A stretch of DNA of 64,000 nt from an uncultured bacterium. Its GTDB lineage: Bacteria; Desulfobacterota_D; UBA1144; Nemesobacterales; UBA2774. The stretch covers positions 1,088,001-1,152,000 of the forward strand of contig CAWGRW010000009.1 of the NCBI GenBank assembly GCA_963825135.1. The letters are read 5' to 3'. Both the position numbers and the translations under genes were made by a program. Shown piece by piece: positions 1-64,000 of the stretch. Positions within the stretch are counted from its first letter, which is position 1; every line of letters begins with the position of its first letter. Below the pieces are notes generated by a model, which was not told where the DNA came from, searched no databases, and was given only the letters and a program-made list of their open reading frames with translations.

Positions 1-499
1 TGAGGCCCGCTTTGAACCACTCGGGTACCGCAAAGTTGCAGACGGCAACCCCGGAAGCCCTGTTCTCATCCGCAATTTCATCGAGATAGAGAACCGAAAA
101 ATTTTTTTCCTCGTCCAGCAGCTCAAGCTCCATCTGCCCGCTATCGAAATACCTGTTCCATAGCGACGGCGCGCTCTTAAGTATTACCGGCGGCGTTTTT
201 AAATTCACCAGAGTGTCCAGCATGGGGCCAAGGTCCTTTCTGGCTATGTATTCGGCGACCGGTATGACCGATAAAAAGTCCCCGTTCCCGTGCACGATGT
301 CGTAGGTATTGAGCAGGCGGTTCAGTAGCGGTGCCGGGTACCATTCCGTACTTATCAGACCGCTCTCCAATACTTCCGTATCGGAGTCGGGCAGATTATT
401 TACAACCTTCCTCCATACGTCCATGCCGTGCGAGTTTATAATATATTCTTTCGCGTTGAATAAGATCGATCCTTTCGCATTGCCCGTTTTTTCAGTCAT
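1..499 (-). CDS. Hypothetical protein, HNOB/V4R-like or DUF2378-like (3' end runs off window)
   Basis: Manual translation from ATG at 499 (MTEKTGNAKGSILFNAKEYIINSHGMDVWRKVV...STEWYPAPLL...SAPSLWNRYFDSG...) is open to the window edge. The KG..., WYP and LW.RYFD.G pattern resembles myxobacterial DUF2378/H-NOX-like proteins. Confidence 0.6.
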   Translation of the reverse strand, partial: MTEKTGNAKGSILFNAKEYIINSHGMDVWRKVVNNLPDSDTEVLESGLISTEWYPAPLLNRLLNTYDIVHGNGDFLSVIPVAEYIARKDLGPMLDTLVNLKTPPVILKSAPSLWNRYFDSGQMELELLDEEKNFSVLYLDEIADENRASGVAVCNFAVPEWFKAGL

Positions 500-620
500 A
501 TTAAATTATCGGTAATGATAAATAATAGTCTTCATGTATGCTCATCAGGTTGTTTAATTTTAGTGTTATCGCCGATCGTTAATTATTTCACTTTCAATTA
601 TGTACGATAAAGGAGAGATT

Positions 621-1391
621 ATGAAGAAGTCTTTTGAGGACCTGGTAAATTTATCGATGCATTTGCGGGGCCCCGAGGGCTGCCCATGGGACAGGGAACA
701 GACGCTCGAGACGTTAAAATCTTATATAATTGAAGAGGCTTACGAAGTAATACAGGCCATAGAGTCCGGGGATAAAGACGAGCTCGTCGAGGAGCTGGGC
801 GACCTCTTTTACGAAGTCCTTTTTGCCTCGCAGATCGCGGAAGACAACGGGGATTTCGGCATAGATGACGTAATCGACAGGCTCCATAACAAACTCGTGA
901 GGAGGCACCCCCACGTGTTCGGCGAGGAGAAGGCGGCAAACGCCGAAGAGGCCGTAAAGAGATGGCACTCCCAGAAGCTCAAGGAGAAATCAAGGAAGAG
1001 GAGGCTCCTCCACATCCCCCGCACGATGCCGTCCCTGCTGAGGGCGCAGAGGGTGGGCGAAAAGGCCTCTCAGGTGGGATTCGACTGGAGCGGCGCCGGC
1101 GAGGTGATAGCCAAGGTGAAGGAGGAGCTCTCGGAGCTCGAGGTTGAGATGAAGAATGGGGACGTCGCCGGGATCGAGAAAGAGTGGGGGGACCTTGTTT
1201 TTTCTCTCGTCAACTTGGGGAGGCATTTGAAGATAGATGCCGAGGGCACGGCCCACAAGGCAATCGACGGCTTCATAGAGCGGTTCGGAAAAATAGAAGA
1301 CAAGGCGGAAGCCCGCGGTAAAGAGCTCTCTGAGTTATCGCTTGCGGAGATGGACGAGCTCTGGGAAGAGGTGAAGCGTGAACACACATAG
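621..1391 (+). CDS. mazG: Nucleoside triphosphate pyrophosphohydrolase MazG
   Basis: GCPWDREQT, EEAYE, EELGDL, RRHPHVF and a second EEL..E/E.GDL domain; SD AAGGAG before ATG 621. Confidence 0.95.
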   Translation: MKKSFEDLVNLSMHLRGPEGCPWDREQTLETLKSYIIEEAYEVIQAIESGDKDELVEELGDLFYEVLFASQIAEDNGDFGIDDVIDRLHNKLVRRHPHVFGEEKAANAEEAVKRWHSQKLKEKSRKRRLLHIPRTMPSLLRAQRVGEKASQVGFDWSGAGEVIAKVKEELSELEVEMKNGDVAGIEKEWGDLVFSLVNLGRHLKIDAEGTAHKAIDGFIERFGKIEDKAEARGKELSELSLAEMDELWEEVKREHT

Positions 1392-1593
1392 TGTGGTTTT
1401 ATGATTTCTTCTAATTCCGCCGGTTAATCCAAACAATCGAAGCAAATCCTGTTCATCCTTTCTTTAACTTCCCCCCGCCTCTATAAAAGGGGGAACAGTT
1501 ACAAGCAAGCGCGCAACTGGTCGCTCTCCCAACAAAGTCACTGACGCCAAATAATTCTAGGCTTGGCGATCGTTAAAACAAAATAGTTAGGGT

Positions 1594-1659
1594 GGGGGTG
1601 TACCTCAAAATAAATCCGTCATGCTGAAACAAGTTCAGCATCTCATTTTTGACATCCTC
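1594..1659. repeat. REP/MITE-like palindromic element between convergent genes
   Basis: Perfect 8-bp hairpin ATGCTGAA-ACAAG-TTCAGCAT (1621-1641) preceded by GTC, flanked by imperfect inverted ends GGGGGTGT..CAAAA / TTTTTGACATCCTC. Confidence 0.5.
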
Positions 1660-1725
1660 TTCCAGGATATCGCTTACAAACGGTGACCCTGATAAAATGT
1701 GCGGCCGGAAAGAGCCAGATGATTC

Positions 1726-2937
1726 CTAAATCTCTCGTCCCACCAGCATCCCGAGGAGCTTCCACCCTTCGGATATGTATACGGGAGAAGTGCTTGCCGA
1801 TTTCTCAGTGTAGACAAAAGAGTCGTTCTTTACACTCTCGTCCTCCGAGCTGTATATCGCAAAGGGCACGGGCTCGTTCACGTGCGTCCTGAGGTCGATC
1901 GGCGTCGGATGGTCCGACATAACGAGTATCTTATAGTCCCCGAACCTCTTTATCCCTTCGAGCACCCGTCCCACGACGCGCCCGTCGAAGTCCTCTATCG
2001 CCTGAATCTTCAACTCCGCCTTTCCGACGTGACCCGTCTCGTCGGTTGATTCTATATGTATCATGGTCAGATCCACTTCTTCTAAAGAGTCGAGAGCATA
2101 ATCGACCTTGCCCTCGTAGTTCGTATCCAGGTATCCTGTCGCCCCGGGAACGTCTATCACCTTCAGCTTCGCGCATAGCCCGATCCCTTTTACCAGGTCG
2201 ACGGCCGAGATTACCGAGCCCGTGAGCCCGTAGAGCTCCTTGAAAGACGGCATCTTTGGCGGCACACCCTGCCCCCAGAGCCATATGCTCGTAGCCGGGT
2301 TCTTCCCTTCGGCGACCCTCTTTTTGTTGACCGGATGGTCTTTCAGTATCTCCCTCGACCGCTCTATCAATTCGTTCAGTTTTTCAGTCCCCTCTCCTGA
2401 CGGTATGAAGGGGCCTACTTCCCTCCCCGATATATCGTGCGGCGGGGTCGTATGGATGTCCGCGTTCCCGCCCGACCATACGAGGAGGTGCCTGTAGCTC
2501 ACTCCTGGAAAAAACGTGAGGTTTTTCTCGTCGAGCTCTTTTTTCAGGTCGATTATTATCGCCCGTGCCTCTTCCGTGGTGATGTGCCCCGAGCTGTAGT
2601 CCTCCATTGTCAAGCCCCCGTCTCGCGGAGCGAGGGTAACGAGATTGCACCTGAGCGTAACGTCTCCCTCGCTAAGAGGCACGCCAATGCTCGCGGCCTC
2701 GAGAGGGGACCTGCCGGTGTAATAGAGGTTCGGGTTATACCCGAGGACAGTCAGGTTGCCGACGTCGCTTCCGGGAGGGAGGTTGTCGGGGATTGTTTTG
2801 ACCATGCCGAATTTGATTGCGGATTTGGCTATCCTGTCGAGGTTTGGAGTCCTCGCCGCCTCGAGCGGGGTCTTTCCGCCTAACTCCGGCAGAGGGTGGT
2901 CCGGCATCCCGTCGCCCTGCAGTATCACGTATTTCAT
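1726..2937 (-). CDS. apgM: Cofactor-independent phosphoglycerate mutase, ApgM (archaeal-type) family
   Basis: GDGMPD, GKTPLEAARTPNLD, PGSD, YTGRSPLEA, DETGH and SDHPTP motifs. Confidence 0.9.
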   Translation of the reverse strand: MKYVILQGDGMPDHPLPELGGKTPLEAARTPNLDRIAKSAIKFGMVKTIPDNLPPGSDVGNLTVLGYNPNLYYTGRSPLEAASIGVPLSEGDVTLRCNLVTLAPRDGGLTMEDYSSGHITTEEARAIIIDLKKELDEKNLTFFPGVSYRHLLVWSGGNADIHTTPPHDISGREVGPFIPSGEGTEKLNELIERSREILKDHPVNKKRVAEGKNPATSIWLWGQGVPPKMPSFKELYGLTGSVISAVDLVKGIGLCAKLKVIDVPGATGYLDTNYEGKVDYALDSLEEVDLTMIHIESTDETGHVGKAELKIQAIEDFDGRVVGRVLEGIKRFGDYKILVMSDHPTPIDLRTHVNEPVPFAIYSSEDESVKNDSFVYTEKSASTSPVYISEGWKLLGMLVGREI

Positions 2938-3036
2938 AGGGATAAGAATTTAAATGCTTTTGGGGAATTATCAAGAAGAAAACGAGCGGATGTATACGTC
3001 CGAAAGGCTTGCGACTTTGGCGCCGCGCAGCGTATT

Positions 3037-3966
3037 TCAGGAGAGCGTGCGGCCGGACATCTTCAGCACCTGCTTCTCCGCGTGGTAGGAGCTTCTGACG
3101 AGGGGGCCTGATTCGACATGCGGTATGCCGATGATGCTCTCGCCGTAAGTTTTAAGGGATTCGAACTCCATCGGGTGGTAGAACTTCGATACCGGCAGGT
3201 GCTCGTTCGTGGGCTGGAGGTACTGGCCGATAGTCACTATATCGCACCCGGCTTTCTTCAAGTCCCCGAGGGTTTCTATCACCTCGTCCATCTCTTCGCC
3301 GAGCCCGACCATGATGCCGGATTTCGTAAGCATGCCCTCGTGCCCTAGCTCCTTTCCCTCCGCGAGCACCTTGAGCGACCAGTCGTAATTCGCCTGGGGC
3401 CTTACAGACCTTCTTCCGCCTGAAGGAGTCAGCTGCGGGTAACGGTATAGTCGAGGCACGGTTTCGATATTGTGATTGAGTACGTCGGGTCTCGCTTCGA
3501 GGATTTCCATAAGCGCGCTCGACTCACCCTTAAAATCGGGAATGAGGACCTCTATCTTCACGGATGGGTTCTCATCCCTAACCCGCCTTATGGTCTCGGC
3601 GAATATGCGGGCGCTCTCGTAGTTCTTATCGTCCCTGTTGACGGATGTGATCACGATGTGTGTTACGTAAGCGTTATTCCGGGTGAGGTCCTTCACCGCC
3701 TCGGCCACTCTGAGTGGTTCGTTCCAGTCGAGCTCCCCGCCTCTCCCCGTTTTCACATGGCAAAAGCCGCAGCTCCTTGTGCATGTATCTCCCAAGATCA
3801 TGAACGTCAGCGTGCCCGCGCCCCAGCACTCCCCTATGTTGGGACACCTGGCCTCCTCGCATACGGTATGGAGGTTGAGAGTCCTCATAAGGTTCTTAAG
3901 GTGGGTGTAGTTGGGACCCTTGGGAAGCTGAGCCTTGATCCAGCCTGGTTTTCCTGTGTTCCTCAT
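3037..3966 (-). CDS. lipA: Lipoyl synthase
   Basis: CEEARCPNIGEC auxiliary cluster motif, CTRSCGFC radical SAM motif, NHNIETV, RSSYH. Confidence 0.97.
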   Translation of the reverse strand: MRNTGKPGWIKAQLPKGPNYTHLKNLMRTLNLHTVCEEARCPNIGECWGAGTLTFMILGDTCTRSCGFCHVKTGRGGELDWNEPLRVAEAVKDLTRNNAYVTHIVITSVNRDDKNYESARIFAETIRRVRDENPSVKIEVLIPDFKGESSALMEILEARPDVLNHNIETVPRLYRYPQLTPSGGRRSVRPQANYDWSLKVLAEGKELGHEGMLTKSGIMVGLGEEMDEVIETLGDLKKAGCDIVTIGQYLQPTNEHLPVSKFYHPMEFESLKTYGESIIGIPHVESGPLVRSSYHAEKQVLKMSGRTLS

Positions 3967-4029
3967 ATCGATATTTAAAATCGCCCGCGGGCGCGGTACT
4001 CGGACACATATCCGGGCCCGTCGAATATT

Positions 4030-4413
4030 TCAGCCGTTTTGAGACGGGCTGTCCATCGCGGACGGCGGGGTAAAAGGAGAAGATCCCGGCTTTTTCAGCT
4101 TGTCTTCTCTCTGTTTTTCGTCGAGGAGCTCCCTGTTCCTGGCTTCGAGCTCCCTTATTCGTCTCGATTTTTCTTTCGTGTCCGAGCTCGCGCTTATCGA
4201 CTGCATCGCGCCGAAAATAACCGCAACGACTGCGCCGAACACGAACGCGGCCAGTATTATAACCACGTTCATCGTTATATATGGCCCTATGTTGATTATC
4301 TTGAGGTTGAGTCCGAGCTCAAACTCCTGAGTAAACATGGCCATGTTTTGTGTATAAAGGATTGCGAAAAAGATTATTATCAATATTATGAACAGAACTT
4401 TTATAAATCTCAT
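4030..4413 (-). CDS. LapA-family membrane protein
   Basis: Two hydrophobic helices separated by the QN motif, followed by a coiled coil; position after rpsA-sppA-HIT. Confidence 0.7.
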   Translation of the reverse strand: MRFIKVLFIILIIIFFAILYTQNMAMFTQEFELGLNLKIINIGPYITMNVVIILAAFVFGAVVAVIFGAMQSISASSDTKEKSRRIRELEARNRELLDEKQREDKLKKPGSSPFTPPSAMDSPSQNG

Positions 4414-4417
4414 ATCG

Positions 4418-4903
4418 TCACCTCTCTAAAGATTTTAAATGCTCTTTCAGAGTCTCGTATGTGTCTTCGAGGTATTCCGGCATAACCCTGAGGTCGCCGA
4501 TTACCGGCATAAAATTATTGTCCCCGCTCCACCTGGGCACGATGTGGAAATGGAGGTGGTCGTCTATGCCCGCCCCGCCCGTCTTGCCGAGGTTCATGCC
4601 GATATTGAACCCTTCAGGTTCGATGACTTTAAGGATATCGATGCATTTGGCGGTAAGGTTCATGAGTTCGAGTCTTTCTTCCTGAGTCAGGTCGGAGAAA
4701 TTATTTGTGTGTTTATAAGGGACGGTCATAAGGTGCCCGTTCGAATATGGGTAACGGTTCATGATAATGAAACTTGTTTCACCAGTATATAGTATGAGAT
4801 TATCTTTGTCATTCCCTTCTTTGGGTTTCTTGCAAAAGATACAACCCTCTTCCTTATCCCCCGTTATATATTTTATCCTCCAGGGCGCCCAGAGCACTTT
4901 CAT
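4418..4903 (-). CDS. HIT-family hydrolase (Ap4A phosphorylase-like)
   Basis: LWAPWR..YI, CIFC, N.YPY..GH, GFNIGMN.G..GGAGI..HLHFHIVPRW.GD.NF. Confidence 0.92.
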   Translation of the reverse strand: MKVLWAPWRIKYITGDKEEGCIFCKKPKEGNDKDNLILYTGETSFIIMNRYPYSNGHLMTVPYKHTNNFSDLTQEERLELMNLTAKCIDILKVIEPEGFNIGMNLGKTGGAGIDDHLHFHIVPRWSGDNNFMPVIGDLRVMPEYLEDTYETLKEHLKSLER

Positions 4904-4905
4904 AA

Positions 4906-5793
4906 TCAGTTAATTATATCAACCAGATAGAAAAGTCCAAAGCCGTATTTGGACGGCATGCTAGTTATGCCGGGTATATCCAATTTGGATTCGAGGAGTT
5001 CCATGAATTGGGATTTCTTTTTCGGATAATAAACAAGGTTCGGCTGCCCCTTTATTCCGGCCTTTTTCGCCGCGAGGTCTATGGCGTCGTTTAATGTGCC
5101 CGTCTCGTCTATGAGTTTCAGCTCTTTCGCCTGCTCTCCGGTGAATATCTTTCCGTCTGCGATTTTGTCCACCTGGGCCGCATTGAGGCCCCTCGACTCC
5201 GCGACCGCCGACTTGAACTGGGAGTAGACGTTATTTATCAGCCCCTGCATATATTCCCTGTCTTCGACGGTCATTTCCCTGAACGGAGAGCCGACGTCTT
5301 TATACCTGCCGCTCTTGATCACTTCCACGTCCACCCTGGCCCATTCCAGAAGCTTTTCATAGTTCGCAAACTCCGCGACCACGCCTATGCTGCCCGTAAT
5401 CGTCCCCGGGTTCGCGTATATCTTCTCCGCGGCGCACGCGATGTAATAACCGCCCGAGGCGCCGACGTTGCCTATGCTCGCTATTACGGGCATATCTTTT
5501 CTCAGTTTCTTGAGCTCGCTGTATATCTCCTGCGAAGGTCCTACGGCGCCGCCCGGAGAATCGATTCTTACCACGACGGCTTTAACCTGCTTGTCTTCCT
5601 TTATCTTGGTGATACTGTCCAGATACGACTGGTCGTCGAGAATAACATCTTCAACCTTAAGCACAGCGACCTTGTCTCCGCCCGAAAAGCCACCCTTTCC
5701 GGACATGATGAATCCGGAGCCTATCCCCGCTATGAATGTGAAGATTAGGAGGATGATCACAGCGATTACGATGAATACATTCCGCACCCTCAA
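4906..5793 (-). CDS. sppA: Signal peptide peptidase SppA (36K type)
   Basis: DSPGG, ASGGYYIA, TGSIGV, KSG.YKD; N-terminal TM; TTG start overlapping the rpsA stop. Confidence 0.95.
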   Translation of the reverse strand: MRVRNVFIVIAVIILLIFTFIAGIGSGFIMSGKGGFSGGDKVAVLKVEDVILDDQSYLDSITKIKEDKQVKAVVVRIDSPGGAVGPSQEIYSELKKLRKDMPVIASIGNVGASGGYYIACAAEKIYANPGTITGSIGVVAEFANYEKLLEWARVDVEVIKSGRYKDVGSPFREMTVEDREYMQGLINNVYSQFKSAVAESRGLNAAQVDKIADGKIFTGEQAKELKLIDETGTLNDAIDLAAKKAGIKGQPNLVYYPKKKSQFMELLESKLDIPGITSMPSKYGFGLFYLVDIIN

Positions 5794-7478
5794 GCTACCT
5801 CGTCATTATTCATCTGCTTTAACTTTTCCCTGAGCACGTCTCCCAGCTTGACCGACGGTTCTCCCTGAGACGATATGAAGTTTGAGACCATTTCTTTGTC
5901 CTGCCACTGGTCGTACTTCCTTTTGCTGAGGTTAATCTGTCTTACCCGCTTGTCGAACCCGATCACCTGGGCCGTTATTTCGTCTCCGACATTAAAGCTT
6001 TTGGTAGTATCCCTCTGCCCCTTTTCCTGGCTCAGCTCGCTCGCCTTTATATATCCCTCGATGCCGTCTTCCAACTCCAGCACAATCCCGCTGTCTTTAA
6101 TTAATTTAACCTTTCCGGTTACCGAGGACTGTCCGGTCTTGTATTTTTTCTGTGCTTCCACCCACGGATCCGAAGAAAGCTGCTTTAATCCGAGTCCCAT
6201 CCTCTGGTTCTTGTCGTCGACGCTGAGAACGACGACTTCGATTTCGCTTCCCTTTTCAAAGGATTCCTCAGGATTTATCCTTCCTGTCCACGATACGTTG
6301 TCGGGTCTTACCAGTCCCACTATATTCTCGTCGACTTCTACGAACAACCCCTTGTCGGTGACGTTCTTTATTGCCCCCTTTATCCTCGATCCCGGCGGGT
6401 TTTTTTCTTTAAAAAGCTGCCATGGGCTAGGCTCAATCTGCTTCAGGCTGAGAGAAATCCTCCTGTTGGCTGTGTCGGTATCGAGCACGACCACTTCCAC
6501 GACGCTGCCCGCCTGCACGATCTCTTTAGGGTGTCGGAATTTTTTCGTCCATGTGATCTCGGAAATATGTACGAGCCCCTCGATGCCGGGCTCGAGCTCG
6601 ACAAAAACGCCAAAGTCCGTTATCGAAACAACCTTTCCTTTAAACTGAGACCCCGCCGGGTATTTTTCTTTCACTGAAGTCCAGGGGTCAGGGGTTGTAT
6701 CCTTATAGCTCAAGGTGATTTTATTGGCTTCGTCTATCTTTAGCGCAATTACTTTTATTTCCTGGTTTTTCGACAGCACATCTCCGGGGCTGGCAACTCT
6801 GCCCCAGGAAAGCTCGCTGACCGGAATGAAGCCCTCAATGCCGCCCAGGTCGATAAATACGCCCTGGTTGATGATATTGACGACCTTCCCCGGCATCTCT
6901 TTGCCTACCTCTATCCTGGAAAGGGTCTCTTTTTTAAGGATCTCCCTCTCTTCTTCGAGATAGACCCTCCTCGACAGCACGATGTCGTTTCCCGTGAGTT
7001 TTATAATCCTGGCCTCGATCGTTTCACCGACGAGACTGTCCAAATCCTGCCTGGGGGATATATCGATCTGCGATCCGGGTATAAAGGCCCTAATCTCGAT
7101 CTTGTCCCCTATATCGGCGATGACTCCGCCCTTGACCTTCTGCGTGATCCTCGCTTTTATGAGTTCGCCCTTATCAAAGGATTCCTGGATTCTCTTGTTT
7201 TCCTTGATCTGCTCGGCCTTAATTCTCGATAGTCTGGGCAGACCCTCGTTTGCCCAGTTGTCGAACATAACCTCGACTTCCTCGCCGATATTTACGTCCG
7301 GTACCCCGCTTTTGTTGTAAAATTCCTGTATCGGGACGACTCCCTCCGATTTCGAGCCGAAATCAATAAAAACGTCATCCTGATCGATGCGGACGACGAG
7401 TCCCTTAAAGACTTTTCCCTTGTCCGGCACATTCATGCTCTCATCAACTAATTCCGCGAAATCTTTCTCTTCTGCCAT
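5790..7478 (-). CDS. rpsA: 30S ribosomal protein S1
   Basis: Six S1 repeats (e.g. FGVFVELEPGIEGLVHISEITW), downstream of cmk. Confidence 0.95.
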   Translation of the reverse strand: MAEEKDFAELVDESMNVPDKGKVFKGLVVRIDQDDVFIDFGSKSEGVVPIQEFYNKSGVPDVNIGEEVEVMFDNWANEGLPRLSRIKAEQIKENKRIQESFDKGELIKARITQKVKGGVIADIGDKIEIRAFIPGSQIDISPRQDLDSLVGETIEARIIKLTGNDIVLSRRVYLEEEREILKKETLSRIEVGKEMPGKVVNIINQGVFIDLGGIEGFIPVSELSWGRVASPGDVLSKNQEIKVIALKIDEANKITLSYKDTTPDPWTSVKEKYPAGSQFKGKVVSITDFGVFVELEPGIEGLVHISEITWTKKFRHPKEIVQAGSVVEVVVLDTDTANRRISLSLKQIEPSPWQLFKEKNPPGSRIKGAIKNVTDKGLFVEVDENIVGLVRPDNVSWTGRINPEESFEKGSEIEVVVLSVDDKNQRMGLGLKQLSSDPWVEAQKKYKTGQSSVTGKVKLIKDSGIVLELEDGIEGYIKASELSQEKGQRDTTKSFNVGDEITAQVIGFDKRVRQINLSKRKYDQWQDKEMVSNFISSQGEPSVKLGDVLREKLKQMNNDEVA

Positions 7479-7567
7479 AGACCTTCCTTCTTTTCGTATA
7501 TATCTATTAAAATTAACTGTCTGATTTCATTTTGGGAAGTAGGATTAGGTAGTGTTAAAAACTCTTG

Positions 7568-8224
7568 CTAACCTTGAACTTCTTTGATTATCCTGTCTGT
7601 AACTTCATCAGACGACAGATTTGTAGTATCTATTATGACCGCATTAACCGCCGGATGCAAGGGAGATTCCGAGCGCTCCATGTCCTGGGCGTCCCTTTTT
7701 ATTATTTCATTTTTCACACTATCGATGTCTGCGATATCACCTGATTGCGCGAGCTGTTCCCGCCTCCTTCGGGCCCTTTCGTCAAGAGAGGCGTCCAGGT
7801 AAAACTTGAACTCCGCGTCGGGGAATACGTAAGTCCCCATGTCCCTCCCCTCGGCCACCATGTCGCCGTTTTTCCCGATACGCCGCTGCAGATGAACGAG
7901 TTTTACTCTCACGGCCCTCTTCGTCGCCACGTCGGACGACAGCCTCGAGACCTCGGGCGTCCTTATCTTATCCGTGACGTCTTCGTTGTTCAGCAATATG
8001 ACGAGAGCGCCGTCTTCTTTCCTGCCGAATCCGATTTCAGTATTATTCAGGAGTGATTCGAGCCTCTTATCGTCGTCGATAGCGACAGAGTCCCGTCTGA
8101 CCTGGAGCGCGACAGCCCTGTACATCGCCCCGGTATCGAGATATGTGAATCCCAGCTTCCGGGCAACCAGTCTTGAAACGGTGCTTTTTCCGACCCCCGA
8201 CGGGCCGTCTATAGTTATTATCAT
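7568..8224 (-). CDS. cmk: Cytidylate kinase
   Basis: IDGPSGVGKST, YLDTGAMYRA, EGRDMGT.VFP. Confidence 0.97.
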   Translation of the reverse strand: MIITIDGPSGVGKSTVSRLVARKLGFTYLDTGAMYRAVALQVRRDSVAIDDDKRLESLLNNTEIGFGRKEDGALVILLNNEDVTDKIRTPEVSRLSSDVATKRAVRVKLVHLQRRIGKNGDMVAEGRDMGTYVFPDAEFKFYLDASLDERARRRREQLAQSGDIADIDSVKNEIIKRDAQDMERSESPLHPAVNAVIIDTTNLSSDEVTDRIIKEVQG

Positions 8225-8289
8225 CTCATTAATTTGACTTGGCGTGACAGGGCGGGTCCTGCCTAACCGCCTGTAATGATTAGTCTCGT

Positions 8290-9579
8290 TTATTTGCGCA
8301 GCCTCCCGAGGGTTTCAAAAAACCCCGGAAAGGATATGGAGACGCATTCCGGGTCGTCGATCTCGGTCTCACCTCTCGCCCGCGTGGCCGCGACCGCAAC
8401 CGCCATCGCGATCCTGTGGTCGCCCCAGCTCGAACACTTCGCACCCGTTAAAGACGTCCCTCCGCTGATCGACATGCCGTCCTCAAACTCGGTTACGCGG
8501 GCTCCGAGCTTAAGGAGTTCCGATGTCATCGCCTTTATCCTGTCCGTTTCCTTTACCCTGAGCTCGCTTGCGTCTCTGATGATTGTCTCGCCCTCGGCGA
8601 AGCACGCGGCGGCCGCTATCACGGGGAGCTCGTCTATCGCCTTCGGTATCATCTCTCCCTCGATCAAGGCGGCACGCAAACCGCTCGACTTTACGACTAT
8701 GTCCCCGACCGGCTCTCCCGAGACTTCCCTCTCGTTAGTTACTTCTATATTCCCGCCCATCTGCCTGAGTACGTCGATTACGCCCGTCCTCAGCGGGTTG
8801 ACCCCGACATTCCTGATCAGGAGCTCGGAGCCCGGATTGATCAGCGCCCCCACGATGAAGAACGCGGCTGAGGACAGGTCCGCGGGCACCGATATATCGC
8901 GTCCTGCAAATTCCTTCTGTCTCTTTATTCTGATGCCGTTACCCTTTTTTTGGAGCTTCACCCCGAAGTACGAAAGCATTCTTTCCGTATGGTCTCTCGT
9001 GGCCTCGGGCTCGACGACCTCCGTTTCCCCTTCGGCGTAGAGTCCGGCGAGAAGGAGCGCGGATTTCACCTGCGCGCTCGCTACGGGAAGCTTATAAGAG
9101 ATCCCTGCGAGGCGGCCCCCTTCGATCCCGAGGGGGAGTTTGTTTCCGCCTTCCCTCCCCGTAATTTTTGCTCCCATCAGCCTCAGGGGCTCGACTACCC
9201 TTTTCATGGGCCTCGCCCTCAGGTATTTGTCGCCCGTTACGGCCGTAAAAAAGCCCTGGGCGCTCAAAAGTCCCGTGAGGAGCCTGGTCGTCGTACCGGA
9301 ATTCCCTGCGTCGAGCACGTCCTCGGGTTCTCTCAGACCAAATAGCCCTTTCCCCGCGATCTTTACGTCGCTGCCATTTATTTCGATATCAATACCCAGC
9401 TTCCTCATCGCGTTGGCCGTAGAAATCGTGTCCTCGCAATTGAGGAACCCTCTGACCTCGGTCGTCCCCGACGCGAGGGACCCTATCATCAAGGACCTGT
9501 GCGAAACCGACTTGTCCCCGGGGGGAGTTAATTCGCCCGTGAGCGGTTTTGTTTTTCCTTTGATATTCTCTCTGCTCAT
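8290..9579 (-). CDS. aroA: 3-phosphoshikimate 1-carboxyvinyltransferase (EPSP synthase)
   Basis: PGDKSVSHR, GNSGTT.RL, RPMKRV, ASAQVKSA, RDHTERML, ELRVKETDR, GDHRIAM; start placed at MSREN (9579). Confidence 0.97.
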   Translation of the reverse strand: MSRENIKGKTKPLTGELTPPGDKSVSHRSLMIGSLASGTTEVRGFLNCEDTISTANAMRKLGIDIEINGSDVKIAGKGLFGLREPEDVLDAGNSGTTTRLLTGLLSAQGFFTAVTGDKYLRARPMKRVVEPLRLMGAKITGREGGNKLPLGIEGGRLAGISYKLPVASAQVKSALLLAGLYAEGETEVVEPEATRDHTERMLSYFGVKLQKKGNGIRIKRQKEFAGRDISVPADLSSAAFFIVGALINPGSELLIRNVGVNPLRTGVIDVLRQMGGNIEVTNEREVSGEPVGDIVVKSSGLRAALIEGEMIPKAIDELPVIAAAACFAEGETIIRDASELRVKETDRIKAMTSELLKLGARVTEFEDGMSISGGTSLTGAKCSSWGDHRIAMAVAVAATRARGETEIDDPECVSISFPGFFETLGRLRK

Positions 9580-9682
9580 AGCTTTATAATAACGAAAACC
9601 GGGGTCAGGTAAAAATTTAATTTCGCCTGACATATACCGGAGGTAAAATTGTACATCAATTATTGAGTCCGGGGAGTAAGAG

Positions 9683-10663
9683 ATGATAGATTCTTTAACG
9701 GTGCGGGCGGCCTTCTCGACAGGGGTAATAATTCTGATGTCCGTCATGATTCTATTGGCCGCGCCGGTTAGCCGCGCAGCTCTATGCCGAAAATGGAGCG
9801 AAGCGGAAAAGGCGGGCGCTCTCGACTATCTCCAGATCGACGAGGCGAGCGGGATCGCCTCTTCGAGGAGGTTTCCGGGCAGGCTCTACCATGTAAACGA
9901 CTCCGGGAGCGGCCCCTATTTTTATGTAAGCGATTCAGGCGGCGGGAAGACCAGGGCCGTCAGGATCGAAGGCTTCGACGACGCCGGGTCCGATTTCGAA
10001 GACGCCTCATACGGCGATTGCTTATCCGGAAAGGCCTGTTTTTTCATCGCTGACATCGGCGACAACGGCAAAAAAAGGAAGTTCGTCGAGATAATAGCAA
10101 TTGAGGAGGCTGAAAAATTTGGTCGTTCGGTCGCTCCGCTCAAGGTATTGAAGCTTACATATCCCGACCGTCCCCATAACGCGGAGGCCATGGCCATACA
10201 TCCGAACGGCGATATTTACATATTCACGAAAGAGGAAGACGTCGATAATCTGGAGTCGTTCCCCGCGAAGCTGTTCAAGATAAGAAAAGATAAATGGGAA
10301 AACGCAGGCGCAGGCGAGCAGGCGCTCGAATACGTCGGGGAGCTCGATCTCCCTCGTTTGAGTAATTCCGACTCCTCGTTCGGGAGCGTGATTACATCGT
10401 TCGATATAGCTCCCGACGGGAAGACTTTCCTCGTACTCACTTACGAGGACGCGTTTGAGTTCGATATCGACCTCTCGCCGCCGGGGCTAAAGCCCTCCGG
10501 CGAGCTCGTCAGGGATAGGGACTACAGAGCTATAAAATTAAAGTCTCTGCCTCAGCAGGAAAGCATTTCGTATGTCGAGGAGGGTAGGGGCTTTATTTAT
10601 GATTCGGAATACCATGTTTTCGATGTTCCGATAATGAAGGTAGAGTGTCTCGACGGCCGGTAG
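9683..10663 (+). CDS. Secreted beta-propeller-like hypothetical protein
   Basis: Signal-like N-terminus; repeated EASG, NDSG, DFED, DIGDN, NAEA and QQESI motifs typical of acidic propeller (phytase/esterase-like) proteins. Confidence 0.7.
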   Translation: MIDSLTVRAAFSTGVIILMSVMILLAAPVSRAALCRKWSEAEKAGALDYLQIDEASGIASSRRFPGRLYHVNDSGSGPYFYVSDSGGGKTRAVRIEGFDDAGSDFEDASYGDCLSGKACFFIADIGDNGKKRKFVEIIAIEEAEKFGRSVAPLKVLKLTYPDRPHNAEAMAIHPNGDIYIFTKEEDVDNLESFPAKLFKIRKDKWENAGAGEQALEYVGELDLPRLSNSDSSFGSVITSFDIAPDGKTFLVLTYEDAFEFDIDLSPPGLKPSGELVRDRDYRAIKLKSLPQQESISYVEEGRGFIYDSEYHVFDVPIMKVECLDGR

Positions 10664-10674
10664 CGGTTATACGG

Positions 10675-11550
10675 TCAGTTCAGCAGAAACGCAATAATAA
10701 CGGGTGTCGTGATGACGGAGATAAGCGTCCCCGCAAGTATAATAGAGGCCACTCTCTCCGAGTCCTGGTTGTATTTCTCGGCGAGGACGAAATTGAATAT
10801 CGCGGGCGGCATGGCCGACTGTAGAATCACGACCTTGGCGGCGACACCGTCGAGCTTGAAGATCGAGACGGTCAGAATACCCAGAATAACCCCGAAGAAT
10901 ATCCTCATGCCCCCCACGAGGAACGATTTGTTCACGTCTGTGAGAGCGACCTCCGATAGTTTATATCCCAGCGCGAATATCATCGTCGGTATGCTCGCCT
11001 CCCCCAGGAGGTCGAATGCCCTGAATACCGCGGTCGGCATCGTCCACCCCGAGACGCTCAGCAGCACCCCTGCTACGGCTGAATAGACGAGCGGGAGCCT
11101 GAATATCTCGAACGGGCTTTCGTCGTAGTTGAGTATCAATATGCCGAGCGTGTAGTGGAGTATCGTGGTCGAGACCATATAGAGTATCGCCACGTTGAAC
11201 CCGGTCTCGCCGAAAGCGAAGAGCACGAGGGGCAGGCCCATGTTCCCTGTATTCGCGAAGAGCGCAGGAGGCAGATAGACCTTGACCGGCAATTTGAGCG
11301 CCCTTATTATCCCGAGGCAGATAATGAGCGATACGCCGATGATAATGCATACCGATATGAACACCTTTCCGGCGAGAAATATGTCGATAGTGTCCCTCGA
11401 AAGGGAGGATATTATCAGCGCGGGGGTGGCGAGGTATATCACGAATTCATTGATGGGGGAGAGGTCTATCTTCTTCCATTTCCCGAAAACATAGCCCGAG
11501 AGCGCGATGAGGAAAACCGGCAGAACTACGTCAGCGATCTGACTAATTAT
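10675..11550 (-). CDS. AEC (auxin efflux carrier)-family transporter; probable non-canonical ATA/ATT start
   Basis: N.GNMGLP and QSAMPPA motifs. The frame extends 36 codons above GTG 11442 with AEC-like TM1 (DVVLPVFLIALSGY) up to an in-frame TGA; SD GGAGG lies 9 nt before ATA 11550. Confidence 0.85.
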   Translation of the reverse strand: MISQIADVVLPVFLIALSGYVFGKWKKIDLSPINEFVIYLATPALIISSLSRDTIDIFLAGKVFISVCIIIGVSLIICLGIIRALKLPVKVYLPPALFANTGNMGLPLVLFAFGETGFNVAILYMVSTTILHYTLGILILNYDESPFEIFRLPLVYSAVAGVLLSVSGWTMPTAVFRAFDLLGEASIPTMIFALGYKLSEVALTDVNKSFLVGGMRIFFGVILGILTVSIFKLDGVAAKVVILQSAMPPAIFNFVLAEKYNQDSERVASIILAGTLISVITTPVIIAFLLN

Positions 11551-11678
11551 GGCTCTTCACCTCCCATTTAAATCAGGACCGGCTTTGAACAAGGAATTTA
11601 ATTTTACGCTGGATAGTTCGAATTAACAAAAGGCGGAAAGAATCGGTCGGATGTACTGATTCGGAATGTATACAGGAC

Positions 11679-12656
11679 TTACCATCTTATGACGGCCGCG
11701 CCCCAGGTAAAACCGGCGCCGAATACCGATATAAGTATCGTATCCCCTTTCTTGACCCTGCCGCCCCTGACCGCTTCATCGAGCGCAAGAGGGACAGAAG
11801 CGGATGAAGTGTTACCGTACCTGTCGAGGTTGCAGAATACCTTCTCCTCCGGCAGCCCTATTCTCTTTCTCACAGCCTCGAGTATCCGGAGGTTCGCCTG
11901 ATGCGGTATGAAGAGGTCTATTTCCTCAGGAGTGATATCGGCCATTTTTATCGCTTCGAGCGAGGAAGATTCGAGGGCCTTTACCGCTTCCTTAAACACC
12001 TCCTTCCCCTTCATTTTCAGGAAGTGGCATTTGTTTTTTATACTCTCTTCGCTTGGCGGCATTCGAGAGCCTCCGCCCGGCATATACAGGAGTTCCCATT
12101 CGCTTCCGTTAGCCCCGAGACAGATGGAGAGTATCCCCGGAGTGTCGGATGCGGATATCACGGCGGCCCCAGCCCCGTCCCCGAAGAGAATACAGGTGGA
12201 TCTGTCTTCGAAGTCCGTTATTTTGGAAAGGGTCTCGGCGCCTATGATGAGGAGTTTTTTCGCATCGCCGCATCCTATTATCCCCTTGCCCGCCTGAAGG
12301 GCGTATAAGAATCCCGAACAGCCGGCGAGGAGGTCGAACGCAAACGCTTTTTTGGCCCCCAGGCGGCTCTGGAGGATGCAGGCCGTCGACGGGAAGAGGT
12401 AATCCGGTGTAACCGTCCCGACAATGATGCCGTCGAGGTCGCCTGCGTCCACCCCGGCGCTTTCAAGGGCCTTTAGAGACGCCTCATACGCTATATCGGA
12501 TGTCGCGATATCGGGTTCGACTATTCTTCTCTCCCGTATCCCGGTCCTCGTCTGTATCCATTCGTCCGAGGTATCGACCAGCTTTTCGAGGTCGAGATTA
12601 GTTAATATTTTCTCCGGCGCTAACGAACCTGTGCCTAAGAACCTAACAAAACTCAA
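11679..12656 (-). CDS. fabH: Beta-ketoacyl-ACP synthase III
   Basis: DTSDEWI..RTGI.ERR, AGCSGF, FGDGAGA, PHQAN.RI, GNTSSAS, GAGFTWG; TTG start. Confidence 0.97.
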   Translation of the reverse strand: MSFVRFLGTGSLAPEKILTNLDLEKLVDTSDEWIQTRTGIRERRIVEPDIATSDIAYEASLKALESAGVDAGDLDGIIVGTVTPDYLFPSTACILQSRLGAKKAFAFDLLAGCSGFLYALQAGKGIIGCGDAKKLLIIGAETLSKITDFEDRSTCILFGDGAGAAVISASDTPGILSICLGANGSEWELLYMPGGGSRMPPSEESIKNKCHFLKMKGKEVFKEAVKALESSSLEAIKMADITPEEIDLFIPHQANLRILEAVRKRIGLPEEKVFCNLDRYGNTSSASVPLALDEAVRGGRVKKGDTILISVFGAGFTWGAAVIRW

Positions 12657-12719
12657 ATTTATCGCTTCTCCTTACGTCGTTGAGGGGAATAGTATCAGGT
12701 ATGAGGCATATTTGTCAAA

Positions 12720-13184
12720 CTAGCTTCCCGCCTCGATTAATAACGACTTTAATCCCGCGGCTTGCTCCGCCGAAATCTCCGCCCGTATCATCAATTCCAC
12801 GCCTGAGCTATAGAGGAGTATGTCGAACCGCCTATCATTGCACATTTTTTTGAGTGTCTCCATCTCGCCAACGGATTCCGTACTGAAAAAGTACTCAAAT
12901 CGGAACGATTTATTTTTCTTTGTATCAATATGAAGGTTAAACGCGAGCGAAGGGAATTCGGGTCTCTCGATAAGCTCGAAATCTATTGTAATCGTTTGAA
13001 ATTCTTTCATCATTTGAATCTTATCGGCGGCGTCTTTAATTATCAGAGCCGGTATGTCGTCGATGCAGACGAACAGGCACCCCGAATCGATCATCGAAAG
13101 AGAGAGTTCGGTATCGGGATGAAGCACGCGTTTATCATTAGTTCTTTTTCGTAGAAAAGGCTTGAGAAGAAACGACAGCAACAT
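12720..13184 (-). CDS. Hypothetical protein
   Basis: Open frame with SD GGAGG before ATG 13184; no recognisable motif. Confidence 0.6.
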   Translation of the reverse strand: MLLSFLLKPFLRKRTNDKRVLHPDTELSLSMIDSGCLFVCIDDIPALIIKDAADKIQMMKEFQTITIDFELIERPEFPSLAFNLHIDTKKNKSFRFEYFFSTESVGEMETLKKMCNDRRFDILLYSSGVELMIRAEISAEQAAGLKSLLIEAGS

Positions 13185-13472
13185 ACCCTCCGGATTCCCG
13201 GTAATTCTATTACAAGCGCGATTATTAGCAACGTGAGATCGATACGGCCGGGCCCCCCTGGGATTCCCGGAAACCGGCCCGATAACGATCTCAGGCGAAT
13301 TTTTATCTTGACACGGGCACATGAAATTTATTAGTATCAAGGTATGGGTGGTGCATTAAAGGGGTTAAGTTAATAAGATATTCACAGAATTGGGGTATTC
13401 AAAAGAAATGGGGGCTGGTTTTGTGATGGTAAATTGAGATCTACATAATTTTCACACGGAGGAAAGTTAGAA

Positions 13473-13706
13473 ATGATGTGGACATTGATTATTATAGGCC
13501 TGGCTTTTTTTATGTGGCGTTTTATGCAGCCGCAGGGGAGTCAATCTGCAGCCGCAAGCGCAGCGCCCCCGCCTCCCGCCCCGCCTCCCGCCGCTTCATC
13601 CGGCGACGATCCATTTAAATCGGCTGCGGCGACAGAGAGCGGAGGGTCTCCTCCGAAGGCATCGTCTTCAGGGGAAGTCGATCCGTTCAAGGCTCCCGGC
13701 ACGTAG
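13473..13706 (+). CDS. Small single-TM protein with Pro/Ala/Ser-rich tail and two DPFK motifs
   Basis: SD GGAGG; hydrophobic N-terminus; APPPPAPPP; DDPFKS and VDPFKA. Confidence 0.7.
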   Translation: MMWTLIIIGLAFFMWRFMQPQGSQSAAASAAPPPPAPPPAASSGDDPFKSAAATESGGSPPKASSSGEVDPFKAPGT

Positions 13707-13773
13707 CGCGGAAACGGCGCGGTTTTATCGCCTGTCAGCGTAATAAACGGCTCTTCGGAAACGGCCTGGTTCT

Positions 13774-14820
13774 TTAAACGATAATTTCTTTCTTTGTCCG
13801 TATCAGCAGCCAGAGAAAGAATACGCCGCCCACGGATGCTGTAATTATTCCTACCGGTATCTCGACAGGAGATATCAGGGTTCTCGAGACCGTATCCGCC
13901 GCCATCAGGAATGAAGCGCCTAAAAGAAATGAGCAGGGAAGAATTATTCTGTTGTCTACCCCCAGTACCATCCTCAGGATGTGGGGTATGATGAGTCCCA
14001 CGAAACCTATGGGGCCTGTTACCGATATTACGGCTCCGGCCGAAAGCGATGTCGCGAAGTAGATGAGGTTTTGCATTTTCTTTACGTTGACCCCGAGCGA
14101 TGACGCGACGTCGTCCCCGAGGCCGAACAGGTTCATATCCTTGGTCATCGATAGGAGTATCAGGCAGCCCGGGATTACGAATATGAGAGTTTTCCAGACC
14201 TCATCGAACCCCACTATGTCGAGACTCCCCATTATCCAGCGCATGGTCTGCAGCGACTCCGTGAAGTTGGAAAAGAACTGTATGAAGAGGACGAAGGCGG
14301 AGTAAAGGAAATTCATCACAACCCCTGCCAGCAGGAGTCGTCCCGTCGCGACCACGCCGCCGACCTTCGAGACGTTGTAGACAAAGATCATCGTCAGGAG
14401 CGCAAATAAAAACGCCAAGATCGAGACCATGGAGAATCCGAGGACTCCGGCGGCGAGCCCGAGCCTTATTCCGATGAGCGCGCCCAAAGAGGCCCCGCCC
14501 GATATGCCGAGAGTGAAAGGGGATGCGAGGGGGTTCCTGAAGAGAGCCTGGAGCGCCGCGCCGCAAATAGCGAGCGTCCCGCCGGCGACGGTCGCCATGA
14601 GCACCCTGGGTATCCTGATTTTATAAAAGATAGTGTTCGCGAGCTCGTCCCCTCTGAAAAGCGCGCCGAGATGGCTCATGTCGTAAGTTCCCGAAAGCAC
14701 GCTTATCACGGCTATTACGACCCAGAGCAGAAACAAGACGCTTAACGAGATTATGAATTTTTTCTTCGCTATCATGTGCGTTGCCGGGAAAGCCCGATTA
14801 GTGACCCCTTTCTCAATCAA
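13774..14820 (-). CDS. btuC: Cobalamin ABC transporter permease (FecCD/BtuC family)
   Basis: RIPR, QALFRNPLASP..LGISGGA, A.SLGV, GPIGFVGLIIPH, EIPVG; lies in the B12 riboswitch operon. Confidence 0.9.
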   Translation of the reverse strand: MIEKGVTNRAFPATHMIAKKKFIISLSVLFLLWVVIAVISVLSGTYDMSHLGALFRGDELANTIFYKIRIPRVLMATVAGGTLAICGAALQALFRNPLASPFTLGISGGASLGALIGIRLGLAAGVLGFSMVSILAFLFALLTMIFVYNVSKVGGVVATGRLLLAGVVMNFLYSAFVLFIQFFSNFTESLQTMRWIMGSLDIVGFDEVWKTLIFVIPGCLILLSMTKDMNLFGLGDDVASSLGVNVKKMQNLIYFATSLSAGAVISVTGPIGFVGLIIPHILRMVLGVDNRIILPCSFLLGASFLMAADTVSRTLISPVEIPVGIITASVGGVFFLWLLIRTKKEIIV

Positions 14821-15590
14821 TCTCCGGGGTAAATAAAAATTTTTCCATCCTCCCTTTTGACCGTGACTTCAATTCCGTATAGCGAGCTCAGGTTCTCCCG
14901 GTTGATAACGGACTCGGTACTTCCGTTGGCAAAGACGCTCCCGTCTTTAATCATTACTATTTCGTCGAAATAGAAGATGGCGTTGAATATATCGTGCGTG
15001 GCCGCGATTATGAGTATCCCGCGTTCCTCTTTCAGCCTCCGGAGCAGGTTCATGATTTCGCTCCTGTGTCTGATGTCGAGAAAAGTCGCGGGCTCGTCGA
15101 GTATCATGACCTCGGGTTCCTGCACGAGCGCCCTCGCTATCGATGCGAGCTGCCTCTCCCCCGCCGAGGTTTCGGTAATCAGCCTGTTGCTGAGATGAGG
15201 GATTCCCACCGTATCCATCGCCCTCTTCGCGGCGTCCCGGTCTATCTCCCTCTCGAATTCGAACCTGCCTATGTAGGGCGCCCTGCCCATGAGGATTACT
15301 TCCGATACCGTGAACGGGAACGCGAAGACCGGGTCCTGCGGAATATAGGCGATCTTTTTTGCGATCTCCCTTTTGTCCAAACTCAATAGGGGCTTGTTCT
15401 TAAATAACACGTCCCCGTTCTGCGCTTTAAGGATCCCTGTGATTATCTTAAGGAGCGTCGACTTGCCCGCCCCGTTCGCGCCCAGTATCCCGAGCATATT
15501 ACCCTTGCCGAGATTGAGATTGATATCCGTGAGTATGTCTCCGCCCCCGTATGAAAAAGAGACGTCCCTGCACTCAATTAATGTTTCCAT
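14817..15590 (-). CDS. btuD: Cobalamin ABC transporter ATP-binding protein
   Basis: GANGAGKST, SAGERQ, LDEP, H-loop THD; operon context. Confidence 0.88.
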   Translation of the reverse strand: METLIECRDVSFSYGGGDILTDINLNLGKGNMLGILGANGAGKSTLLKIITGILKAQNGDVLFKNKPLLSLDKREIAKKIAYIPQDPVFAFPFTVSEVILMGRAPYIGRFEFEREIDRDAAKRAMDTVGIPHLSNRLITETSAGERQLASIARALVQEPEVMILDEPATFLDIRHRSEIMNLLRRLKEERGILIIAATHDIFNAIFYFDEIVMIKDGSVFANGSTESVINRENLSSLYGIEVTVKREDGKIFIYPGD

Positions 15591-16455
15591 TCTCAACCTT
15601 CAACTCCGGGTGCAGCACCCCTGTCAGCACCTCTGCCCCCTCTACTATCGTCTGGCTCGGATGGAGAATCACAGTGCTCGGCAGTATATAGACCTGACCT
15701 TCCCTCACGGCCCTCGACTGGCTGAGCGTACCCCATATGCCGAGGATTTCGGACTCCTTGTTGAATTTTTCGTGGTTTATCTCGATGATAACGTCCGGGT
15801 CGAGCGTGAGGACCGCCTCTTTCGTTATTTTGATAGAGAGCCTGGTATTCTCGACCGCGTTCTCCCCTCCGGCAAGCTCGATGAGCTCGTTGATGTAATT
15901 ATTCCTCCCTATGACGTAGATGTCCTCGAGTGTCCCCGGGCTTCGCCCGACGACGAGCAGCACCTTTTTCCTGGGCGCCCCTTTCGTCATCCGGCCGATT
16001 CTATCGAGAGAGCTTTTCATATCGGCAACTAGCCTCTTCGCCTCTTCCTCTCTGCCCAGCACCTCTCCCAGGTAGGTTATCGTTTTTAGTATGTCGCTCA
16101 CGGAATCGTTGCTGTCGGTAACGAGCGTCTTAAGTCCGAGCGCCCTGATATTCGCTCCGAATATGGTGTCCTGGTCCTTCATGAGAATGACGAGGTCAGG
16201 CCTGAGCGCGAGTATTGCTTCGTAGTTGGGGTTTATCCAGCCTCCCACGCTCGGCAGGTCTTTCGCCTTTGGCGGGAAGTCCGAATAGAGCGTCACCCCC
16301 ACCACCTTATCCAGGTCCCCGAGGGCGTAGATTATATGGGTCAGGTTCGGGGAGAGAGACACTATGCGCTCGGGCTTGCCGGCGGCATGGGCCGTCATGC
16401 ACGATGCCGTAACCACGGCCAGTATCAGGAATTTCAACAGGTTCTTTTTGATCAT
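15574..16455 (-). CDS. btuF: Periplasmic cobalamin-binding protein (BtuF family)
   Basis: Signal peptide, RIVSLSP..T, P.YE.ILAL.PDL, PDVII; operon context. Confidence 0.85.
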   Translation of the reverse strand: MIKKNLLKFLILAVVTASCMTAHAAGKPERIVSLSPNLTHIIYALGDLDKVVGVTLYSDFPPKAKDLPSVGGWINPNYEAILALRPDLVILMKDQDTIFGANIRALGLKTLVTDSNDSVSDILKTITYLGEVLGREEEAKRLVADMKSSLDRIGRMTKGAPRKKVLLVVGRSPGTLEDIYVIGRNNYINELIELAGGENAVENTRLSIKITKEAVLTLDPDVIIEINHEKFNKESEILGIWGTLSQSRAVREGQVYILPSTVILHPSQTIVEGAEVLTGVLHPELKVENGNIN

Positions 16456-16458
16456 CTT

Positions 16459-17406
16459 TTATCCCAGGAATAATTCGAACTGCATGTAGTTCCTCAGATT
16501 GACTACTGCGCCCGGCGCAGGTTCGTAGCTTTTCATCATTTCCGGGTGGATGGTTTTTGCCAGAATCTCGAGCCCGTCCACGACCCTCGGCCCCGGCCTG
16601 CTGAAATAGGAGTTCGCGTCGAAGATGTATATCTGCCCCTTGCTCGTCGACGGGAGAGAAAACCACTCGTCGTGCTTCGTCACCGTTTCGATTTCGTCGA
16701 CCGTTTTTTCTATATCGTAGCCGCACGGCATAATGAAGAGCATATTCGGCGCGAACTCTTCTATGTCTTTCCAGGAGACCTCAAATGACGGCTCGCCGGC
16801 CTTGCCTATCCCGGAGCGCCCGCCCGCGATCTCGACCATCTCCGGCACCCAGTGCCCCGCGACGTACGGCGGGTCGAGCCACTCCATGCAGAATACCCTC
16901 GGGCGGTCCCTTTCGTTTACCGTCAGAGACCTTATCCTCTCGATCCTCTGTACGAGCTTCCCGGTGATTTCACGCGCCCTGTCCCCCGTGCCCGTAGCCT
17001 CGCCGACGATAAGAATCGTATCCATGATCTCGCCGAGAGTCCTCGGTTCGAGCGAGATGATCCCGGGCTTCTTCCCGAGCGCTTCCACCGCCTCCGTGAC
17101 CTCGTTTCCCGAAACGGCGCAGACCTGGCAGAGCTCCTGCGTCAGTATCAGGTCCGGGGCGGCTTCCCGGAGCGCGTCTTTGTCTATGAGATATGTGCTT
17201 TTGCCCTGGGCGGCGTTGCGGCTCACGAGCTCGTCTATCTCGCGGCTCGAAAGCTTTTCGGGGTCTATGAAGCTCATGACGACCCTCTTCTTTTCCGCAG
17301 CCTCGGGCGGATAATCGCATTCGTGCGTAACTCCCGTCACGCAGTCCCCGAGACCGAGCTCGTAAAGTATCTCGGTCGCGCTCGGAAGGAATGAACATAT
17401 ACGCAT
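16459..17406 (-). CDS. BtuF/TroA-like binding protein without signal peptide
   Basis: Starts directly at MRICSFLPSATE after SD GGAGG; THECDYP, QELCQVCA, EWLDP, GHWVPEM, PCG, SRPGPR. Confidence 0.88.
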   Translation of the reverse strand: MRICSFLPSATEILYELGLGDCVTGVTHECDYPPEAAEKKRVVMSFIDPEKLSSREIDELVSRNAAQGKSTYLIDKDALREAAPDLILTQELCQVCAVSGNEVTEAVEALGKKPGIISLEPRTLGEIMDTILIVGEATGTGDRAREITGKLVQRIERIRSLTVNERDRPRVFCMEWLDPPYVAGHWVPEMVEIAGGRSGIGKAGEPSFEVSWKDIEEFAPNMLFIMPCGYDIEKTVDEIETVTKHDEWFSLPSTSKGQIYIFDANSYFSRPGPRVVDGLEILAKTIHPEMMKSYEPAPGAVVNLRNYMQFELFLG

Positions 17407-17504
17407 TATTGTAGGCCTCCCCGGGATAATTCGGGGGAGAAGATGCCACGCCCGTCTCCCCGCACAATTATCATTAACGGCTTTCTATGTTTATGCAAAC
17501 GCCT

Positions 17505-19004
17505 TTATTGCACCAGGCCGAGCGTGGAATCTACGGAGCCCAGCTGCTCGCTTATGCCCGTGATGAAAAATATATCCGGTCCCGTGAAGTCTACTCCCGG
17601 CTCCCCCGGTCTTATCGCGAGCGACTGCACGCCGTCGAAGAGGTCCGAGTTCGGATTGAAAGCCCTTATACCTGCCGGAAACGGGGCTATATACGGGAAC
17701 GGGTTCACTTCGTCATCGTCCGTATCGACAACTGCGATCTGGTCCGTGCCGAAGAGCGTTGCGAACAGGAGGTTGCCTCTTATAGCTATATCGGCCGTGA
17801 GGTTGAGGGAGTCCAGATCGGTAAGCACTATCGGGTCGTCCGTGCCGTTTATTACGTCTCCTGACTGCAGATCCACCTTGAGGAGCGCTCCCACTAGGCC
17901 GAGTCCCATATAGCCGAACCTTCCGTCGGGCGTCGCCACTAACGGGTTAGGCAGGCAGACGGTCGGGTTTTCGGGGCTCAGCGGAATGGGGATATTGTCG
18001 AATATCGAATTCGTCTGGGTGTCGACGAGATCGATCGAGGGCGGGAAATCGAAATCGCATGTGAATTCGTTTGTATCGGGGTCGAAAAGCACGGCTCCGT
18101 TATTCATGGCGTAGAGTGTGTCGCCTATGACGACCATGCTCGTTGTATTCACGCCTGTAGCTTGTATCGTGCCGATGAACTGATTATTCGTCGCATTGAT
18201 CATCGAGATAAATCCGTTTCCCATGGGGTTGAAGTTCTCGTCGAGATTATTATTCGTCACGTAGACCCTTCCCTTCGTTATGGCTACTCTTACGGGCTCC
18301 TCGAATGGGGTTCCCGCAACTGTGAGCACGCTCTGGCAGGGTGCAGTCACGCCGCCCTGTCCGGCTCTCACTATGAGCGCCTCGCAAACCCTGGTTTGTA
18401 CGTTTACGCGGGCAACGCTCTGCCCAATGTTATTAGCCACGTATGCATGCGTGTCGTCCAGGAAAGCCATGTCTATGGGATTTGAATTGGGCGGGAGTTT
18501 GATTTCACCTATTTTTTCTGGGGGATTTTGATTCAGGTCGAATATATATATGTTATCAAAAAAACCGTTTACGACGTAGGCCCTGTCGCCCCGGATTTCA
18601 ATGTCCGCCGGGACTCTCCCGAGCTTGGCCAGATTTTCCTCGACCGAGTCCGAGAGGAGGGTAACGCCGATTACGATGTCTTCTATTACATCGCCTCCGT
18701 CCGTCACGACCACGTTAAAGGAATCGTCCGTGTCCCCCGTGAACGTCGGGTCGAAGCTCCCGTCGGAAGCCCCCGTTGTGGTTTTGGTCTGTCCGGTATC
18801 GAGATCCGTTACCTCGACGGTGCTCCCCGGAGGCACCGCGCCGGGAAGCCCCCCGACCTTGATCGTTTGATCCGCCCCCGCTTTCTCGGCGACCGCGAGG
18901 ATACTCCCCGACGGTATAAACCCGCCTCCCCCTCCCGTGTCGTTACACGCCGCCAGTGCGAGAAAGGCCGCGCCGAAAGATAGAATTAAAAATAATGATT
19001 TCAT
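17505..19004 (-). CDS. YncE-like beta-propeller lipoprotein (BtuG-like), N-terminal Ig-like module
   Basis: Lipobox LAAC then Gly linker; repeated propeller strands (RAYVVN, HAYVANN, RVYVTNN, TLYAMN); acidic; directly after btuB. Confidence 0.8.
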   Translation of the reverse strand: MKSLFLILSFGAAFLALAACNDTGGGGGFIPSGSILAVAEKAGADQTIKVGGLPGAVPPGSTVEVTDLDTGQTKTTTGASDGSFDPTFTGDTDDSFNVVVTDGGDVIEDIVIGVTLLSDSVEENLAKLGRVPADIEIRGDRAYVVNGFFDNIYIFDLNQNPPEKIGEIKLPPNSNPIDMAFLDDTHAYVANNIGQSVARVNVQTRVCEALIVRAGQGGVTAPCQSVLTVAGTPFEEPVRVAITKGRVYVTNNNLDENFNPMGNGFISMINATNNQFIGTIQATGVNTTSMVVIGDTLYAMNNGAVLFDPDTNEFTCDFDFPPSIDLVDTQTNSIFDNIPIPLSPENPTVCLPNPLVATPDGRFGYMGLGLVGALLKVDLQSGDVINGTDDPIVLTDLDSLNLTADIAIRGNLLFATLFGTDQIAVVDTDDDEVNPFPYIAPFPAGIRAFNPNSDLFDGVQSLAIRPGEPGVDFTGPDIFFITGISEQLGSVDSTLGLVQ

Positions 19005-19049
19005 ATCGAATTCCTCCTGTAATAAGGGTTCTTTAGTTTTTATTCCCGT

Positions 19050-20939
19050 TTAGAAATTCACTCCGGCCGTCGCGAAATACGTCCTGCCCGGCAAAGGGAA
19101 ATCGAGCGCGTCCCTGACGTCGAGGTTGTTGAGCAGGTTTTTTATTTCGAACGTGAAAAACAATTTTTTCCACTCCGCCTTCGCTCCCGCATCGAAGGTC
19201 GTCCTCGCGGGCGTCGTCTTCGAATCCGGGAAAGCGCTTACGGGGATCCTGTCGACGTAGTGGGTTTCCCAGAATAGCGACACGTAATTGGTCAGGTCTA
19301 CCACTGCCCTCAAGTCGAACTTGTTCCTGGGCCTCCCCGGGAGCTGCGCCCCAGTCTCGTTTATCTCGCCGTCGAGGAACGTGTATCCGGCGAACAACTC
19401 GAAGAATTTAAACGGCTTTAAAACGAGACTCGTTTCGATACCCTGCTCGTTCACGTTCCCCACGTTCTCGGGTTCGATAGTCTGCGCGCTTATAAAGACG
19501 AACAGTATGAGGTCGTCTATGTGGTTTCTGAAATAGGTCACTTCGAGCGAGCCGCGGGGGTGCGACAGGACAAACCCGATATCGAAGTCGTAAGCTGTCT
19601 CCGGCTTGAGGTCGGGGTTGCCTCTTATGAACCCTTCGTTCGGAAAGAAAAGCTCGCCGAAGCTCGGAGCCCTGTATGACCTCCCAATGTTCGATTTAAA
19701 CGACAGGAAATCGAGAGGCGCGACTATCACTCCCAGTCTGCCCGATAAACCGGACTCGGTAGTCGTCGTTTCCTGACTCGTGCTCCACAGGTCGTACCGT
19801 AAGACCGGGTTTATAACTATCATGTCGTCGAGCAGGCTTATTTCGTCGGCCGCGAACAGGCTGAACGTGAACCGGTCCGGGTTTCCGAAATCGTCGCTCT
19901 CGAGCGTCTCTTCCCTGAGCTCGGTCGCGAACGTGCATACCTGGTTGTAGGGGGCGAACCACGTGATCCTGGGGTTGATCCCGAACGAATAAGTTTTGCT
20001 AAGTGTGTCTATGGGAATCCCTACGGTAGGCTCCGGGTTCGTGAATTTGAGGTCGTCGAACCTGTTGAATATCTCCACGTCGAGGTCGATATCCGGTCTC
20101 ATGAATTGTTCCTTGGATATATTCATGCTGGTAAGGTTTCTCAAATCTTTCTGCTCGGCGTCCGGCTGCTGGAATTCCCCGAGGCCGGGGACGCCCCTGT
20201 TGTCGTAGAAGAATTCGTTGAGCATCTCTATCTTCCAGCCGTTCCCCGGATCGTACGCTCCTTTGGCGAGGAAGCTTTCGGAGTGGAACTGGTTGTTGAT
20301 CCGGGTCAGTATGAGGTCGTTTACCGATTTGAATTTAAAGTCCCCCTCGCTCTGCGCGTGTGTGAACGAGAGGAGGTAGCTGAAGTCCCCGAGCTTTTGC
20401 GCCCTCGACGCGTTAAACCCGAACGTCTCGTAGGAGCCGTACGTGGCCGAGCCGGATGTAAAGGGTTTATCCGTTTTTTTCGTGACTATGTTGACTACCC
20501 CGCCTATCGCGTCCGTGCCCGCGAACGCGGAAGCCCCGCCCCGTATAATTTCGAATCTGTCTACGTAATCGACCGGTATCGTGGAGAGATCGACGCCCCC
20601 TCCTATGGGGTTATTGAGCCTCACGCCGTCAAGCAGTATCACCACCTGGTCGTTCGACGAGCCCCTTATCGACATGGTCTTCAATTGTCCGAACCCTCCG
20701 AAATCGCGGACGACTACGCCCGGAGAGAACGAGAGGATCTCGGCTGCCGTGTTGTACTCCCCCTGAAAGTCGTCGAGGTCTATGACGGTTGAAAAGGCGG
20801 ACGGATAATCGAGGGGCGGCTCTACGGGAGTGCCCTCAACTACTATCTCATCGAGGGCTTCCCCATCCTTGTCCTGAGCCAGAGCGGATACGGAGAAGAA
20901 TACCAAGAAAGCCGATAAGAAAACTTTTATCACGGACAC
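19050..20939 (-). CDS. btuB: TonB-dependent cobalamin receptor
   Basis: Signal peptide, TonB box-like DEIVVEG, plug (SIRGS, LLDGVRLN, EIIRG, AIGGVVNIVT), GNPDLKPE, C-terminal F. Start is GTG 20939 or 20933; downstream of the B12 riboswitch. Confidence 0.9.
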   Translation of the reverse strand: MSVIKVFLSAFLVFFSVSALAQDKDGEALDEIVVEGTPVEPPLDYPSAFSTVIDLDDFQGEYNTAAEILSFSPGVVVRDFGGFGQLKTMSIRGSSNDQVVILLDGVRLNNPIGGGVDLSTIPVDYVDRFEIIRGGASAFAGTDAIGGVVNIVTKKTDKPFTSGSATYGSYETFGFNASRAQKLGDFSYLLSFTHAQSEGDFKFKSVNDLILTRINNQFHSESFLAKGAYDPGNGWKIEMLNEFFYDNRGVPGLGEFQQPDAEQKDLRNLTSMNISKEQFMRPDIDLDVEIFNRFDDLKFTNPEPTVGIPIDTLSKTYSFGINPRITWFAPYNQVCTFATELREETLESDDFGNPDRFTFSLFAADEISLLDDMIVINPVLRYDLWSTSQETTTTESGLSGRLGVIVAPLDFLSFKSNIGRSYRAPSFGELFFPNEGFIRGNPDLKPETAYDFDIGFVLSHPRGSLEVTYFRNHIDDLILFVFISAQTIEPENVGNVNEQGIETSLVLKPFKFFELFAGYTFLDGEINETGAQLPGRPRNKFDLRAVVDLTNYVSLFWETHYVDRIPVSAFPDSKTTPARTTFDAGAKAEWKKLFFTFEIKNLLNNLDVRDALDFPLPGRTYFATAGVNF

Positions 20940-20989
20940 CCCCGGTCAGCCGAGCGGCAGCCGGGAGGCAGGTTGGATTTCAAATCCAT
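20930..20989 (-). CDS. Putative 19-aa uORF (MDLKSNLPPGCRSADRGCP) coupled to btuB
   Basis: SD GGAGGAG upstream of ATG 20989; stop TGA overlaps in-frame btuB GTG 20933 (GTGA). Confidence 0.5.
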   Translation of the reverse strand: MDLKSNLPPGCRSADRGCP

Positions 20990-21030
20990 TTACTTTCTCC
21001 TCCCCGAAGAAAAGTAAATTCACAGTTATA

Positions 21031-21190
21031 AGGCAGATATTCTGGCTCGTAGCCTCTGGACTCCCCTGCGCCTTCCCGGAACAACAACTCCAGTGGCATA
21101 ATGCGGGGGACTTTACGGACTACTTACAGCAGCGGGGCTGCACCGGATTCTCACCGGATTTCCCTTTTAAGCTGAAAGCACCTTATCTCT
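21031..21190 (-). ncRNA. Cobalamin riboswitch
   Basis: Minus strand reads AAAAGGGAAATCCGGTGAGAATCCGGTGCAGCCCCGCTGCTGTAA...GCCACTG...GGGAAGG...GAGCCAGAATATCTGCCT (B12 box), upstream of btuB. Confidence 0.95.
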
Positions 21191-21317
21191 ATAAATTGTC
21201 GAAAGAGCTTTAAATCTCAAAAACATCATAACTTTCCAGTTGGCAAAATTCAAGTACGGCAGGCAATGCAAGGTTAATCGCCGGCGGATTCACCGAATTG
21301 GCGCCTCTCGCCATCTT

Positions 21318-22340
21318 TTATTTTACGTTCGGAATCACTTTCTTTCCGAATGTTTTGATAAGGCCGGAGATAATTTCATGAGTCGCCTGCGGGAATACCA
21401 TACGGCATGCTATGTACTTGATTCCGAGCTCGTCCCTGTACTTTTCGATTTCCCCTATACAGTCCTCGGGGGTCCCGATTATGAACCGGTCCTCCGCGAG
21501 GTGCCCGAACATCGGGTCGTCTAGACCCGTGAGCTGTTTACCCCGGACGAACATCTTGACCCCGAGCGAGAAATAGAATTTATACATGCTGATTATGTAT
21601 TTATTCCCCCCTTCGACAGCCTTTTTCCGGCTAGAAGCCACGAACGTCTCCCGGAGCAGTATGTGCTCCACTCTATCGGGGTCCCTCCCCGATTTCCTCG
21701 CTTCGTCGCTGTACATACGGAGCGTGTCCCTCGCCATTTCCACCGTTCTTCCCGGTCCTATGAGAAGCGGGTATCCAAACCTCCCCGCGCGCCTTATCGC
21801 GGGCTCCTCGAAGGCGCCGATATATACGGGTATAGGCTTCTGCACGGGCTTGGGCGTGAGCCTCGCGTTCTCGAATTTATATCTTTTCCCCTCATAACTG
21901 AATTTCTCTCCGGTGAGCGCCTTTTCCAGCACCTCAATCCCCTCGTCCATTCTAGAGGGCCTCTGCCTCATAGGCACCCCCATACCTTCGTACTCCTCCT
22001 TCCTGTACCCGAGCACTACCCCGAGGTTAAACCTCCCGTTCGATATGTTATCGACCACGGCAGCGTCCTCCGCCACCTTCAGGGGGTTATGGAGGGGCAG
22101 TATTATGCCCGCCGACCCTATCTTGATCCTCGTCGTCACCGCCGCCATCGCCGCGGCCGTCACCGCCGGAGAGGGGCAGTATCCGTCGTCCAGAAAATGG
22201 TGCTCCGATATCCAGGCCGATTCGAAATTCACCTTCTCGGCGAGCTTGACCTGTTCGAGGGTGTTTTTATATATCTCCGGGTGCGTGTACGGGAGCTCCT
22301 GGTGGGTCTGCATCCCGAAAAGTCCGATGCCGAATCTCAT
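21318..22340 (-). CDS. LLM-class (luciferase-like) flavin/F420-dependent oxidoreductase
   Basis: WISEHHF, LPLHNP..VAED.A..D..SNGR..LG...GYR..E; SD GGAGG before ATG 22340. Confidence 0.9.
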   Translation of the reverse strand: MRFGIGLFGMQTHQELPYTHPEIYKNTLEQVKLAEKVNFESAWISEHHFLDDGYCPSPAVTAAAMAAVTTRIKIGSAGIILPLHNPLKVAEDAAVVDNISNGRFNLGVVLGYRKEEYEGMGVPMRQRPSRMDEGIEVLEKALTGEKFSYEGKRYKFENARLTPKPVQKPIPVYIGAFEEPAIRRAGRFGYPLLIGPGRTVEMARDTLRMYSDEARKSGRDPDRVEHILLRETFVASSRKKAVEGGNKYIISMYKFYFSLGVKMFVRGKQLTGLDDPMFGHLAEDRFIIGTPEDCIGEIEKYRDELGIKYIACRMVFPQATHEIISGLIKTFGKKVIPNVK

Positions 22341-22514
22341 TTCACGTCCTCCTTCAATCGACAATAAGGGACTATTATAACACCTGCGGGCCCCTCAAAT
22401 CCAAAATCGCCGGACATTATTTCTCCCGATATAATTACCGCGTCGCTGTAGTATTGTTTTTTTCGTCCGCTTCGGTTTATAATGAGTTGGACAATCTAAT
22501 GCGAGGTGCAAAAA

Positions 22515-23567
22515 ATGGCTAAAGAGATAAAATTCGGACTTTCCGCCCCTATGCCCGGGGCCGATATGGACGGTCTCCTAAAATTTTCGGTAATGGCTGA
22601 CAAGCTCGGATTCGATACGGTCTGGTATCCCGACCACGTGGTTTTTGTTTCCCCGACCGAGGCGCACGAGGCGTGGACGATAGCGACCGCGGCCGCGATG
22701 ATGACGAAGAACATAAAACTCGGCACGGTTTCCGACCCCCACAGGATGCACCCCGCTGTTTTCGCTCAAAGACTGGCCTCTATTGACCACATCTCGAAAG
22801 GGAGGGTCACGCTCACCCTGGGCGTCGGGGAGTCCATGAACCTCGACGCTTACGGCATAAAATGGAACAAGCCGCTCACGAGACTGAGAGAATCGATGCA
22901 GGTCATGCAGAAATTATGGGCGGCCGACGGTCCCGTTAATTACAAGGGTGAGTTCTACGAGATGAAAGACGCCTTTTTACAGGTAAAACCATACAAGCGG
23001 AAGAGGATACCGACCTACATAGCCACGCATACGCCCAAGGGCCTCAAGCTCGCGGGAGAGCTGGGCGACGGGTGGCTTCCGATAGACTTAAACCCGAAGC
23101 TCTACGCGGAGTATCTCGGTACGATAAAAGAAAGCGCCAAGTCCGCGGGCCGCAAGATGAGTGAAATCGACCCCGCTCTCTGGGTATTTACTTCTCTCGG
23201 CAAGAACCAGGACGAGGCCTATAAGACGCTCGAGCCCTTCAAATACGTCCTCGTAATGCAGGACCAGCTCAAGAAGGCCGGATACGACGTAAAGATACCC
23301 GAGGAGTACCACGGCCTTAATTATTTCAACGTAGTGCCGCAGGACGAGGCGGGCAGGCAGAAGTTCAGGCAGCTGGGTCAGTTTTTTCCGAGAGAAGCCA
23401 TTATGGACTTCACGATCACCGGATCGAAGCAGGACTGCATCAAGAAGATCGAGAAATACATAAGCAAGGGCGTAAGGCACTTCGTGCTGTTCTATAGATT
23501 CAGCCCCGACCCCGAAAAGGCCCTCAAGACCTACGCGAAGGACATCATCCCTTATTTCAAAGGCTAA
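22515..23567 (+). CDS. LLM-class oxidoreductase, probably F420-dependent
   Basis: WYPDH, DPHRMHPAVFAQ, LGVGE..N...YG, AGELGDGW; divergent from the other LLM gene. Confidence 0.88.
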   Translation: MAKEIKFGLSAPMPGADMDGLLKFSVMADKLGFDTVWYPDHVVFVSPTEAHEAWTIATAAAMMTKNIKLGTVSDPHRMHPAVFAQRLASIDHISKGRVTLTLGVGESMNLDAYGIKWNKPLTRLRESMQVMQKLWAADGPVNYKGEFYEMKDAFLQVKPYKRKRIPTYIATHTPKGLKLAGELGDGWLPIDLNPKLYAEYLGTIKESAKSAGRKMSEIDPALWVFTSLGKNQDEAYKTLEPFKYVLVMQDQLKKAGYDVKIPEEYHGLNYFNVVPQDEAGRQKFRQLGQFFPREAIMDFTITGSKQDCIKKIEKYISKGVRHFVLFYRFSPDPEKALKTYAKDIIPYFKG

Positions 23568-23578
23568 TTCGTTTACTT

Positions 23579-23613
23579 TCCTCCCCCTTCTAGGGGGAGG
23601 ATTAAGGTGAGGG
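23579..23613. repeat. REP-like hairpin / possible bidirectional terminator
   Basis: TCCTCCCCCT-TCT-AGGGGGAGGA 10-bp perfect stem followed by TTAAGGTGAGGG, between convergent genes. Confidence 0.6.
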
Positions 23614-23641
23614 ATATACTATTTTTCCGTGTTGGATTATC

Positions 23642-25255
23642 TTATTTAGCCGGATCGTCCTTATCCGCCCCATTCTCCTCGAAATACACGTATTTAAATA
23701 TGATGAGGTCGAGCGGGTTCGGCGTTAGACCCTTTACATATGGCTTTATCATATTCTGCTGGTTAGATGTATAGAACGGCGCGACGGGCGCGTCTTTCTC
23801 GAGGAGTATCGTCTGAGCCTGGTCGTAGAGGGCCTTCCTCTTTTCCGGGTCGAGCTCCTTCGCGGCCTTCTCCACGAGGGCGTCGTACTCCCTGTTGCAC
23901 CACCTGGTCCTGTTGTTTCCCGATATGCACGTGAATATGGACATGAAGTTGTGGGGGTCGGGGAAATCCGCCCCCCAGCTGGCCTTGTGGATCTCGGGAG
24001 GGTCCGTGTTTATCGTGCTCAGGTACACCTTCCACTCCTGGTTCATGAGTTCGACCTCGATACCGAGGTACTGTTTCCACATGCTCTGGAGCGCCTCCGC
24101 GACGACCCTGTTGTTGCTCACGTCCGGCCACAGGAACGTGACCGTCGGAAACCCCTTCCCGCCCGGGTATCCGGCCTCCTTGAGCCACTCCCTCGCCTGC
24201 TCAGGGTTAAACTCTATGCCTATGTCGGGGTTGTATCCGAGCATATTCTTCGGTATCCACGATGTCGTCGTAAAGCCCGCTCCCTGTATGATATTGACTA
24301 TGCTCTGCCTGTCTATGGACGCTGCGAACGCCTTCCTGACGAGCGGATTGTCGAATGGCGGCTTCTCGACGTTAAACGCGATGTAATTAACCCTGAACTG
24401 AAGAGTGGTCGTAAAATCCGGCAGGTCTTTTAACCTCGGCACCTCGAGGGGAGGGATACTCTTGCTGTCGGCGTAATCGAGCTCCCCGCTCTCGTACTGC
24501 GCTAAAGCCGAGGAAGGGTTCTCGTTCATGATGAGTCTGACCTTCGCGATCCTTGGCTTCTCCCCCCAGTAGCCGGAGTTCTCCGTGAGGATTATGTTGT
24601 CGTGGTGCCTCCACGACGTGAGGGTATAGGGGCCCATCGTGACGATGTTTCCGGGCTCGGTCCATTCGAGCCCGTATTTCTCGATGACGTCCTTTCTCTC
24701 GGGGAACGTCGTTATGAACGCGAGCATGCTCGGGAAGTAGGACGCGGGCCTTTTCAGCCTGACCTCCAGCGTCCGGTCGTCGAGCGCTCTTACCCCGACC
24801 GTATCCGGGTCCTTGAGCTTTCCGGTGTTATACTCCTCCGCGTTTTCCAGGTCGTATAGGGAATACGCATAGTCGCCGCCCGTTTCCGGATTCAGTATCC
24901 TTTTCCAGGCATACTCGAAATCCCCCGCCGTGAGCGGCTTCCCGTCCGACCATTTGACCCCTTCCCTGATTTTAAACGTATACGTCTTCCCGTCCTCGCT
25001 CAGCCGCCAGCTTTCGGCGAGATTGGGTTCGGGGGTGAAGTCCTCGCCGAACTTTGTAAGCCCTTCCATGATGTTGTTGATGACCATAATGGACGTACCG
25101 TCCGTGGCGAGGGACCAGTCGAGCGAAGGAGGCTCGCTCCCGAGGTTTACGTTGAGCGTATCTCTCGGAGCGCCGCCGTTTCCACCCTCATTGTTGTTCC
25201 CGCAGGCTGTAATAAGAAAAAAACAGATAGTTATAAGAAAGAACCCCGCGCGCAT
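23642..25255 (-). CDS. oppA: Oligopeptide ABC transporter substrate-binding lipoprotein (OppA family)
   Basis: Lipobox ITAC, EPPSLD, DGKTYTF.IR...KWSDG.P.TA.DF, NQEWK, W.ADFPDP..F; no permease genes adjacent. Confidence 0.9.
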   Translation of the reverse strand: MRAGFFLITICFFLITACGNNNEGGNGGAPRDTLNVNLGSEPPSLDWSLATDGTSIMVINNIMEGLTKFGEDFTPEPNLAESWRLSEDGKTYTFKIREGVKWSDGKPLTAGDFEYAWKRILNPETGGDYAYSLYDLENAEEYNTGKLKDPDTVGVRALDDRTLEVRLKRPASYFPSMLAFITTFPERKDVIEKYGLEWTEPGNIVTMGPYTLTSWRHHDNIILTENSGYWGEKPRIAKVRLIMNENPSSALAQYESGELDYADSKSIPPLEVPRLKDLPDFTTTLQFRVNYIAFNVEKPPFDNPLVRKAFAASIDRQSIVNIIQGAGFTTTSWIPKNMLGYNPDIGIEFNPEQAREWLKEAGYPGGKGFPTVTFLWPDVSNNRVVAEALQSMWKQYLGIEVELMNQEWKVYLSTINTDPPEIHKASWGADFPDPHNFMSIFTCISGNNRTRWCNREYDALVEKAAKELDPEKRKALYDQAQTILLEKDAPVAPFYTSNQQNMIKPYVKGLTPNPLDLIIFKYVYFEENGADKDDPAK

Positions 25256-25302
25256 GGGTTTTATCTTAAAGGATGGGTCCCTTCGTGTCCAATCTGCGCG
25301 GG

Positions 25303-25605
25303 TCAGGCGATAACGCTCTCCCCGGAGACCTCGTACGCGACGACACTTTCAGGCCCCTCGATCAGGTCCGGGAATGCTTTTTCGAAATCCCTGAAGTGCG
25401 GCATCTCGAAATGAAGGTCGAGGTCCCGCCTGCTCCTCCACTTCTCGTAGAACGTAAACGAATCCGGGTCGTAAGGGTCCTGGAGGAATTCGTAAACGAT
25501 GCACCCTTCCTCGCCCCTCGAGGGCCCGAGCATCCCCTTCGACATCTCCATCATCTGCTTCCGGCGCTCGGGTTTGGTCCTGAATTTCGCGATTAATATA
25601 AGCAT
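25303..25605 (-). CDS. Antibiotic biosynthesis monooxygenase / putative quinol monooxygenase
   Basis: SR.EEGCI.Y, F.FYEKW.S, H...PHF. Confidence 0.88.
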   Translation of the reverse strand: MLILIAKFRTKPERRKQMMEMSKGMLGPSRGEEGCIVYEFLQDPYDPDSFTFYEKWRSRRDLDLHFEMPHFRDFEKAFPDLIEGPESVVAYEVSGESVIA

Positions 25606-25712
25606 ATATCCCCCTTTACAAACCTGATGAAAAATCGTAGTATAGGCTTTGCAAAAATAGTTTTCAAGCCCGTTTCAAGGGGAATCGGAGCAGTCGTTCC
25701 GGGAGAAGCAAG

Positions 25713-26096
25713 ATGTCGGACGAAAAATATAAGCGCGGACTCGAGAAACTCGAAGAGATTTCTCCCGGGGCCGGGACGAGGACAGCCGAAAGCCTCAACG
25801 ACATAGCGCCCGACATGGTGCGGTATATGATGGAATTCGTCTTCGGCGAGATTTCGTCGAGACCGGGCCTCGATATGAAGTCCCGCGAGATCACGGCAGT
25901 CGCCGCCCTCGCCGCCCTCGGCACTGCGCCTAACCAGTTGAAGATTCATATAAAGGGCGCGCTCAACTGCGGCTGCTCCCGGGACGAGGTGGTGGAGGTG
26001 CTTATTCAGGTCCTGGTCTATGCCGGTTTTCCCGCTACACTTAACGGTCTCCGGTTGGCCAAAGAAGCGTTTCAGGAGATAGACGGAAAATCCTGA
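25713..26096 (+). CDS. Carboxymuconolactone decarboxylase family protein
   Basis: FGEI.SRPGLD.KSRE, QLK.HI.GALN.G, YAGFP. Confidence 0.9.
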   Translation: MSDEKYKRGLEKLEEISPGAGTRTAESLNDIAPDMVRYMMEFVFGEISSRPGLDMKSREITAVAALAALGTAPNQLKIHIKGALNCGCSRDEVVEVLIQVLVYAGFPATLNGLRLAKEAFQEIDGKS

Positions 26097-26144
26097 CCCT
26101 CATTTTTTCCCGTGGGCGGTTAATATTTTGCCTTCCTTTTTAAT

Positions 26145-27509
26145 CTAACTCTTTTCCGAGAGAAGCCTCTCCTCTATTTCCTCGAGGCTCAGCCCCTTCG
26201 TTTCAGGCACAAGGCGCCATACGAACACGATCCCCAGGAGGCTCACGACAGCGTATAACCAGTATGTGAAAGCCGCCCCCGCAGCCTCGAACAGAGGCAG
26301 AAATGAAAACGAGACTATGAGGTTCGCCCCCCAGCTCGACATCGTGGCTATGCTCACCGCCCGCCCCCTCACGTTGAGCGGGAATATTTCCGTCATTATA
26401 ATCCAGGGAACAGGCCCCATCGAGAACGCGAAGCACGCGATGTAAAACCACACCGCGATCACTGTCGCTCCCCCGGTCCCGATACCGCCGTCCGAGCTGC
26501 CGGCCGCGAATATGCCGCCTATCGCCGTTAGCGCGATGAGCATGCCTCCCAAGCCCGCGTAGAGGAGCGGCTTTCTTCCGACCCTGTCAATTAGCCATAC
26601 GGCGATGAAGGTCGCGAGCACGTTCACCACCCCCACGCTCACTGTCGCGAGGATAGCGGTATCGGGCGATTTCATGCCCGCCTCCCTGAACAGGGAAGGC
26701 GCATAATACATCACAGTATTTATTCCGACGAACTGCTGTACGAGGAAAAGCCCTATGCCAGTGACGAGCGCCCGGCTTACGGGCGGTTTCAGCATATCCG
26801 CGAGCCCGCCTTTCGATTCCATGGATATCACTTTCCGTATCTCGTTCAGTTCCGCATCCGCGAGTGATGTATCCCCGCCGCACGTTTTTAAAAGTACGTC
26901 TTTCGCTTCTCCGTACCTGCCCATCTTTATGAGCCACCTGGGGCTGTGCGGAAGTATGAACATTCCGAAAAGCAGTATTAACGCGGGGACCGTGCTTGTC
27001 CCGAGCATGAGTCTCCAGTAGCCCGAGCTCGTGAGTGTCCGGTCGACAAAATATCCGAGCAGGATGCCTATCGTGATCGCCAGCTGAAATAATGTGACGA
27101 GCCTCCCCCTGTCGGAGGCGGGGGATATCTCGGCGATGTATAGAGGAGCCGACGCTGAAACCGCACCCAGCGCGAGTCCGAGGACGAACCTCGAGGCGAG
27201 AAGCGCGCCCGCGGAAGGGGATAATGCCGACGCGGCCGCCCCGGCTACAAAGATGAGAGCGGCCCCCTGGACCATTAGCTTTCTCCCGAGCCTGTCGGCG
27301 AGGATGCCGTTTATGAGCGCCCCGAGGATCCCCCCGACCAGCACAATTGAAATGACGGTCCCTTTTCCTACGATGTCCAGACTAAACGCGTCCGCGATAA
27401 AGCCGAGCGCCCCGCTGATCGACCCGGTGTCATATCCCAGCAGGAGGCCCGCAAGCGCCGCAATGGCTGATGTGAATAATACGATTCGGCTCTTGTTGCC
27501 GGGAGTCAT
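26145..27509 (-). CDS. Sugar porter family MFS transporter
   Basis: GYDTG.ISGA, DRLGRK, YIAEISP...RG, SPRW, QQFVGIN, EIFP..VRG, PETKG.SLEEI. Confidence 0.95.
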   Translation of the reverse strand: MTPGNKSRIVLFTSAIAALAGLLLGYDTGSISGALGFIADAFSLDIVGKGTVISIVLVGGILGALINGILADRLGRKLMVQGAALIFVAGAAASALSPSAGALLASRFVLGLALGAVSASAPLYIAEISPASDRGRLVTLFQLAITIGILLGYFVDRTLTSSGYWRLMLGTSTVPALILLFGMFILPHSPRWLIKMGRYGEAKDVLLKTCGGDTSLADAELNEIRKVISMESKGGLADMLKPPVSRALVTGIGLFLVQQFVGINTVMYYAPSLFREAGMKSPDTAILATVSVGVVNVLATFIAVWLIDRVGRKPLLYAGLGGMLIALTAIGGIFAAGSSDGGIGTGGATVIAVWFYIACFAFSMGPVPWIIMTEIFPLNVRGRAVSIATMSSWGANLIVSFSFLPLFEAAGAAFTYWLYAVVSLLGIVFVWRLVPETKGLSLEEIEERLLSEKS

Positions 27510-27743
27510 AAAGATAGGGGATACTTTCAGATTGAATTTGATCGATGCGCTCTAAAGACGAACACATTATATGTAGGTTTTGATGTGATTGCCAGAGTAC
27601 ATGATATAATAAAACTCCGGATATTGATGTCGGTTCGAATCAATATCGGTCTGATACGAATTATTATCTGTAATCATTAATACAGTTTTGTTATAATCGT
27701 ATATAGCCTTTCCATTTAAAATTTTCTGTACGAGGAGATACGC

Positions 27744-28319
27744 ATGAGAGCGAGCTTGCTTCTTTTTTCAATTCTTTTTTCTATGCTGTCGTTTTACGGA
27801 TGCGCCAAGCCCCAGGGCAACACCCCCGTGTCCCAGAGGGCTTACATTCTCCAGATGAGGGATAATACCCTCGCCGAGATTTATCAAAAAAGCCCGTATG
27901 TAGAGGACCTCGTGCAGCATGCCGTCGGGTACGGGGTGTTCAGTAACATCAACACGCAGCTCCTGGTGTTCGGATCGGGCAACGGATACGGCGTGATAAC
28001 CGAAAATGGAAGCGGTAAAACGACTTATATGAGGATGGCCGAGGGCGGAGTAGGACTCGGAGTGGCCCTTACGGATTTCAGGGAGCTGATAATTTTCAAC
28101 AACAAGTCGGTACTCAGACAGTTCATAAGCAAAGGGTGGGACTTCGGCGTACAGGGAGACGCGGTGTTGAAGTCAAAGACGAAGGGTGCGGCCGCGAGCG
28201 GTTCTGTGCCTTTCAACTCGGATATCATTATTTACCAGCTTACAAAGCAGGGCATTGCGCTCCGTACGAACGTCGGCGCGGAGAAGTACTGGATCGACAG
28301 CGACCTCAATTATTATTGA
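27744..28319 (+). CDS. YSC84/SYLF-related lipoprotein
   Basis: Lipobox FYGC; A.GY.VF, G.G.GYGV, G.GLG motifs; SD GAGGAG. Confidence 0.8.
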   Translation: MRASLLLFSILFSMLSFYGCAKPQGNTPVSQRAYILQMRDNTLAEIYQKSPYVEDLVQHAVGYGVFSNINTQLLVFGSGNGYGVITENGSGKTTYMRMAEGGVGLGVALTDFRELIIFNNKSVLRQFISKGWDFGVQGDAVLKSKTKGAAASGSVPFNSDIIIYQLTKQGIALRTNVGAEKYWIDSDLNYY

Positions 28320-28348
28320 ACACTGCCCGTATCCGGCCGCCGCATTAT

Positions 28349-28924
28349 ATGAGCGATAGAATAATACTGGCTTCTTCCTCGCCCCGGCGTAAAGAGCTCT
28401 TGGCCGCGCTCGGTCTCGCGTTCGATGTAATACACCCGGCTTCCGATGAAACCGTCTTCGGGAACGAATCCCCCGAAGATTTCGTCCTCAGGGTCTCAGC
28501 CGATAAGGCGTCGTCCGTATCGGGGAGTCTCGGAGAAGGGGTTATCGTCATCGGGGCCGATACCATCGTCGTCGTCGACGGCGAGATTCTCGGCAAGCCC
28601 GGAGACCCGAAGGAGGCTTCCCTGATGCTGCGGAAGCTCTCGGGAAAGGAGCATCACGTATATACGGCTTTCTCGATCGTGAGGCCAAAAAATGAACTCC
28701 TGCACAGCGAGATAGTGGACACCCGGGTCCGGGTGAAAACCCTTGCGGCTTCCGAAATAGAAGGTTACATTAAGACCGGAGAGCCCATGGATAAAGCCGG
28801 AGCCTACGGAATACAGGGCAAAGGCTCATTCATGGTCACGGCTATCGAAGGCTCATATTCGAACGTGGTCGGTCTTCCGGTGGAGGAGCTCATCGCGGCC
28901 TTACAAAAACTCGGAATCGTTTAG
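28349..28924 (+). CDS. maf: Maf family nucleotide pyrophosphatase
   Basis: ILASSSPRRKELL, GADTIV, ILGKP, DKAGAYGIQG, NVVGLP. Confidence 0.95.
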   Translation: MSDRIILASSSPRRKELLAALGLAFDVIHPASDETVFGNESPEDFVLRVSADKASSVSGSLGEGVIVIGADTIVVVDGEILGKPGDPKEASLMLRKLSGKEHHVYTAFSIVRPKNELLHSEIVDTRVRVKTLAASEIEGYIKTGEPMDKAGAYGIQGKGSFMVTAIEGSYSNVVGLPVEELIAALQKLGIV

Positions 28925-28937
28925 TTATACTCACAGT

Positions 28938-29627
28938 ATGGATTTGGCAGGCAGTCTCAGGTCCGTTATCGAACGGATAGAAAAAACGGCTGAGGGAACG
29001 GGAAGGGATGCGAGTGAGGTAAAGCTCGTTGCCGTTACCAAAGGGGTTGAGCCCGGGCGCGTTATAGAAGCGATAAGAGCGGGCCAGCTGGCTTTCGGCG
29101 AGAATTACGCGCAGGAATTCAGGCTTAAAAAGGAAGTTGTCGGCAAGGCTGTAAACGGGGATGTCGAGTGGCACTTCATAGGGCGGCTTCAGAGGAACAA
29201 GGTTAAATACCTGATAGGCGAAGCAGCGCTGATCCACTCCCTGGATTCCCTCTCTGTAGCGCGCGAGATCGAGAAGAAGGCAGCGAGCCATGGAATTACA
29301 GTACCGGCGCTCATCGAGGTGGATACGGGCGGGGAGGAAACGAAGGGCGGAGTGAGGTTAGAGAAGCTCGAAGGTTTTCTCAAAAGTCTCGAAGAGTTTC
29401 CCTCGATCGAGGTCCGCGGGCTCATGACGATGCCCCCTTATTTCGACGATCCGGAGCGTGCCCGCCCCTATTTCAGGGCGCTCAGGGAGACGCGCGATAA
29501 GCTCAAGACAGAGTATCCGGGGTTGGTTGAGCTTTCGATGGGCATGAGCGGTGATTTCGAGGCCGCTATCGAGGAGGGCGCTACTTTAGTCAGGGTCGGC
29601 ACGGCTATTTTCGGTCCCAGGGACTGA
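28938..29627 (+). CDS. yggS: PLP homeostasis protein YggS
   Basis: AVTK, FGENYAQE, WHFIG.LQRNK, LSMGMSGDFE.AIEEGAT.VRVGTAIFG. Confidence 0.96.
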   Translation: MDLAGSLRSVIERIEKTAEGTGRDASEVKLVAVTKGVEPGRVIEAIRAGQLAFGENYAQEFRLKKEVVGKAVNGDVEWHFIGRLQRNKVKYLIGEAALIHSLDSLSVAREIEKKAASHGITVPALIEVDTGGEETKGGVRLEKLEGFLKSLEEFPSIEVRGLMTMPPYFDDPERARPYFRALRETRDKLKTEYPGLVELSMGMSGDFEAAIEEGATLVRVGTAIFGPRD

Positions 29628-29652
29628 TAACCCTCGAGAGGTGCGTATCAAT

Positions 29653-30468
29653 ATGGCAAAGATTGGGTTCATAGGCGGCGGAAACATGGCGGAGGCTCTT
29701 ATCAAGGGTCTTATATCGTCCGGGGTATATAAAAAGGGCGACATTCTTGTAAGCGATAACGTTAAAAAGAGACTCGACCACCTGAAGTCCGCCTACGGGG
29801 TCGCCGTGACCCGCGACAATAAAGACCTCGCCGCTAGATCCGATCTCGTGGTCCTGGCCGTTAAACCGAACACCGTACGGAAGGCCGTAAACGAAATAAG
29901 GACTAAAATCACTGCAAAAAAGATACTGGTTTCCATCGCTGCCGGCATCCCGACTTCACTAATATCCGGCGTCCTTAAAAAGAAGGCTAAGTTAGTCCGG
30001 GTCATGCCCAATACCCCCGCCCTCGTCCTCGCCGGAGCGTCGGCGTTATTTTGCGGCCCCGGTCTGAGCGATGAAGAGCGGGAGCGGGTAATGAGGATTT
30101 TTAAATCAGTCGGCATAGCTCACATCGTCGAAGACGAGAGGCTCCTCGATGCGGTCACGGGGCTAAGCGGCAGCGGTCCCGCATTCGTATCCATGTTCAT
30201 CGAGGCGTTATCTGACGGCGGCGTGAAAATGGGTCTTCCGAGAGACGCCGCGCTCAAGCTCGCGGCCCAGACGGTTTACGGCACGGCAAAAATGATTATC
30301 GAGGAAATGTCCCATCCCGCGGTGCTCAAGGACAAGGTCGCGTCCCCCGGAGGCACTACGATAGAGGGCATACACAAGCTCGAAGCAGGCGGGTTCAGGG
30401 CGAACGTCATTTCCGCCGTAGAGGCGGCCGCAAATCGTTCGAAGCAGCTATCCAGGGAGGATAAATAA
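29653..30468 (+). CDS. proC: Pyrroline-5-carboxylate reductase
   Basis: GGGNMA, AVKP, RVMPNTP, TGLSGSGPA, V.SPGGTT. Confidence 0.97.
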   Translation: MAKIGFIGGGNMAEALIKGLISSGVYKKGDILVSDNVKKRLDHLKSAYGVAVTRDNKDLAARSDLVVLAVKPNTVRKAVNEIRTKITAKKILVSIAAGIPTSLISGVLKKKAKLVRVMPNTPALVLAGASALFCGPGLSDEERERVMRIFKSVGIAHIVEDERLLDAVTGLSGSGPAFVSMFIEALSDGGVKMGLPRDAALKLAAQTVYGTAKMIIEEMSHPAVLKDKVASPGGTTIEGIHKLEAGGFRANVISAVEAAANRSKQLSREDK

Positions 30469-30776
30469 TGTTTGTTGTCGCGAACCTCGTAATCGGCGTA
30501 GGGCAGGCACTTCATTACATATTGAATATTTACCTCTTTATCGTAGTCGCCAGGGCCATAATCTCATGGGTGAACCCCGATCCTTATAATCCGATTGTAA
30601 GGTTCTTATACATGGCTACCGAGCCTGTGCTAAGGTACGTGAGAAGGATGATGCCTGTAATAAGCGGCATAGATTTTTCCCCGATAATAGTGATGGTTGC
30701 CCTGTTTTTTATCGACCAGGCGCTGATCCAGTCCATCATCGATTACGGTGTCAGATTGAAAGCGGGTATGCCGTAA
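30468..30776 (+). CDS. yggT: YggT family membrane protein
   Basis: SWVNPDPYNP, TEP.L..VRR, IDFSP. Confidence 0.93.
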   Translation: MFVVANLVIGVGQALHYILNIYLFIVVARAIISWVNPDPYNPIVRFLYMATEPVLRYVRRMMPVISGIDFSPIIVMVALFFIDQALIQSIIDYGVRLKAGMP

Positions 30777-30784
30777 ACGGCCTG

Positions 30785-31069
30785 ATGAAAGAAGCCCCTC
30801 TAACCATAACGGTTCAGGTCCAGCCGAGGTCGTCGCGCGACGAGATCGTCGGCATCCACGAAGGCAGGCTGAAAATCAGGATATCGGCCCCCCCGGTCGA
30901 CGGCCAATCCAACGAGCGCCTGACCGAGGTTCTCGCCAAGGCGTTCGGGGTATCGAAATCGAGTGTCGAGATAGTAAAAGGTCGCCACTCGAGGGTAAAA
31001 ACGATTAGAATATCGGGTATCGGCATGGAAGATTACGACACGCTCGTATCGAAACTCGGCGGCGCGTAG
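30785..31069 (+). CDS. DUF167/YggU family protein
   Basis: VQPRSSR, APPVDG..N, G..SR.K. Confidence 0.9.
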   Translation: MKEAPLTITVQVQPRSSRDEIVGIHEGRLKIRISAPPVDGQSNERLTEVLAKAFGVSKSSVEIVKGRHSRVKTIRISGIGMEDYDTLVSKLGGA

Positions 31070-31100
31070 AACCTCCTGAGCCAGTACCGGAGCGAAAGAG

Positions 31101-31880
31101 ATGCCTGAAATTACAATCGGCGGAAACAGGATAAATTATATAGAAGGCGATATGACCGACCCTGCGCGCCCGACTGTGTTGATGATACACGGCGCCGGGC
31201 AGAGGGTCGCCACGTGGAAACGCCAGCTGGAGCTCCTGAAAAACCACCCTGATTTTAACCTGATAATCCCCGACCTGCCCGGACACGGCGCGTCGGAAGG
31301 TGAAGGCTCGAGGGACATAGCCGGGTATGAGGGCTTTATCGAGGAGTTCTCCGGCGAGCTGGGATTGCGTAAAATTATTCCGGTCGGTCATTCGATGGGC
31401 GGCGGCGTGGCGATGGTTTATGCGCTCGACCACCCGGAAACGGTAATAGCCTCTGTCCTTGTCGGCACCGGCGCCAGGATGCGCGTAGCCGGGGAGACGC
31501 TCAAGACCGTAAAAAACAACTATGAGCTGTTCTGCGACGTAGCGCCTTCGAGAATGATCGCCCCGGGCTCCCCGGAAGAGATCAGGAAGGAATTCAGGGA
31601 AGGCCTGCTCGATACCTCGCCCGATGTGTGCTACTGGGACCTGGTCGCTTGCGACGAGTTCGATATCATGGACAGGGTGCGCGAAATAAAATCGCCCGCG
31701 TGCATCATCTCGGCCGAGCTGGATATCCTGACACCGCCCAAGTACGGGGAGCATCTAAGGAGCTCTATCGGGGGCTCGTCCTACCATCTGATTGGCGGCG
31801 CGGGACACTTCATGATGCAGGAGAGACCCCTCGAATTCAACCGGATATTGTCCTCTTTCTTAATGACGCTCGGGTCTTAG
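31101..31880 (+). CDS. Alpha/beta hydrolase
   Basis: HG.G, DLPGHG.S, GHSMGG nucleophile elbow, D..TP, GAGH. Confidence 0.92.
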   Translation: MPEITIGGNRINYIEGDMTDPARPTVLMIHGAGQRVATWKRQLELLKNHPDFNLIIPDLPGHGASEGEGSRDIAGYEGFIEEFSGELGLRKIIPVGHSMGGGVAMVYALDHPETVIASVLVGTGARMRVAGETLKTVKNNYELFCDVAPSRMIAPGSPEEIRKEFREGLLDTSPDVCYWDLVACDEFDIMDRVREIKSPACIISAELDILTPPKYGEHLRSSIGGSSYHLIGGAGHFMMQERPLEFNRILSSFLMTLGS

Positions 31881-32017
31881 AATAGCAATGAATCCTTAGG
31901 CCCCCTAAATTCATCTATTGAAAATAAGCCCCTCTATATTTATATTAAATCATTAAGGGGGCGGATGGGCAGAGCGTCCCTTTTGATTAAATAAATCAGG
32001 GATTGAGGTAAGTTAGG

Positions 32018-32554
32018 GTGAGACTCTCAATTTCACTTATAGCGGCGCTGATGGTTTTAGGGCCCTTTGTCGGTTCTCAAAGCGCCGAATTCAGCGTAGA
32101 AAATTCAGATAATTCATCAGTTTTAGGAACCGAACAGTCCTGCTACAATTACACTTTCATAGATAACAGCTCGATAAGGGGCACATTGCTCGAAAGCGAG
32201 GAGATGGACTCTTCTCCCTTGAAACCCGATTCAGTCTCGTACGACTCCGTTAAAAACCTCTGTGAGCCTGATAACAAGCTGGATTTGGCTGCAATTGAGA
32301 AAGCCGATAGTCAAAATATTCAAAGTGATGGCTCCGGGGGTTTAAGCGACGAAAATCCGCTCCTGCCCAACCCGCAAATTGCTTTTGTTGAAGACGAGAA
32401 AATGAATTTTGAACAGTTTCAATCGAAAGAAACGATTTTTTACGGCGGCCTCATTCCTTTCACCGCCATACACGACGCCGACCTGAAGACCGAAGACCAC
32501 TTTTTCAATCCCGACAGCTTCTCTCTCTTCCTTTATTTCAAAAGGAAGTTCTGA
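32018..32554 (+). CDS. Secreted hypothetical protein ending in an aromatic beta-signal-like tail
   Basis: SD GAGG, GTG start, signal peptide, acidic Ser/Asp-rich body, C-terminus FSLFLYFKRKF. Confidence 0.6.
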   Translation: MRLSISLIAALMVLGPFVGSQSAEFSVENSDNSSVLGTEQSCYNYTFIDNSSIRGTLLESEEMDSSPLKPDSVSYDSVKNLCEPDNKLDLAAIEKADSQNIQSDGSGGLSDENPLLPNPQIAFVEDEKMNFEQFQSKETIFYGGLIPFTAIHDADLKTEDHFFNPDSFSLFLYFKRKF

Positions 32555-32693
32555 CCTGCCCGGCAGGCTGTAATCACCGCCCCTTTTTATCGAAAGACGC
32601 CCGGAATCGACCGGGACCCGCTCTCGGCCGCTCCCTTTACTAGAATATCTATTTTGTTAAAATAAAGGCAGCCTTTTAAACGGGAGACAGAAA

Positions 32694-33353
32694 ATGAAAA
32701 TAGCGCTATTAGGCGGGACGGGCGATATTGCCGAAGGTCTCGTGCTCAGGTGGTCGAAAGCAGGACATGAGATATTCATCGGCTCGAGGAGCGATGAAAA
32801 GGCAAAGGGCATCGCCGCAGAATATATAGAAAAATTAAAGGCCCTCGGGATTGAGACTAGGATACACGGTATGCCGAACCCGGACGCGGCGAGGCAGGCC
32901 GAAGTAGTAATCATAAGCATCCCGCCCGAGCATGCGGCCGCGACCGTAAGCCAGATAAGGGACAGTTTCACGAACCAGATCGTCGTTACCCCGGTCGTTT
33001 CGATGAAAAGGGAGGGTAAGACGTTTCTGTTCAATCCCCCGGCCCAGGGCTCATCGGCGCTCGAAATAAAAGAAGCCCTCCCGGATACGGCCAGACTCGT
33101 ATCGGCTTATCATAGCCTGCCGGCAAAGGAATTGAGCGAAATAGACAGGACCCTCGATTATGACGTGGTCATATGCGGAGACGACGACGGCGCGAAGGAG
33201 GTAGTTAAGAAAATAACGGAGGATATACCCAACCTCCGGGTTCTGGACGCGGGGTCTCTCGCAGCGTCTGCGATGATTGAGTCTATGACCCCGCTCATAG
33301 TCAATCTAAACGTGAGATATAAGCCGCAGCATTTTTCGGTAAAGTTCGTGTAA
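32694..33353 (+). CDS. npdG: NADPH-dependent F420 reductase (F420H2:NADP+ oxidoreductase)
   Basis: MKIA.LGGTG...GL..RW..AGHE..IGSR...KA, GSSA, SAYH.LPA, DAG.L.....E..TPL. Confidence 0.88.
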   Translation: MKIALLGGTGDIAEGLVLRWSKAGHEIFIGSRSDEKAKGIAAEYIEKLKALGIETRIHGMPNPDAARQAEVVIISIPPEHAAATVSQIRDSFTNQIVVTPVVSMKREGKTFLFNPPAQGSSALEIKEALPDTARLVSAYHSLPAKELSEIDRTLDYDVVICGDDDGAKEVVKKITEDIPNLRVLDAGSLAASAMIESMTPLIVNLNVRYKPQHFSVKFV

Positions 33354-33383
33354 GCCCGCTGAGACGACCCCCGGGGGCTGTCT

Positions 33384-33803
33384 CTACTCTCCGATGATCT
33401 GAACTATCACGTCCCTCGTCCGCGGCCGGTTGTCGAAATCGACCACTATTATCTGCTGCCAGGTCCCGAGCAGGAGCTCGGAAGACGAGAAGGGCACCGT
33501 GAGGGAGGCCCCCTGTATCGCGGCCCTCACGTGGGAATAACCGTTCCCGTCTCCCCACCTCGCGTCGTGATGATACGGGATATTCCTGGGCGCTATCCTT
33601 TCGATAGCCTCCCCGTAGTCCCGTATGGCGCCCCCTTCGTATTCGATCGTCGTGACCCCTGCCGTCGAGCCAGGTATGAACACCGTGACGATGCCGGAAG
33701 ATACCCCGGAGCCCCTCACGATATCCCCGACCTCGGCCGTTATATCAACCAGGTCCGTTTCCCCTTCCGTGCGGAGTCTTATCCCCTTCGTGATTACCGC
33801 CAT
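33384..33803 (-). CDS. yjbQ: YjbQ family protein (secondary thiamine-phosphate synthase)
   Basis: STA..TTIE.E, Y.H, GN..SH, LGTWQ...DFD.RPR.R. Confidence 0.92.
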   Translation of the reverse strand: MAVITKGIRLRTEGETDLVDITAEVGDIVRGSGVSSGIVTVFIPGSTAGVTTIEYEGGAIRDYGEAIERIAPRNIPYHHDARWGDGNGYSHVRAAIQGASLTVPFSSSELLLGTWQQIIVVDFDNRPRTRDVIVQIIGE

Positions 33804-33813
33804 GGAGCGCCTC

Positions 33814-34779
33814 CTAAAATAGTCTTAGCTGAGTGGGCTTCTCGAGCGGGACCGCTTCAAACCCCTTTTTCCGCAGGGTGCGCGCGAAACCGCTGCTCTC
33901 TGCGCCCGTGAGGAAAACCTTTTCCGGGCCCGCGGACTCTACGAACTTAAGGAGGTCCCTGAAGCCCGCCCGGTTACTGAGCGGAAAGACCTCGTCCGCC
34001 CCGTACAAGGTCTTAATATAAGATTTTTCGTCAGGCGCGGATTCTATAACCGCCCCGACTCGTTTGTTCCGGATGTCCCCGATCTCTTTTGCGCCCGGGT
34101 TCAGGGGAAACACGAGGACCCTGCCCTCGGTCTTCTTCGGTTTGAACAATTCGCAGCCGTCGAATCCGACTCCGAATTCCTCGTATATCTTCATGGCCCC
34201 GAATATTGATCTGTGAACGCCGAGCCTGTATCCCGCGGCCCCAAGCCGTTTCACCAGCTCCTCGGCGATGCCGAACGCCTCGGCCAGGAGGACCGGGACC
34301 GAGCCTGATGAGAGCGCACTATCGATAAACCCCGAAAGCGAATTTATCACCTCTTCCGCCGGGGGGAATCCGTATTTCGGGGAGCCGTAGGCGCATTTCA
34401 GGATTAGTATATGACACCCCTTTACCTGCGCGGTCCCCGAAGTGAGAGACTGCCTCAAGTTTATATCCCCGGTGTAAATGATGGTCTTGCCCGATTTTTG
34501 TATCTCGATCTGGGCCGATCCGAGCATGTGCCCGGACGGGATCAGCTCCGCCTGGACGCTTCCGATCGTAAAAGGCCTGTTGTAAGGGCAGGCGAGGACC
34601 AGGGATTTACTGATTTTTTTCTCAATGAGCCTGATCGTCTCGGGCGTCGCGATGACTTTCTCGGAAGGGACGAATTTTCCTATATTTGCGCTCGATATGA
34701 AGGAAAATCTCGCCTTCTTTACGGAATCGAACCACAGGCTTGTTCCCCTTAAATGAATCCCCTGGTCGAACTCTATCAT
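33814..34779 (-). CDS. MBL/beta-CASP fold protein (ligase-associated exonuclease-like), metal ligands degenerate
   Basis: Retains ATPET, SGHMLGSAQ, YTGDI and YG.P.Y.FP; HxHxDH is replaced by SSANIGK and SDHAD by SNRAG; ends QLRLF. Confidence 0.8.
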   Translation of the reverse strand: MIEFDQGIHLRGTSLWFDSVKKARFSFISSANIGKFVPSEKVIATPETIRLIEKKISKSLVLACPYNRPFTIGSVQAELIPSGHMLGSAQIEIQKSGKTIIYTGDINLRQSLTSGTAQVKGCHILILKCAYGSPKYGFPPAEEVINSLSGFIDSALSSGSVPVLLAEAFGIAEELVKRLGAAGYRLGVHRSIFGAMKIYEEFGVGFDGCELFKPKKTEGRVLVFPLNPGAKEIGDIRNKRVGAVIESAPDEKSYIKTLYGADEVFPLSNRAGFRDLLKFVESAGPEKVFLTGAESSGFARTLRKKGFEAVPLEKPTQLRLF

Positions 34780-34932
34780 GAAACTGAAAGTCTAGTGTAC
34801 TTTCAAAGGTATGATTTGCAAGCTCGTACGTCCCTGTTGTTGACAGGGGATAATTCGAACGGTGATAATTCCTGGTCATCCGTCCCGGAATCATTAAGCT
34901 ATTGGGAAATAGTTTTCAAAGGAGCAATCCAA

Positions 34933-36009
34933 ATGGATAAGACCGAAATACTTCTTAAGGAATTGACCGAATCCCACGGCGTGCCGGGCTATGAGACCGA
35001 CGTCCGAGAGGTTATCAGGAAATACATGAAGCCCATCGGCGCCATAAGCAAGGACAACATGGGGAGCCTCATTTGCAAAAAGCCCGGAAAGTCGGACGAG
35101 CCTAAAATAATGCTGGCGGGCCACATGGACGAGATAGGCTTCATGGTAAAGCACATCTCGGCGGACGGTTTTATACGGTTTACCACACTCGGCGGCTGGT
35201 GGGACCACGTCCTCCTCGGCCAGCGGGTTTTGTTGAAAACGCATAAAGGGGACGTCATAGGGGTTATAGGGGCCAAGCCCCCCCACCTGTTGTCCCAGGA
35301 CGAGCGCACGAAACTGCTCCAGAGAAAGAATATGTATATAGACATCGGCGCGTCCTCGGAAAAGGAGATCGAGAAAGCGGGTGTGCGCGTGGGGGATCCG
35401 ATTGTGCCCGTAAGCGAGTTTTCGGTGCTCGTTAACCCCAAGACGTATATGTCGAAGGCCTTCGATGACCGCGTGGGGTGCGCCGTTGTCATAACGGCGC
35501 TTCAATCACTCCCGGCGAGCGGTCATCCAAACACTTTATACGGAGTGGCCACGGTTCAGGAAGAGGTCGGGGTCAGGGGCGCTAGCACGAGCGTCGAGAT
35601 GGTGGGTCCCGACATCGCGATAATACTCGAGTCGGATATTGCGGGCGACGTGCCGGGTATAAAGCCGGACGAGTCCTCGACCAAACTCAACGGCGGGCCT
35701 TCGCTTCTTCTCTACGACGCGCGCATGATTCCCAATTTGAAACTCAGGGACCTTGTCGTGGACACGGCTAAAAAATCGAAGATACCGCTCCAGTTCACCA
35801 CGATGGAGGGGGGAGCGACGGACGGCTCCGTCATACACCTCCATAAACACGGCGTCCCCACGGTAGTGCTGGGCGTCCCCACACGTCACATACACAGCCA
35901 CAACGCAATAATTCACAGAAACGACTTCGATAACACGGTCAAGCTGCTTAAGGCCGTCGTTCAGAGGCTCGACAGGAAGAAGGTCGATGAGATCAAGTCG
36001 TTTATGTAA
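34933..36009 (+). CDS. M42 family aminopeptidase
   Basis: GVPG.E, AGHMDEIG, KAFDDRVGC, VQEEVG.RGA, TR.IHS; SD AAGGAG before ATG 34933. Confidence 0.93.
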   Translation: MDKTEILLKELTESHGVPGYETDVREVIRKYMKPIGAISKDNMGSLICKKPGKSDEPKIMLAGHMDEIGFMVKHISADGFIRFTTLGGWWDHVLLGQRVLLKTHKGDVIGVIGAKPPHLLSQDERTKLLQRKNMYIDIGASSEKEIEKAGVRVGDPIVPVSEFSVLVNPKTYMSKAFDDRVGCAVVITALQSLPASGHPNTLYGVATVQEEVGVRGASTSVEMVGPDIAIILESDIAGDVPGIKPDESSTKLNGGPSLLLYDARMIPNLKLRDLVVDTAKKSKIPLQFTTMEGGATDGSVIHLHKHGVPTVVLGVPTRHIHSHNAIIHRNDFDNTVKLLKAVVQRLDRKKVDEIKSFM

Positions 36010-36056
36010 CGCGGTTTATCTCGTATTCGCAATTTACTGGTAAACTTAAAACCACA

Positions 36057-38888
36057 TTGGAATCCATAAAAATCACCGGCGCCAGGGAACATAACCTTAA
36101 AGACATTTCCCTCAAGCTTCCCAGGAGAAAACTGGTCGTTATAACGGGGGTCAGCGGGTCTGGGAAGTCTTCCCTCGCGTTCGACACCCTTTTCGCCGAG
36201 GGACAGCGGAGGTACATGGAGTCCCTCTCCTCATATGCGCGTCAGTTCGTTGAGCAGATCGGGAAGCCCGACGTGGATTCCATCGAAGGTTTATCCCCGT
36301 CTATATCGGTCGATCAGAAGACGTTCCAGAGGAACCCGCGCTCGACAGTCGGCACGATTACCGAGATATACGATTTCCTGAGGCTCCTCTTCGCGCGGCT
36401 CGGCAAGCCCTACTGCTGCAATTGCGGGATAGAGATTTCCGCTCAGAGCCTCGACAGGATGACCGAGCGCGTGGCCGGGCTGGGGGTCGGAGAGAAGGTC
36501 TCTATATTCTCGCCGATAGTGCAGGGGAGGAAAGGGGAGTACAGAAAGGAGCTCGAAGAGCTCAGGAGAGAGGGCTTTTTAAAGGTAAGGATCGACGGGA
36601 AGCTCTGCGACCTGGATGAGGAGATAAAGCTCAACAAGCAGAAAAAGCACACCATAGAATTGCTCGTGGACGTAATCGTCATCCGTCCCGGTGAAACGCG
36701 GGGCAGGATAAACGAGTCTTTGAGACTGGCCCTCAGGCGTTCGGGAGGAGTGGCGAAGGCGGAGACGGCGTCGGGCGGTGTCCTCAGCCTGAGCGACAAG
36801 TTCGCGTGTCCCGAGTGCGGAATGAGCTACCCCGAGATTTCCCCCCGTCTCTTTTCGTTTAACAGCCCTTACGGCTCGTGCCCGACGTGTCAGGGTCTTG
36901 GTGAGACCTGGTTTTGCGACCCCGAGCTCCTGATCGACGAAGAGCTTTCGATCGAGGACGGGGCGATTATACCGTGGCGGAACTCCAATTATTTCAAAGA
37001 ATTAACGGAAAGCGTTTCGGAGTATTTCGGCATCGACACCCGGGTCCAGTTCGGGAAACTCCCTTCGAAGTTAAAAAAGATCATCATTCACGGCGCCGGC
37101 GACGAAGAGATACGGCTCAGCAGGAAAAGACGCGGACGGGTCCTCAAATACAGGGACACCTATGCCGGTGTCGCCGGGATAATCACCCAATGGTATAAGG
37201 AGACGGATTCCCCCCCGGTGCGTGAAAAGCTCGCCCAGTTCATGCGCACGGTCGAGTGTCCTGATTGTGCAGGCGCGAGGCTTAGAAAAGAAGCCCTTTC
37301 CATACTATTCGAAGGCAGATCCATTTACGACGTCATCACGATGTCATCCGAAACCTGTCTCGATTTCTTCAGCAGCCTGAATATGACGGCGAGGGAGAGG
37401 GAGATAGGCGACCGGATTACAAAGGAGATCATTTCCCGCCTGACGTTTTTAACCGACGTCGGGCTCGGCTACCTGACCCTCGACCGTCCCGCCCCGACGC
37501 TTTCAGGGGGTGAGGCCCAGAGGATAAGGCTTGCGACGCAGGTGGGCTCGAAGCTCACGGGCATAACGTACGTGCTCGACGAGCCCACTATCGGGCTCCA
37601 CCCGAGAGACAACGCAAGGCTTATAGATACGCTCAAATCGCTCAGGGACGGAGGCAATACGATAATAGTCGTCGAGCACGACGAAGAGACGATAAGAAGC
37701 GCCGATTTCATCGTCGACATCGGACCTGGCGCAGGCGAAAAGGGCGGCTGGATTGTGGCCGAGGGCAGCGTAAACGAGCTTATCCGTCACGGCGAGTCTC
37801 TCACAGGGAGTTATCTGTCGGGGAAGGTCAGGATACCGGTGCCGGCGGAAAGGAGAAAGCCGAAAGGATTTATCACTATAGAAGGCGCATCGGAGCACAA
37901 TTTAAAATATATAGACGCCCCTTTCCCTCTCGGGGTCTTCACCTGCGTCACGGGAGTATCCGGTTCGGGGAAGAGCACCCTCGTTATCGATACACTCTAC
38001 AATGCCCTCGGGAGGAAGCTCTACAGAAGTAAGGAGAGAGTCGGGAAATACGAAAGGCTGTCAGGCGCCGGCGAAATAGATAAGGTAGTTAACGTCGAGC
38101 AGAGCCCGATCGGCAGGACCCCGAGGTCAAACCCCGCTACATACACCGGGATCTTCGCCCCGATAAGGGACCTATACTCGATGCTCCCGCAGTCTAATAT
38201 AAGGGGATATAAGCCGGGCAGGTTCAGTTTTAACGTCGGCGAGGGAAGGTGCAGCGTCTGCCTCGGCCACGGCGTCGTGAAAATAGAGATGCATTTCCTG
38301 CCCGACGTGTACGTGACGTGCGAGCGGTGCGGAGGCAGCCGGTACAACTCCGAGACCCTGGAGGTCAGATACAACGATAAGAACATCGCGGAGGTCCTGG
38401 ACATGACGGTTAGCGAGGCTGCGGAGTTTTTCGCGAATGTCCCGCACCTGAAATCGAAGCTCGACGTCCTCGAAGCGGTAGGGCTCGAATATATCAGGCT
38501 CGGACAGCCCGCCACGACGCTCTCGGGCGGCGAGGCGCAGCGTATAAAACTCTCGAAGGAGCTCGCCCGACGCTCGACGGGCAGGACGCTCTACATACTC
38601 GATGAGCCTACGATCGGGCTTCATTTCGACGATGTGAGGAAGCTCCTCGAAGTCCTCGAGCGCCTCGCCGACACGGGGAATACGGTGATAGTGATCGAGC
38701 ACAACCTCGATGTGATTAAGTGCGCCGATCATGTGATCGATATGGGTCCCGAGGGAGGAGAGAACGGGGGACGCATAGTGGCCAGGGGTACGCCCGAGGA
38801 GGTATCGGCGTCGGAAGGGTCTTACACCGGAGTGTACCTCAGAGAGGTACTCGGCACGAAAAAACCCGGGCGGAGAAGGATGAACTAA
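36057..38888 (+). CDS. uvrA: Excinuclease ABC subunit A
   Basis: GAREHNLK, two GVSGSGKS, two LSGGEAQRI, zinc fingers; TTG start. Confidence 0.98.
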   Translation: MESIKITGAREHNLKDISLKLPRRKLVVITGVSGSGKSSLAFDTLFAEGQRRYMESLSSYARQFVEQIGKPDVDSIEGLSPSISVDQKTFQRNPRSTVGTITEIYDFLRLLFARLGKPYCCNCGIEISAQSLDRMTERVAGLGVGEKVSIFSPIVQGRKGEYRKELEELRREGFLKVRIDGKLCDLDEEIKLNKQKKHTIELLVDVIVIRPGETRGRINESLRLALRRSGGVAKAETASGGVLSLSDKFACPECGMSYPEISPRLFSFNSPYGSCPTCQGLGETWFCDPELLIDEELSIEDGAIIPWRNSNYFKELTESVSEYFGIDTRVQFGKLPSKLKKIIIHGAGDEEIRLSRKRRGRVLKYRDTYAGVAGIITQWYKETDSPPVREKLAQFMRTVECPDCAGARLRKEALSILFEGRSIYDVITMSSETCLDFFSSLNMTAREREIGDRITKEIISRLTFLTDVGLGYLTLDRPAPTLSGGEAQRIRLATQVGSKLTGITYVLDEPTIGLHPRDNARLIDTLKSLRDGGNTIIVVEHDEETIRSADFIVDIGPGAGEKGGWIVAEGSVNELIRHGESLTGSYLSGKVRIPVPAERRKPKGFITIEGASEHNLKYIDAPFPLGVFTCVTGVSGSGKSTLVIDTLYNALGRKLYRSKERVGKYERLSGAGEIDKVVNVEQSPIGRTPRSNPATYTGIFAPIRDLYSMLPQSNIRGYKPGRFSFNVGEGRCSVCLGHGVVKIEMHFLPDVYVTCERCGGSRYNSETLEVRYNDKNIAEVLDMTVSEAAEFFANVPHLKSKLDVLEAVGLEYIRLGQPATTLSGGEAQRIKLSKELARRSTGRTLYILDEPTIGLHFDDVRKLLEVLERLADTGNTVIVIEHNLDVIKCADHVIDMGPEGGENGGRIVARGTPEEVSASEGSYTGVYLREVLGTKKPGRRRMN

Positions 38889-38889
38889 A

Positions 38890-39690
38890 GTGGATCTTAT
38901 ACAGTCGATAATACTCGGTGCGATACAGGGGATAACGGAATTTCTTCCCATAAGCAGCACGGCGCACCTCGTGCTTCTCCCGTGGTTTTTTTCATGGAAA
39001 GACCCGGGCCTGCCCTTTAACGTCGCGCTCCACGTAGGGAGCCTCATCGCGATTATTTCCTATTTCTGGCGGGACTTGCTGCTGATAATAGGCGATCTCG
39101 TTAATGCCGTCGCCGAAAGGAGTTTCGAGGGACGCCCGAGCGGGAAGATCGGCATGTTCTTGCTGATAGCTACGGTTCCCGGGGCCTTGTCGGGATTCCT
39201 TTTCGAGGAGCAGGCGGCCGGGCTTCTGCGGAACCCTCTGTTTATCGCCTTCGCGCTTTCCGCTTTCGGACTGCTCCTTTTTATTTCCGACAGGTATTCT
39301 CGAAGGGATAAATCAATCGAGGACATTAATCTCACCGACTGTATGGTAATCGGCCTCGCTCAGGCGCTCGCGATCATTCCCGGCGTCTCGCGCTCGGGGA
39401 TAACGATCACCGGGGCGATGTTCAGGAACTTCAAACGCGACGAGGCGGCCAGATTCTCCTTTCTGCTCGCGGCTCCTCTCATAGCGGGCGCGGGCTTATT
39501 CGAAATCCGTCACCTCGCGTACACGGACGTGGTAGGCACGCCTTTTATAGCGGGATTTGTCACGTCCGCCGTTTTCTCCTTTCTCGCCATCAAATACCTG
39601 CTCAAATTCGTCAGAAAGCAGAGTTACACGCTTTTCGTCATATACCGTTTGATACTCGCGGTTCTTATTATATTTACGTACTTAAAATAA
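38890..39690 (+). CDS. uppP: Undecaprenyl-diphosphate phosphatase
   Basis: QGITEFLPISSTAH, PGVSRSG.TI. Confidence 0.96.
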   Translation: MDLIQSIILGAIQGITEFLPISSTAHLVLLPWFFSWKDPGLPFNVALHVGSLIAIISYFWRDLLLIIGDLVNAVAERSFEGRPSGKIGMFLLIATVPGALSGFLFEEQAAGLLRNPLFIAFALSAFGLLLFISDRYSRRDKSIEDINLTDCMVIGLAQALAIIPGVSRSGITITGAMFRNFKRDEAARFSFLLAAPLIAGAGLFEIRHLAYTDVVGTPFIAGFVTSAVFSFLAIKYLLKFVRKQSYTLFVIYRLILAVLIIFTYLK

Positions 39691-39731
39691 AGTCCCCGGC
39701 GTTGAGCCGTTTTTTGGTCAGGGTCTCCCTT

Positions 39732-40469
39732 ATGATAGCCATCCTCTCCGCACTCCCGGATGAGATCGATATTCTTGCAAGGGGCGTCCGCGTGCTCGAA
39801 GAGGGGGGCTCCGGCGAGACGCGTTATAAGTTCGGGGACATACACGGGAGAAAGGTCGTTCTCGGCAGCACCGGCGTCGGGATAAAGCGGGCGCGGGCGG
39901 GAGCGAGTATCGTCATTGAGAGGTATAAACCCGGTTTGATAATCAGCGCCGGACTCGGCGGCGCATTAAACAGCGGCCTCAGGGTCGGCGACGTCGTTCT
40001 CGGGGAGAGCGTGATAAGTTTAAAAAAGGGGGAAAGGAAGAATTTGTTCTGTGAACTCCCCGGGAACGATATGGCCTGTACGAGAGGCGACATACTTACG
40101 GAGAACAGGTTCGTGAACGATCCCGGGCTCAAGAGCAGGTTATACGGTATGTCCGGGGCTCACATTGTAGATATGGAGACCTGGGGGGTCGCCGAAGCCG
40201 TTCTTGTGAGCGCTACCCCTCTGATGTCCGTCCGTTCCGTCTCCGACGAATCCTGGGAAAGGCTCCCCGATATGGGAGCCATCTATAATTCCGCCGGGAG
40301 GCTCGCATTCGGCAAGGCTCTGCCCTACTTTCTGAGAAGGCCCACGCTGGTTCCACCTTATATCAGGTTCAGGTACGGCAGCTCTAAGAAAGCTGTCCGT
40401 TCGCTTAACGCATTCCTCGACTCTCTTCTGAGACGGATAGACGATCCCGCTTTCGGACATTCATCGTAA
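39732..40469 (+). CDS. Nucleoside phosphorylase family protein (MTA/SAH nucleosidase or HpnG-like)
   Basis: SAL..E, TGVG..RA, ISAG.GGAL, VDMET, VRSVSD; C-terminal LRRP..... helix. Confidence 0.8.
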   Translation: MIAILSALPDEIDILARGVRVLEEGGSGETRYKFGDIHGRKVVLGSTGVGIKRARAGASIVIERYKPGLIISAGLGGALNSGLRVGDVVLGESVISLKKGERKNLFCELPGNDMACTRGDILTENRFVNDPGLKSRLYGMSGAHIVDMETWGVAEAVLVSATPLMSVRSVSDESWERLPDMGAIYNSAGRLAFGKALPYFLRRPTLVPPYIRFRYGSSKKAVRSLNAFLDSLLRRIDDPAFGHSS

Positions 40470-40531
40470 ACATCCTTTTCCAGCCTTGATAAATCCTTTA
40501 CATGCATACTTATCGTAGCTAACCTGTTTCT

Positions 40532-42259
40532 ATGGATAGAATCCGGAATACATGCGCATACCTGCCGCTTCTTTTCCTCTTGTTCGTTATCGCTTCACCC
40601 TTAACGGGAGCGGCCGGCTCAGGCGACGTGCAGGCTGAGCGCGGAGACATCGTCGTGCTTACCGCTATGAAAGATGAGCTCGGGAGGTCGCAGAAAAAGC
40701 TTAAGCTCGAGGGCTATGAAGACCCCTATTTCATAAGCTACCAGATAAAGGACAACGCCTATTACACTATCGAAGGCAAATACGGCGCTATCGTGTCGTC
40801 GGACAGGAGCAGGATAAGGCGTCTTTTCGTCGATGTGCGAGTCGGGGACTACGGGTTCGACAATTCCATCGGCGGCAGGTCGGGCGGCGGTATCCCTTTT
40901 GACGGGGCCTCCTCCGTGCCTCTCGATAACGACCCCGCCGCCATAAGGACCGTACTCTGGCAGGTAACCGATTTCGCTTACAAGGAAGCGCTGGCGCAAT
41001 ATCTCAATAAAAAGGCTGAAGACGTACAGGAGGTCAAGGCTGAGGACTTCGGCAGTTTTTCCAAGGAAAAGAGCCATGTCTATTTCGGACCCGAGCTGAC
41101 TCTCAATTTCGATCCCGGCAAGTGGGAAGAGAACGTCAGGCAGGTCTCTTCGATCTATAAAGACTATAAAGATCTCCTCAATGCCGACCTTACGGTCACC
41201 GCACAGAAGGAAACCGTTTATTTCATCGACACGGAAGGCACGCAGTATGTAAGGGATGAAATCCTTTACTCCATAGACGCCGAGGTGACCGCGAGGGCCG
41301 ACGACGGCAAGGTCGTCGAGAACTACAGGAACCTCTACTACGTGACCCCCGAGGACATACCCCCCGTGGAGGCGCTGAAAAATACGATACGTGAAATGGT
41401 CGAAGAGACACTTAAAATGCGGCAGGCGGAGGCGCTGCCTCCGCTGAGCGTCCCGGCGCTCCTCGATCCCGAGGCCGCGGGCGTCGTGTTCCACGAGGCC
41501 GTGGGTCACAGGCTCGAAGGGGAGAGGCAGATAGACGAAGACGAGGGGCAGACCTTCAAGGAGAAGGTGGGGAAGAAGATAATCCCGGAATTCCTGTCTA
41601 TAATAGACGACCCGTCGATGAAGAGCTTTGAGGGGACCCACCTTATGGGTTACTACCCGTTCGACGACCAGGGCGTGCCCGGGCAAAGGACGGTGCTGGT
41701 CGAGAACGGCGTGCTTAAGAACTTCCTCATGTCGAGGACCCCGGTCGAGGGTTTTCAGAATTCAAACGGCCACGGGAGGGCCTCCTACGGGCAGGCGCCA
41801 TTAGCGAGGATGAGCAACACTATAATAGAGTCTTCGAAGGAATATCCGAGGGATAAGCTGAAGGAGCTACTGATTGAAGAAGTCAAGCGTCAGAATAAAC
41901 CCTTCGGGCTGATTATAAAGAGTATGAGAGGCGGGGAGACAAATACCTCTTCGTATAACTTCCAGGCCTTCAGAGGCACACCGCTCGTGCTTTACAAGGT
42001 CGACCCGGTGACCGGGGAAGAGACTCCCGTGAGGGACATCGAGATCGTCGGGACGCCTATAGTCACGGTCAATAAAATCATCGCGACCGGGGACGACTAC
42101 GCGGTATTCAACGGGTTCTGCGGGGCCGAGTCGGGCTACATCCCGGTCTCCACCGTCGCGCCGAGCATTCTCGTCTCCGAGATGGAGTTCCAGCGCGAGT
42201 CCTCGCGAAAGGAAAAACCGCCGCTCCTTCCGCCGCCCGCTTTCGACACGGTGAAATAG
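40532..42259 (+). CDS. TldD/PmbA family metalloprotease with N-terminal signal peptide
   Basis: HEAVGH zinc motif, DDQG, SNGHGR, RMSN, CG..SG..PVS; hydrophobic leader. Confidence 0.88.
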   Translation: MDRIRNTCAYLPLLFLLFVIASPLTGAAGSGDVQAERGDIVVLTAMKDELGRSQKKLKLEGYEDPYFISYQIKDNAYYTIEGKYGAIVSSDRSRIRRLFVDVRVGDYGFDNSIGGRSGGGIPFDGASSVPLDNDPAAIRTVLWQVTDFAYKEALAQYLNKKAEDVQEVKAEDFGSFSKEKSHVYFGPELTLNFDPGKWEENVRQVSSIYKDYKDLLNADLTVTAQKETVYFIDTEGTQYVRDEILYSIDAEVTARADDGKVVENYRNLYYVTPEDIPPVEALKNTIREMVEETLKMRQAEALPPLSVPALLDPEAAGVVFHEAVGHRLEGERQIDEDEGQTFKEKVGKKIIPEFLSIIDDPSMKSFEGTHLMGYYPFDDQGVPGQRTVLVENGVLKNFLMSRTPVEGFQNSNGHGRASYGQAPLARMSNTIIESSKEYPRDKLKELLIEEVKRQNKPFGLIIKSMRGGETNTSSYNFQAFRGTPLVLYKVDPVTGEETPVRDIEIVGTPIVTVNKIIATGDDYAVFNGFCGAESGYIPVSTVAPSILVSEMEFQRESSRKEKPPLLPPPAFDTVK

Positions 42260-42406
42260 GGGAAATTCGTATCTCCCCTCAATGGCCTTGTCACTCTTCC
42301 TTCTAAGGGGTTATTATTCGAGAGTGGGAATTTCTTTTAGGTAAACCACAAATAGTTTTTCAGCACGGAATAAGAATTCATTTGACCGGTGTAAAAAATC
42401 ATTCGG

Positions 42407-43939
42407 ATGACATCTGAGAAAAACAGGAAGTGGTGGGCGCTATCCGGGTTGAGCATGGCGTGCCTAATCGGCTATCTCGATTTCGCGATCGTTAATACGG
42501 CCCTGCCGGATATACAGAAGGAGCTCCGCGTCGGCTTTGGAGAACTGCAGTGGGTAATGAACGTATTCGTTCTCGCCCTCAGCATATTCATGGTCAACAT
42601 GGGGAGGTTCGGCGATACATTCGGCAGGAGGCCCCTGCTCTATCTCGGTCTCGCGTTATTCGGCATTGCTTCGCTCTTTTCAGGGCTGGCGTCAAACGGC
42701 CTCGTCCTCATAGCTTTCCGGGCGCTCCAGGGTGCGGGGCTCGCGATGATAATCCCATCTTCTCTGGCGCTCATTTCAGACACTTTCCCTCAGGGGGAGA
42801 GGGGGCGGGCGATCGGCATCTGGACGAGCGTTACGGGGCTGGGTGTGGCGCTCGGTCCCGTTCTCGGCGGCATTATAACGAGCGCACTCAGCTGGAGGTG
42901 GATATTTTTCGTCAACATACCCATATTGACGGTCGCTGCGGCTATTTGTCTTATCAGTGTAAAAGAATCAGTCCGGGGGGAAGGGGAGAAAACTATAGAC
43001 TGGTACGGGTTCTTTCTGATGATGATAGGAATAGGTGCGCTGGTTTCCGCAATTATACAGGGCCCCGAGTGGGGCTGGCATTCGGCTATGACTATATTGC
43101 TATTTCTCGTATCCGCAATTTCCCTGGCATCGCTGTACCTTGTCGAATGCAGGGTGAAATCCCCGATCATCGATTTCAAACTGTTTATGTCGCGGGGCTT
43201 CCTCTCGGGGGCTTTCGCCAATTTCACGCTCGTGGCGTTCGGCTATTCCGCGTTTTTTCTGATGCCTCTTTACCTGGGGGACATTCTGAGGAAAGAGGCT
43301 TTCGAAATAGGCCTGCTCCTCCTGCCTATAACGGTGCTGATCGTGCTCGTCGCCCCGGTTGCGGGCAGGGTGGTCGATTCAAGGGGGGCCAAGCTCCCGA
43401 TCCTGGCGGGCTTGTCCGCCCTGGCTCTCAATGCCCTGATACAGGCCACCTTTAAGCCCGACAGCTCATTAATTTACATCGTTTTCGGGTTCCTGTTCAT
43501 GGGGTTGGGATGGGGCTCCATATTCGGCTCGGGGGCTTTCGCCGCTATCTCATCGTTGCCGAAGGATCTGGCCGGAACAGCGACAGGGGCGCTATGGACG
43601 TTCCAGAATCTGGGGGGCTCGATAGGGCTTGCGGTCGCGGGCGTTATTTTCAGGCTGGAAGAGAGGTTGTCGATGGAAAGCGGCTTATCCTCAGCCGGTG
43701 TAGAGCTCACCGGGCAGCAGCAGGATCTTATAAGGACAATTTTGTCGGACCCTGAAAGAGCGAGGCACGTCCTGAGCCGGTTCACGGACGCGATGTCCGG
43801 TCGTATACTCCCTGTCTTCGAGAACGCTTTCATGAAAGGGTACTCTTCAGCGTTCATATTCCTCCTCTGCCTTACCGCCGGGGCCTTTATCCTTATAGCT
43901 TTAATTATGAAGGACATTAAGAGAGAGAAAACCGGTTAA
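42407..43939 (+). CDS. DHA2-type (14 TM) MFS efflux transporter
   Basis: D..IVN.ALP.I, GR.GD.FGRR, RALQG.G, GP.LGG, WRWIF.VN.P. Confidence 0.93.
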   Translation: MTSEKNRKWWALSGLSMACLIGYLDFAIVNTALPDIQKELRVGFGELQWVMNVFVLALSIFMVNMGRFGDTFGRRPLLYLGLALFGIASLFSGLASNGLVLIAFRALQGAGLAMIIPSSLALISDTFPQGERGRAIGIWTSVTGLGVALGPVLGGIITSALSWRWIFFVNIPILTVAAAICLISVKESVRGEGEKTIDWYGFFLMMIGIGALVSAIIQGPEWGWHSAMTILLFLVSAISLASLYLVECRVKSPIIDFKLFMSRGFLSGAFANFTLVAFGYSAFFLMPLYLGDILRKEAFEIGLLLLPITVLIVLVAPVAGRVVDSRGAKLPILAGLSALALNALIQATFKPDSSLIYIVFGFLFMGLGWGSIFGSGAFAAISSLPKDLAGTATGALWTFQNLGGSIGLAVAGVIFRLEERLSMESGLSSAGVELTGQQQDLIRTILSDPERARHVLSRFTDAMSGRILPVFENAFMKGYSSAFIFLLCLTAGAFILIALIMKDIKREKTG

Positions 43940-43999
43940 TTAATCGCGTGTACAAATCAGGACTAAAATCTCTAGTCCGGGATATACGGAGGTCTCATA

Positions 44000-44752
44000 A
44001 TGAAAAACGATATTCCCCGAATGCCCGAGCCGGTTGAGAACGGGATGATGATCCCGACATTGGACCGTCAGGGATGGATCTGGCTGTATAAGGACGAGAT
44101 AACGGAGTCTTATATCGATTATTCTGCCAAGACCAGGGGGTTGATGCTGGAGGTAGGTGCGGGATACGGTCACATCGTTTTAGAGGTTTTGAAAACAGGG
44201 GCGCGCGTTATTGCGGTCGAGATTTCTAAGGAGCAGCTCGCAATTATAAAACGCCGGGCTGCTGAGAGCCGGCTTTCCGGACTGGAAACCATCAATGCAG
44301 AATTCCCCGAAAAATTAGATCTGCCCGGGGACGCAATCGACGGAATCCTAATCTCTCGCGTCTTTCATTTTTTCACCGGAAGCAGGATAAGAGAGAGCCT
44401 TCGAAAGATTCATAGCTGGCTCAGGCCCGGGGGGAAGGTCTTTATAGTGACGGACTCGGTCTACAGGACGATTTTCAGAGAGCTTATTCCGCAATACGAG
44501 AAAAACGTCTCGGGCGGGGTCGAGTGGCCCGGCTGGGTGGATGACGTGCGCAGGCTCGTACCGAAAGGGAGGATCGACCCCGAAACCCAGCCATTGGCGA
44601 TGAACCTGATGGATCCCGCAATAATACGGCGGGAGCTGGTCTTGGCCGGATTCGAAGTGGAGGTGTCTTCCTTTTTTAAATACGCGGCTGAACCTGATTA
44701 TGCGAGACTCGACGGTCGGGAGATCACGGGCGCAATAGGAATAAAGGTCTAA
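44000..44752 (+). CDS. Class I SAM-dependent methyltransferase
   Basis: LEVGAGYG, AVEIS, V.HF, L.PGGK. Confidence 0.88.
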   Translation: MKNDIPRMPEPVENGMMIPTLDRQGWIWLYKDEITESYIDYSAKTRGLMLEVGAGYGHIVLEVLKTGARVIAVEISKEQLAIIKRRAAESRLSGLETINAEFPEKLDLPGDAIDGILISRVFHFFTGSRIRESLRKIHSWLRPGGKVFIVTDSVYRTIFRELIPQYEKNVSGGVEWPGWVDDVRRLVPKGRIDPETQPLAMNLMDPAIIRRELVLAGFEVEVSSFFKYAAEPDYARLDGREITGAIGIKV

Positions 44753-44890
44753 GCATTTTTAATTCCATCGGAATTCGACCCGAACGGCCGCCGATTAAAG
44801 CCTCATCATCGAAATCTTCTTCAAATCCCCGGCGAATTTTGTTAGTATAGAGTATCTTACTGCCTATGTATTTCTCTTAAGGGGGTCAAT

Positions 44891-46846
44891 ATGGCTGACG
44901 TCGAAAAAACTATCGAGGACTTGCTTATCGAAGGCCGCACCTTTGCGCCCGGCAAGAAACTGAGAAAGAACGCCAACATAAAGGACGAGTCGGTTTATAA
45001 AAAAGCCGCCCGGAACAATGAAAAATTCTGGGCGAACTTCGCGAAAGAGCTCGACTGGTTCAAAAAATGGAGAAAGGTACTCAAGTGGAAGGTCCCCCAT
45101 TCAAAATGGTTCATCGGCGGCAAGCTGAACGTCTCGTACAACTGTATCGACAGGCACATTAATACGGCGAGAAAGAATAAAGCCGCGATAATATGGGAGG
45201 CGGAATCCGGGGAGAGCGTCACTCTCACATACGGGCAGCTCTACAGGGAGGTAAATAAGTTCGCCAATGTGCTCAAGGCGCTCGGCGTCAAGAGGGGGGA
45301 CAGGATTACGATATACCTGCCGATGATCCCCGAGCTCGCAATCGCCATGCTCGCCTGCACGAGGATAGGAGCGCCCCACAGCATCGTATTCGGAGGGTTC
45401 AGCGCGGAGAGCCTCAAGGACAGGATCAACGATTCGCAGGCGCGGGTGCTGATAACGTCTGACGGCGGGTACAGAAGGGGAGGGCTGGTGCCGCTTAAGA
45501 AGAACGCCGACGATGCGCTCACTGATACGCCGAGCATCGAAAAGGTCGTCGTCGTAAAAAGGGTCGGGGACAAGGCCGACATCAAGATGAAGAAGGGGAG
45601 AGACCTCTGGTGGCACGAGCTCATGGAGAAGGCGCCTTCTTATTGCGAGCCTGAACAAATGGACAGCGAGGATATGCTCTTCATGCTCTATACGAGCGGG
45701 ACTACCGGAAAGCCCAAGGGCATAGTCCACACGACCGGAGGCTATCTGGTGGGCGTTTACGCGACCACCAAATGGGTGTTCGACCTGAAGGAGGAGGACA
45801 CGTTCTGGTGCACGGCGGACATCGGGTGGGTGACCGGCCACAGCTACATCATCTACGGCCCTCTGGCCAACGGCGCGACGTCGCTGATGTACGAAGGCGC
45901 GCCCGACTACCCGGACATCGGCAGGTTCTGGGCGATAGTCGAAAAATACCGCGTGAATATCTTTTATACCGCCCCTACCGTGATCAGGACCTTTATGAGG
46001 TGGGGCGAGGAATATCCGAAAAAATACGACCTCAGCTCGCTCCGCCTCCTGGGTTCTGTCGGGGAGCCGATAAACCCCGAGGCCTGGATGTGGTACTACA
46101 ACCATATCGGAAGAGGCATGTGTCCGGTAGTCGATACGTGGTGGCAGACCGAGACGGGCTCGATACTCATTACCCCCCTGCCCGGCATCACCAAATTAAA
46201 GCCTGGCTCGGCCACAAAGCCGTTTCCGGGCATCGTAGCGGACATAGTCGACGAGAACGGGAAGACGATCAAGGAGGGAGCTGGATATCTCGTGCTAAGG
46301 AACCCATGGCCCTCCATGCTGAGGACGATATACGGCGATCCGAAGCGCTATGTCGATCACTACTGGAGCAGGTTCCCGGGCGTCTATTTTACCGGAGACG
46401 GGGCCAAGCGGGACAAGGACGGGTACTTCTGGCTCCTCGGGCGCGTGGACGACGTTATGAACGTGGCTGGGCACAGGATAAGCACGATGGAGGTGGAGAG
46501 CGCCCTCGTCGATCACCCTTCAGTCGCCGAGGCTGCCGTAATCGGAAGGCACGACGAGCTCAAGGGACAGGCCATAGTGGCGTTCACCACGCTTAAGAAG
46601 AGCGCCAGGCATGATAAGGATATTATAGACGAGCTGAGGAACCACGTGGTTAAGAAAATAGGCGCGATAGCGAAGCCCGACGAGATAATCTTTACGGCTG
46701 AGCTTCCGAAGACCAGGAGCGGGAAGATTATGAGGAGACTCCTCAAGAATATCGCCGAAGGGGCTGTGCTCGGAGATACTACCACGCTTGCCGATCCGAC
46801 GGTAGTTCAGAACCTGAAAGACCAGTACGAGCACCTCGAGGGTTAA
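44891..46846 (+). CDS. acs: Acetyl-CoA synthetase
   Basis: [55 protein letters not shown]. Confidence 0.98.
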
Positions 46847-46875
46847 ATACCGGCCTGCCTCTGATAATGAGGCGG

Positions 46876-47295
46876 TTAATCCGCGGCGTCGGGAGGGGTT
46901 GTGTCGGCCTTATGATTCCTGAATTTCTCTATATCGTTTTTCGCCGACGCCACGACGAACCCTATAACGCTCGCGTCATCCAGAAGCCCTGCTGCGGGCA
47001 ATATGTCCGGTATCGCGTCGAACGGGTTTACGAAGTAAAGGACCGCGCCCGTCCCGAGAAGTAACGTTCTCCAGGGCACATCCCTGTACTCACCCCTTAT
47101 CCAGGCCCTGAGAAGCTCGACAAGCGTTTCTATGTCGCTCTTTACGGAGGAAAGCCTGGCGCCGCCCGATTCTATTTTGGCGGATGCCGAGCCTATGAGG
47201 TTGATCAAGGCTCTTCTGTCGTTTAACAGAGAGCCGGCCATTGTGACGGCTTTCAAGATATAGGGGTCCAGCCTGATTTGTGAGTTAATCCGCAT
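46876..47295 (-). CDS. YkvA/DUF1232 family protein
   Basis: G.Y...PW, LYF..P.D.IPD.LP..GLLDD; start uncertain. Confidence 0.88.
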   Translation of the reverse strand: MRINSQIRLDPYILKAVTMAGSLLNDRRALINLIGSASAKIESGGARLSSVKSDIETLVELLRAWIRGEYRDVPWRTLLLGTGAVLYFVNPFDAIPDILPAAGLLDDASVIGFVVASAKNDIEKFRNHKADTTPPDAAD

Positions 47296-47350
47296 TGAGA
47301 TTAAATATAATCAGAGCCGGCGTGGATTCCAGTATTGTTTTGTACCGGGC

Positions 47351-47590
47351 TTAAATCAGGTCCTTTAAGGTGAGTCCGTTATCCTTGAGGAATGCGGAAA
47401 TGCCCTTCTTGTTAATCGTCCGGAGCGCGCGCGTCGAAACCCTGATTCTGATATTCCGGTCAAGCTCGGGCACGAAGACGTGCTTCCACTGGAGGTTTGG
47501 GTTCTGGCGGCGTTTCACCTTGTTGTTTGCGTGCGAAACGTTGTTCCCCACGAGCGGGCTTTTTCCGGTTATCATGCATTTCTGAGACAT
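47351..47590 (-). CDS. rpmB: 50S ribosomal protein L28 (non-zinc-ribbon type)
   Basis: C..TGK....GNNVSHANNK.KRR..PNLQ, VSTRALRTI.K; SD GAGGTGA. Confidence 0.96.
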   Translation of the reverse strand: MSQKCMITGKSPLVGNNVSHANNKVKRRQNPNLQWKHVFVPELDRNIRIRVSTRALRTINKKGISAFLKDNGLTLKDLI

Positions 47591-47817
47591 CGCTATCACC
47601 TCGTCTTTTCTTTCAGAAGAACAGTTATTATTCCACAGTAATTAATTTTGTAAACCCGGGCCTGTATCATGCGTCGGTCTTCATGCCCGCCCATCGAATA
47701 TATTATATCAATAATTAGAGGGGATTCCGCGTATAAGTACCATCAATCCCGGATGTAGCGGATTGCCGGTTTTTATTCCGCCAATATGTGACTATTTGCC
47801 GGAAAGCCCGAGACGGC

Positions 47818-48624
47818 TCATTCCCTGACGACGCTGATGTCCCGCTCCGTATTGTTAAACGCGCCGCTTACTGTGTTACCGTCTTTATCCAGAAGCTCGA
47901 GCTTTACGGCGTAATCACCCGTCGTAAGCCCTGTCACATAAGCCGGGGTCCATTCCGTAAGAATGATCGACGTGACCTCTCCCGTCGAATCCTTTTTCCT
48001 GATTGTGTATTTCGCTTTATACCCGTCGGGGCTTAGCTCGACGTTGTATAAATAAAAGTCGAGCAGAATCCTGTCTGAGCCCGCCCCCTCGTACTTACCC
48101 TTGGGCCTGCTGTAGATAATGGCCGGCTTTGATTTGTCGAGCATGAACTCCCCTTCTTTCTTCCCGACATAGAAATTGACAAAATCCGCCGCATCCGGCG
48201 ACTTCACGCTCTCGTGATAGGAGCGGCTAGGAAATACTACGAGCGTATGAGGACCCTCTTTGAGCGTCCCGATCTCAAACGGTTTTCCCGATTGATAATC
48301 CGCCAGATACGGGTCGTTATCCAGTATTATGTGGGCGTGCTGCCCCTGAGCGGAATTCATTATTTCTTTGGCCCTTTCCGTATCGGTCTGGACGCCGAGC
48401 TCGTACTTATCGACGTCGACTACGACCGAGACATCCGGGCTCTTGAGCACTTCTCCGTCCTTGAGTGAAGCGAACCGCGCTTTTGCTCCGGGGAAAGCGG
48501 GAGAGTTCGCGACGGCCTCGATCTTCACTTCATCACCCCCTGCCGCTGTTGCCGCGATTGTCCCTGCCGCCGATCCGATCAGAATTGCCGCAAAAAACAG
48601 TAAAATTATGGAAACCTTGTGCAT
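47818..48624 (-). CDS. Secreted hypothetical protein with two beta-sandwich-like domains
   Basis: Signal peptide; GQHAHIILDN.PY, GPH....F.SRSYHESVK, YSRPKG.Y, LLDFYL.N; SD AAGGAG. Confidence 0.75.
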   Translation of the reverse strand: MHKVSIILLFFAAILIGSAAGTIAATAAGGDEVKIEAVANSPAFPGAKARFASLKDGEVLKSPDVSVVVDVDKYELGVQTDTERAKEIMNSAQGQHAHIILDNDPYLADYQSGKPFEIGTLKEGPHTLVVFPSRSYHESVKSPDAADFVNFYVGKKEGEFMLDKSKPAIIYSRPKGKYEGAGSDRILLDFYLYNVELSPDGYKAKYTIRKKDSTGEVTSIILTEWTPAYVTGLTTGDYAVKLELLDKDGNTVSGAFNNTERDISVVRE

Positions 48625-48729
48625 GTTTCGATGCTCCTTTTGCAATTAATCTCTATATATGTATTCTAATGGTTTAAAGGCTCGATGCCAGTAAAATTTT
48701 ATTTTGACCGATCTGGGCCCGGATAATGC

Positions 48730-48996
48730 ATGATTGACAAGGAATTGCTTGACATAATAGTCTGCCCCGAAACAAAACAGGACCTGGTCCTTGCCGAGCC
48801 CGGACTGGTGGACAGAATAAACCTGCTCATAGATAAGGGAGAAGTGATGAACAGGTCGAAACAGAAGGTGTCCGAAAAAATCGAGGGCGGGCTGATACAA
48901 AAGGAAGACCGTAAATACCTGTATCCGATAAGGGATAACATCCCGATACTGCTAATCGACGAGTCTATACCGCTCGAAGCGCTCAATAATTCTTAA
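48730..48996 (+). CDS. Trm112 family protein
   Basis: ELLDI.VCP..K..L ... YPIRD.IP.LL.DE. Confidence 0.85.
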   Translation: MIDKELLDIIVCPETKQDLVLAEPGLVDRINLLIDKGEVMNRSKQKVSEKIEGGLIQKEDRKYLYPIRDNIPILLIDESIPLEALNNS

Positions 48997-49492
48997 AGAC
49001 CTCCACCTTGTCTGCGGTCATTGAATATAGTCCGCCTACAAGGTTTTCATTGACTACTTCGAACCTGCCCGTGACCCTGAGCGGTATGTCAGTCATGTAT
49101 TTCGTGCTTTTTCCTTCAGGCATTTCCACGTATACAAAATCATTTACCCTAGGCATTATTCCGAAGCAGCACCCCATCTGATTATTAAGGAGCATGAAGC
49201 TTTTGACAACGCCCGAATCGAAATCGATCGGGAGCATGAATCCGGTAATGTTCACTATCTTTCCGTTGAGTTCCTTTACCTTTTCCGGGATCCTCTCGTC
49301 CCTTTCGTAGTCGAACCCTCCCAGGAAATCGAAGTCGACTTTTATTGCCCCGTTTTCAGTTTCAACCGCATTCACAGCGGAATAATCGAAACTCGGCGTG
49401 GGTCTGTAATGTATCCCCAATATAGGCAGGAACAGAATACTGCAGACTACAAGGGCTTTTGTAATCAGCTTGTTCCAGTTTATGCGTTTCAT
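48983..49492 (-). CDS. DUF3299 family protein
   Basis: L.GK.V.I.GFMLP, F.L.....GCCFG..P..N..V.V, V.G.F, LY.M.A. Confidence 0.85.
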   Translation of the reverse strand: MKRINWNKLITKALVVCSILFLPILGIHYRPTPSFDYSAVNAVETENGAIKVDFDFLGGFDYERDERIPEKVKELNGKIVNITGFMLPIDFDSGVVKSFMLLNNQMGCCFGIMPRVNDFVYVEMPEGKSTKYMTDIPLRVTGRFEVVNENLVGGLYSMTADKVEVFKNY

Positions 49493-49539
49493 ATCATTCA
49501 ATTTGTTGCTCCTGATGAGATCGGTTCTCTTCAAAAGAT

Positions 49540-49998
49540 TTACTCGTTTCCCTCTGGAAACCCGAATTTAACATCTTTGAAACTTTGTCCCTTAATATTT
49601 ATAGCTGAAATGACTCCGTCGAAGTTATGTACACCCTTCAATTTGTCCGATTGGGCGGTAAATTCGGAAGTGTCGCCCAGTGTCTCGCCCGTGAGAACGT
49701 TCGGCACAGCCTCTAATTTTAAAATATAGATTATTTTACCCTCTCCTACGCCTTGCGAGTTTACGGTCGTGATTCGAATCTCTATGTCGTCCTGCTCTAT
49801 GCGTACAGGATTTTCAGCTTCCCCGTCGAGAGAATAGCCGGTCAGGGTCCCTGTCCCGGGATCCAGGACAAGCTCCAGGTGCGCGAATTCCTCACCGAAC
49901 TCGACTAAAGTCCCCCCGTGCGGGGCGTGATGTTCGTGTGCGGTTAGAGCCGAAGCCGAGAACAATAGAGCTAAAAATACCGCGATTAACTGTTTCAT
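49540..49998 (-). CDS. Periplasmic His-rich putative metal-binding protein
   Basis: Signal peptide then AHEHHAPHGG.L.E.G...HLELV. Confidence 0.8.
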   Translation of the reverse strand: MKQLIAVFLALLFSASALTAHEHHAPHGGTLVEFGEEFAHLELVLDPGTGTLTGYSLDGEAENPVRIEQDDIEIRITTVNSQGVGEGKIIYILKLEAVPNVLTGETLGDTSEFTAQSDKLKGVHNFDGVISAINIKGQSFKDVKFGFPEGNE

Positions 49999-50043
49999 TC
50001 TTGCTCTCCCTGTAAGATTATTGGCTGGATCCATATTTTCTCC

Positions 50044-51309
50044 TCATGTCGATGGCGCGAGATTAGTCGCAACGTCCGTGGAGTATGCTTTTACGGCGGG
50101 GATTATCCCTGCTCCGGCGCCCAGCAGAACCATGACGACCGGATTTATAATCAGCACCCAGTTAAACTGGAATATGTCGAGCGCAACGCCCGTTTGCTCC
50201 CTGACGATCACTGCAGCCGCGGTTAAAATTGCTCCGTAGACCAGGTACCCAAATAAAGTTCCTATGAGCGCTATCGATGCGGACTCCGCAACTATTGCCG
50301 TAAATACCGTATTTCTCCTTGCTCCGAGCGCCCTGAGAATCGCGAACTCCCGTCTCCTCTCGTTCATAGTGTTGTATATGCTTGCCAGGATGGACCCTGC
50401 CGCTACGACAACGACGAGATACGCGATTAGCGTCAGGATATTGTTCACCCATCCGATTTTTCCGAACAGGTCTGCCATTACCTTTCCGATCGGCCATGCG
50501 AGCGTCGCGACTTTTCCCTGTTTGTTTATCGTCTGATCGAGTAAGAACCCCGCCTGCGGATTTTTCAGCTTGAGCATAACGGCGCTCACTTCCTTGTCTT
50601 TGTCGGGTATTTCCTGCCCCGCGACAGGTGTGTAAATCTCTCCCGCTCCCCTGAGCACGTGTCCCGACATACGGTAGAATTCCTCGATCGGTATCCAGAC
50701 CACCCTGTCGGAAGGTGAGTTCGTAGGTTCCAAGACCCCGACTACTGTGTACTCATCCTCGTGGCGCATCCTTTCGTCGAATACCAGGCCGTGGAAGGGG
50801 TGGAATTTCGAGCCTACCTTCAAGCCGGTCTTATCTGCGACGTAGCTGCCGACGACGGCTTCTTTTTTTTGAGGGTCGAAAAGCCTGCCTCCCGGACTGA
50901 CTTTGAATTTTTTTCCTTTACGGTATTCGAAGTCCGTAAATAATTGTTTATCCGTTCCTACGATCCTCCAGCCCCTGTAATTGTCTCCGACCGCATAGGG
51001 GATAGCGAGCACGACGTTCGGATTTCGTTTGACCGCCTGATACATTTCCCAGGGAATATTCCCGGGAGATGTTTCGAGGTGAAATACCGCGTTCAATACG
51101 AGCTGCAGCTGACTGCCGCGTGCTCCGAGCACGGCGTCGAATCCGACGGGCCCCCCCGTAAACGCATCATAGGTCTGATTTCTTATGCAGAATACGGACA
51201 TGACGAGGCCAGCTGCGAGCGCCACTGAGATAACAGTCACGACCGTCGATAATTTGTGCTGAGCCAGGCTCTTCCTTACTATAAGAAAAATTCCGGTTAA
51301 TTTGTTCAT
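50044..51309 (-). CDS. MacB/FtsX-type ABC permease (ZrgC-like)
   Basis: D.V.GARGS.LQL.LN.VFH, IP...GDNYRG.RIVGT, HG.....H, ERRREFAILRALGA. Confidence 0.88.
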   Translation of the reverse strand: MNKLTGIFLIVRKSLAQHKLSTVVTVISVALAAGLVMSVFCIRNQTYDAFTGGPVGFDAVLGARGSQLQLVLNAVFHLETSPGNIPWEMYQAVKRNPNVVLAIPYAVGDNYRGWRIVGTDKQLFTDFEYRKGKKFKVSPGGRLFDPQKKEAVVGSYVADKTGLKVGSKFHPFHGLVFDERMRHEDEYTVVGVLEPTNSPSDRVVWIPIEEFYRMSGHVLRGAGEIYTPVAGQEIPDKDKEVSAVMLKLKNPQAGFLLDQTINKQGKVATLAWPIGKVMADLFGKIGWVNNILTLIAYLVVVVAAGSILASIYNTMNERRREFAILRALGARRNTVFTAIVAESASIALIGTLFGYLVYGAILTAAAVIVREQTGVALDIFQFNWVLIINPVVMVLLGAGAGIIPAVKAYSTDVATNLAPST

Positions 51310-51328
51310 AGCAGCACCCGCCTACGCC

Positions 51329-52000
51329 TCAATAACTCAGCGTGCGATTTATTTCACTCAATTTCTCCACTCGCTCGAATTTATCGAGCACGTTCTGATC
51401 GTGGCTAACAAGCAGGAGCGCGGCGTCGTTCTCTCCGCATATCCCGCGGATCAGGTTTACAGCTTCGCCCGAATTCCGGAAGTCGAGGTTACCGGTCGGC
51501 TCGTCTGCCAGGACAAGCTTTGGACGGTTTGCCAGCGCTCTCGCTACGGCCATCCGTTGCTGCTGTCCGACCGACAGCTGACCGGGCTTGTAGTCGATTC
51601 TGTCACCGAGGCCCACCCTTTCAAGAAGTGAAAGCGCCAGATCCTTGTCCTCTCCTCTGCCGAACATCATCCCGAGCATTACGTTCTCAAGCGCCGAATA
51701 GCCCTGCAGCAGGTTGAAGGTTTGAAATATATATCCTATGTTTTCCGCCCTGAGTCTGTCTCTTGCCGATTCGGAAAGAGAAAACATATCCTTCCCCGCA
51801 AGGAGTACGCTTCCGCTATCGGGTCTCAGAATACCCGCGATGAGATTCAGGAGGGTCGTTTTTCCGGAACCGCTTTCTCCCCTGAGGGCGATATGTTCCC
51901 CGCTCTCTAGTGAGAGATGAGGTACGTCTATTACCAGAGAGCTTTCTCCTCCGGGGGATATGTAGCTTTTTTTAAGGTCGGCAATTTCCAGTATAGGCAT
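51329..52000 (-). CDS. ABC transporter ATP-binding protein (ZrgB/LolD-like)
   Basis: GESGSGKTT, FQTFNL, LSVGQQQR, ADEPTGNLD, VSHD. Confidence 0.92.
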   Translation of the reverse strand: MPILEIADLKKSYISPGGESSLVIDVPHLSLESGEHIALRGESGSGKTTLLNLIAGILRPDSGSVLLAGKDMFSLSESARDRLRAENIGYIFQTFNLLQGYSALENVMLGMMFGRGEDKDLALSLLERVGLGDRIDYKPGQLSVGQQQRMAVARALANRPKLVLADEPTGNLDFRNSGEAVNLIRGICGENDAALLLVSHDQNVLDKFERVEKLSEINRTLSY

Positions 52001-52010
52001 GTGCGTGTTA

Positions 52011-52544
52011 TTACCTCAGCCAGGGCGGCTTTTCTCCTTCATCTATAGACTCGTTCTTTTCTGTTTTTCCTTCTTTCTGGGCTCCGATAAATAAATTCAT
52101 ATACTTTTCATTAAGCTCTTTTGTAACCGGTTTTGCATATCCCTTTTCTATAAGGAGAACATTCAGCATCTTCCCGCCTGGAACGAATACGTAAGCCGGA
52201 ATGTCTCCCTCTTTTTCCCTCAGCTCCTTATCGGGCTCTACTTTCACGAGCGTCCCTCTTCTCAGTATCGATTCGCAGTATTTCTTCGCTTCCTTTTCAC
52301 TCTCCGCCGGGATGCTGATTCCGGTGAGCCTGATTGTTTCTATGTCCATATCCGGGAGCTGGCAAAAAAAACTGCCGCTTCCTTCGACTCTGACCACGTC
52401 GCAATTAAAGCTTTCGAACTTTAAAAAATCCAGGGTCTCCGCGACTTTTCCGTATTTACTGCACGCGGAGAATATAAGGAACGCTGAAAGCAGCAGCGGC
52501 ATTGCATGCGGGAGACATTTCATAGTCTGCAATAATGCATTCAT
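52011..52544 (-). CDS. Thermonuclease (SNase)-fold lipoprotein, catalytic residues degenerate
   Basis: Lipobox FSAC; IRL.GI..P, AYV, LN..L...GYA scaffold; start 52544 or 52523. Confidence 0.7.
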   Translation of the reverse strand: MNALLQTMKCLPHAMPLLLSAFLIFSACSKYGKVAETLDFLKFESFNCDVVRVEGSGSFFCQLPDMDIETIRLTGISIPAESEKEAKKYCESILRRGTLVKVEPDKELREKEGDIPAYVFVPGGKMLNVLLIEKGYAKPVTKELNEKYMNLFIGAQKEGKTEKNESIDEGEKPPWLR

Positions 52545-52563
52545 TATTTGTCTTATCCTCACT

Positions 52564-53415
52564 CTAAATCCTGATTCTAACCTCACGCCACAAGAGACCC
52601 AGGATGAAAAAGATCGAAGCGCAGACCGCCATGGAAGCCCCTGTCGGAATGGACAGTATGAACGAGAAGAAATAACCGAGCGTCGCCGACAATACGCCCA
52701 TTATTACGGAGAGCGCGAAAACAAGCTTGAGCTTCTCCGTCAGAAATAGTGAAGTGAGAGGCGGGAGGGCAAGGAACGCGAAGACCGGAAGCGCCCCAAG
52801 CGCTCTGGTCGATACGGACGCCACTACAGCTATGGTAATAAGCATAACTGTATTGAGCATTCTGACCGGATACTTGACTAACCGTGCGGATTCTTCGTCG
52901 AAAGAAACGAAGATAAAATCTTTAAAGTAAATGGCATGGATTATCGCTGCTATAATAGCTATAGCGGGAATGATATACAGATCCTTTGGATCAACGACGA
53001 CGGCGCTTCCGAAAAGTATATTCGCTATATCATGAGCGCCTTTGGTTATTCTGTCCCCAAGTATTACGACCGCCCCCGAAGCGATTAAAAACCCGAAACC
53101 TATCACCCCTTCCCGGCTTATGCGCGAATAGTCCCTTTTGAGAGCGAAAAAGAGGGCAGCGAGCGAAGTGAGGGCCATAGACAGAATGAAAGGATGTATC
53201 AAAAATGCCAGCGCTCCCAGGCTGTACCCCTCGAGGTAAAAAGAAAGGGCTACTCCGAAGCTCGAGATTTGGGTGAGCGCGGCGCTTACGAAGATTATTC
53301 TCCTGAGCACGACGTACACGCCAAGGAAGCCGCATATGGCGCCCGAAACCGCCCCTACTATCATCGGGTCACGCCAGAGGAAATAACTGTCTATAAATTC
53401 CTTCAAAATTCCCAT
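52564..53415 (-). CDS. znuB: Zn/Mn ABC transporter permease (ZnuB family)
   Basis: LG.YVVLRR..F, LFGS, SFDE..A, GA...FAFL..P, PTG. Confidence 0.85.
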   Translation of the reverse strand: MGILKEFIDSYFLWRDPMIVGAVSGAICGFLGVYVVLRRIIFVSAALTQISSFGVALSFYLEGYSLGALAFLIHPFILSMALTSLAALFFALKRDYSRISREGVIGFGFLIASGAVVILGDRITKGAHDIANILFGSAVVVDPKDLYIIPAIAIIAAIIHAIYFKDFIFVSFDEESARLVKYPVRMLNTVMLITIAVVASVSTRALGALPVFAFLALPPLTSLFLTEKLKLVFALSVIMGVLSATLGYFFSFILSIPTGASMAVCASIFFILGLLWREVRIRI

Positions 53416-53461
53416 TAATTATTCCTTGTCCCTATACCTGGACTTCTCCCGGATTCGATAT

Positions 53462-54175
53462 CTACAGAATACCTTTGTTCAGCCCGAAGAATTTAGTTAA
53501 ATTAGCTTCGGTCAGGACCTCGCTTCGCCCGCCCGCCTTGAAATATCCGCTGTCTTTGTCGATCAGGATAATTCTGTCGGCATATTTCGTGACCGTATTT
53601 AAGAAGTGGCTTACCATAAGCACGGTCAGTCCGTCCTCGGACCTGATCTTTTGCACGAGCTCCATTATTTGCACCTCTCCCTTTAGATCGACGGACGCGG
53701 TGGGCTCGTCGAGGACGAGTATGTCGGGTTCGCCTGATATGGCGCGGGCGAGGAGAGTACGCTGCTTCTCTCCTCCCGAGAGAGACCTGAATGTGCGGTC
53801 TTTGAGATGAGGTATTCCGACTTTTTCCAGGGACAGCGTTACCACTTCGCGATCTGAGTTCGTAAGCCTTTTTCCCGCGGAGACCCTGCTGTATCTCCCC
53901 ATGGATACGACCTCCTCTGCCGAAACAGGGAATATCGGGTCGAACTTCTCATGCTGGGGCACATATCCGAATACGATTTCTTCTGCCGATTCTATGTTTC
54001 CCGAAACGGGCGGAAGCAGGCCCAGAAGAGTTTTGAGTAGTGTGGATTTCCCGCCCCCGTTCTGACCTAATACGCCCCAGAACTGGCCGCGCTCCACCGC
54101 GAGGTCAAACGGGCCGAGTATCCCTTTATTCTCGTATCCTATAGTCACGTTTTCGAGCCTTATTAATTTCGTCAT
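53462..54175 (-). CDS. znuC: Zn/Mn ABC transporter ATP-binding protein
   Basis: GQNGGGKST, GYVPQ, FPVS..EVV.MG, LSGGEKQR.LLARA, LDEPT..VD. Confidence 0.85.
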   Translation of the reverse strand: MTKLIRLENVTIGYENKGILGPFDLAVERGQFWGVLGQNGGGKSTLLKTLLGLLPPVSGNIESAEEIVFGYVPQHEKFDPIFPVSAEEVVSMGRYSRVSAGKRLTNSDREVVTLSLEKVGIPHLKDRTFRSLSGGEKQRTLLARAISGEPDILVLDEPTASVDLKGEVQIMELVQKIRSEDGLTVLMVSHFLNTVTKYADRIILIDKDSGYFKAGGRSEVLTEANLTKFFGLNKGIL

Positions 54176-54197
54176 CCGCACCTCAATTCTTCGTTAT

Positions 54198-54253
54198 AGA
54201 AAAATGTAGTCCCCCGAGTCTATCGGTAAGGAGGGATAACGGAGGGGACTACA
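54198..54253 (-). terminator. Stem-loop followed by T-run between znuA and znuC
   Basis: 10-bp inverted arms TGTAGTCCCC (54205-54214) / GGGGACTACA (54244-54253); the minus strand continues TTTTT; large loop. Confidence 0.45.
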
Positions 54254-54266
54254 CCAGTACGCGTAT

Positions 54267-55256
54267 CTATCCGCCCGCCTTCGAGGCCGAATGATTCGTC
54301 GATCCCGTTTTATTCTTCAATGCCGAGGTTATGTCGCTCACGATCACATCGAACAGGTCGGTATACGTATTGATCCCGTCCTGTCCCCCTACGCTCGTCG
54401 GTATGGATAGGAACACAGCGCCTGTCTGATCAGCGATGAGCGAGCCCGTTTTTTGAGGATAATAATTTGAAGCAATAACGAGCTTCACGTCCGTCGCTTT
54501 CATTTGTTTGATCAGGTCGGCGACGTGGGATGGCGACGGCGGTATGCCCGGCTTCGGCTCGATATATCCTATCTCTTTAAACCCCACCCACTCCGAAAAA
54601 TAATTGAGGTTTTTGTGATAAGACACTATCTCTGTCCCTTTATAAGGAGCGAGCTCCCCGTCCCATTGCTTTATTTTCGCATTCAGGTTATCGGCAAATT
54701 TTTTGTAATTCTCATCGTAATAAGAGGCGTTTTCAGGGTCTATCTCCTGTAACCTTGCCGTTATCCCGGCGGCAATGGGAATACCGTTCCTCGGGTCGAG
54801 GAGGTAATGCGGATTGCCTTTCGGATGTATGTCTCCCATCGATCTATCGATCTGCGTAGTCGGCACTTCAAGCACCTGTGGGATATAGGCGGATGCGTCG
54901 AGACGTCCGAGGGCATCCGTGGATGTGATCCTGGAGTTCCTGGACCCCGTGATCAGAGGAGGCAGCCAGCCGATCTCGAGATCGAGTCCGTTATAGACGA
55001 GAAGGTCCGCCTTGTTTAGCCTTGTAACGTACGTCGGCTTCGCGTCCACAAAGTGCGGGTCCTGGTAGCCCTTTGCCAGAGTAACCACGTTGACTTTATC
55101 TCCCCCGATTTCCTCCGCGATTGCCCCGAGATCCGGCAGCGATGCGACTATCTGCACTTTCGCCGACGCCTCCCCCGCGGAGAAAAAGATGGATATGAGA
55201 ACAAAAACAGCAAATACCGTGAAGCTTCGAAGAATGTTATAACGTTTCATAATCAT
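54267..55256 (-). CDS. znuA: Zn/Mn ABC transporter substrate-binding protein
   Basis: Signal peptide; DPHF...P, NG.DLE, GD.HP.GNPH..LDP, YH....YF, PG..PSP.H. Confidence 0.88.
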   Translation of the reverse strand: MIMKRYNILRSFTVFAVFVLISIFFSAGEASAKVQIVASLPDLGAIAEEIGGDKVNVVTLAKGYQDPHFVDAKPTYVTRLNKADLLVYNGLDLEIGWLPPLITGSRNSRITSTDALGRLDASAYIPQVLEVPTTQIDRSMGDIHPKGNPHYLLDPRNGIPIAAGITARLQEIDPENASYYDENYKKFADNLNAKIKQWDGELAPYKGTEIVSYHKNLNYFSEWVGFKEIGYIEPKPGIPPSPSHVADLIKQMKATDVKLVIASNYYPQKTGSLIADQTGAVFLSIPTSVGGQDGINTYTDLFDVIVSDITSALKNKTGSTNHSASKAGG

Positions 55257-55276
55257 TTCCTCCTGAAAATATTTGA

Positions 55277-56671
55277 TTAATAAGGATGCGCACCGTGGGC
55301 TCCTATCGCGTATTGGAACTGAAGGAAGACAGCATGCTGGTTACCCGCGTAGTTCTGGTTCAGGTAATCGTATTCCAGCCTGAACTGTGAGAATTCGCTC
55401 GGGCTGAACGTCAGCATGGGCGATACGCGGTATGCCCTCCCCTGCAGCCCCAGTGTCTCTCCCGGGTTGATCGCTCTTGAGCTTACGAGGCCGTCGGAGT
55501 CAGGGATTACGAGCCCTCCTTCTCCTCCCTCCCCGGCGACAGGGGTGTTCGTGTCAGTCAGATCGAACCTGAGGCCGGTATTCCACCTCTTTGCGAACCT
55601 GTAGATACCCTCGGCATAGAAACCGTAATCCTCGAGATTCTCCTCAGGCGTGTCGGCCTGTCTCCACATGAACTCCGACTGGAGTCTGAACTCGGTATAC
55701 GCGCTCTCTCTGAGCGGTCTGTATTTTGCGAACAGGTCGGCTCCGTAGAGGTTCGAGCGTTCCTTGGAGCCCGTTCCGTTGGGACCAGTCGCGAATGAAG
55801 CCCCGAGGTTTACCCCGAGGGAGTCGCTCACTTCGAAGAAATTGGCGAGGTGAAAAACATACAGCAGGTAAGCCAGGTTGTTCGCGTTCGCCTCGTCCGT
55901 GGCGAACGTCGGAGTCTCGACATCGGGGCTGCCCCCGAGGGCGCTAAGCTCCATGAACCAGGGCACGGGGATTAGGAAATCGGCCTCTATGCTCGTCGGG
56001 TTCAGGTGCTCACCCAGGAACTCCGCGGCGACCAGAGGCAGAGTGACGAAGTTCTGCGCGTGCGTATGTATCTGGTTGATCCTTCCGAATTTCGCCCTCA
56101 TGCGCCCCATCCTGAACTGTGCATTGAGGGGCATACTAAAGAGCGACGTGCCGTAAGCCTCCTCGACCTCCACACTATCCTGCTTGAATGAGATGAATGA
56201 GTCGAACCTGAAATACGGATCGACGATGCTCTGGAAACCCAATTCCAGCTCCTGTAAATTGACGCCGGTATTTTGCGGATCGTCCTCGGCAAAAACGAAC
56301 GGGTCGTTCCGGGAGTACCACGCCGCCGCAAAAATGCCTATAACGCTTATATCGGGATTGAGCGTTTGAGCCACTTTGCTTAAAAAGCTCTCCTGCCGGG
56401 GCTGAGGCGCCGCCTGAATGACCTCGGTCTCCTCGGTTGTCATGACATTCTCTTTTTCATTCACTGCCTCTTTCTCTTTCGCCTGCTGCTCGAGCGCCCT
56501 GTTCTTTTCCTCGAGGTCGGCGATTCTTTGCTGCATCTTCTCCATCATCTGTTTAAGCTCTTTTATTTCATTCTTAACATCGCCGCTCTCCTGGCCGAAT
56601 GAGTAGCTCTGGAAACACGGAAACGAAACGGCGACAACGATAAATATCATAATAGTTCTTATGACGTTCAT
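55277..56671 (-). CDS. Outer-membrane beta-barrel with N-terminal coiled coil and GAHGAHPY tail (zinc-associated porin-like family)
   Basis: Signal peptide, coiled coil, NPDIS.IG, E.ELG....VDPY, EEAY, FG..N..H.H, PSEFS..R..Y, C-terminal GAHGAH. Confidence 0.82.
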   Translation of the reverse strand: MNVIRTIMIFIVVAVSFPCFQSYSFGQESGDVKNEIKELKQMMEKMQQRIADLEEKNRALEQQAKEKEAVNEKENVMTTEETEVIQAAPQPRQESFLSKVAQTLNPDISVIGIFAAAWYSRNDPFVFAEDDPQNTGVNLQELELGFQSIVDPYFRFDSFISFKQDSVEVEEAYGTSLFSMPLNAQFRMGRMRAKFGRINQIHTHAQNFVTLPLVAAEFLGEHLNPTSIEADFLIPVPWFMELSALGGSPDVETPTFATDEANANNLAYLLYVFHLANFFEVSDSLGVNLGASFATGPNGTGSKERSNLYGADLFAKYRPLRESAYTEFRLQSEFMWRQADTPEENLEDYGFYAEGIYRFAKRWNTGLRFDLTDTNTPVAGEGGEGGLVIPDSDGLVSSRAINPGETLGLQGRAYRVSPMLTFSPSEFSQFRLEYDYLNQNYAGNQHAVFLQFQYAIGAHGAHPY

Positions 56672-56882
56672 ATCTCACCTCCGAAAATGTAATAGTGGAT
56701 CGAAGCGGATTCGGTATCGCCGTGCCGCGGGAAACGCGCCTGAGTCCGGGGGTGGATGCGGTCCGTTATATATCGGACCGGATGTTTATAGCCCTGACTT
56801 ATAAGTGAGGACTAGATGCCGGATTTACACAAATTAGTATGCTGAGAATGCGCCTCGCGGGCACGGTGTAACGACTATCGGC

Positions 56883-57221
56883 TCAGATCGCCGGAGGGGA
56901 GCGGGAAGGCTTGTTTCGTATTAAAAGCGGATAAGGTGTTGAGTGTTCTGTTTCGTTGAATGAAATGGATCGCCCCGCGTCTATGAGGCTGAACACGGTT
57001 TGCGGATCGGTGAGCTTTATATTCCCGTGCAGGAGACACGCGGAGCACCCTTCGACGGAATGGCCCGCTCCCTGTGCGGCGCCCGAAATCTGTACGAGAG
57101 AGTGGGGGCTAAAGCTTATCCTGTGGCTGTGGATGCTGATCGAAAAAACGAAGAGCACGCCCAGAAGCGGCACTAGAAATTTTGATGCCCTGCTTTTGTA
57201 AACGGCTCTTGACGTATTCAT
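56883..57221 (-). CDS. DUF2946-like (CruR-type) small protein with CxxC and C-terminal RSPP
   Basis: TM helix then HSH, GHSVEGCSACLLH, ends NKPSRSPPAI; ATG overlaps the cbiO stop (TGATG). Confidence 0.75.
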   Translation of the reverse strand: MNTSRAVYKSRASKFLVPLLGVLFVFSISIHSHRISFSPHSLVQISGAAQGAGHSVEGCSACLLHGNIKLTDPQTVFSLIDAGRSISFNETEHSTPYPLLIRNKPSRSPPAI

Positions 57222-58075
57222 CAGGGACCCTTCTTGTCTTTCGATAATACCACTGCGTTCGCTATAGTACAAGCGGCTTCCTCGACTGTGAGGGAGATAT
57301 CCATTTCGACCCCTTGTTTCTTAAGCGCCGAGAATAGCTCTCCCAGTATCGGGGGCTCGATATGACATTTGGTAAGGGCTTCGACCCGGGAGAAAATTTC
57401 CTTGGGCGTCCCCTTACCGACGATATTCCCCCCCTCGGCAATTAGATATACCGTGTCCGCGATCAGAGGGACCGTATTCATATTGTGTGTCGATAGAATT
57501 ATTGCCGTGCCGTTTTCCCTGTTCACCCTGTTCAAGAGCTTGATAAGCTCAGTCCTGCATGCGGGGTCGATGTGCTCGAAGGGCTCGTCCAGTATGAGGA
57601 GCTCCGGCTTGATTACTAGAGCGCCGGCGAGCCCGACCTTGGTTTTTTCACCCCCGCTCAGGTAATGCGGGACTTTATCTTTCAAATGCTCAATTTCAAG
57701 CTTTTTCAGAATATCGTCCACGAGCGCTGCGGTCTCTTCTTCCTTATAGCCGTAATTCCTCGGCGAGAAGGATACGTCGTCCCATACCCTTGGCGCTATT
57801 ATCTGAAGGTCTACGTTCTGGAGCAAAGCCCCAATCCTCTCTCTTATCTTCTCGTACTCTTTAGAAGGGTCGACACCCAGTACCTCTATCTCGCCCCCGG
57901 AGGGCTTGAGCAGCCCCAAGAGCAGGGATAGAAGCGTGGATTTCCCGCTTCCGTTGGGCCCGAGCATGACGACGCGCTCTCCTCTTCCGACGGTAAAGTC
58001 CTTCCCTTCGAAATCGAGAGTCGTCCCGTCCGGGTATTTAAATTTGAGATTTCTGACCTTTACTATTTCTTCCAA
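57221..58075 (-). CDS. cbiO: ECF transporter ATPase (CbiO-like)
   Basis: F.YPDGT, GPNGSGKST, Q..D.Q, V..DV.F.P.N, LSGGEK, LDEP, THN. Confidence 0.9.
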   Translation of the reverse strand: MEEIVKVRNLKFKYPDGTTLDFEGKDFTVGRGERVVMLGPNGSGKSTLLSLLLGLLKPSGGEIEVLGVDPSKEYEKIRERIGALLQNVDLQIIAPRVWDDVSFSPRNYGYKEEETAALVDDILKKLEIEHLKDKVPHYLSGGEKTKVGLAGALVIKPELLILDEPFEHIDPACRTELIKLLNRVNRENGTAIILSTHNMNTVPLIADTVYLIAEGGNIVGKGTPKEIFSRVEALTKCHIEPPILGELFSALKKQGVEMDISLTVEEAACTIANAVVLSKDKKGP

Positions 58076-58887
58076 GCTCTCCCCCGTGCGTTCGGAAGAA
58101 CGGCGTATGCGGCGGAAACGATGAGCGCGGCCAGGGAAAGGGCGAGTACGCAGCCGTCATATGCCGATAGCTCCCCGTCCTTCCTTGCCAAGAGCGCGGC
58201 TCCGAAAATTAAAGCGCCGATGACGAGGGCCGTAAAATCGTTCGCGCCCGATTTTTCGCTCCTCTCTCCGCCCGACAACCTTCCGCTATATCCCCTTACG
58301 TTCAGCACCCCGTAGAACTTTTCCGAGAGGTCGAGCCCCCTCACGAGCATGAGGCCGATTCCGGACGAGAAATTAACGACGTTTTTGATATATCTCCCGC
58401 GCGTTAGCCCGCCCCTTACCCGGAGTCCCTTGACGAGGTTATCGGCAAGCTCTAGGAGTATGAATAGAGACCTGTAAGTCAGGAAGAGCCCCTCCGTGAT
58501 GATTCCCGGCAGGACGGGACCGATCGACGAGAAGACGTCGGGATAAGGTGTAGTGACGATAAGTATGACCATGGCGAGAGCCGCGCAGAGGGCCTTGAGC
58601 ACTATAACCCCCGCGCTCACCCAGCTCCCGTTCCAGCTTGCGGCTGCGAATATGAGAGCGAATATCGCGGGGTATGCGGCGATCGTGACTATCTTCAATA
58701 CGGGGAGCCTCGTCCATATGAGCAGTGATAAAAGCGACACGTAAATCGCGAGCAATATGTAGAAATCGCCTGAGATTACTACGGATGCTATAACGAGCCC
58801 GGCGAATATAATTTTCGAGAGAGCGCGTGCCCCGTGAAGAAAGCTCGCGCCGTGGTTTGCGTAATAATCGATTGCCGAAACGTCCAT
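58063..58887 (-). CDS. cbiQ: ECF transporter T component (CbiQ-like)
   Basis: S.LH....K, TTP, YR..F, two R.RG motifs (RVRG, NVRG). Confidence 0.85.
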   Translation of the reverse strand: MDVSAIDYYANHGASFLHGARALSKIIFAGLVIASVVISGDFYILLAIYVSLLSLLIWTRLPVLKIVTIAAYPAIFALIFAAASWNGSWVSAGVIVLKALCAALAMVILIVTTPYPDVFSSIGPVLPGIITEGLFLTYRSLFILLELADNLVKGLRVRGGLTRGRYIKNVVNFSSGIGLMLVRGLDLSEKFYGVLNVRGYSGRLSGGERSEKSGANDFTALVIGALIFGAALLARKDGELSAYDGCVLALSLAALIVSAAYAVLPNARGRAWKK

Positions 58888-58897
58888 GATAAAACCC

Positions 58898-59608
58898 CTA
58901 CCCCCGCCCCGGCAGAATCAGGTCCGGCCTGACCCGGAATACATATTTGAGGACGAAACCCGTTATTGCCGATTCGAGGATCCATCCCAGGGGGCTCAGT
59001 ATGAAGACCGTCTTCGCGAACCTGGCAAAGTTAATTCCGGCTGCCGGGATTTGGAGCACATTCGTATTGGTGCCGGCTCCGGAAACCAAATGACCGATAC
59101 TCTCGATATTTCCCGGGCTGACGTGAGATATATAAATGACTCCCAGCATCAGAGAAGTGCTTAGAAAAAGGCTCAGGAGCGCGGCGAGAGAGGATTCCCA
59201 GAACATGGATTTATTCCCCATAAGCTCCTTGAACAATTGAAATAAATAATAACCCAGCACGGCTTCCGCCCCTATAATTACGGTATTCAGTCCAACCACG
59301 GTCACGCCTCCGTGCCCGAACATCGATATTATAAGGTCCACTATGAATACCGAAATAAACGCCAGGGCCGGCCCGAGTACGATGCCCGCCAGCACTGTGA
59401 GGTTGACATGGTATCCGATAGGTACGATCTCGAGGGTCATGCCGACTATCATAAGCGCCGAGATAATGCCTATTAACGGTATCTTGCGTTTGAGATCTAC
59501 GCTTCCGACCCTCCGTATGCAGAAGGCCAGTATCAGGGCTGTCGCTATCCAGCCCGCCGTTACGATCCAGACGGGGAGCACCCCGTCTGGTATGTGAATG
59601 TGAGACAT
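58898..59608 (-). CDS. cbiM: ECF transporter S component (CbiM/NikM family)
   Basis: HIPDG.L, H.N...L.G..LGP, GHGG.T..G.N, E..IT. Confidence 0.88.
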   Translation of the reverse strand: MSHIHIPDGVLPVWIVTAGWIATALILAFCIRRVGSVDLKRKIPLIGIISALMIVGMTLEIVPIGYHVNLTVLAGIVLGPALAFISVFIVDLIISMFGHGGVTVVGLNTVIIGAEAVLGYYLFQLFKELMGNKSMFWESSLAALLSLFLSTSLMLGVIYISHVSPGNIESIGHLVSGAGTNTNVLQIPAAGINFARFAKTVFILSPLGWILESAITGFVLKYVFRVRPDLILPGRG

Positions 59609-59624
59609 ATGATTATTCCTTTTC

Positions 59625-60068
59625 TCAGGTCTGGCATTCCCTGCATTTCCCGAAGAGCTGAAGGAAATGGTTTTGAATGACGATGCCCGTATCCTGCGTT
59701 AGTTTCTGAGATAGCTCGTTAAGCGGACAATCCGCGAATTCGATGACCTTGCTGCACTCGGTGCAGACTATCGGGTGCATGTGCCCCTCGGGCGCGACGG
59801 CGTAGCTGTGGCACCCGTCCTCGAGGTGCACCTTCACAATGAGATTTAGCTCTTCCAGCGTTTCGAGCGCCCTGTACACAGTCGCGAGCCCTGTTCCGGG
59901 AAGGAGCTCCTTCACCTTCCTGTCGAGCATGTTTATCGACAGGTAAGACCCGCTGTCCTTGAGCACCTTCAGCACGGCCAGCCTCTGGGGCGTGCATTTG
60001 AGCCTTTTTGCGTGAAAAACGGCCCTGAGTTCTTCCGAATCTTGAGCCCCGCCTGATTTTGCTTTCAT
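59625..60068 (-). CDS. Fur-family transcriptional regulator (probably Zur)
   Basis: TPQR.A.L, GLATVYR.L..L, H.H..CTEC, G.CREC; heads the metal uptake operon. Confidence 0.92.
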   Translation of the reverse strand: MKAKSGGAQDSEELRAVFHAKRLKCTPQRLAVLKVLKDSGSYLSINMLDRKVKELLPGTGLATVYRALETLEELNLIVKVHLEDGCHSYAVAPEGHMHPIVCTECSKVIEFADCPLNELSQKLTQDTGIVIQNHFLQLFGKCRECQT

Positions 60069-60096
60069 TATTATCGCCCTTGACTATATTTTATCG

Positions 60097-60119
60097 CAAT
60101 TGAGAAATATTCTCAATTG
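60097..60119. promoter_or_regulatory. Fur/Zur-type operator palindrome
   Basis: Perfect 10-3-10 inverted repeat CAATTGAGAA-ATA-TTCTCAATTG overlapping the -10 box; its core resembles the 7-1-7 TGA.AATnATT.TCA motif. Confidence 0.8.
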
Positions 60120-60144
60120 TATGCTAGTAAGTATAGACTGTCAA
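60116..60144 (-). promoter_or_regulatory. Sigma70 promoter of the fur-cbiMQO-znu operon
   Basis: TTGACA (60144-60139), 17-nt spacer, TACAAT (60121-60116). Confidence 0.82.
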
Positions 60145-60409
60145 ATTGAGTATTTGGATTCGGCAATGGCTCATTACGCGCCTACTCCGGCAATCAGAAT
60201 TCTAATGGAGCCCCGGACATACATTTTGGGTAGCGCAAAAAAATAAATTAGGATATTAGTGCAACTTATGATATTAGGGTATAATAATCGCATCTACTAA
60301 CGCGAGAAAAAACTTAGTCAATTAATCAACAATTTCAAAAACAGTTCTTGATGCTTGATTGGGTCAAATTCCCAAATAGGAGAAATGTAATAACGGAGAG
60401 GATTACTAT

Positions 60410-61993
60410 ATGAAATCATTTGAAAGTTTTGGTTTGTCGGAAAGGACGCTCGACGTCCTTACCAAAAAGGGCTATGAAATGCCGACCAAGATCCAGGAGC
60501 TGGTTATTCCGGTCGTAATGGAGGGGGACGACGATATAGTCGCCCAGGCCCAGACCGGTACGGGCAAGACTGCGGCGTTCGGAATTCCCCTTATCGAGCT
60601 GCTTCCGGAAAAATCGAGGACGGTGCAGGCGCTGGTCCTCACTCCTACGAGGGAGCTCGCCATACAGGTAGCCGAAGAGATCAATTCACTAAAAGGGTGG
60701 AAGGAGCTCACCATTATTCCTGTTTACGGCGGGCAGTCGATGGGCTTGCAGTTAAGGAGCCTTCGGAAGGGTGTTGACGTCGTCGTGGGCACGCCGGGCA
60801 GGATACTCGACCACCTCCGGAGCGGGACGCTCAAGCTCGATAACATCTCTTACCTCGTTCTCGACGAGGCCGACGAGATGCTCGATATGGGATTCATCGA
60901 TGACGTCCGGGAGATAATGGGATACTCCGGACCCAACAAGCGCACGATGCTTTTTTCGGCGACCATGCCTCACGAGGTCATTCAAATCGCCAAGAAACAT
61001 ATGCGTACATACGAGACGCTCAAGGTCGAGCAGGAACAGCTTACGGTGAGCCAGACGGACCAGATATATTTCGAGGTCGCGGCCTCCGATAAGTTCGAGG
61101 CCCTTTGCAGGATCATAGACGTAGAAGAGGATTTCTACGCTCTCATCTTTTGCAGAACTAAAGTGGACGCCGACAAGGTGGCCGGAAAGCTGATGAAGCG
61201 CGGCTATGATGCGGACGCGCTCCACGGCGATATGTCGCAGAACCAGAGAGAGAGGACGCTTAACAAGTTTAAGAACCGCCAGCTCAATATACTCGTGGCT
61301 ACGGACGTCGCCGCGAGGGGCATAGACGTCCAGAACCTTACCCATGTTATAAACTACGCCCTGCCTCAGGACTCGAAGTCTTACGTACACAGGGTCGGCA
61401 GAACCGGGCGCGCCGGAAAGGAAGGCAACGCGATCACCTTTATCACCCCGGAAGAATATAGAAAGCTTAAATTTATCAGCCGGGAAACGAAAACGGATAT
61501 CAGGAAGGCGAAGCTCCCTCAGGTCAAGGACGTCATAGAGACCAGGAAGAAGCGGGTCAAGGCGGAGATCGAGAATTTATTCAACTCCCGTCCGGGGCCG
61601 GAGTATTACGAGCTGTCGAAGGAACTCGTGGAAAATAAGGACCCTCTGGAAATAATAGCTTCTCTCCTTCAACACACTTTCAGGGAAGAGCTCGACGAGA
61701 AGAATTACACGGAGATAGGAGACGGGGTTGTCGACCTGAAGGGCAAAACCAGGCTCTTCGTAACAAAAGGCAAACAGGACAAGCTCACCCCGAAGAAGCT
61801 GGTGGATTTCATAAGGAACAAATGCAGCATTAAGAGTGAAAAAATTAACGACATCAAAATTCACGATAAATTCTCTTTCGTAACCCTGCCGTTCCATGAA
61901 GCCGAGCAGCTGTTGTCGTATTTCAAAGAAAGGAAAAGGGGCTCGGAGCCTTTTATAATGAAGGCAAAAGAGACGCGGGACCATCACGCCTAA
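60410..61993 (+). CDS. deaD: DEAD-box RNA helicase with C-terminal DbpA-type RNA-binding domain
   Basis: AQTGTGKT, PTRELA, DEAD, SAT, ARGID, HRVGRTGRAG. Confidence 0.93.
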   Translation: MKSFESFGLSERTLDVLTKKGYEMPTKIQELVIPVVMEGDDDIVAQAQTGTGKTAAFGIPLIELLPEKSRTVQALVLTPTRELAIQVAEEINSLKGWKELTIIPVYGGQSMGLQLRSLRKGVDVVVGTPGRILDHLRSGTLKLDNISYLVLDEADEMLDMGFIDDVREIMGYSGPNKRTMLFSATMPHEVIQIAKKHMRTYETLKVEQEQLTVSQTDQIYFEVAASDKFEALCRIIDVEEDFYALIFCRTKVDADKVAGKLMKRGYDADALHGDMSQNQRERTLNKFKNRQLNILVATDVAARGIDVQNLTHVINYALPQDSKSYVHRVGRTGRAGKEGNAITFITPEEYRKLKFISRETKTDIRKAKLPQVKDVIETRKKRVKAEIENLFNSRPGPEYYELSKELVENKDPLEIIASLLQHTFREELDEKNYTEIGDGVVDLKGKTRLFVTKGKQDKLTPKKLVDFIRNKCSIKSEKINDIKIHDKFSFVTLPFHEAEQLLSYFKERKRGSEPFIMKAKETRDHHA

Positions 61994-61999
61994 CCTTCT

Positions 62000-62623
62000 T
62001 TAGAAGGAGGTTAAATTCAGGCCCGGCTGGCCGACGTCCTTAACCATGAGGAGCGCGTAGCCGGTGTGGCGGATGAGCGCGTGCGGGACTATTTTCTCCC
62101 GCATTATTTCATAAAACCCGTGACGCTCGTAGAGTCTTTTCGCTCCCTCGTTTTGCTCGAACACTATGAGGCTTAATTGAGGAAGGCCGTATTCGAGGGC
62201 CTTTCCGGCGGCCAGATCCAGAAACTTATTCCCTAGCCCCTTGCCTCTATACTCGGGGAAGACCGCGACCCCCATGATGTAGCAGCTATTGTCTTTCTCC
62301 AATATTGTATAGGGCTTGAGGACAGGGTCTCTTTCGGCAGCCGTGCCCGGATTCTCGGGCAGATGCATGGGGAACGCGACGAGCATCCCTATGATCTCGC
62401 CTCCATACTCGGCGACCAGACAGTTTTTATAGCTGAAAATAAGGTCTTCGTTTGAGTACCGTTTTTCGCCCACGTCGAGAATATCCTCTCCCGGCCCGGC
62501 AAGCTTCGTCCATATGTAGTCTGCCAATCCGTCTGAGGAGATGCTGTAGAGCCGCGCGATAGTCCGGCACTCGTCCTTTTTAGCGGGGCGGAATGTTACT
62601 CCGTCAGAAAAACTTCGGTTCAT
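62000..62623 (-). CDS. GNAT family N-acetyltransferase
   Basis: VAV.PEYRGKGLG, N..A.RLYER.GF. Confidence 0.9.
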   Translation of the reverse strand: MNRSFSDGVTFRPAKKDECRTIARLYSISSDGLADYIWTKLAGPGEDILDVGEKRYSNEDLIFSYKNCLVAEYGGEIIGMLVAFPMHLPENPGTAAERDPVLKPYTILEKDNSCYIMGVAVFPEYRGKGLGNKFLDLAAGKALEYGLPQLSLIVFEQNEGAKRLYERHGFYEIMREKIVPHALIRHTGYALLMVKDVGQPGLNLTSF

Positions 62624-63204
62624 TATTTATTCCGGGAGATACTCCTTAATTCTTTATGCCTGAAACACTCGGTTGTATGGTCGTTCACCATGCCTGCAGC
62701 CTGCATATAGGCGTAGCAAATCGTCGAGCCGACAAAGTTGAAACCTCTTTTCTTCATGTCCTTGCTCATTGCGTCCGACTCGGGCGTCTTCGCGGGAAGC
62801 TCCTTCAGGGACTTCCACGAGTTGTGTATGGTGCTTCCACTTACGAACTGCCATATGTACTTATCGAAAGTCCCGAATTCCTTTCTGACCTCCAGGAACG
62901 CCTTCGCGTTCTTTATCGCGGAGCCCACTTTGAGTCTGTTCCTGATAATCCCCGGGTTATTCAGAAGCTCCTTAATTTTTTTGTCGTCATAAAGCGCTAC
63001 TTTCCGGTAATCGAAATTGTCGAACGCTTTTCGGTAGGCCTCCCTTTTTTTGAGGACCGTCTGCCAGCTCAGCCCCGCCTGCGCCCCGTCGAGCACTATC
63101 ATCTCGAAATGCTTCCGCTCGTCGTGAACCGGCACGCCCCATTCGTTGTCGTGATAATCGATCATCAAGGGGTCGGAGATTGACCACCCGCATCTGTTTG
63201 TCAT
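62623..63204 (-). CDS. tag: DNA-3-methyladenine glycosylase I
   Basis: RC.W, YHD.EWG.P, QAGLSW, IIRNR.K, FVG.TICYA.MQA.GMVNDH...C. Confidence 0.96.
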   Translation of the reverse strand: MTNRCGWSISDPLMIDYHDNEWGVPVHDERKHFEMIVLDGAQAGLSWQTVLKKREAYRKAFDNFDYRKVALYDDKKIKELLNNPGIIRNRLKVGSAIKNAKAFLEVRKEFGTFDKYIWQFVSGSTIHNSWKSLKELPAKTPESDAMSKDMKKRGFNFVGSTICYAYMQAAGMVNDHTTECFRHKELRSISRNK

Positions 63205-63221
63205 TTAAATTCTCCTGATTC

Positions 63222-63587
63222 TCACTCCGGGTCGCGGTTGACCGTTCCGGGAGAGAAAGCGGGGGTGCATACGGCTACGTATTTCGCCCCGCCGGACCGG
63301 GGGGTGCTGTACCTCACCCATTCGCCGGGGTCGGCGACGACGGCCTGCCCCGCTTTGACTTCGAGAGCCCCGCCTTCGTATTCGACTATAAGCGTCCCCT
63401 CCAGAACGAGTGTCACTTCCTGAAACACGGGGCGCTGTCCCGGCTCCTCCCAGCCCTCGGGGGATGTCATGCGCGCGACACTGACGCCCGTATGGCCGGA
63501 GTTAACCCTCCCCGCGAACTCCTCGATCTTTTTAGGCTTATTCCCCGCAGCCTCGACGATAGTCGGTTTTTCGATCAATGTGGGCAT
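63222..63587 (-). CDS. Cupin domain protein
   Basis: GNKPK.I.E..G.VN, GW.EPGQ.P.F.E, VRYSTP, VC.PAFSP. Confidence 0.85.
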   Translation of the reverse strand: MPTLIEKPTIVEAAGNKPKKIEEFAGRVNSGHTGVSVARMTSPEGWEEPGQRPVFQEVTLVLEGTLIVEYEGGALEVKAGQAVVADPGEWVRYSTPRSGGAKYVAVCTPAFSPGTVNRDPE

Positions 63588-63804
63588 CAGGTGCGTCCTC
63601 TCGGTGTCAGTTCTTCAGGCAGTCCATGAAAGATATAGCCACTCTTTACTGAATATAAATAAGATAATCTTCCTTAGCAAGAACGGGCTCTCATATTACG
63701 TCTGTATAAATAAGGTTGTATAACTGCGGGATAAAAATTATTCTTTATATAGGGCCGGAAAATAAAAGCCATGTGAGCGTATCGCTTGATCGAGGAGGTT
63801 CTTC

Positions 63805-64000
63805 ATGTCGAGAAAAATCGTCTCCTTAATGATTTCGTTATTGATTTTCGGTCTTATAAACGTCACCGCCGCGTACCCGAACGGCTCTCCGCAGTGGGTT
63901 ACGGGCGAGGTCGTGTCTATGGTCGGGAAAGAGGACGACGGACTCATCAGCCTGAAGCTTGCCGACGGCGAGCTCTTTAGCATACCCTCCGGGACTTCAC
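63805..64000 (+). CDS. Secreted hypothetical protein (partial, runs off window)
   Basis: SD GAGGAGG, ATG 63805, MSRKIVSLMISLLIFGLINVTAA signal peptide, open to the window end. Confidence 0.7.
   Translation, partial: MSRKIVSLMISLLIFGLINVTAAYPNGSPQWVTGEVVSMVGKEDDGLISLKLADGELFSIPSGTS

Follow-up and report, generated by a model that had tools for sequence, protein, structure and literature searches.

In zur-znuABC operons, such as zur_Gs-znuABC of Geobacter sulfurreducens (PMC545781), and in AztABC, a Fur-family gene and a cluster A-I ABC importer share one operon, with a palindromic operator at the promoter and a three-His binding protein. The group-I ECF transporters for nickel and cobalt are typified by NikM2 (PDB 4m58) and CbiMQO (PDB 5x3x). 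CruR (Bp2923, DUF2946/PF11162) of Bordetella pertussis and CutF of Rhodobacter capsulatus are arrest peptides, encoded in upstream ORFs, that sense copper with CxxC motifs (PMC9426467, PMC9973294). Features of CruR include an export signal, the CxxC, a conserved spacing and an R-x-P-P motif near the C-terminus (PMC9426467); RSPP is reported to be arrest-permissive, and CutF-like leaders are reported not all to be copper-specific (PMC9973294). Finally, PA4063-PA4066 of Pseudomonas aeruginosa and ZrgABCDE of Vibrio are Zur-regulated and have separate genes for an ABC ATPase and an FtsX/MacB-type permease (PMC11481552, PMC9817125, PMC8561739).

Organization and conservation of the array

The locus described here comprises 14 genes, all on the minus strand (48983-60068), in a 64,000-nt stretch of DNA (the window) from an uncultured soil/sediment bacterium. 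Every co-oriented ORF listed in the initial annotation was recovered at its position. Pfam matches above curated cut-offs were obtained for FUR, CbiM, CbiQ, ABC_tran, ZnuA, ABC_tran, ABC-3, SNase, ABC_tran, FtsX plus MacB_PCD, and DUF3299, while profile searches assigned no family to a small ORF and to the protein carrying HEHHAPHGG. Most junctions are overlaps or gaps of 5-20 nt; longer gaps separate the small ORF from the barrel gene (211 nt), znuA from znuC (85 nt) and znuC from znuB (46 nt). The array ends at 48983, since a Trm112-like gene on the plus strand (48730-48996) converges on it.

Related Candidatus Dadabacteria/Thermodesulfobacteriota genomes retain both array and operator. Among 36 genome loci compared, 35 of them with upstream sequence, fur is the immediate upstream neighbor of cbiM in 35/35, cbiQ and cbiO come next in 33/33, and the leader, barrel or znu genes come after cbiO in 26 of 32; 15 of 20 loci have the SNase-like gene and 7 of 18 the MacB module. 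The neighborhood search thus finds the synteny conserved among related genomes rather than absent. The array is nonetheless a composite of separable modules, conserved within the lineage. The invariant core, fur-cbiMQO, stands alone in outgroup genomes, where the small ORF, the porin-like barrel gene and znuACB form an operon of their own that lacks the operator; the MacB-type ABC transporter, the N-terminal-His protein and DUF3299 occur only in the closest relatives. The earlier proposal of one pathway is changed accordingly: the array is a fusion of modules rather than an indivisible whole.

A conserved operator and a Fur-family regulator

The sigma-70-type promoter TTGACA-17-TACAAT (60144..60116, minus strand) is the sole 11/12 match within 46500-60500, and outgroup loci retain identical -35 and -10 elements. 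Weak promoter-like matches are present within the cluster. The final 4 bases of the -10 are covered by a predicted operator (60097..60119), the palindrome CAATTGAGAA-TAT-TTCTCAATTG. The palindrome had been described as perfect and as overlapping the -10, and both points hold; its architecture is 10-3-10, however, and not 11-1-11. The core, TGAGAA-N3-TTCTCA, resembles a 7-1-7 Fur-family box and differs in sequence from the operator of zur-znuABC. The exact palindrome occurs once in the 3.13-Mb genome, each genome scanned has a single best site, and a second operator was not found inside the cluster. Upstream of fur the operator is perfect in 30 of 35 loci (four have arm mismatches and one is N-masked), and it is retained though the proteins drop to about 50% identity. 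The regulator gene is thus first in the array behind a conserved operator, as had been claimed.

The regulator (59625..60068, minus strand; 147 aa; Pfam FUR, 96.3 bits) is of a 'DGCH...GHxHP' type and is one of four Fur paralogs in the genome. It was previously labeled Fur/Zur, but similarity cannot assign it to Zur: all NCBIfam equivalogs fall far below cut-off, and the closest proteins of solved structure are Furs (9ire, 8e-22), with Zur structures ranking lower (2o03, 3.5e-13; 4mtd, 3e-7). Unlike the regulator of zur-znuABC, it therefore matches no curated Zur, and in a tree the 'DGCH' type does not join the Zur-like 'CHHHH' partners of related transporters. In outgroups only cbiMQO would be under the regulator, which could therefore sense the substrate of the ECF transporter rather than zinc. 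As a first layer of control, it would repress its own gene and the genes downstream.

A variant CbiMQO transporter and the choice of metal

Three genes following fur encode a CbiM-type S component (58898..59608, minus strand; 236 aa), a CbiQ-type T component (58063..58887, minus strand; Pfam CbiQ, 65.5 bits) and a CbiO-type ATPase (57221..58075, minus strand; Pfam ABC_tran) whose best NCBIfam matches are cobalt/ECF ATPases, below cut-off. Pfam families and gene order are those of NikM2 and CbiMQO; the fold matches as well (TM 0.60-0.71), and the HIPDG motif and a His at about position 67 are kept. However, the N-terminus reads M-S-H-x-H-I-P-D-G (here MSHIHIPDG) instead of the canonical M-H-I-P-D/E-G, which displaces the canonical site's free amino group and His2 by 2-3 residues; in the alignment, M1-H2 of NikM2 stand opposite residues 4-5 of the variant. 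Two further His are invariant, H3 and H99, the latter replacing the Asp of FGDGG found in NikM2. Codon conservation shows that the MSHxH N-terminus is real: the start ATG is invariant in 36/36 loci, changes at Ser2 and His3 are all synonymous, and in 23 of 36 loci a non-start codon stands at position 4. The unit also differs from the Ni/Co systems in lacking a CbiN/NikN/K/L-type gene, which would not fit into the gaps of 10 and -13 nt, and in having a Fur-family gene at its head instead of a B12 riboswitch or NikR.

This four-His variant, the only CbiM-family protein of the genome, is widespread and often encoded beside Fur-family regulators. H3, H5, H67 and H99 are invariant across 47 sequences that share 30-46% identity. 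Of 66 metagenome loci, 46 have a Fur-family gene upstream, and the best solved relative is a Zur for three of five partner regulators tested.

Zinc, which the initial annotation favored, is the best-supported candidate, though unproven, because ZnuA has three His ligands, one of them at the Glu position of MntC, because the DUF3299 protein is a homolog of PA4066, and because the genome (94% complete) shows no corrin synthesis (no CbiC) and no NiFe hydrogenase; it also has no ZIP. It seems unlikely that the regulator is instead a Ni/Co-responsive, Nur-like sensor and CbiMQO an ordinary Ni/Co importer that only later gained the znu and MacB modules, with Co/Ni uptake serving to spare zinc or to meet some unrelated need. 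All characterized CbiM/NikM proteins do carry cobalt or nickel, and the model matches both NikM2 and CbiM; fur-cbiMQO is self-contained in outgroups, with the operator only there; Nur (3eyy, 2.5e-15) is among the good PDB matches of the regulator; and cobalt is reported to be able to replace zinc in zinc-starved P. aeruginosa (PMC11481552). Yet the departures from NikM2 at two invariant His and in N-terminal register, the missing accessory component and the three distant Zur-like partners all speak against an ordinary Ni/Co importer, and a scan of 14 distant loci showed none with a NikR, urease, hydrogenase or B12-riboswitch context. The absence of CbiC and NiFe hydrogenase has the same bearing, as does the import of B12 through a riboswitch-controlled locus: the genome has a single cobalamin riboswitch, located ahead of a BtuB-like import locus. 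We thus retain zinc as the preferred metal.

A putative arrest peptide upstream of the barrel gene

The fifth gene (56883..57221, minus strand) starts at an ATG at 57221, in a TGATG overlap with the cbiO stop, and encodes 112 aa rather than the 129 previously given. It had been called DUF2946-like, which is right in substance, in view of its arrest-peptide features, although Pfam DUF2946 gives no match. Like CruR and CutF, the product has an export signal, a CxxC (within HSxExCSAC, preceded by HxH) and an R-x-P-P motif 2-3 residues from the C-terminus, here RSPP two codons before the stop. The spacing between CxxC and R[SA]PP is 44 residues in 24 of 26 orthologs (45 in Bp2923); of these 26, 23 have the motif two codons before the stop, and it reads RSPP in 19 and RAPP in 7. 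Differences from CruR/CutF, besides the missing Pfam match and this RSPP/RAPP alternation, are extra conserved His (H31 and H33 invariant, H54 near-invariant), the position of the leader in the window as fifth gene of a larger operon rather than first, and the genes downstream, a porin-like barrel and zinc-type ZnuACB instead of a TonB-dependent copper transporter or multicopper oxidase.

As with CruR/CutF, a long intergenic region precedes the outer-membrane transporter gene. This spacer (56672..56882, minus strand; 211 nt; 76-218 nt across loci) is structured (RNA fold z = -3.56) and not conserved in sequence except for the barrel-gene Shine-Dalgarno (SD) element UCGGAGGUGA (56675-56684). 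The latter pairs with the arrest codons CGC UCC CCU CCG (56892..56903, minus strand), which contain the anti-SD CCCCUCCG. This helix is the sole consensus RNA structure among 20 loci: 90.5% of cells are paired, a value reached in none of 500 shuffles and falling to 40-54% when the elements are slid; covariation counts for it overstate independence, because the sequences are related. CCU encodes the first Pro in 29 of 33 loci, as compared to a 20% share of CCU in the Pro codons of the other 13 genes. CutF is likewise described as having its downstream ribosome-binding site shielded by RNA pairing; here, unlike there, the anti-SD lies within the arrest codons themselves.

These features argue against the small gene being a component of the pathway, as first proposed; most likely it encodes a regulatory arrest peptide and, by resemblance to an experimentally characterized family, would provide a second layer of control. 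A ribosome stalled on R-S-P-P would occupy the Ser-Pro-Pro codons; since these otherwise pair with the barrel SD, stalling would open translation of the barrel gene. Metal bound by the nascent His and CxxC motifs would be expected to change stalling. The conserved HxH and CxxC motifs, an N-terminus that after signal-peptide cleavage could read X-H-X-H as in the S component, and the constant company of the barrel gene in the loci compared might also suit a stable periplasmic or membrane-anchored metallochaperone, passing metal among barrel, ZnuA and S component. Such a role is improbable: it accounts neither for the 44-residue spacing and the placement of R[SA]PP two codons ahead of the stop nor for the preference for CCU and the anti-SD helix, and the sequence between motifs is poorly conserved (mean column identity 46%). 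Slightly less probable still is that leader and barrel respond to copper, as the CxxC-based sensing of CruR and CutF might suggest, in a cluster mixing copper and zinc functions; the downstream genes encode a ZnuA-type importer and not copper proteins, the leader adds the His noted above, and copper specificity is reported not to be general among CutF-like leaders (PMC9973294). An arrest peptide controlling the barrel gene remains our preferred reading.

Pairing between leader and SD requires both genes on one RNA, which bears on whether the array is a single transcription unit. Internal promoters, for instance in the 211-nt spacer or before znuC and the MacB module, would drive the modules independently and leave only fur-cbiMQO under the operator. 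The evolutionary separability of the modules, the znu operon of the outgroups, the long and variable spacer, the lack of a second operator within the cluster and the weak promoter-like matches are compatible with such a division, but the modules are co-oriented with overlaps or short gaps at most junctions, as many as 26 loci share these junctions, and the minus strand of the spacer has no terminator-like site with a T-tract. We consider several units the less likely reading and favor co-transcription.

Barrel, ZnuACB and the distal genes

The barrel gene (55277..56671, minus strand) encodes an outer-membrane porin-like protein of 464 aa with a signal peptide and an N-terminal coiled coil. BBP2/Porin_O_P matches are sub-threshold, and its Atlas neighbors include one Porin_O_P cluster; the AF2 model is beta-rich but of low confidence (pLDDT 50), and with it Foldseek matches porins only, at TM of at most 0.56. 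Next come the single ZnuA-family gene of the genome (54267..55256, minus strand; Pfam ZnuA, 174.7 bits), a ZnuC-type ATPase (53462..54181, minus strand; Pfam ABC_tran; best NCBIfam AztA, 180 bits against a cut-off of 220) and a ZnuB-type permease (52564..53415, minus strand; Pfam ABC-3). Aligned with MntC, the ZnuA-type (cluster A-I) protein has a conserved His-His-His in place of His-His-Glu, and the Asp position of MntC is not conserved. The pairing of a Fur-family gene with a cluster A-I importer, the palindromic operator and the three-His protein are shared with zur-znuABC/AztABC; here, however, ECF transporter, leader peptide and porin lie between regulator and znu.

For the SNase-fold lipoprotein (maximal ORF 52011..52586, minus strand; Pfam SNase, 28.4 bits), the true start is probably an internal Met preceding the lipobox FSAC; nuclease residues are lost in most of 14 aligned orthologs. 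It is followed by a LolD/MacB-type ATPase (51329..52000, minus strand; Pfam ABC_tran, NCBIfam), a MacB/FtsX-type permease with a periplasmic core domain (50044..51309, minus strand; Pfam FtsX plus MacB_PCD), a secreted protein of mature N-terminus HEHHAPHGG (49540..50034, minus strand; seven sequences aligned) and a DUF3299 protein (48983..49534, minus strand; Pfam DUF3299, 40 bits) homologous to PA4066/ZrgE (PDB 4hsp, E 4.8e-5, which is PA4066; PMC8561739). The MacB-type ABC, the DUF3299 gene and an adjoining gene for a secreted His-rich protein recall PA4063-PA4066/ZrgABCDE and bear out part of the Zrg-like assignment; homologs of ZrgA/PA4063 or of ZrgD were not detected by profile and sequence searches. 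The His-rich protein has no match to PA4063, to ZrgA (DUF2796) or to another family, ZrgD (DUF2607) is missing, gene order differs, and the module lies inside a larger operon. The MacB-type module may act in export rather than import (PMC11481552).

Discussion

The metal-acquisition cluster first noted is confirmed as an observation, and its interpretation is supported in part. Gene content, conservation, operator, leader features and RNA pairing are established by the sequence comparisons; metal, repression, stalling and co-transcription are inferred from them. On balance, the array is probably a composite operon for metal starvation, most likely of zinc, with two control layers. Metal would cross the outer membrane via the porin-like barrel and then enter the cell via three-His ZnuA with ZnuBC and, in parallel, via the variant CbiMQO with its XHXH N-terminus and four invariant His. 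To these, the closest relatives add a MacB-type ABC transporter, the N-terminal-His protein and DUF3299, as in Zur-regulated PA4064-66/ZrgBCE.

Gene content and limits of the array

Fourteen ORFs lie on the minus strand between positions 48983 and 60068 of the window, which forms part of contig C9 in a 3.13-Mb genome (17 contigs, 94% complete). Pfam assigns the first of them (59625-60068) to the Fur family, PF01475, with 96.3 bits against a curated cut-off of 23.1. Next come CbiM (58898-59608), CbiQ (58063-58887) and an ECF-type ABC ATPase (57221-58075), followed by a small ORF (56883-57221) and a 464-aa barrel protein (55277-56671). ZnuA (54267-55256), ABC_tran (53462-54181) and ABC-3 (52564-53415) stand in one row, with 174.7, 94 and 136 bits, respectively, as in a ZnuABC, or cluster A-I, importer. 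The remainder comprises an SNase domain (PF00565; 52011-52586; 28.4 bits against a cut-off of 21), a second ABC_tran (51329-52000), an FtsX plus MacB_PCD permease (50044-51309), a protein containing the sequence HEHHAPHGG ("His protein") and DUF3299 (48983-49534). The small ORF and the His protein matched no Pfam family, even at relaxed thresholds, and none of the 14 proteins reached an NCBIfam equivalog cut-off.

A Trm112-like gene on the plus strand (48730-48996) is convergent with the final gene and thus sets the end of the row at 48983. Upstream of the cluster lies a divergent gene for a DbpA-type helicase. Outside the cluster, on the far side of Trm112, are genes for a 275-aa secreted protein without a family (47818-48645), ribosomal protein L28 (47351-47599) and a DUF1232 protein (46876-47295), all on the minus strand and in the same order in many relatives. 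An Rfam search of 46500-60500 (E ≤1) gave a lncRNA as its sole match, which we took as chance. Sequencing runs matching 50200-60199 numbered 15, all of them DNA and sharing at most 0.26 of the words.

A conserved operator overlaps the promoter of the regulatory gene

The initial annotation placed the cluster behind a single near-consensus promoter whose -10 element is covered by a palindrome, and this arrangement was borne out. The sequence TTGACA-17-TACAAT (60144..60116) is the sole 11/12 promoter match in a 14-kb scan. Starting inside the -10 hexamer, the palindrome (60097-60119) consists of two perfectly matched 10-bp arms around a 3-bp centre. It occurs once in exact form in the genome, where the closest other site carries two mismatches; a search for a second copy within the cluster found none. 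Of 35 related loci, 30 carry the operator AATTGAGAA-N1-3-TTCTCAATT ahead of fur as an inverted repeat free of mismatches; four others have mismatches in the arms and one is unreadable (N). The operator is kept while its central bases vary and the proteins drop to about 50% identity.

The array is built from modules

Gene order was examined in one genome per species, yielding 36 loci titled Candidatus Dadabacteria, Thermodesulfobacteriota or similar. The order fur-cbiMQO-leader-barrel-znu, read in the initial annotation as one cluster, is conserved in these relatives ("leader" designating the small ORF). The fur gene directly precedes cbiM in all 35 informative loci and cbiQ and cbiO follow in 33 of 33. 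Leader, barrel or znu genes come after cbiO in 26 of 32, the SNase-like gene is found in 15 of 20, and the module composed of the MacB-type genes, the His protein and DUF3299 occurs in 7 of 18, in the closest relatives only. Six loci have no leader, barrel or znu genes; in these, Trm112 follows immediately in two and nuoF-like genes in four. Since the flanking DbpA and Trm112 genes are present in most loci, gain and loss of modules took place at a single site of the chromosome.

The variant cbiM gene, so called for the MSHxHIPDG start of its product, is found in 41 of 120 genomes of the GTDB phylum of the window, including 31 of 32 in its family and 8 of 15 in the next family. Four outgroup genomes have fur-cbiMQO alone, with promoter and operator retained. 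An orthologous leader-barrel-znuA-znuC-znuB(-SNase) row exists elsewhere as an operon of its own (loci L051, L053 and L054), headed by the leader, which in the window is the fifth gene of the row. No operator was found upstream of the separate znu operons of the outgroup genomes. In all five genomes examined, the operator pattern matches best at the fur-cbiMQO promoter, and its remaining matches did not rise above a reversed-pattern control. Because the operator is confined to fur-cbiMQO in the outgroups, the ancestral regulon of the regulator would have consisted of itself and the ECF transporter. The core clade of Dadabacteria put the znu module behind this regulator, and a sub-clade added the MacB module. 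On these comparisons, the array is a fusion of modules.

Two side observations concern single genomes. In L054, an extra Fur-family gene (11884-12285, minus strand), whose product is 30% identical to the window's regulator, is convergent with znuB of the separate leader-barrel-znuACB operon; no orthologue was found in the genome of the window or in the other loci. The variant cbiM match is broken in two genomes belonging to the genus of the window (G081:C6:361814-362434 and G082:C30:660946-661651), by an internal TAA stop in one and by a split in two pieces in the other; these may be pseudogenes or assembly errors.

Regulators associated with the variant cbiM gene

The genome encodes four Fur paralogs, including the regulator. 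The latter scores 43.3 bits with the NCBIfam Zur model, whose cut-off is 167, and lies far below the cut-off of every other NCBIfam equivalog. Its best PDB matches are Fur proteins, with Zur entries ranking 10th or lower. The conserved candidate ligands, VHLEDGCHSY..GHxHP..C..C...CP...H, fit none of the characterised sites that could be tested. A link of this protein to zinc would come from the content of its regulon, namely a ZnuA with three histidines and DUF3299. As to the paralogs (genome G000), a canonical Fur with an HHHH motif (C9:2434540-2435042) lies behind a Fur-box-like site, ATTGATAACTAATATCAAT; two more such sites are found near 1.87 Mb, about 650 bp apart (C9:1869545 and C9:1870193), and the two further Fur-family paralogs are at C9:309510 and C9:2629134.

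Eighty metagenome loci with the variant cbiM were collected, of which 66 have at least 450 nt of upstream sequence. A Fur-family gene is found directly upstream on the same strand in 46 of these 66. Scanned loci among the other 20 (L088, L093, L102, L109, L117 and similar ones) have a gene for a Phage_holin_4_2-family membrane protein directly upstream and no Fur gene; in this context, a GAF-PAS protein and LptC/LptA/LptB-like genes lie downstream of cbiMQO. No marker genes for nickel, cobalt or B12 were detected in 14 distant loci scanned.

Five of the cbiM-linked regulators were compared with solved structures. Three partners of a "C-x3-4-HHHH" type (L098, L137 and L085) gave as best matches the Zur structures 3mwm, which we take to be the Streptomyces protein, and 2o03, named FurB/Zur by its depositor. 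The "DGCH" type, represented by the window's protein and L079, matches Fur, Nur, PerR and Zur with little discrimination. A Fur-family tree with long branches did not resolve whether the two types have a common origin, with all cbiM-linked regulators in a single clade. Judging from these matches, the association of the variant ECF transporter with Zur-like regulators is real in other lineages, but cannot simply be transferred to that of the window.

The variant CbiM carries a translated N-terminal extension

The CbiM protein matches PF01891 with 120.8 bits, and its AF2 model (pLDDT 74) retrieves NikM2 and CbiM in Foldseek with TM scores of 0.60-0.71; its best NCBIfam score is 68.3 bits, against the cut-off of 205 for the curated CbiM equivalog. 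In NikM2, the extreme N-terminal Met1-His2, preceding I-P-D/E-G, reportedly contributes its amino group and His2 as metal ligands. Aligned with NikM2 (4m58), these two residues correspond to residues 4-5 of the variant, which reads FGHGG where NikM2 has FGDGG. The canonical Met1-His2 terminus would be restored (MHIPDG) if translation started at codon 4. Codon evidence rules this out: all 36 sequences begin ATG-TCN-CAY-NNN-CAY, with Ser2 specified by four different codons and His3 by two, 23 of the 36 have at position 4 a codon unable to start translation, and a purine-rich SD sequence lies ahead of codon 1. Because of this synonymous variation, the non-start codon 4 and the placement of the SD, we conclude that MSHxHIPDG is translated and that the three-residue extension M-S-H is part of the protein.

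No gene for an accessory N (or K/L) component accompanies cbiM at the locus, and no extra gene is present in 33 loci; fur and cbiM are separated by 16 nt, cbiM and cbiQ by 10 nt, and cbiQ and cbiO overlap. A profile search of 1.84 billion representatives returned 139 clusters at E ≤1e-30, and 92 of the 150 matches listed are full-length with the start M-[STNAG]-H-x-H-[ILVF]-P-D-G. Four histidines (H3, H5, H67 and H99) are invariant in 47 sequences having this start, which are 30-46% identical. The named members belong to Nitrospirota, Gastranaerophilales and Bacillota; one of them is from a cultured species, Alkaliphilus serpentinus. Removal of Met1, which we suppose since Ser follows, would give a mature N-terminus S-H-x-H; this would keep an amino-terminal X-His, two residues further out, along with two extra histidines. 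We infer that a site with four imidazoles would suit zinc.

A putative arrest peptide whose arrest codons pair with the barrel SD

DUF2946/CruR proteins are defined, in PMC9426467, by an export signal, a CxxC motif, RAPP three residues from the end, a long intergenic region and a downstream outer-membrane transporter gene. Leaders of this type also stand first in their operons. The 112-aa product of the small ORF has no match to PF11162 at E values up to 10, nor have 20 orthologues at E up to 1, so we call it a divergent relative on the basis of its features. All 26 leader sequences have a basic stretch and then a hydrophobic N-terminus, as judged by inspection, which may constitute an export signal. 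CxxC is combined with a RAPP-like motif at nearly fixed distance, close to the 45 residues of the CruR type: 44 residues separate CxxC from R[SA]PP in 24 of 26 orthologues, that of the window included, and 45 and 42, respectively, in the remaining two. The motif, RSPP in 19 of 26 and RAPP in 7, stands two residues before the stop in 23 of 26. RSPP is described as arrest-permissive and strongly avoided in proteomes (PMC12992588). The barrel gene follows the leader in every case, after a spacer of 76-218 nt (211 nt in the window) in which only the SD sequence, GGAGGTG, is conserved.

The RNA of the window's spacer folds with a z-score of -3.56, the Ser-Pro-Pro codons UCCCCUCCGG pairing with the barrel SD UCGGAGGUGA. 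When some 90 windows along the ORF were compared as duplex partners of the SD, the arrest window ranked first in 17 of 22 loci. For the first Pro, 29 of 33 loci use CCU, a codon that accounts for 29 of the 147 Pro codons across the 13 remaining genes. The wobble base of the second Pro codon forms A-U pairs with the base before GGAGG in 11 loci, G-C pairs in 8 and G-U pairs in 6; the two bases are mispaired in 5 and not assessable in 3. RNAalifold, applied to 20 loci, returned a 10-pair helix between arrest codons and SD as the only consensus structure. In this helix 90.5% of the cells pair, against 40-54% in slid registers; this value was reached by 0 of 500 shuffles and the covariation score by 3 of 500, statistics that overstate independence because the sequences are related. 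The spacer also holds a palindromic hairpin with a 7-bp stem, CGGTCCG-N8-CGGACCG (56759-56780), followed by no T-tract on the minus strand. It may be an RNA stability or pausing element; similar, non-homologous hairpins occur in relatives.

In CruR, arrest takes place with Pro codons in the P and A sites (PMC12992588). A ribosome arrested in this manner on RSPP would cover the anti-SD and thereby free the SD of the barrel gene; for an uptake system, metal would be expected to relieve the arrest and close the SD. These features make an arrest leader peptide the most likely product of the small ORF, and the pairing between anti-SD and SD supports a stalling-dependent switch. As concerns other metals, some CutF-like leaders precede Ni/Co genes (PMC9973294).

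Envelope components of the array

The 464-aa barrel gives porin matches below threshold (BBP2, 16.7 bits against 26.2; Porin_O_P, 14.7 against 20.9). Its AF2 model has a pLDDT of 50 and all its Foldseek matches are porins (TM ≤0.56); a model of such low confidence supports only the designation "porin-like barrel".

The SNase-fold protein has a lipobox Cys in 13 of 14 aligned sequences, the remaining one having no N-terminus. The residues we take to be catalytic or Ca-binding in SNase (DGDT, D-T-P-E of RLxGxDTPE, and the Arg before LAY) are lost: the window's protein reads GSGS, GISIPAE and GDIPAY, and of the 14 sequences only that of locus L041 keeps DGDT and GR-LAY. These lipoproteins (52011-52100, minus strand, and orthologues) have a conserved acidic stretch and then a C-terminal K-x-P-W-[LIV]-[KR]. 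PA4066 is likewise described as OB-fold-like (PMC8561739).

The His protein has a signal peptide and a mature start HEHHAPHGG; the N-termini of its relatives are longer and rich in His and Asp. Sequence matches in the PDB were His-tag artefacts only, and those in the Atlas were unnamed clusters, the nearest named ones (YtkA and CzcB_N, 0.80-0.82) being taken as chance.

A split MacB-type ATPase/permease together with a DUF3299 protein is the combination seen in PA4063-66 and ZrgABCDE. The DUF3299 protein is a homologue of PA4066 (PDB 4hsp, E 4.8e-5); PA4066 belongs to a Zur-regulated operon, PA4063-66, and Vibrio ZrgE is of the same family (PMC11481552, PMC9817125 and PMC8561739). Homologues of ZrgA (DUF2796) or PA4063 were not found in the cluster, the His protein having no Pfam or PDB match, nor was a ZrgD (DUF2607) domain. 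The MacB-type pair resembles PA4064/65, for which PMC11481552 proposes a role in export. Because of this proposal, the idea that the pathway combines three different transport architectures, all serving import, is not established.

Zinc is the likely metal

Aligned with the Mn-binding MntC (1xvl/4irm; ligand numbering is that which we presume for MntC), the ZnuA-like protein keeps both His, has His at the position of the MntC Glu, a residue of Mn/Fe-type proteins, and is variable at that of the Asp. The three histidines are conserved in 20 orthologues, a ligand pattern that reads as zinc-type. The zinc-specific NCBIfam equivalogs were not reached, the protein scoring 97.9 bits against 350 for AztC and 64.2 against 268 for ZnuA.

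The ZnuA and CbiM families are each represented in the genome by a single gene, located in the cluster; no ZIP, CbiC or NiFe hydrogenase was found in this genome (94% complete). The CbiM homologue could instead serve to supply cobalt. The only cobalamin riboswitch of the genome (21015-21200) lies ahead of genes for a BtuB-like receptor, BtuF-like proteins and an ABC importer; this location, together with the lack of CbiC, makes a dedicated supply of cobalt for corrin synthesis unlikely. The riboswitch locus (13774-21200, minus strand) includes a TonB-dependent receptor (19050-20939), a 499-aa protein without a family, two Peripla_BP_2 proteins, an ABC ATPase and a FecCD permease, and resembles a locus for B12 import in which the binding protein is duplicated. 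For the cluster itself, zinc is the likely metal on present sequence evidence, and its description as a conserved, doubly controlled metal-uptake operon is well supported.

Taking these elements jointly, we tentatively propose, at somewhat less than an even chance, that CbiM proteins of the type M-[STA]-H-x-H-[ILV]-P-D-G, which have four invariant His and no N component, occur in several phyla and are typically under Zur-type repressors, are the S component of a zinc-importing ECF transporter and define a new ECF substrate class. Here, this transporter would be fused with a zinc-sensing arrest leader whose arrest codons themselves serve as anti-Shine-Dalgarno for the gene of a dedicated zinc porin.

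Relation to known systems and implications

Full-text literature on Zur or zinc with CbiM or ECF, on DUF3299, PA4063-66 and delta-proteobacterial Zur regulons, and on Dadabacteria with zinc contained no description of the array, nor of a zinc-linked CbiM-type ECF transporter. Every module has known relatives. What the literature did not yield is the zinc-linked variant ECF, that is, a CbiM-type transporter tied to Fur/Zur regulation, an arrest peptide in a zinc context with arrest codons acting as anti-SD, and a dedicated, co-regulated porin.

The leader would thus bring a peptide of the CruR/CutF type into the context of zinc uptake. The double use of its arrest codons as anti-SD would constitute a compact mechanism tying ribosome stalling to the translation of an outer-membrane pore. 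A co-regulated dedicated porin is a candidate answer to the question of how zinc passes the outer membrane where no TonB-dependent receptor is involved. The ECF transporter with the variant CbiM is tied to Fur/Zur-type regulators and zinc importers, not to B12 or nickel enzymes, and its binding-site signature is non-canonical. The presence of a family member in the cultured A. serpentinus opens the question of its substrate to bench testing. If the variant carries zinc, this metal would be new to ECF transporters, and "cobalt/nickel permease" would be a wrong annotation in many cases.
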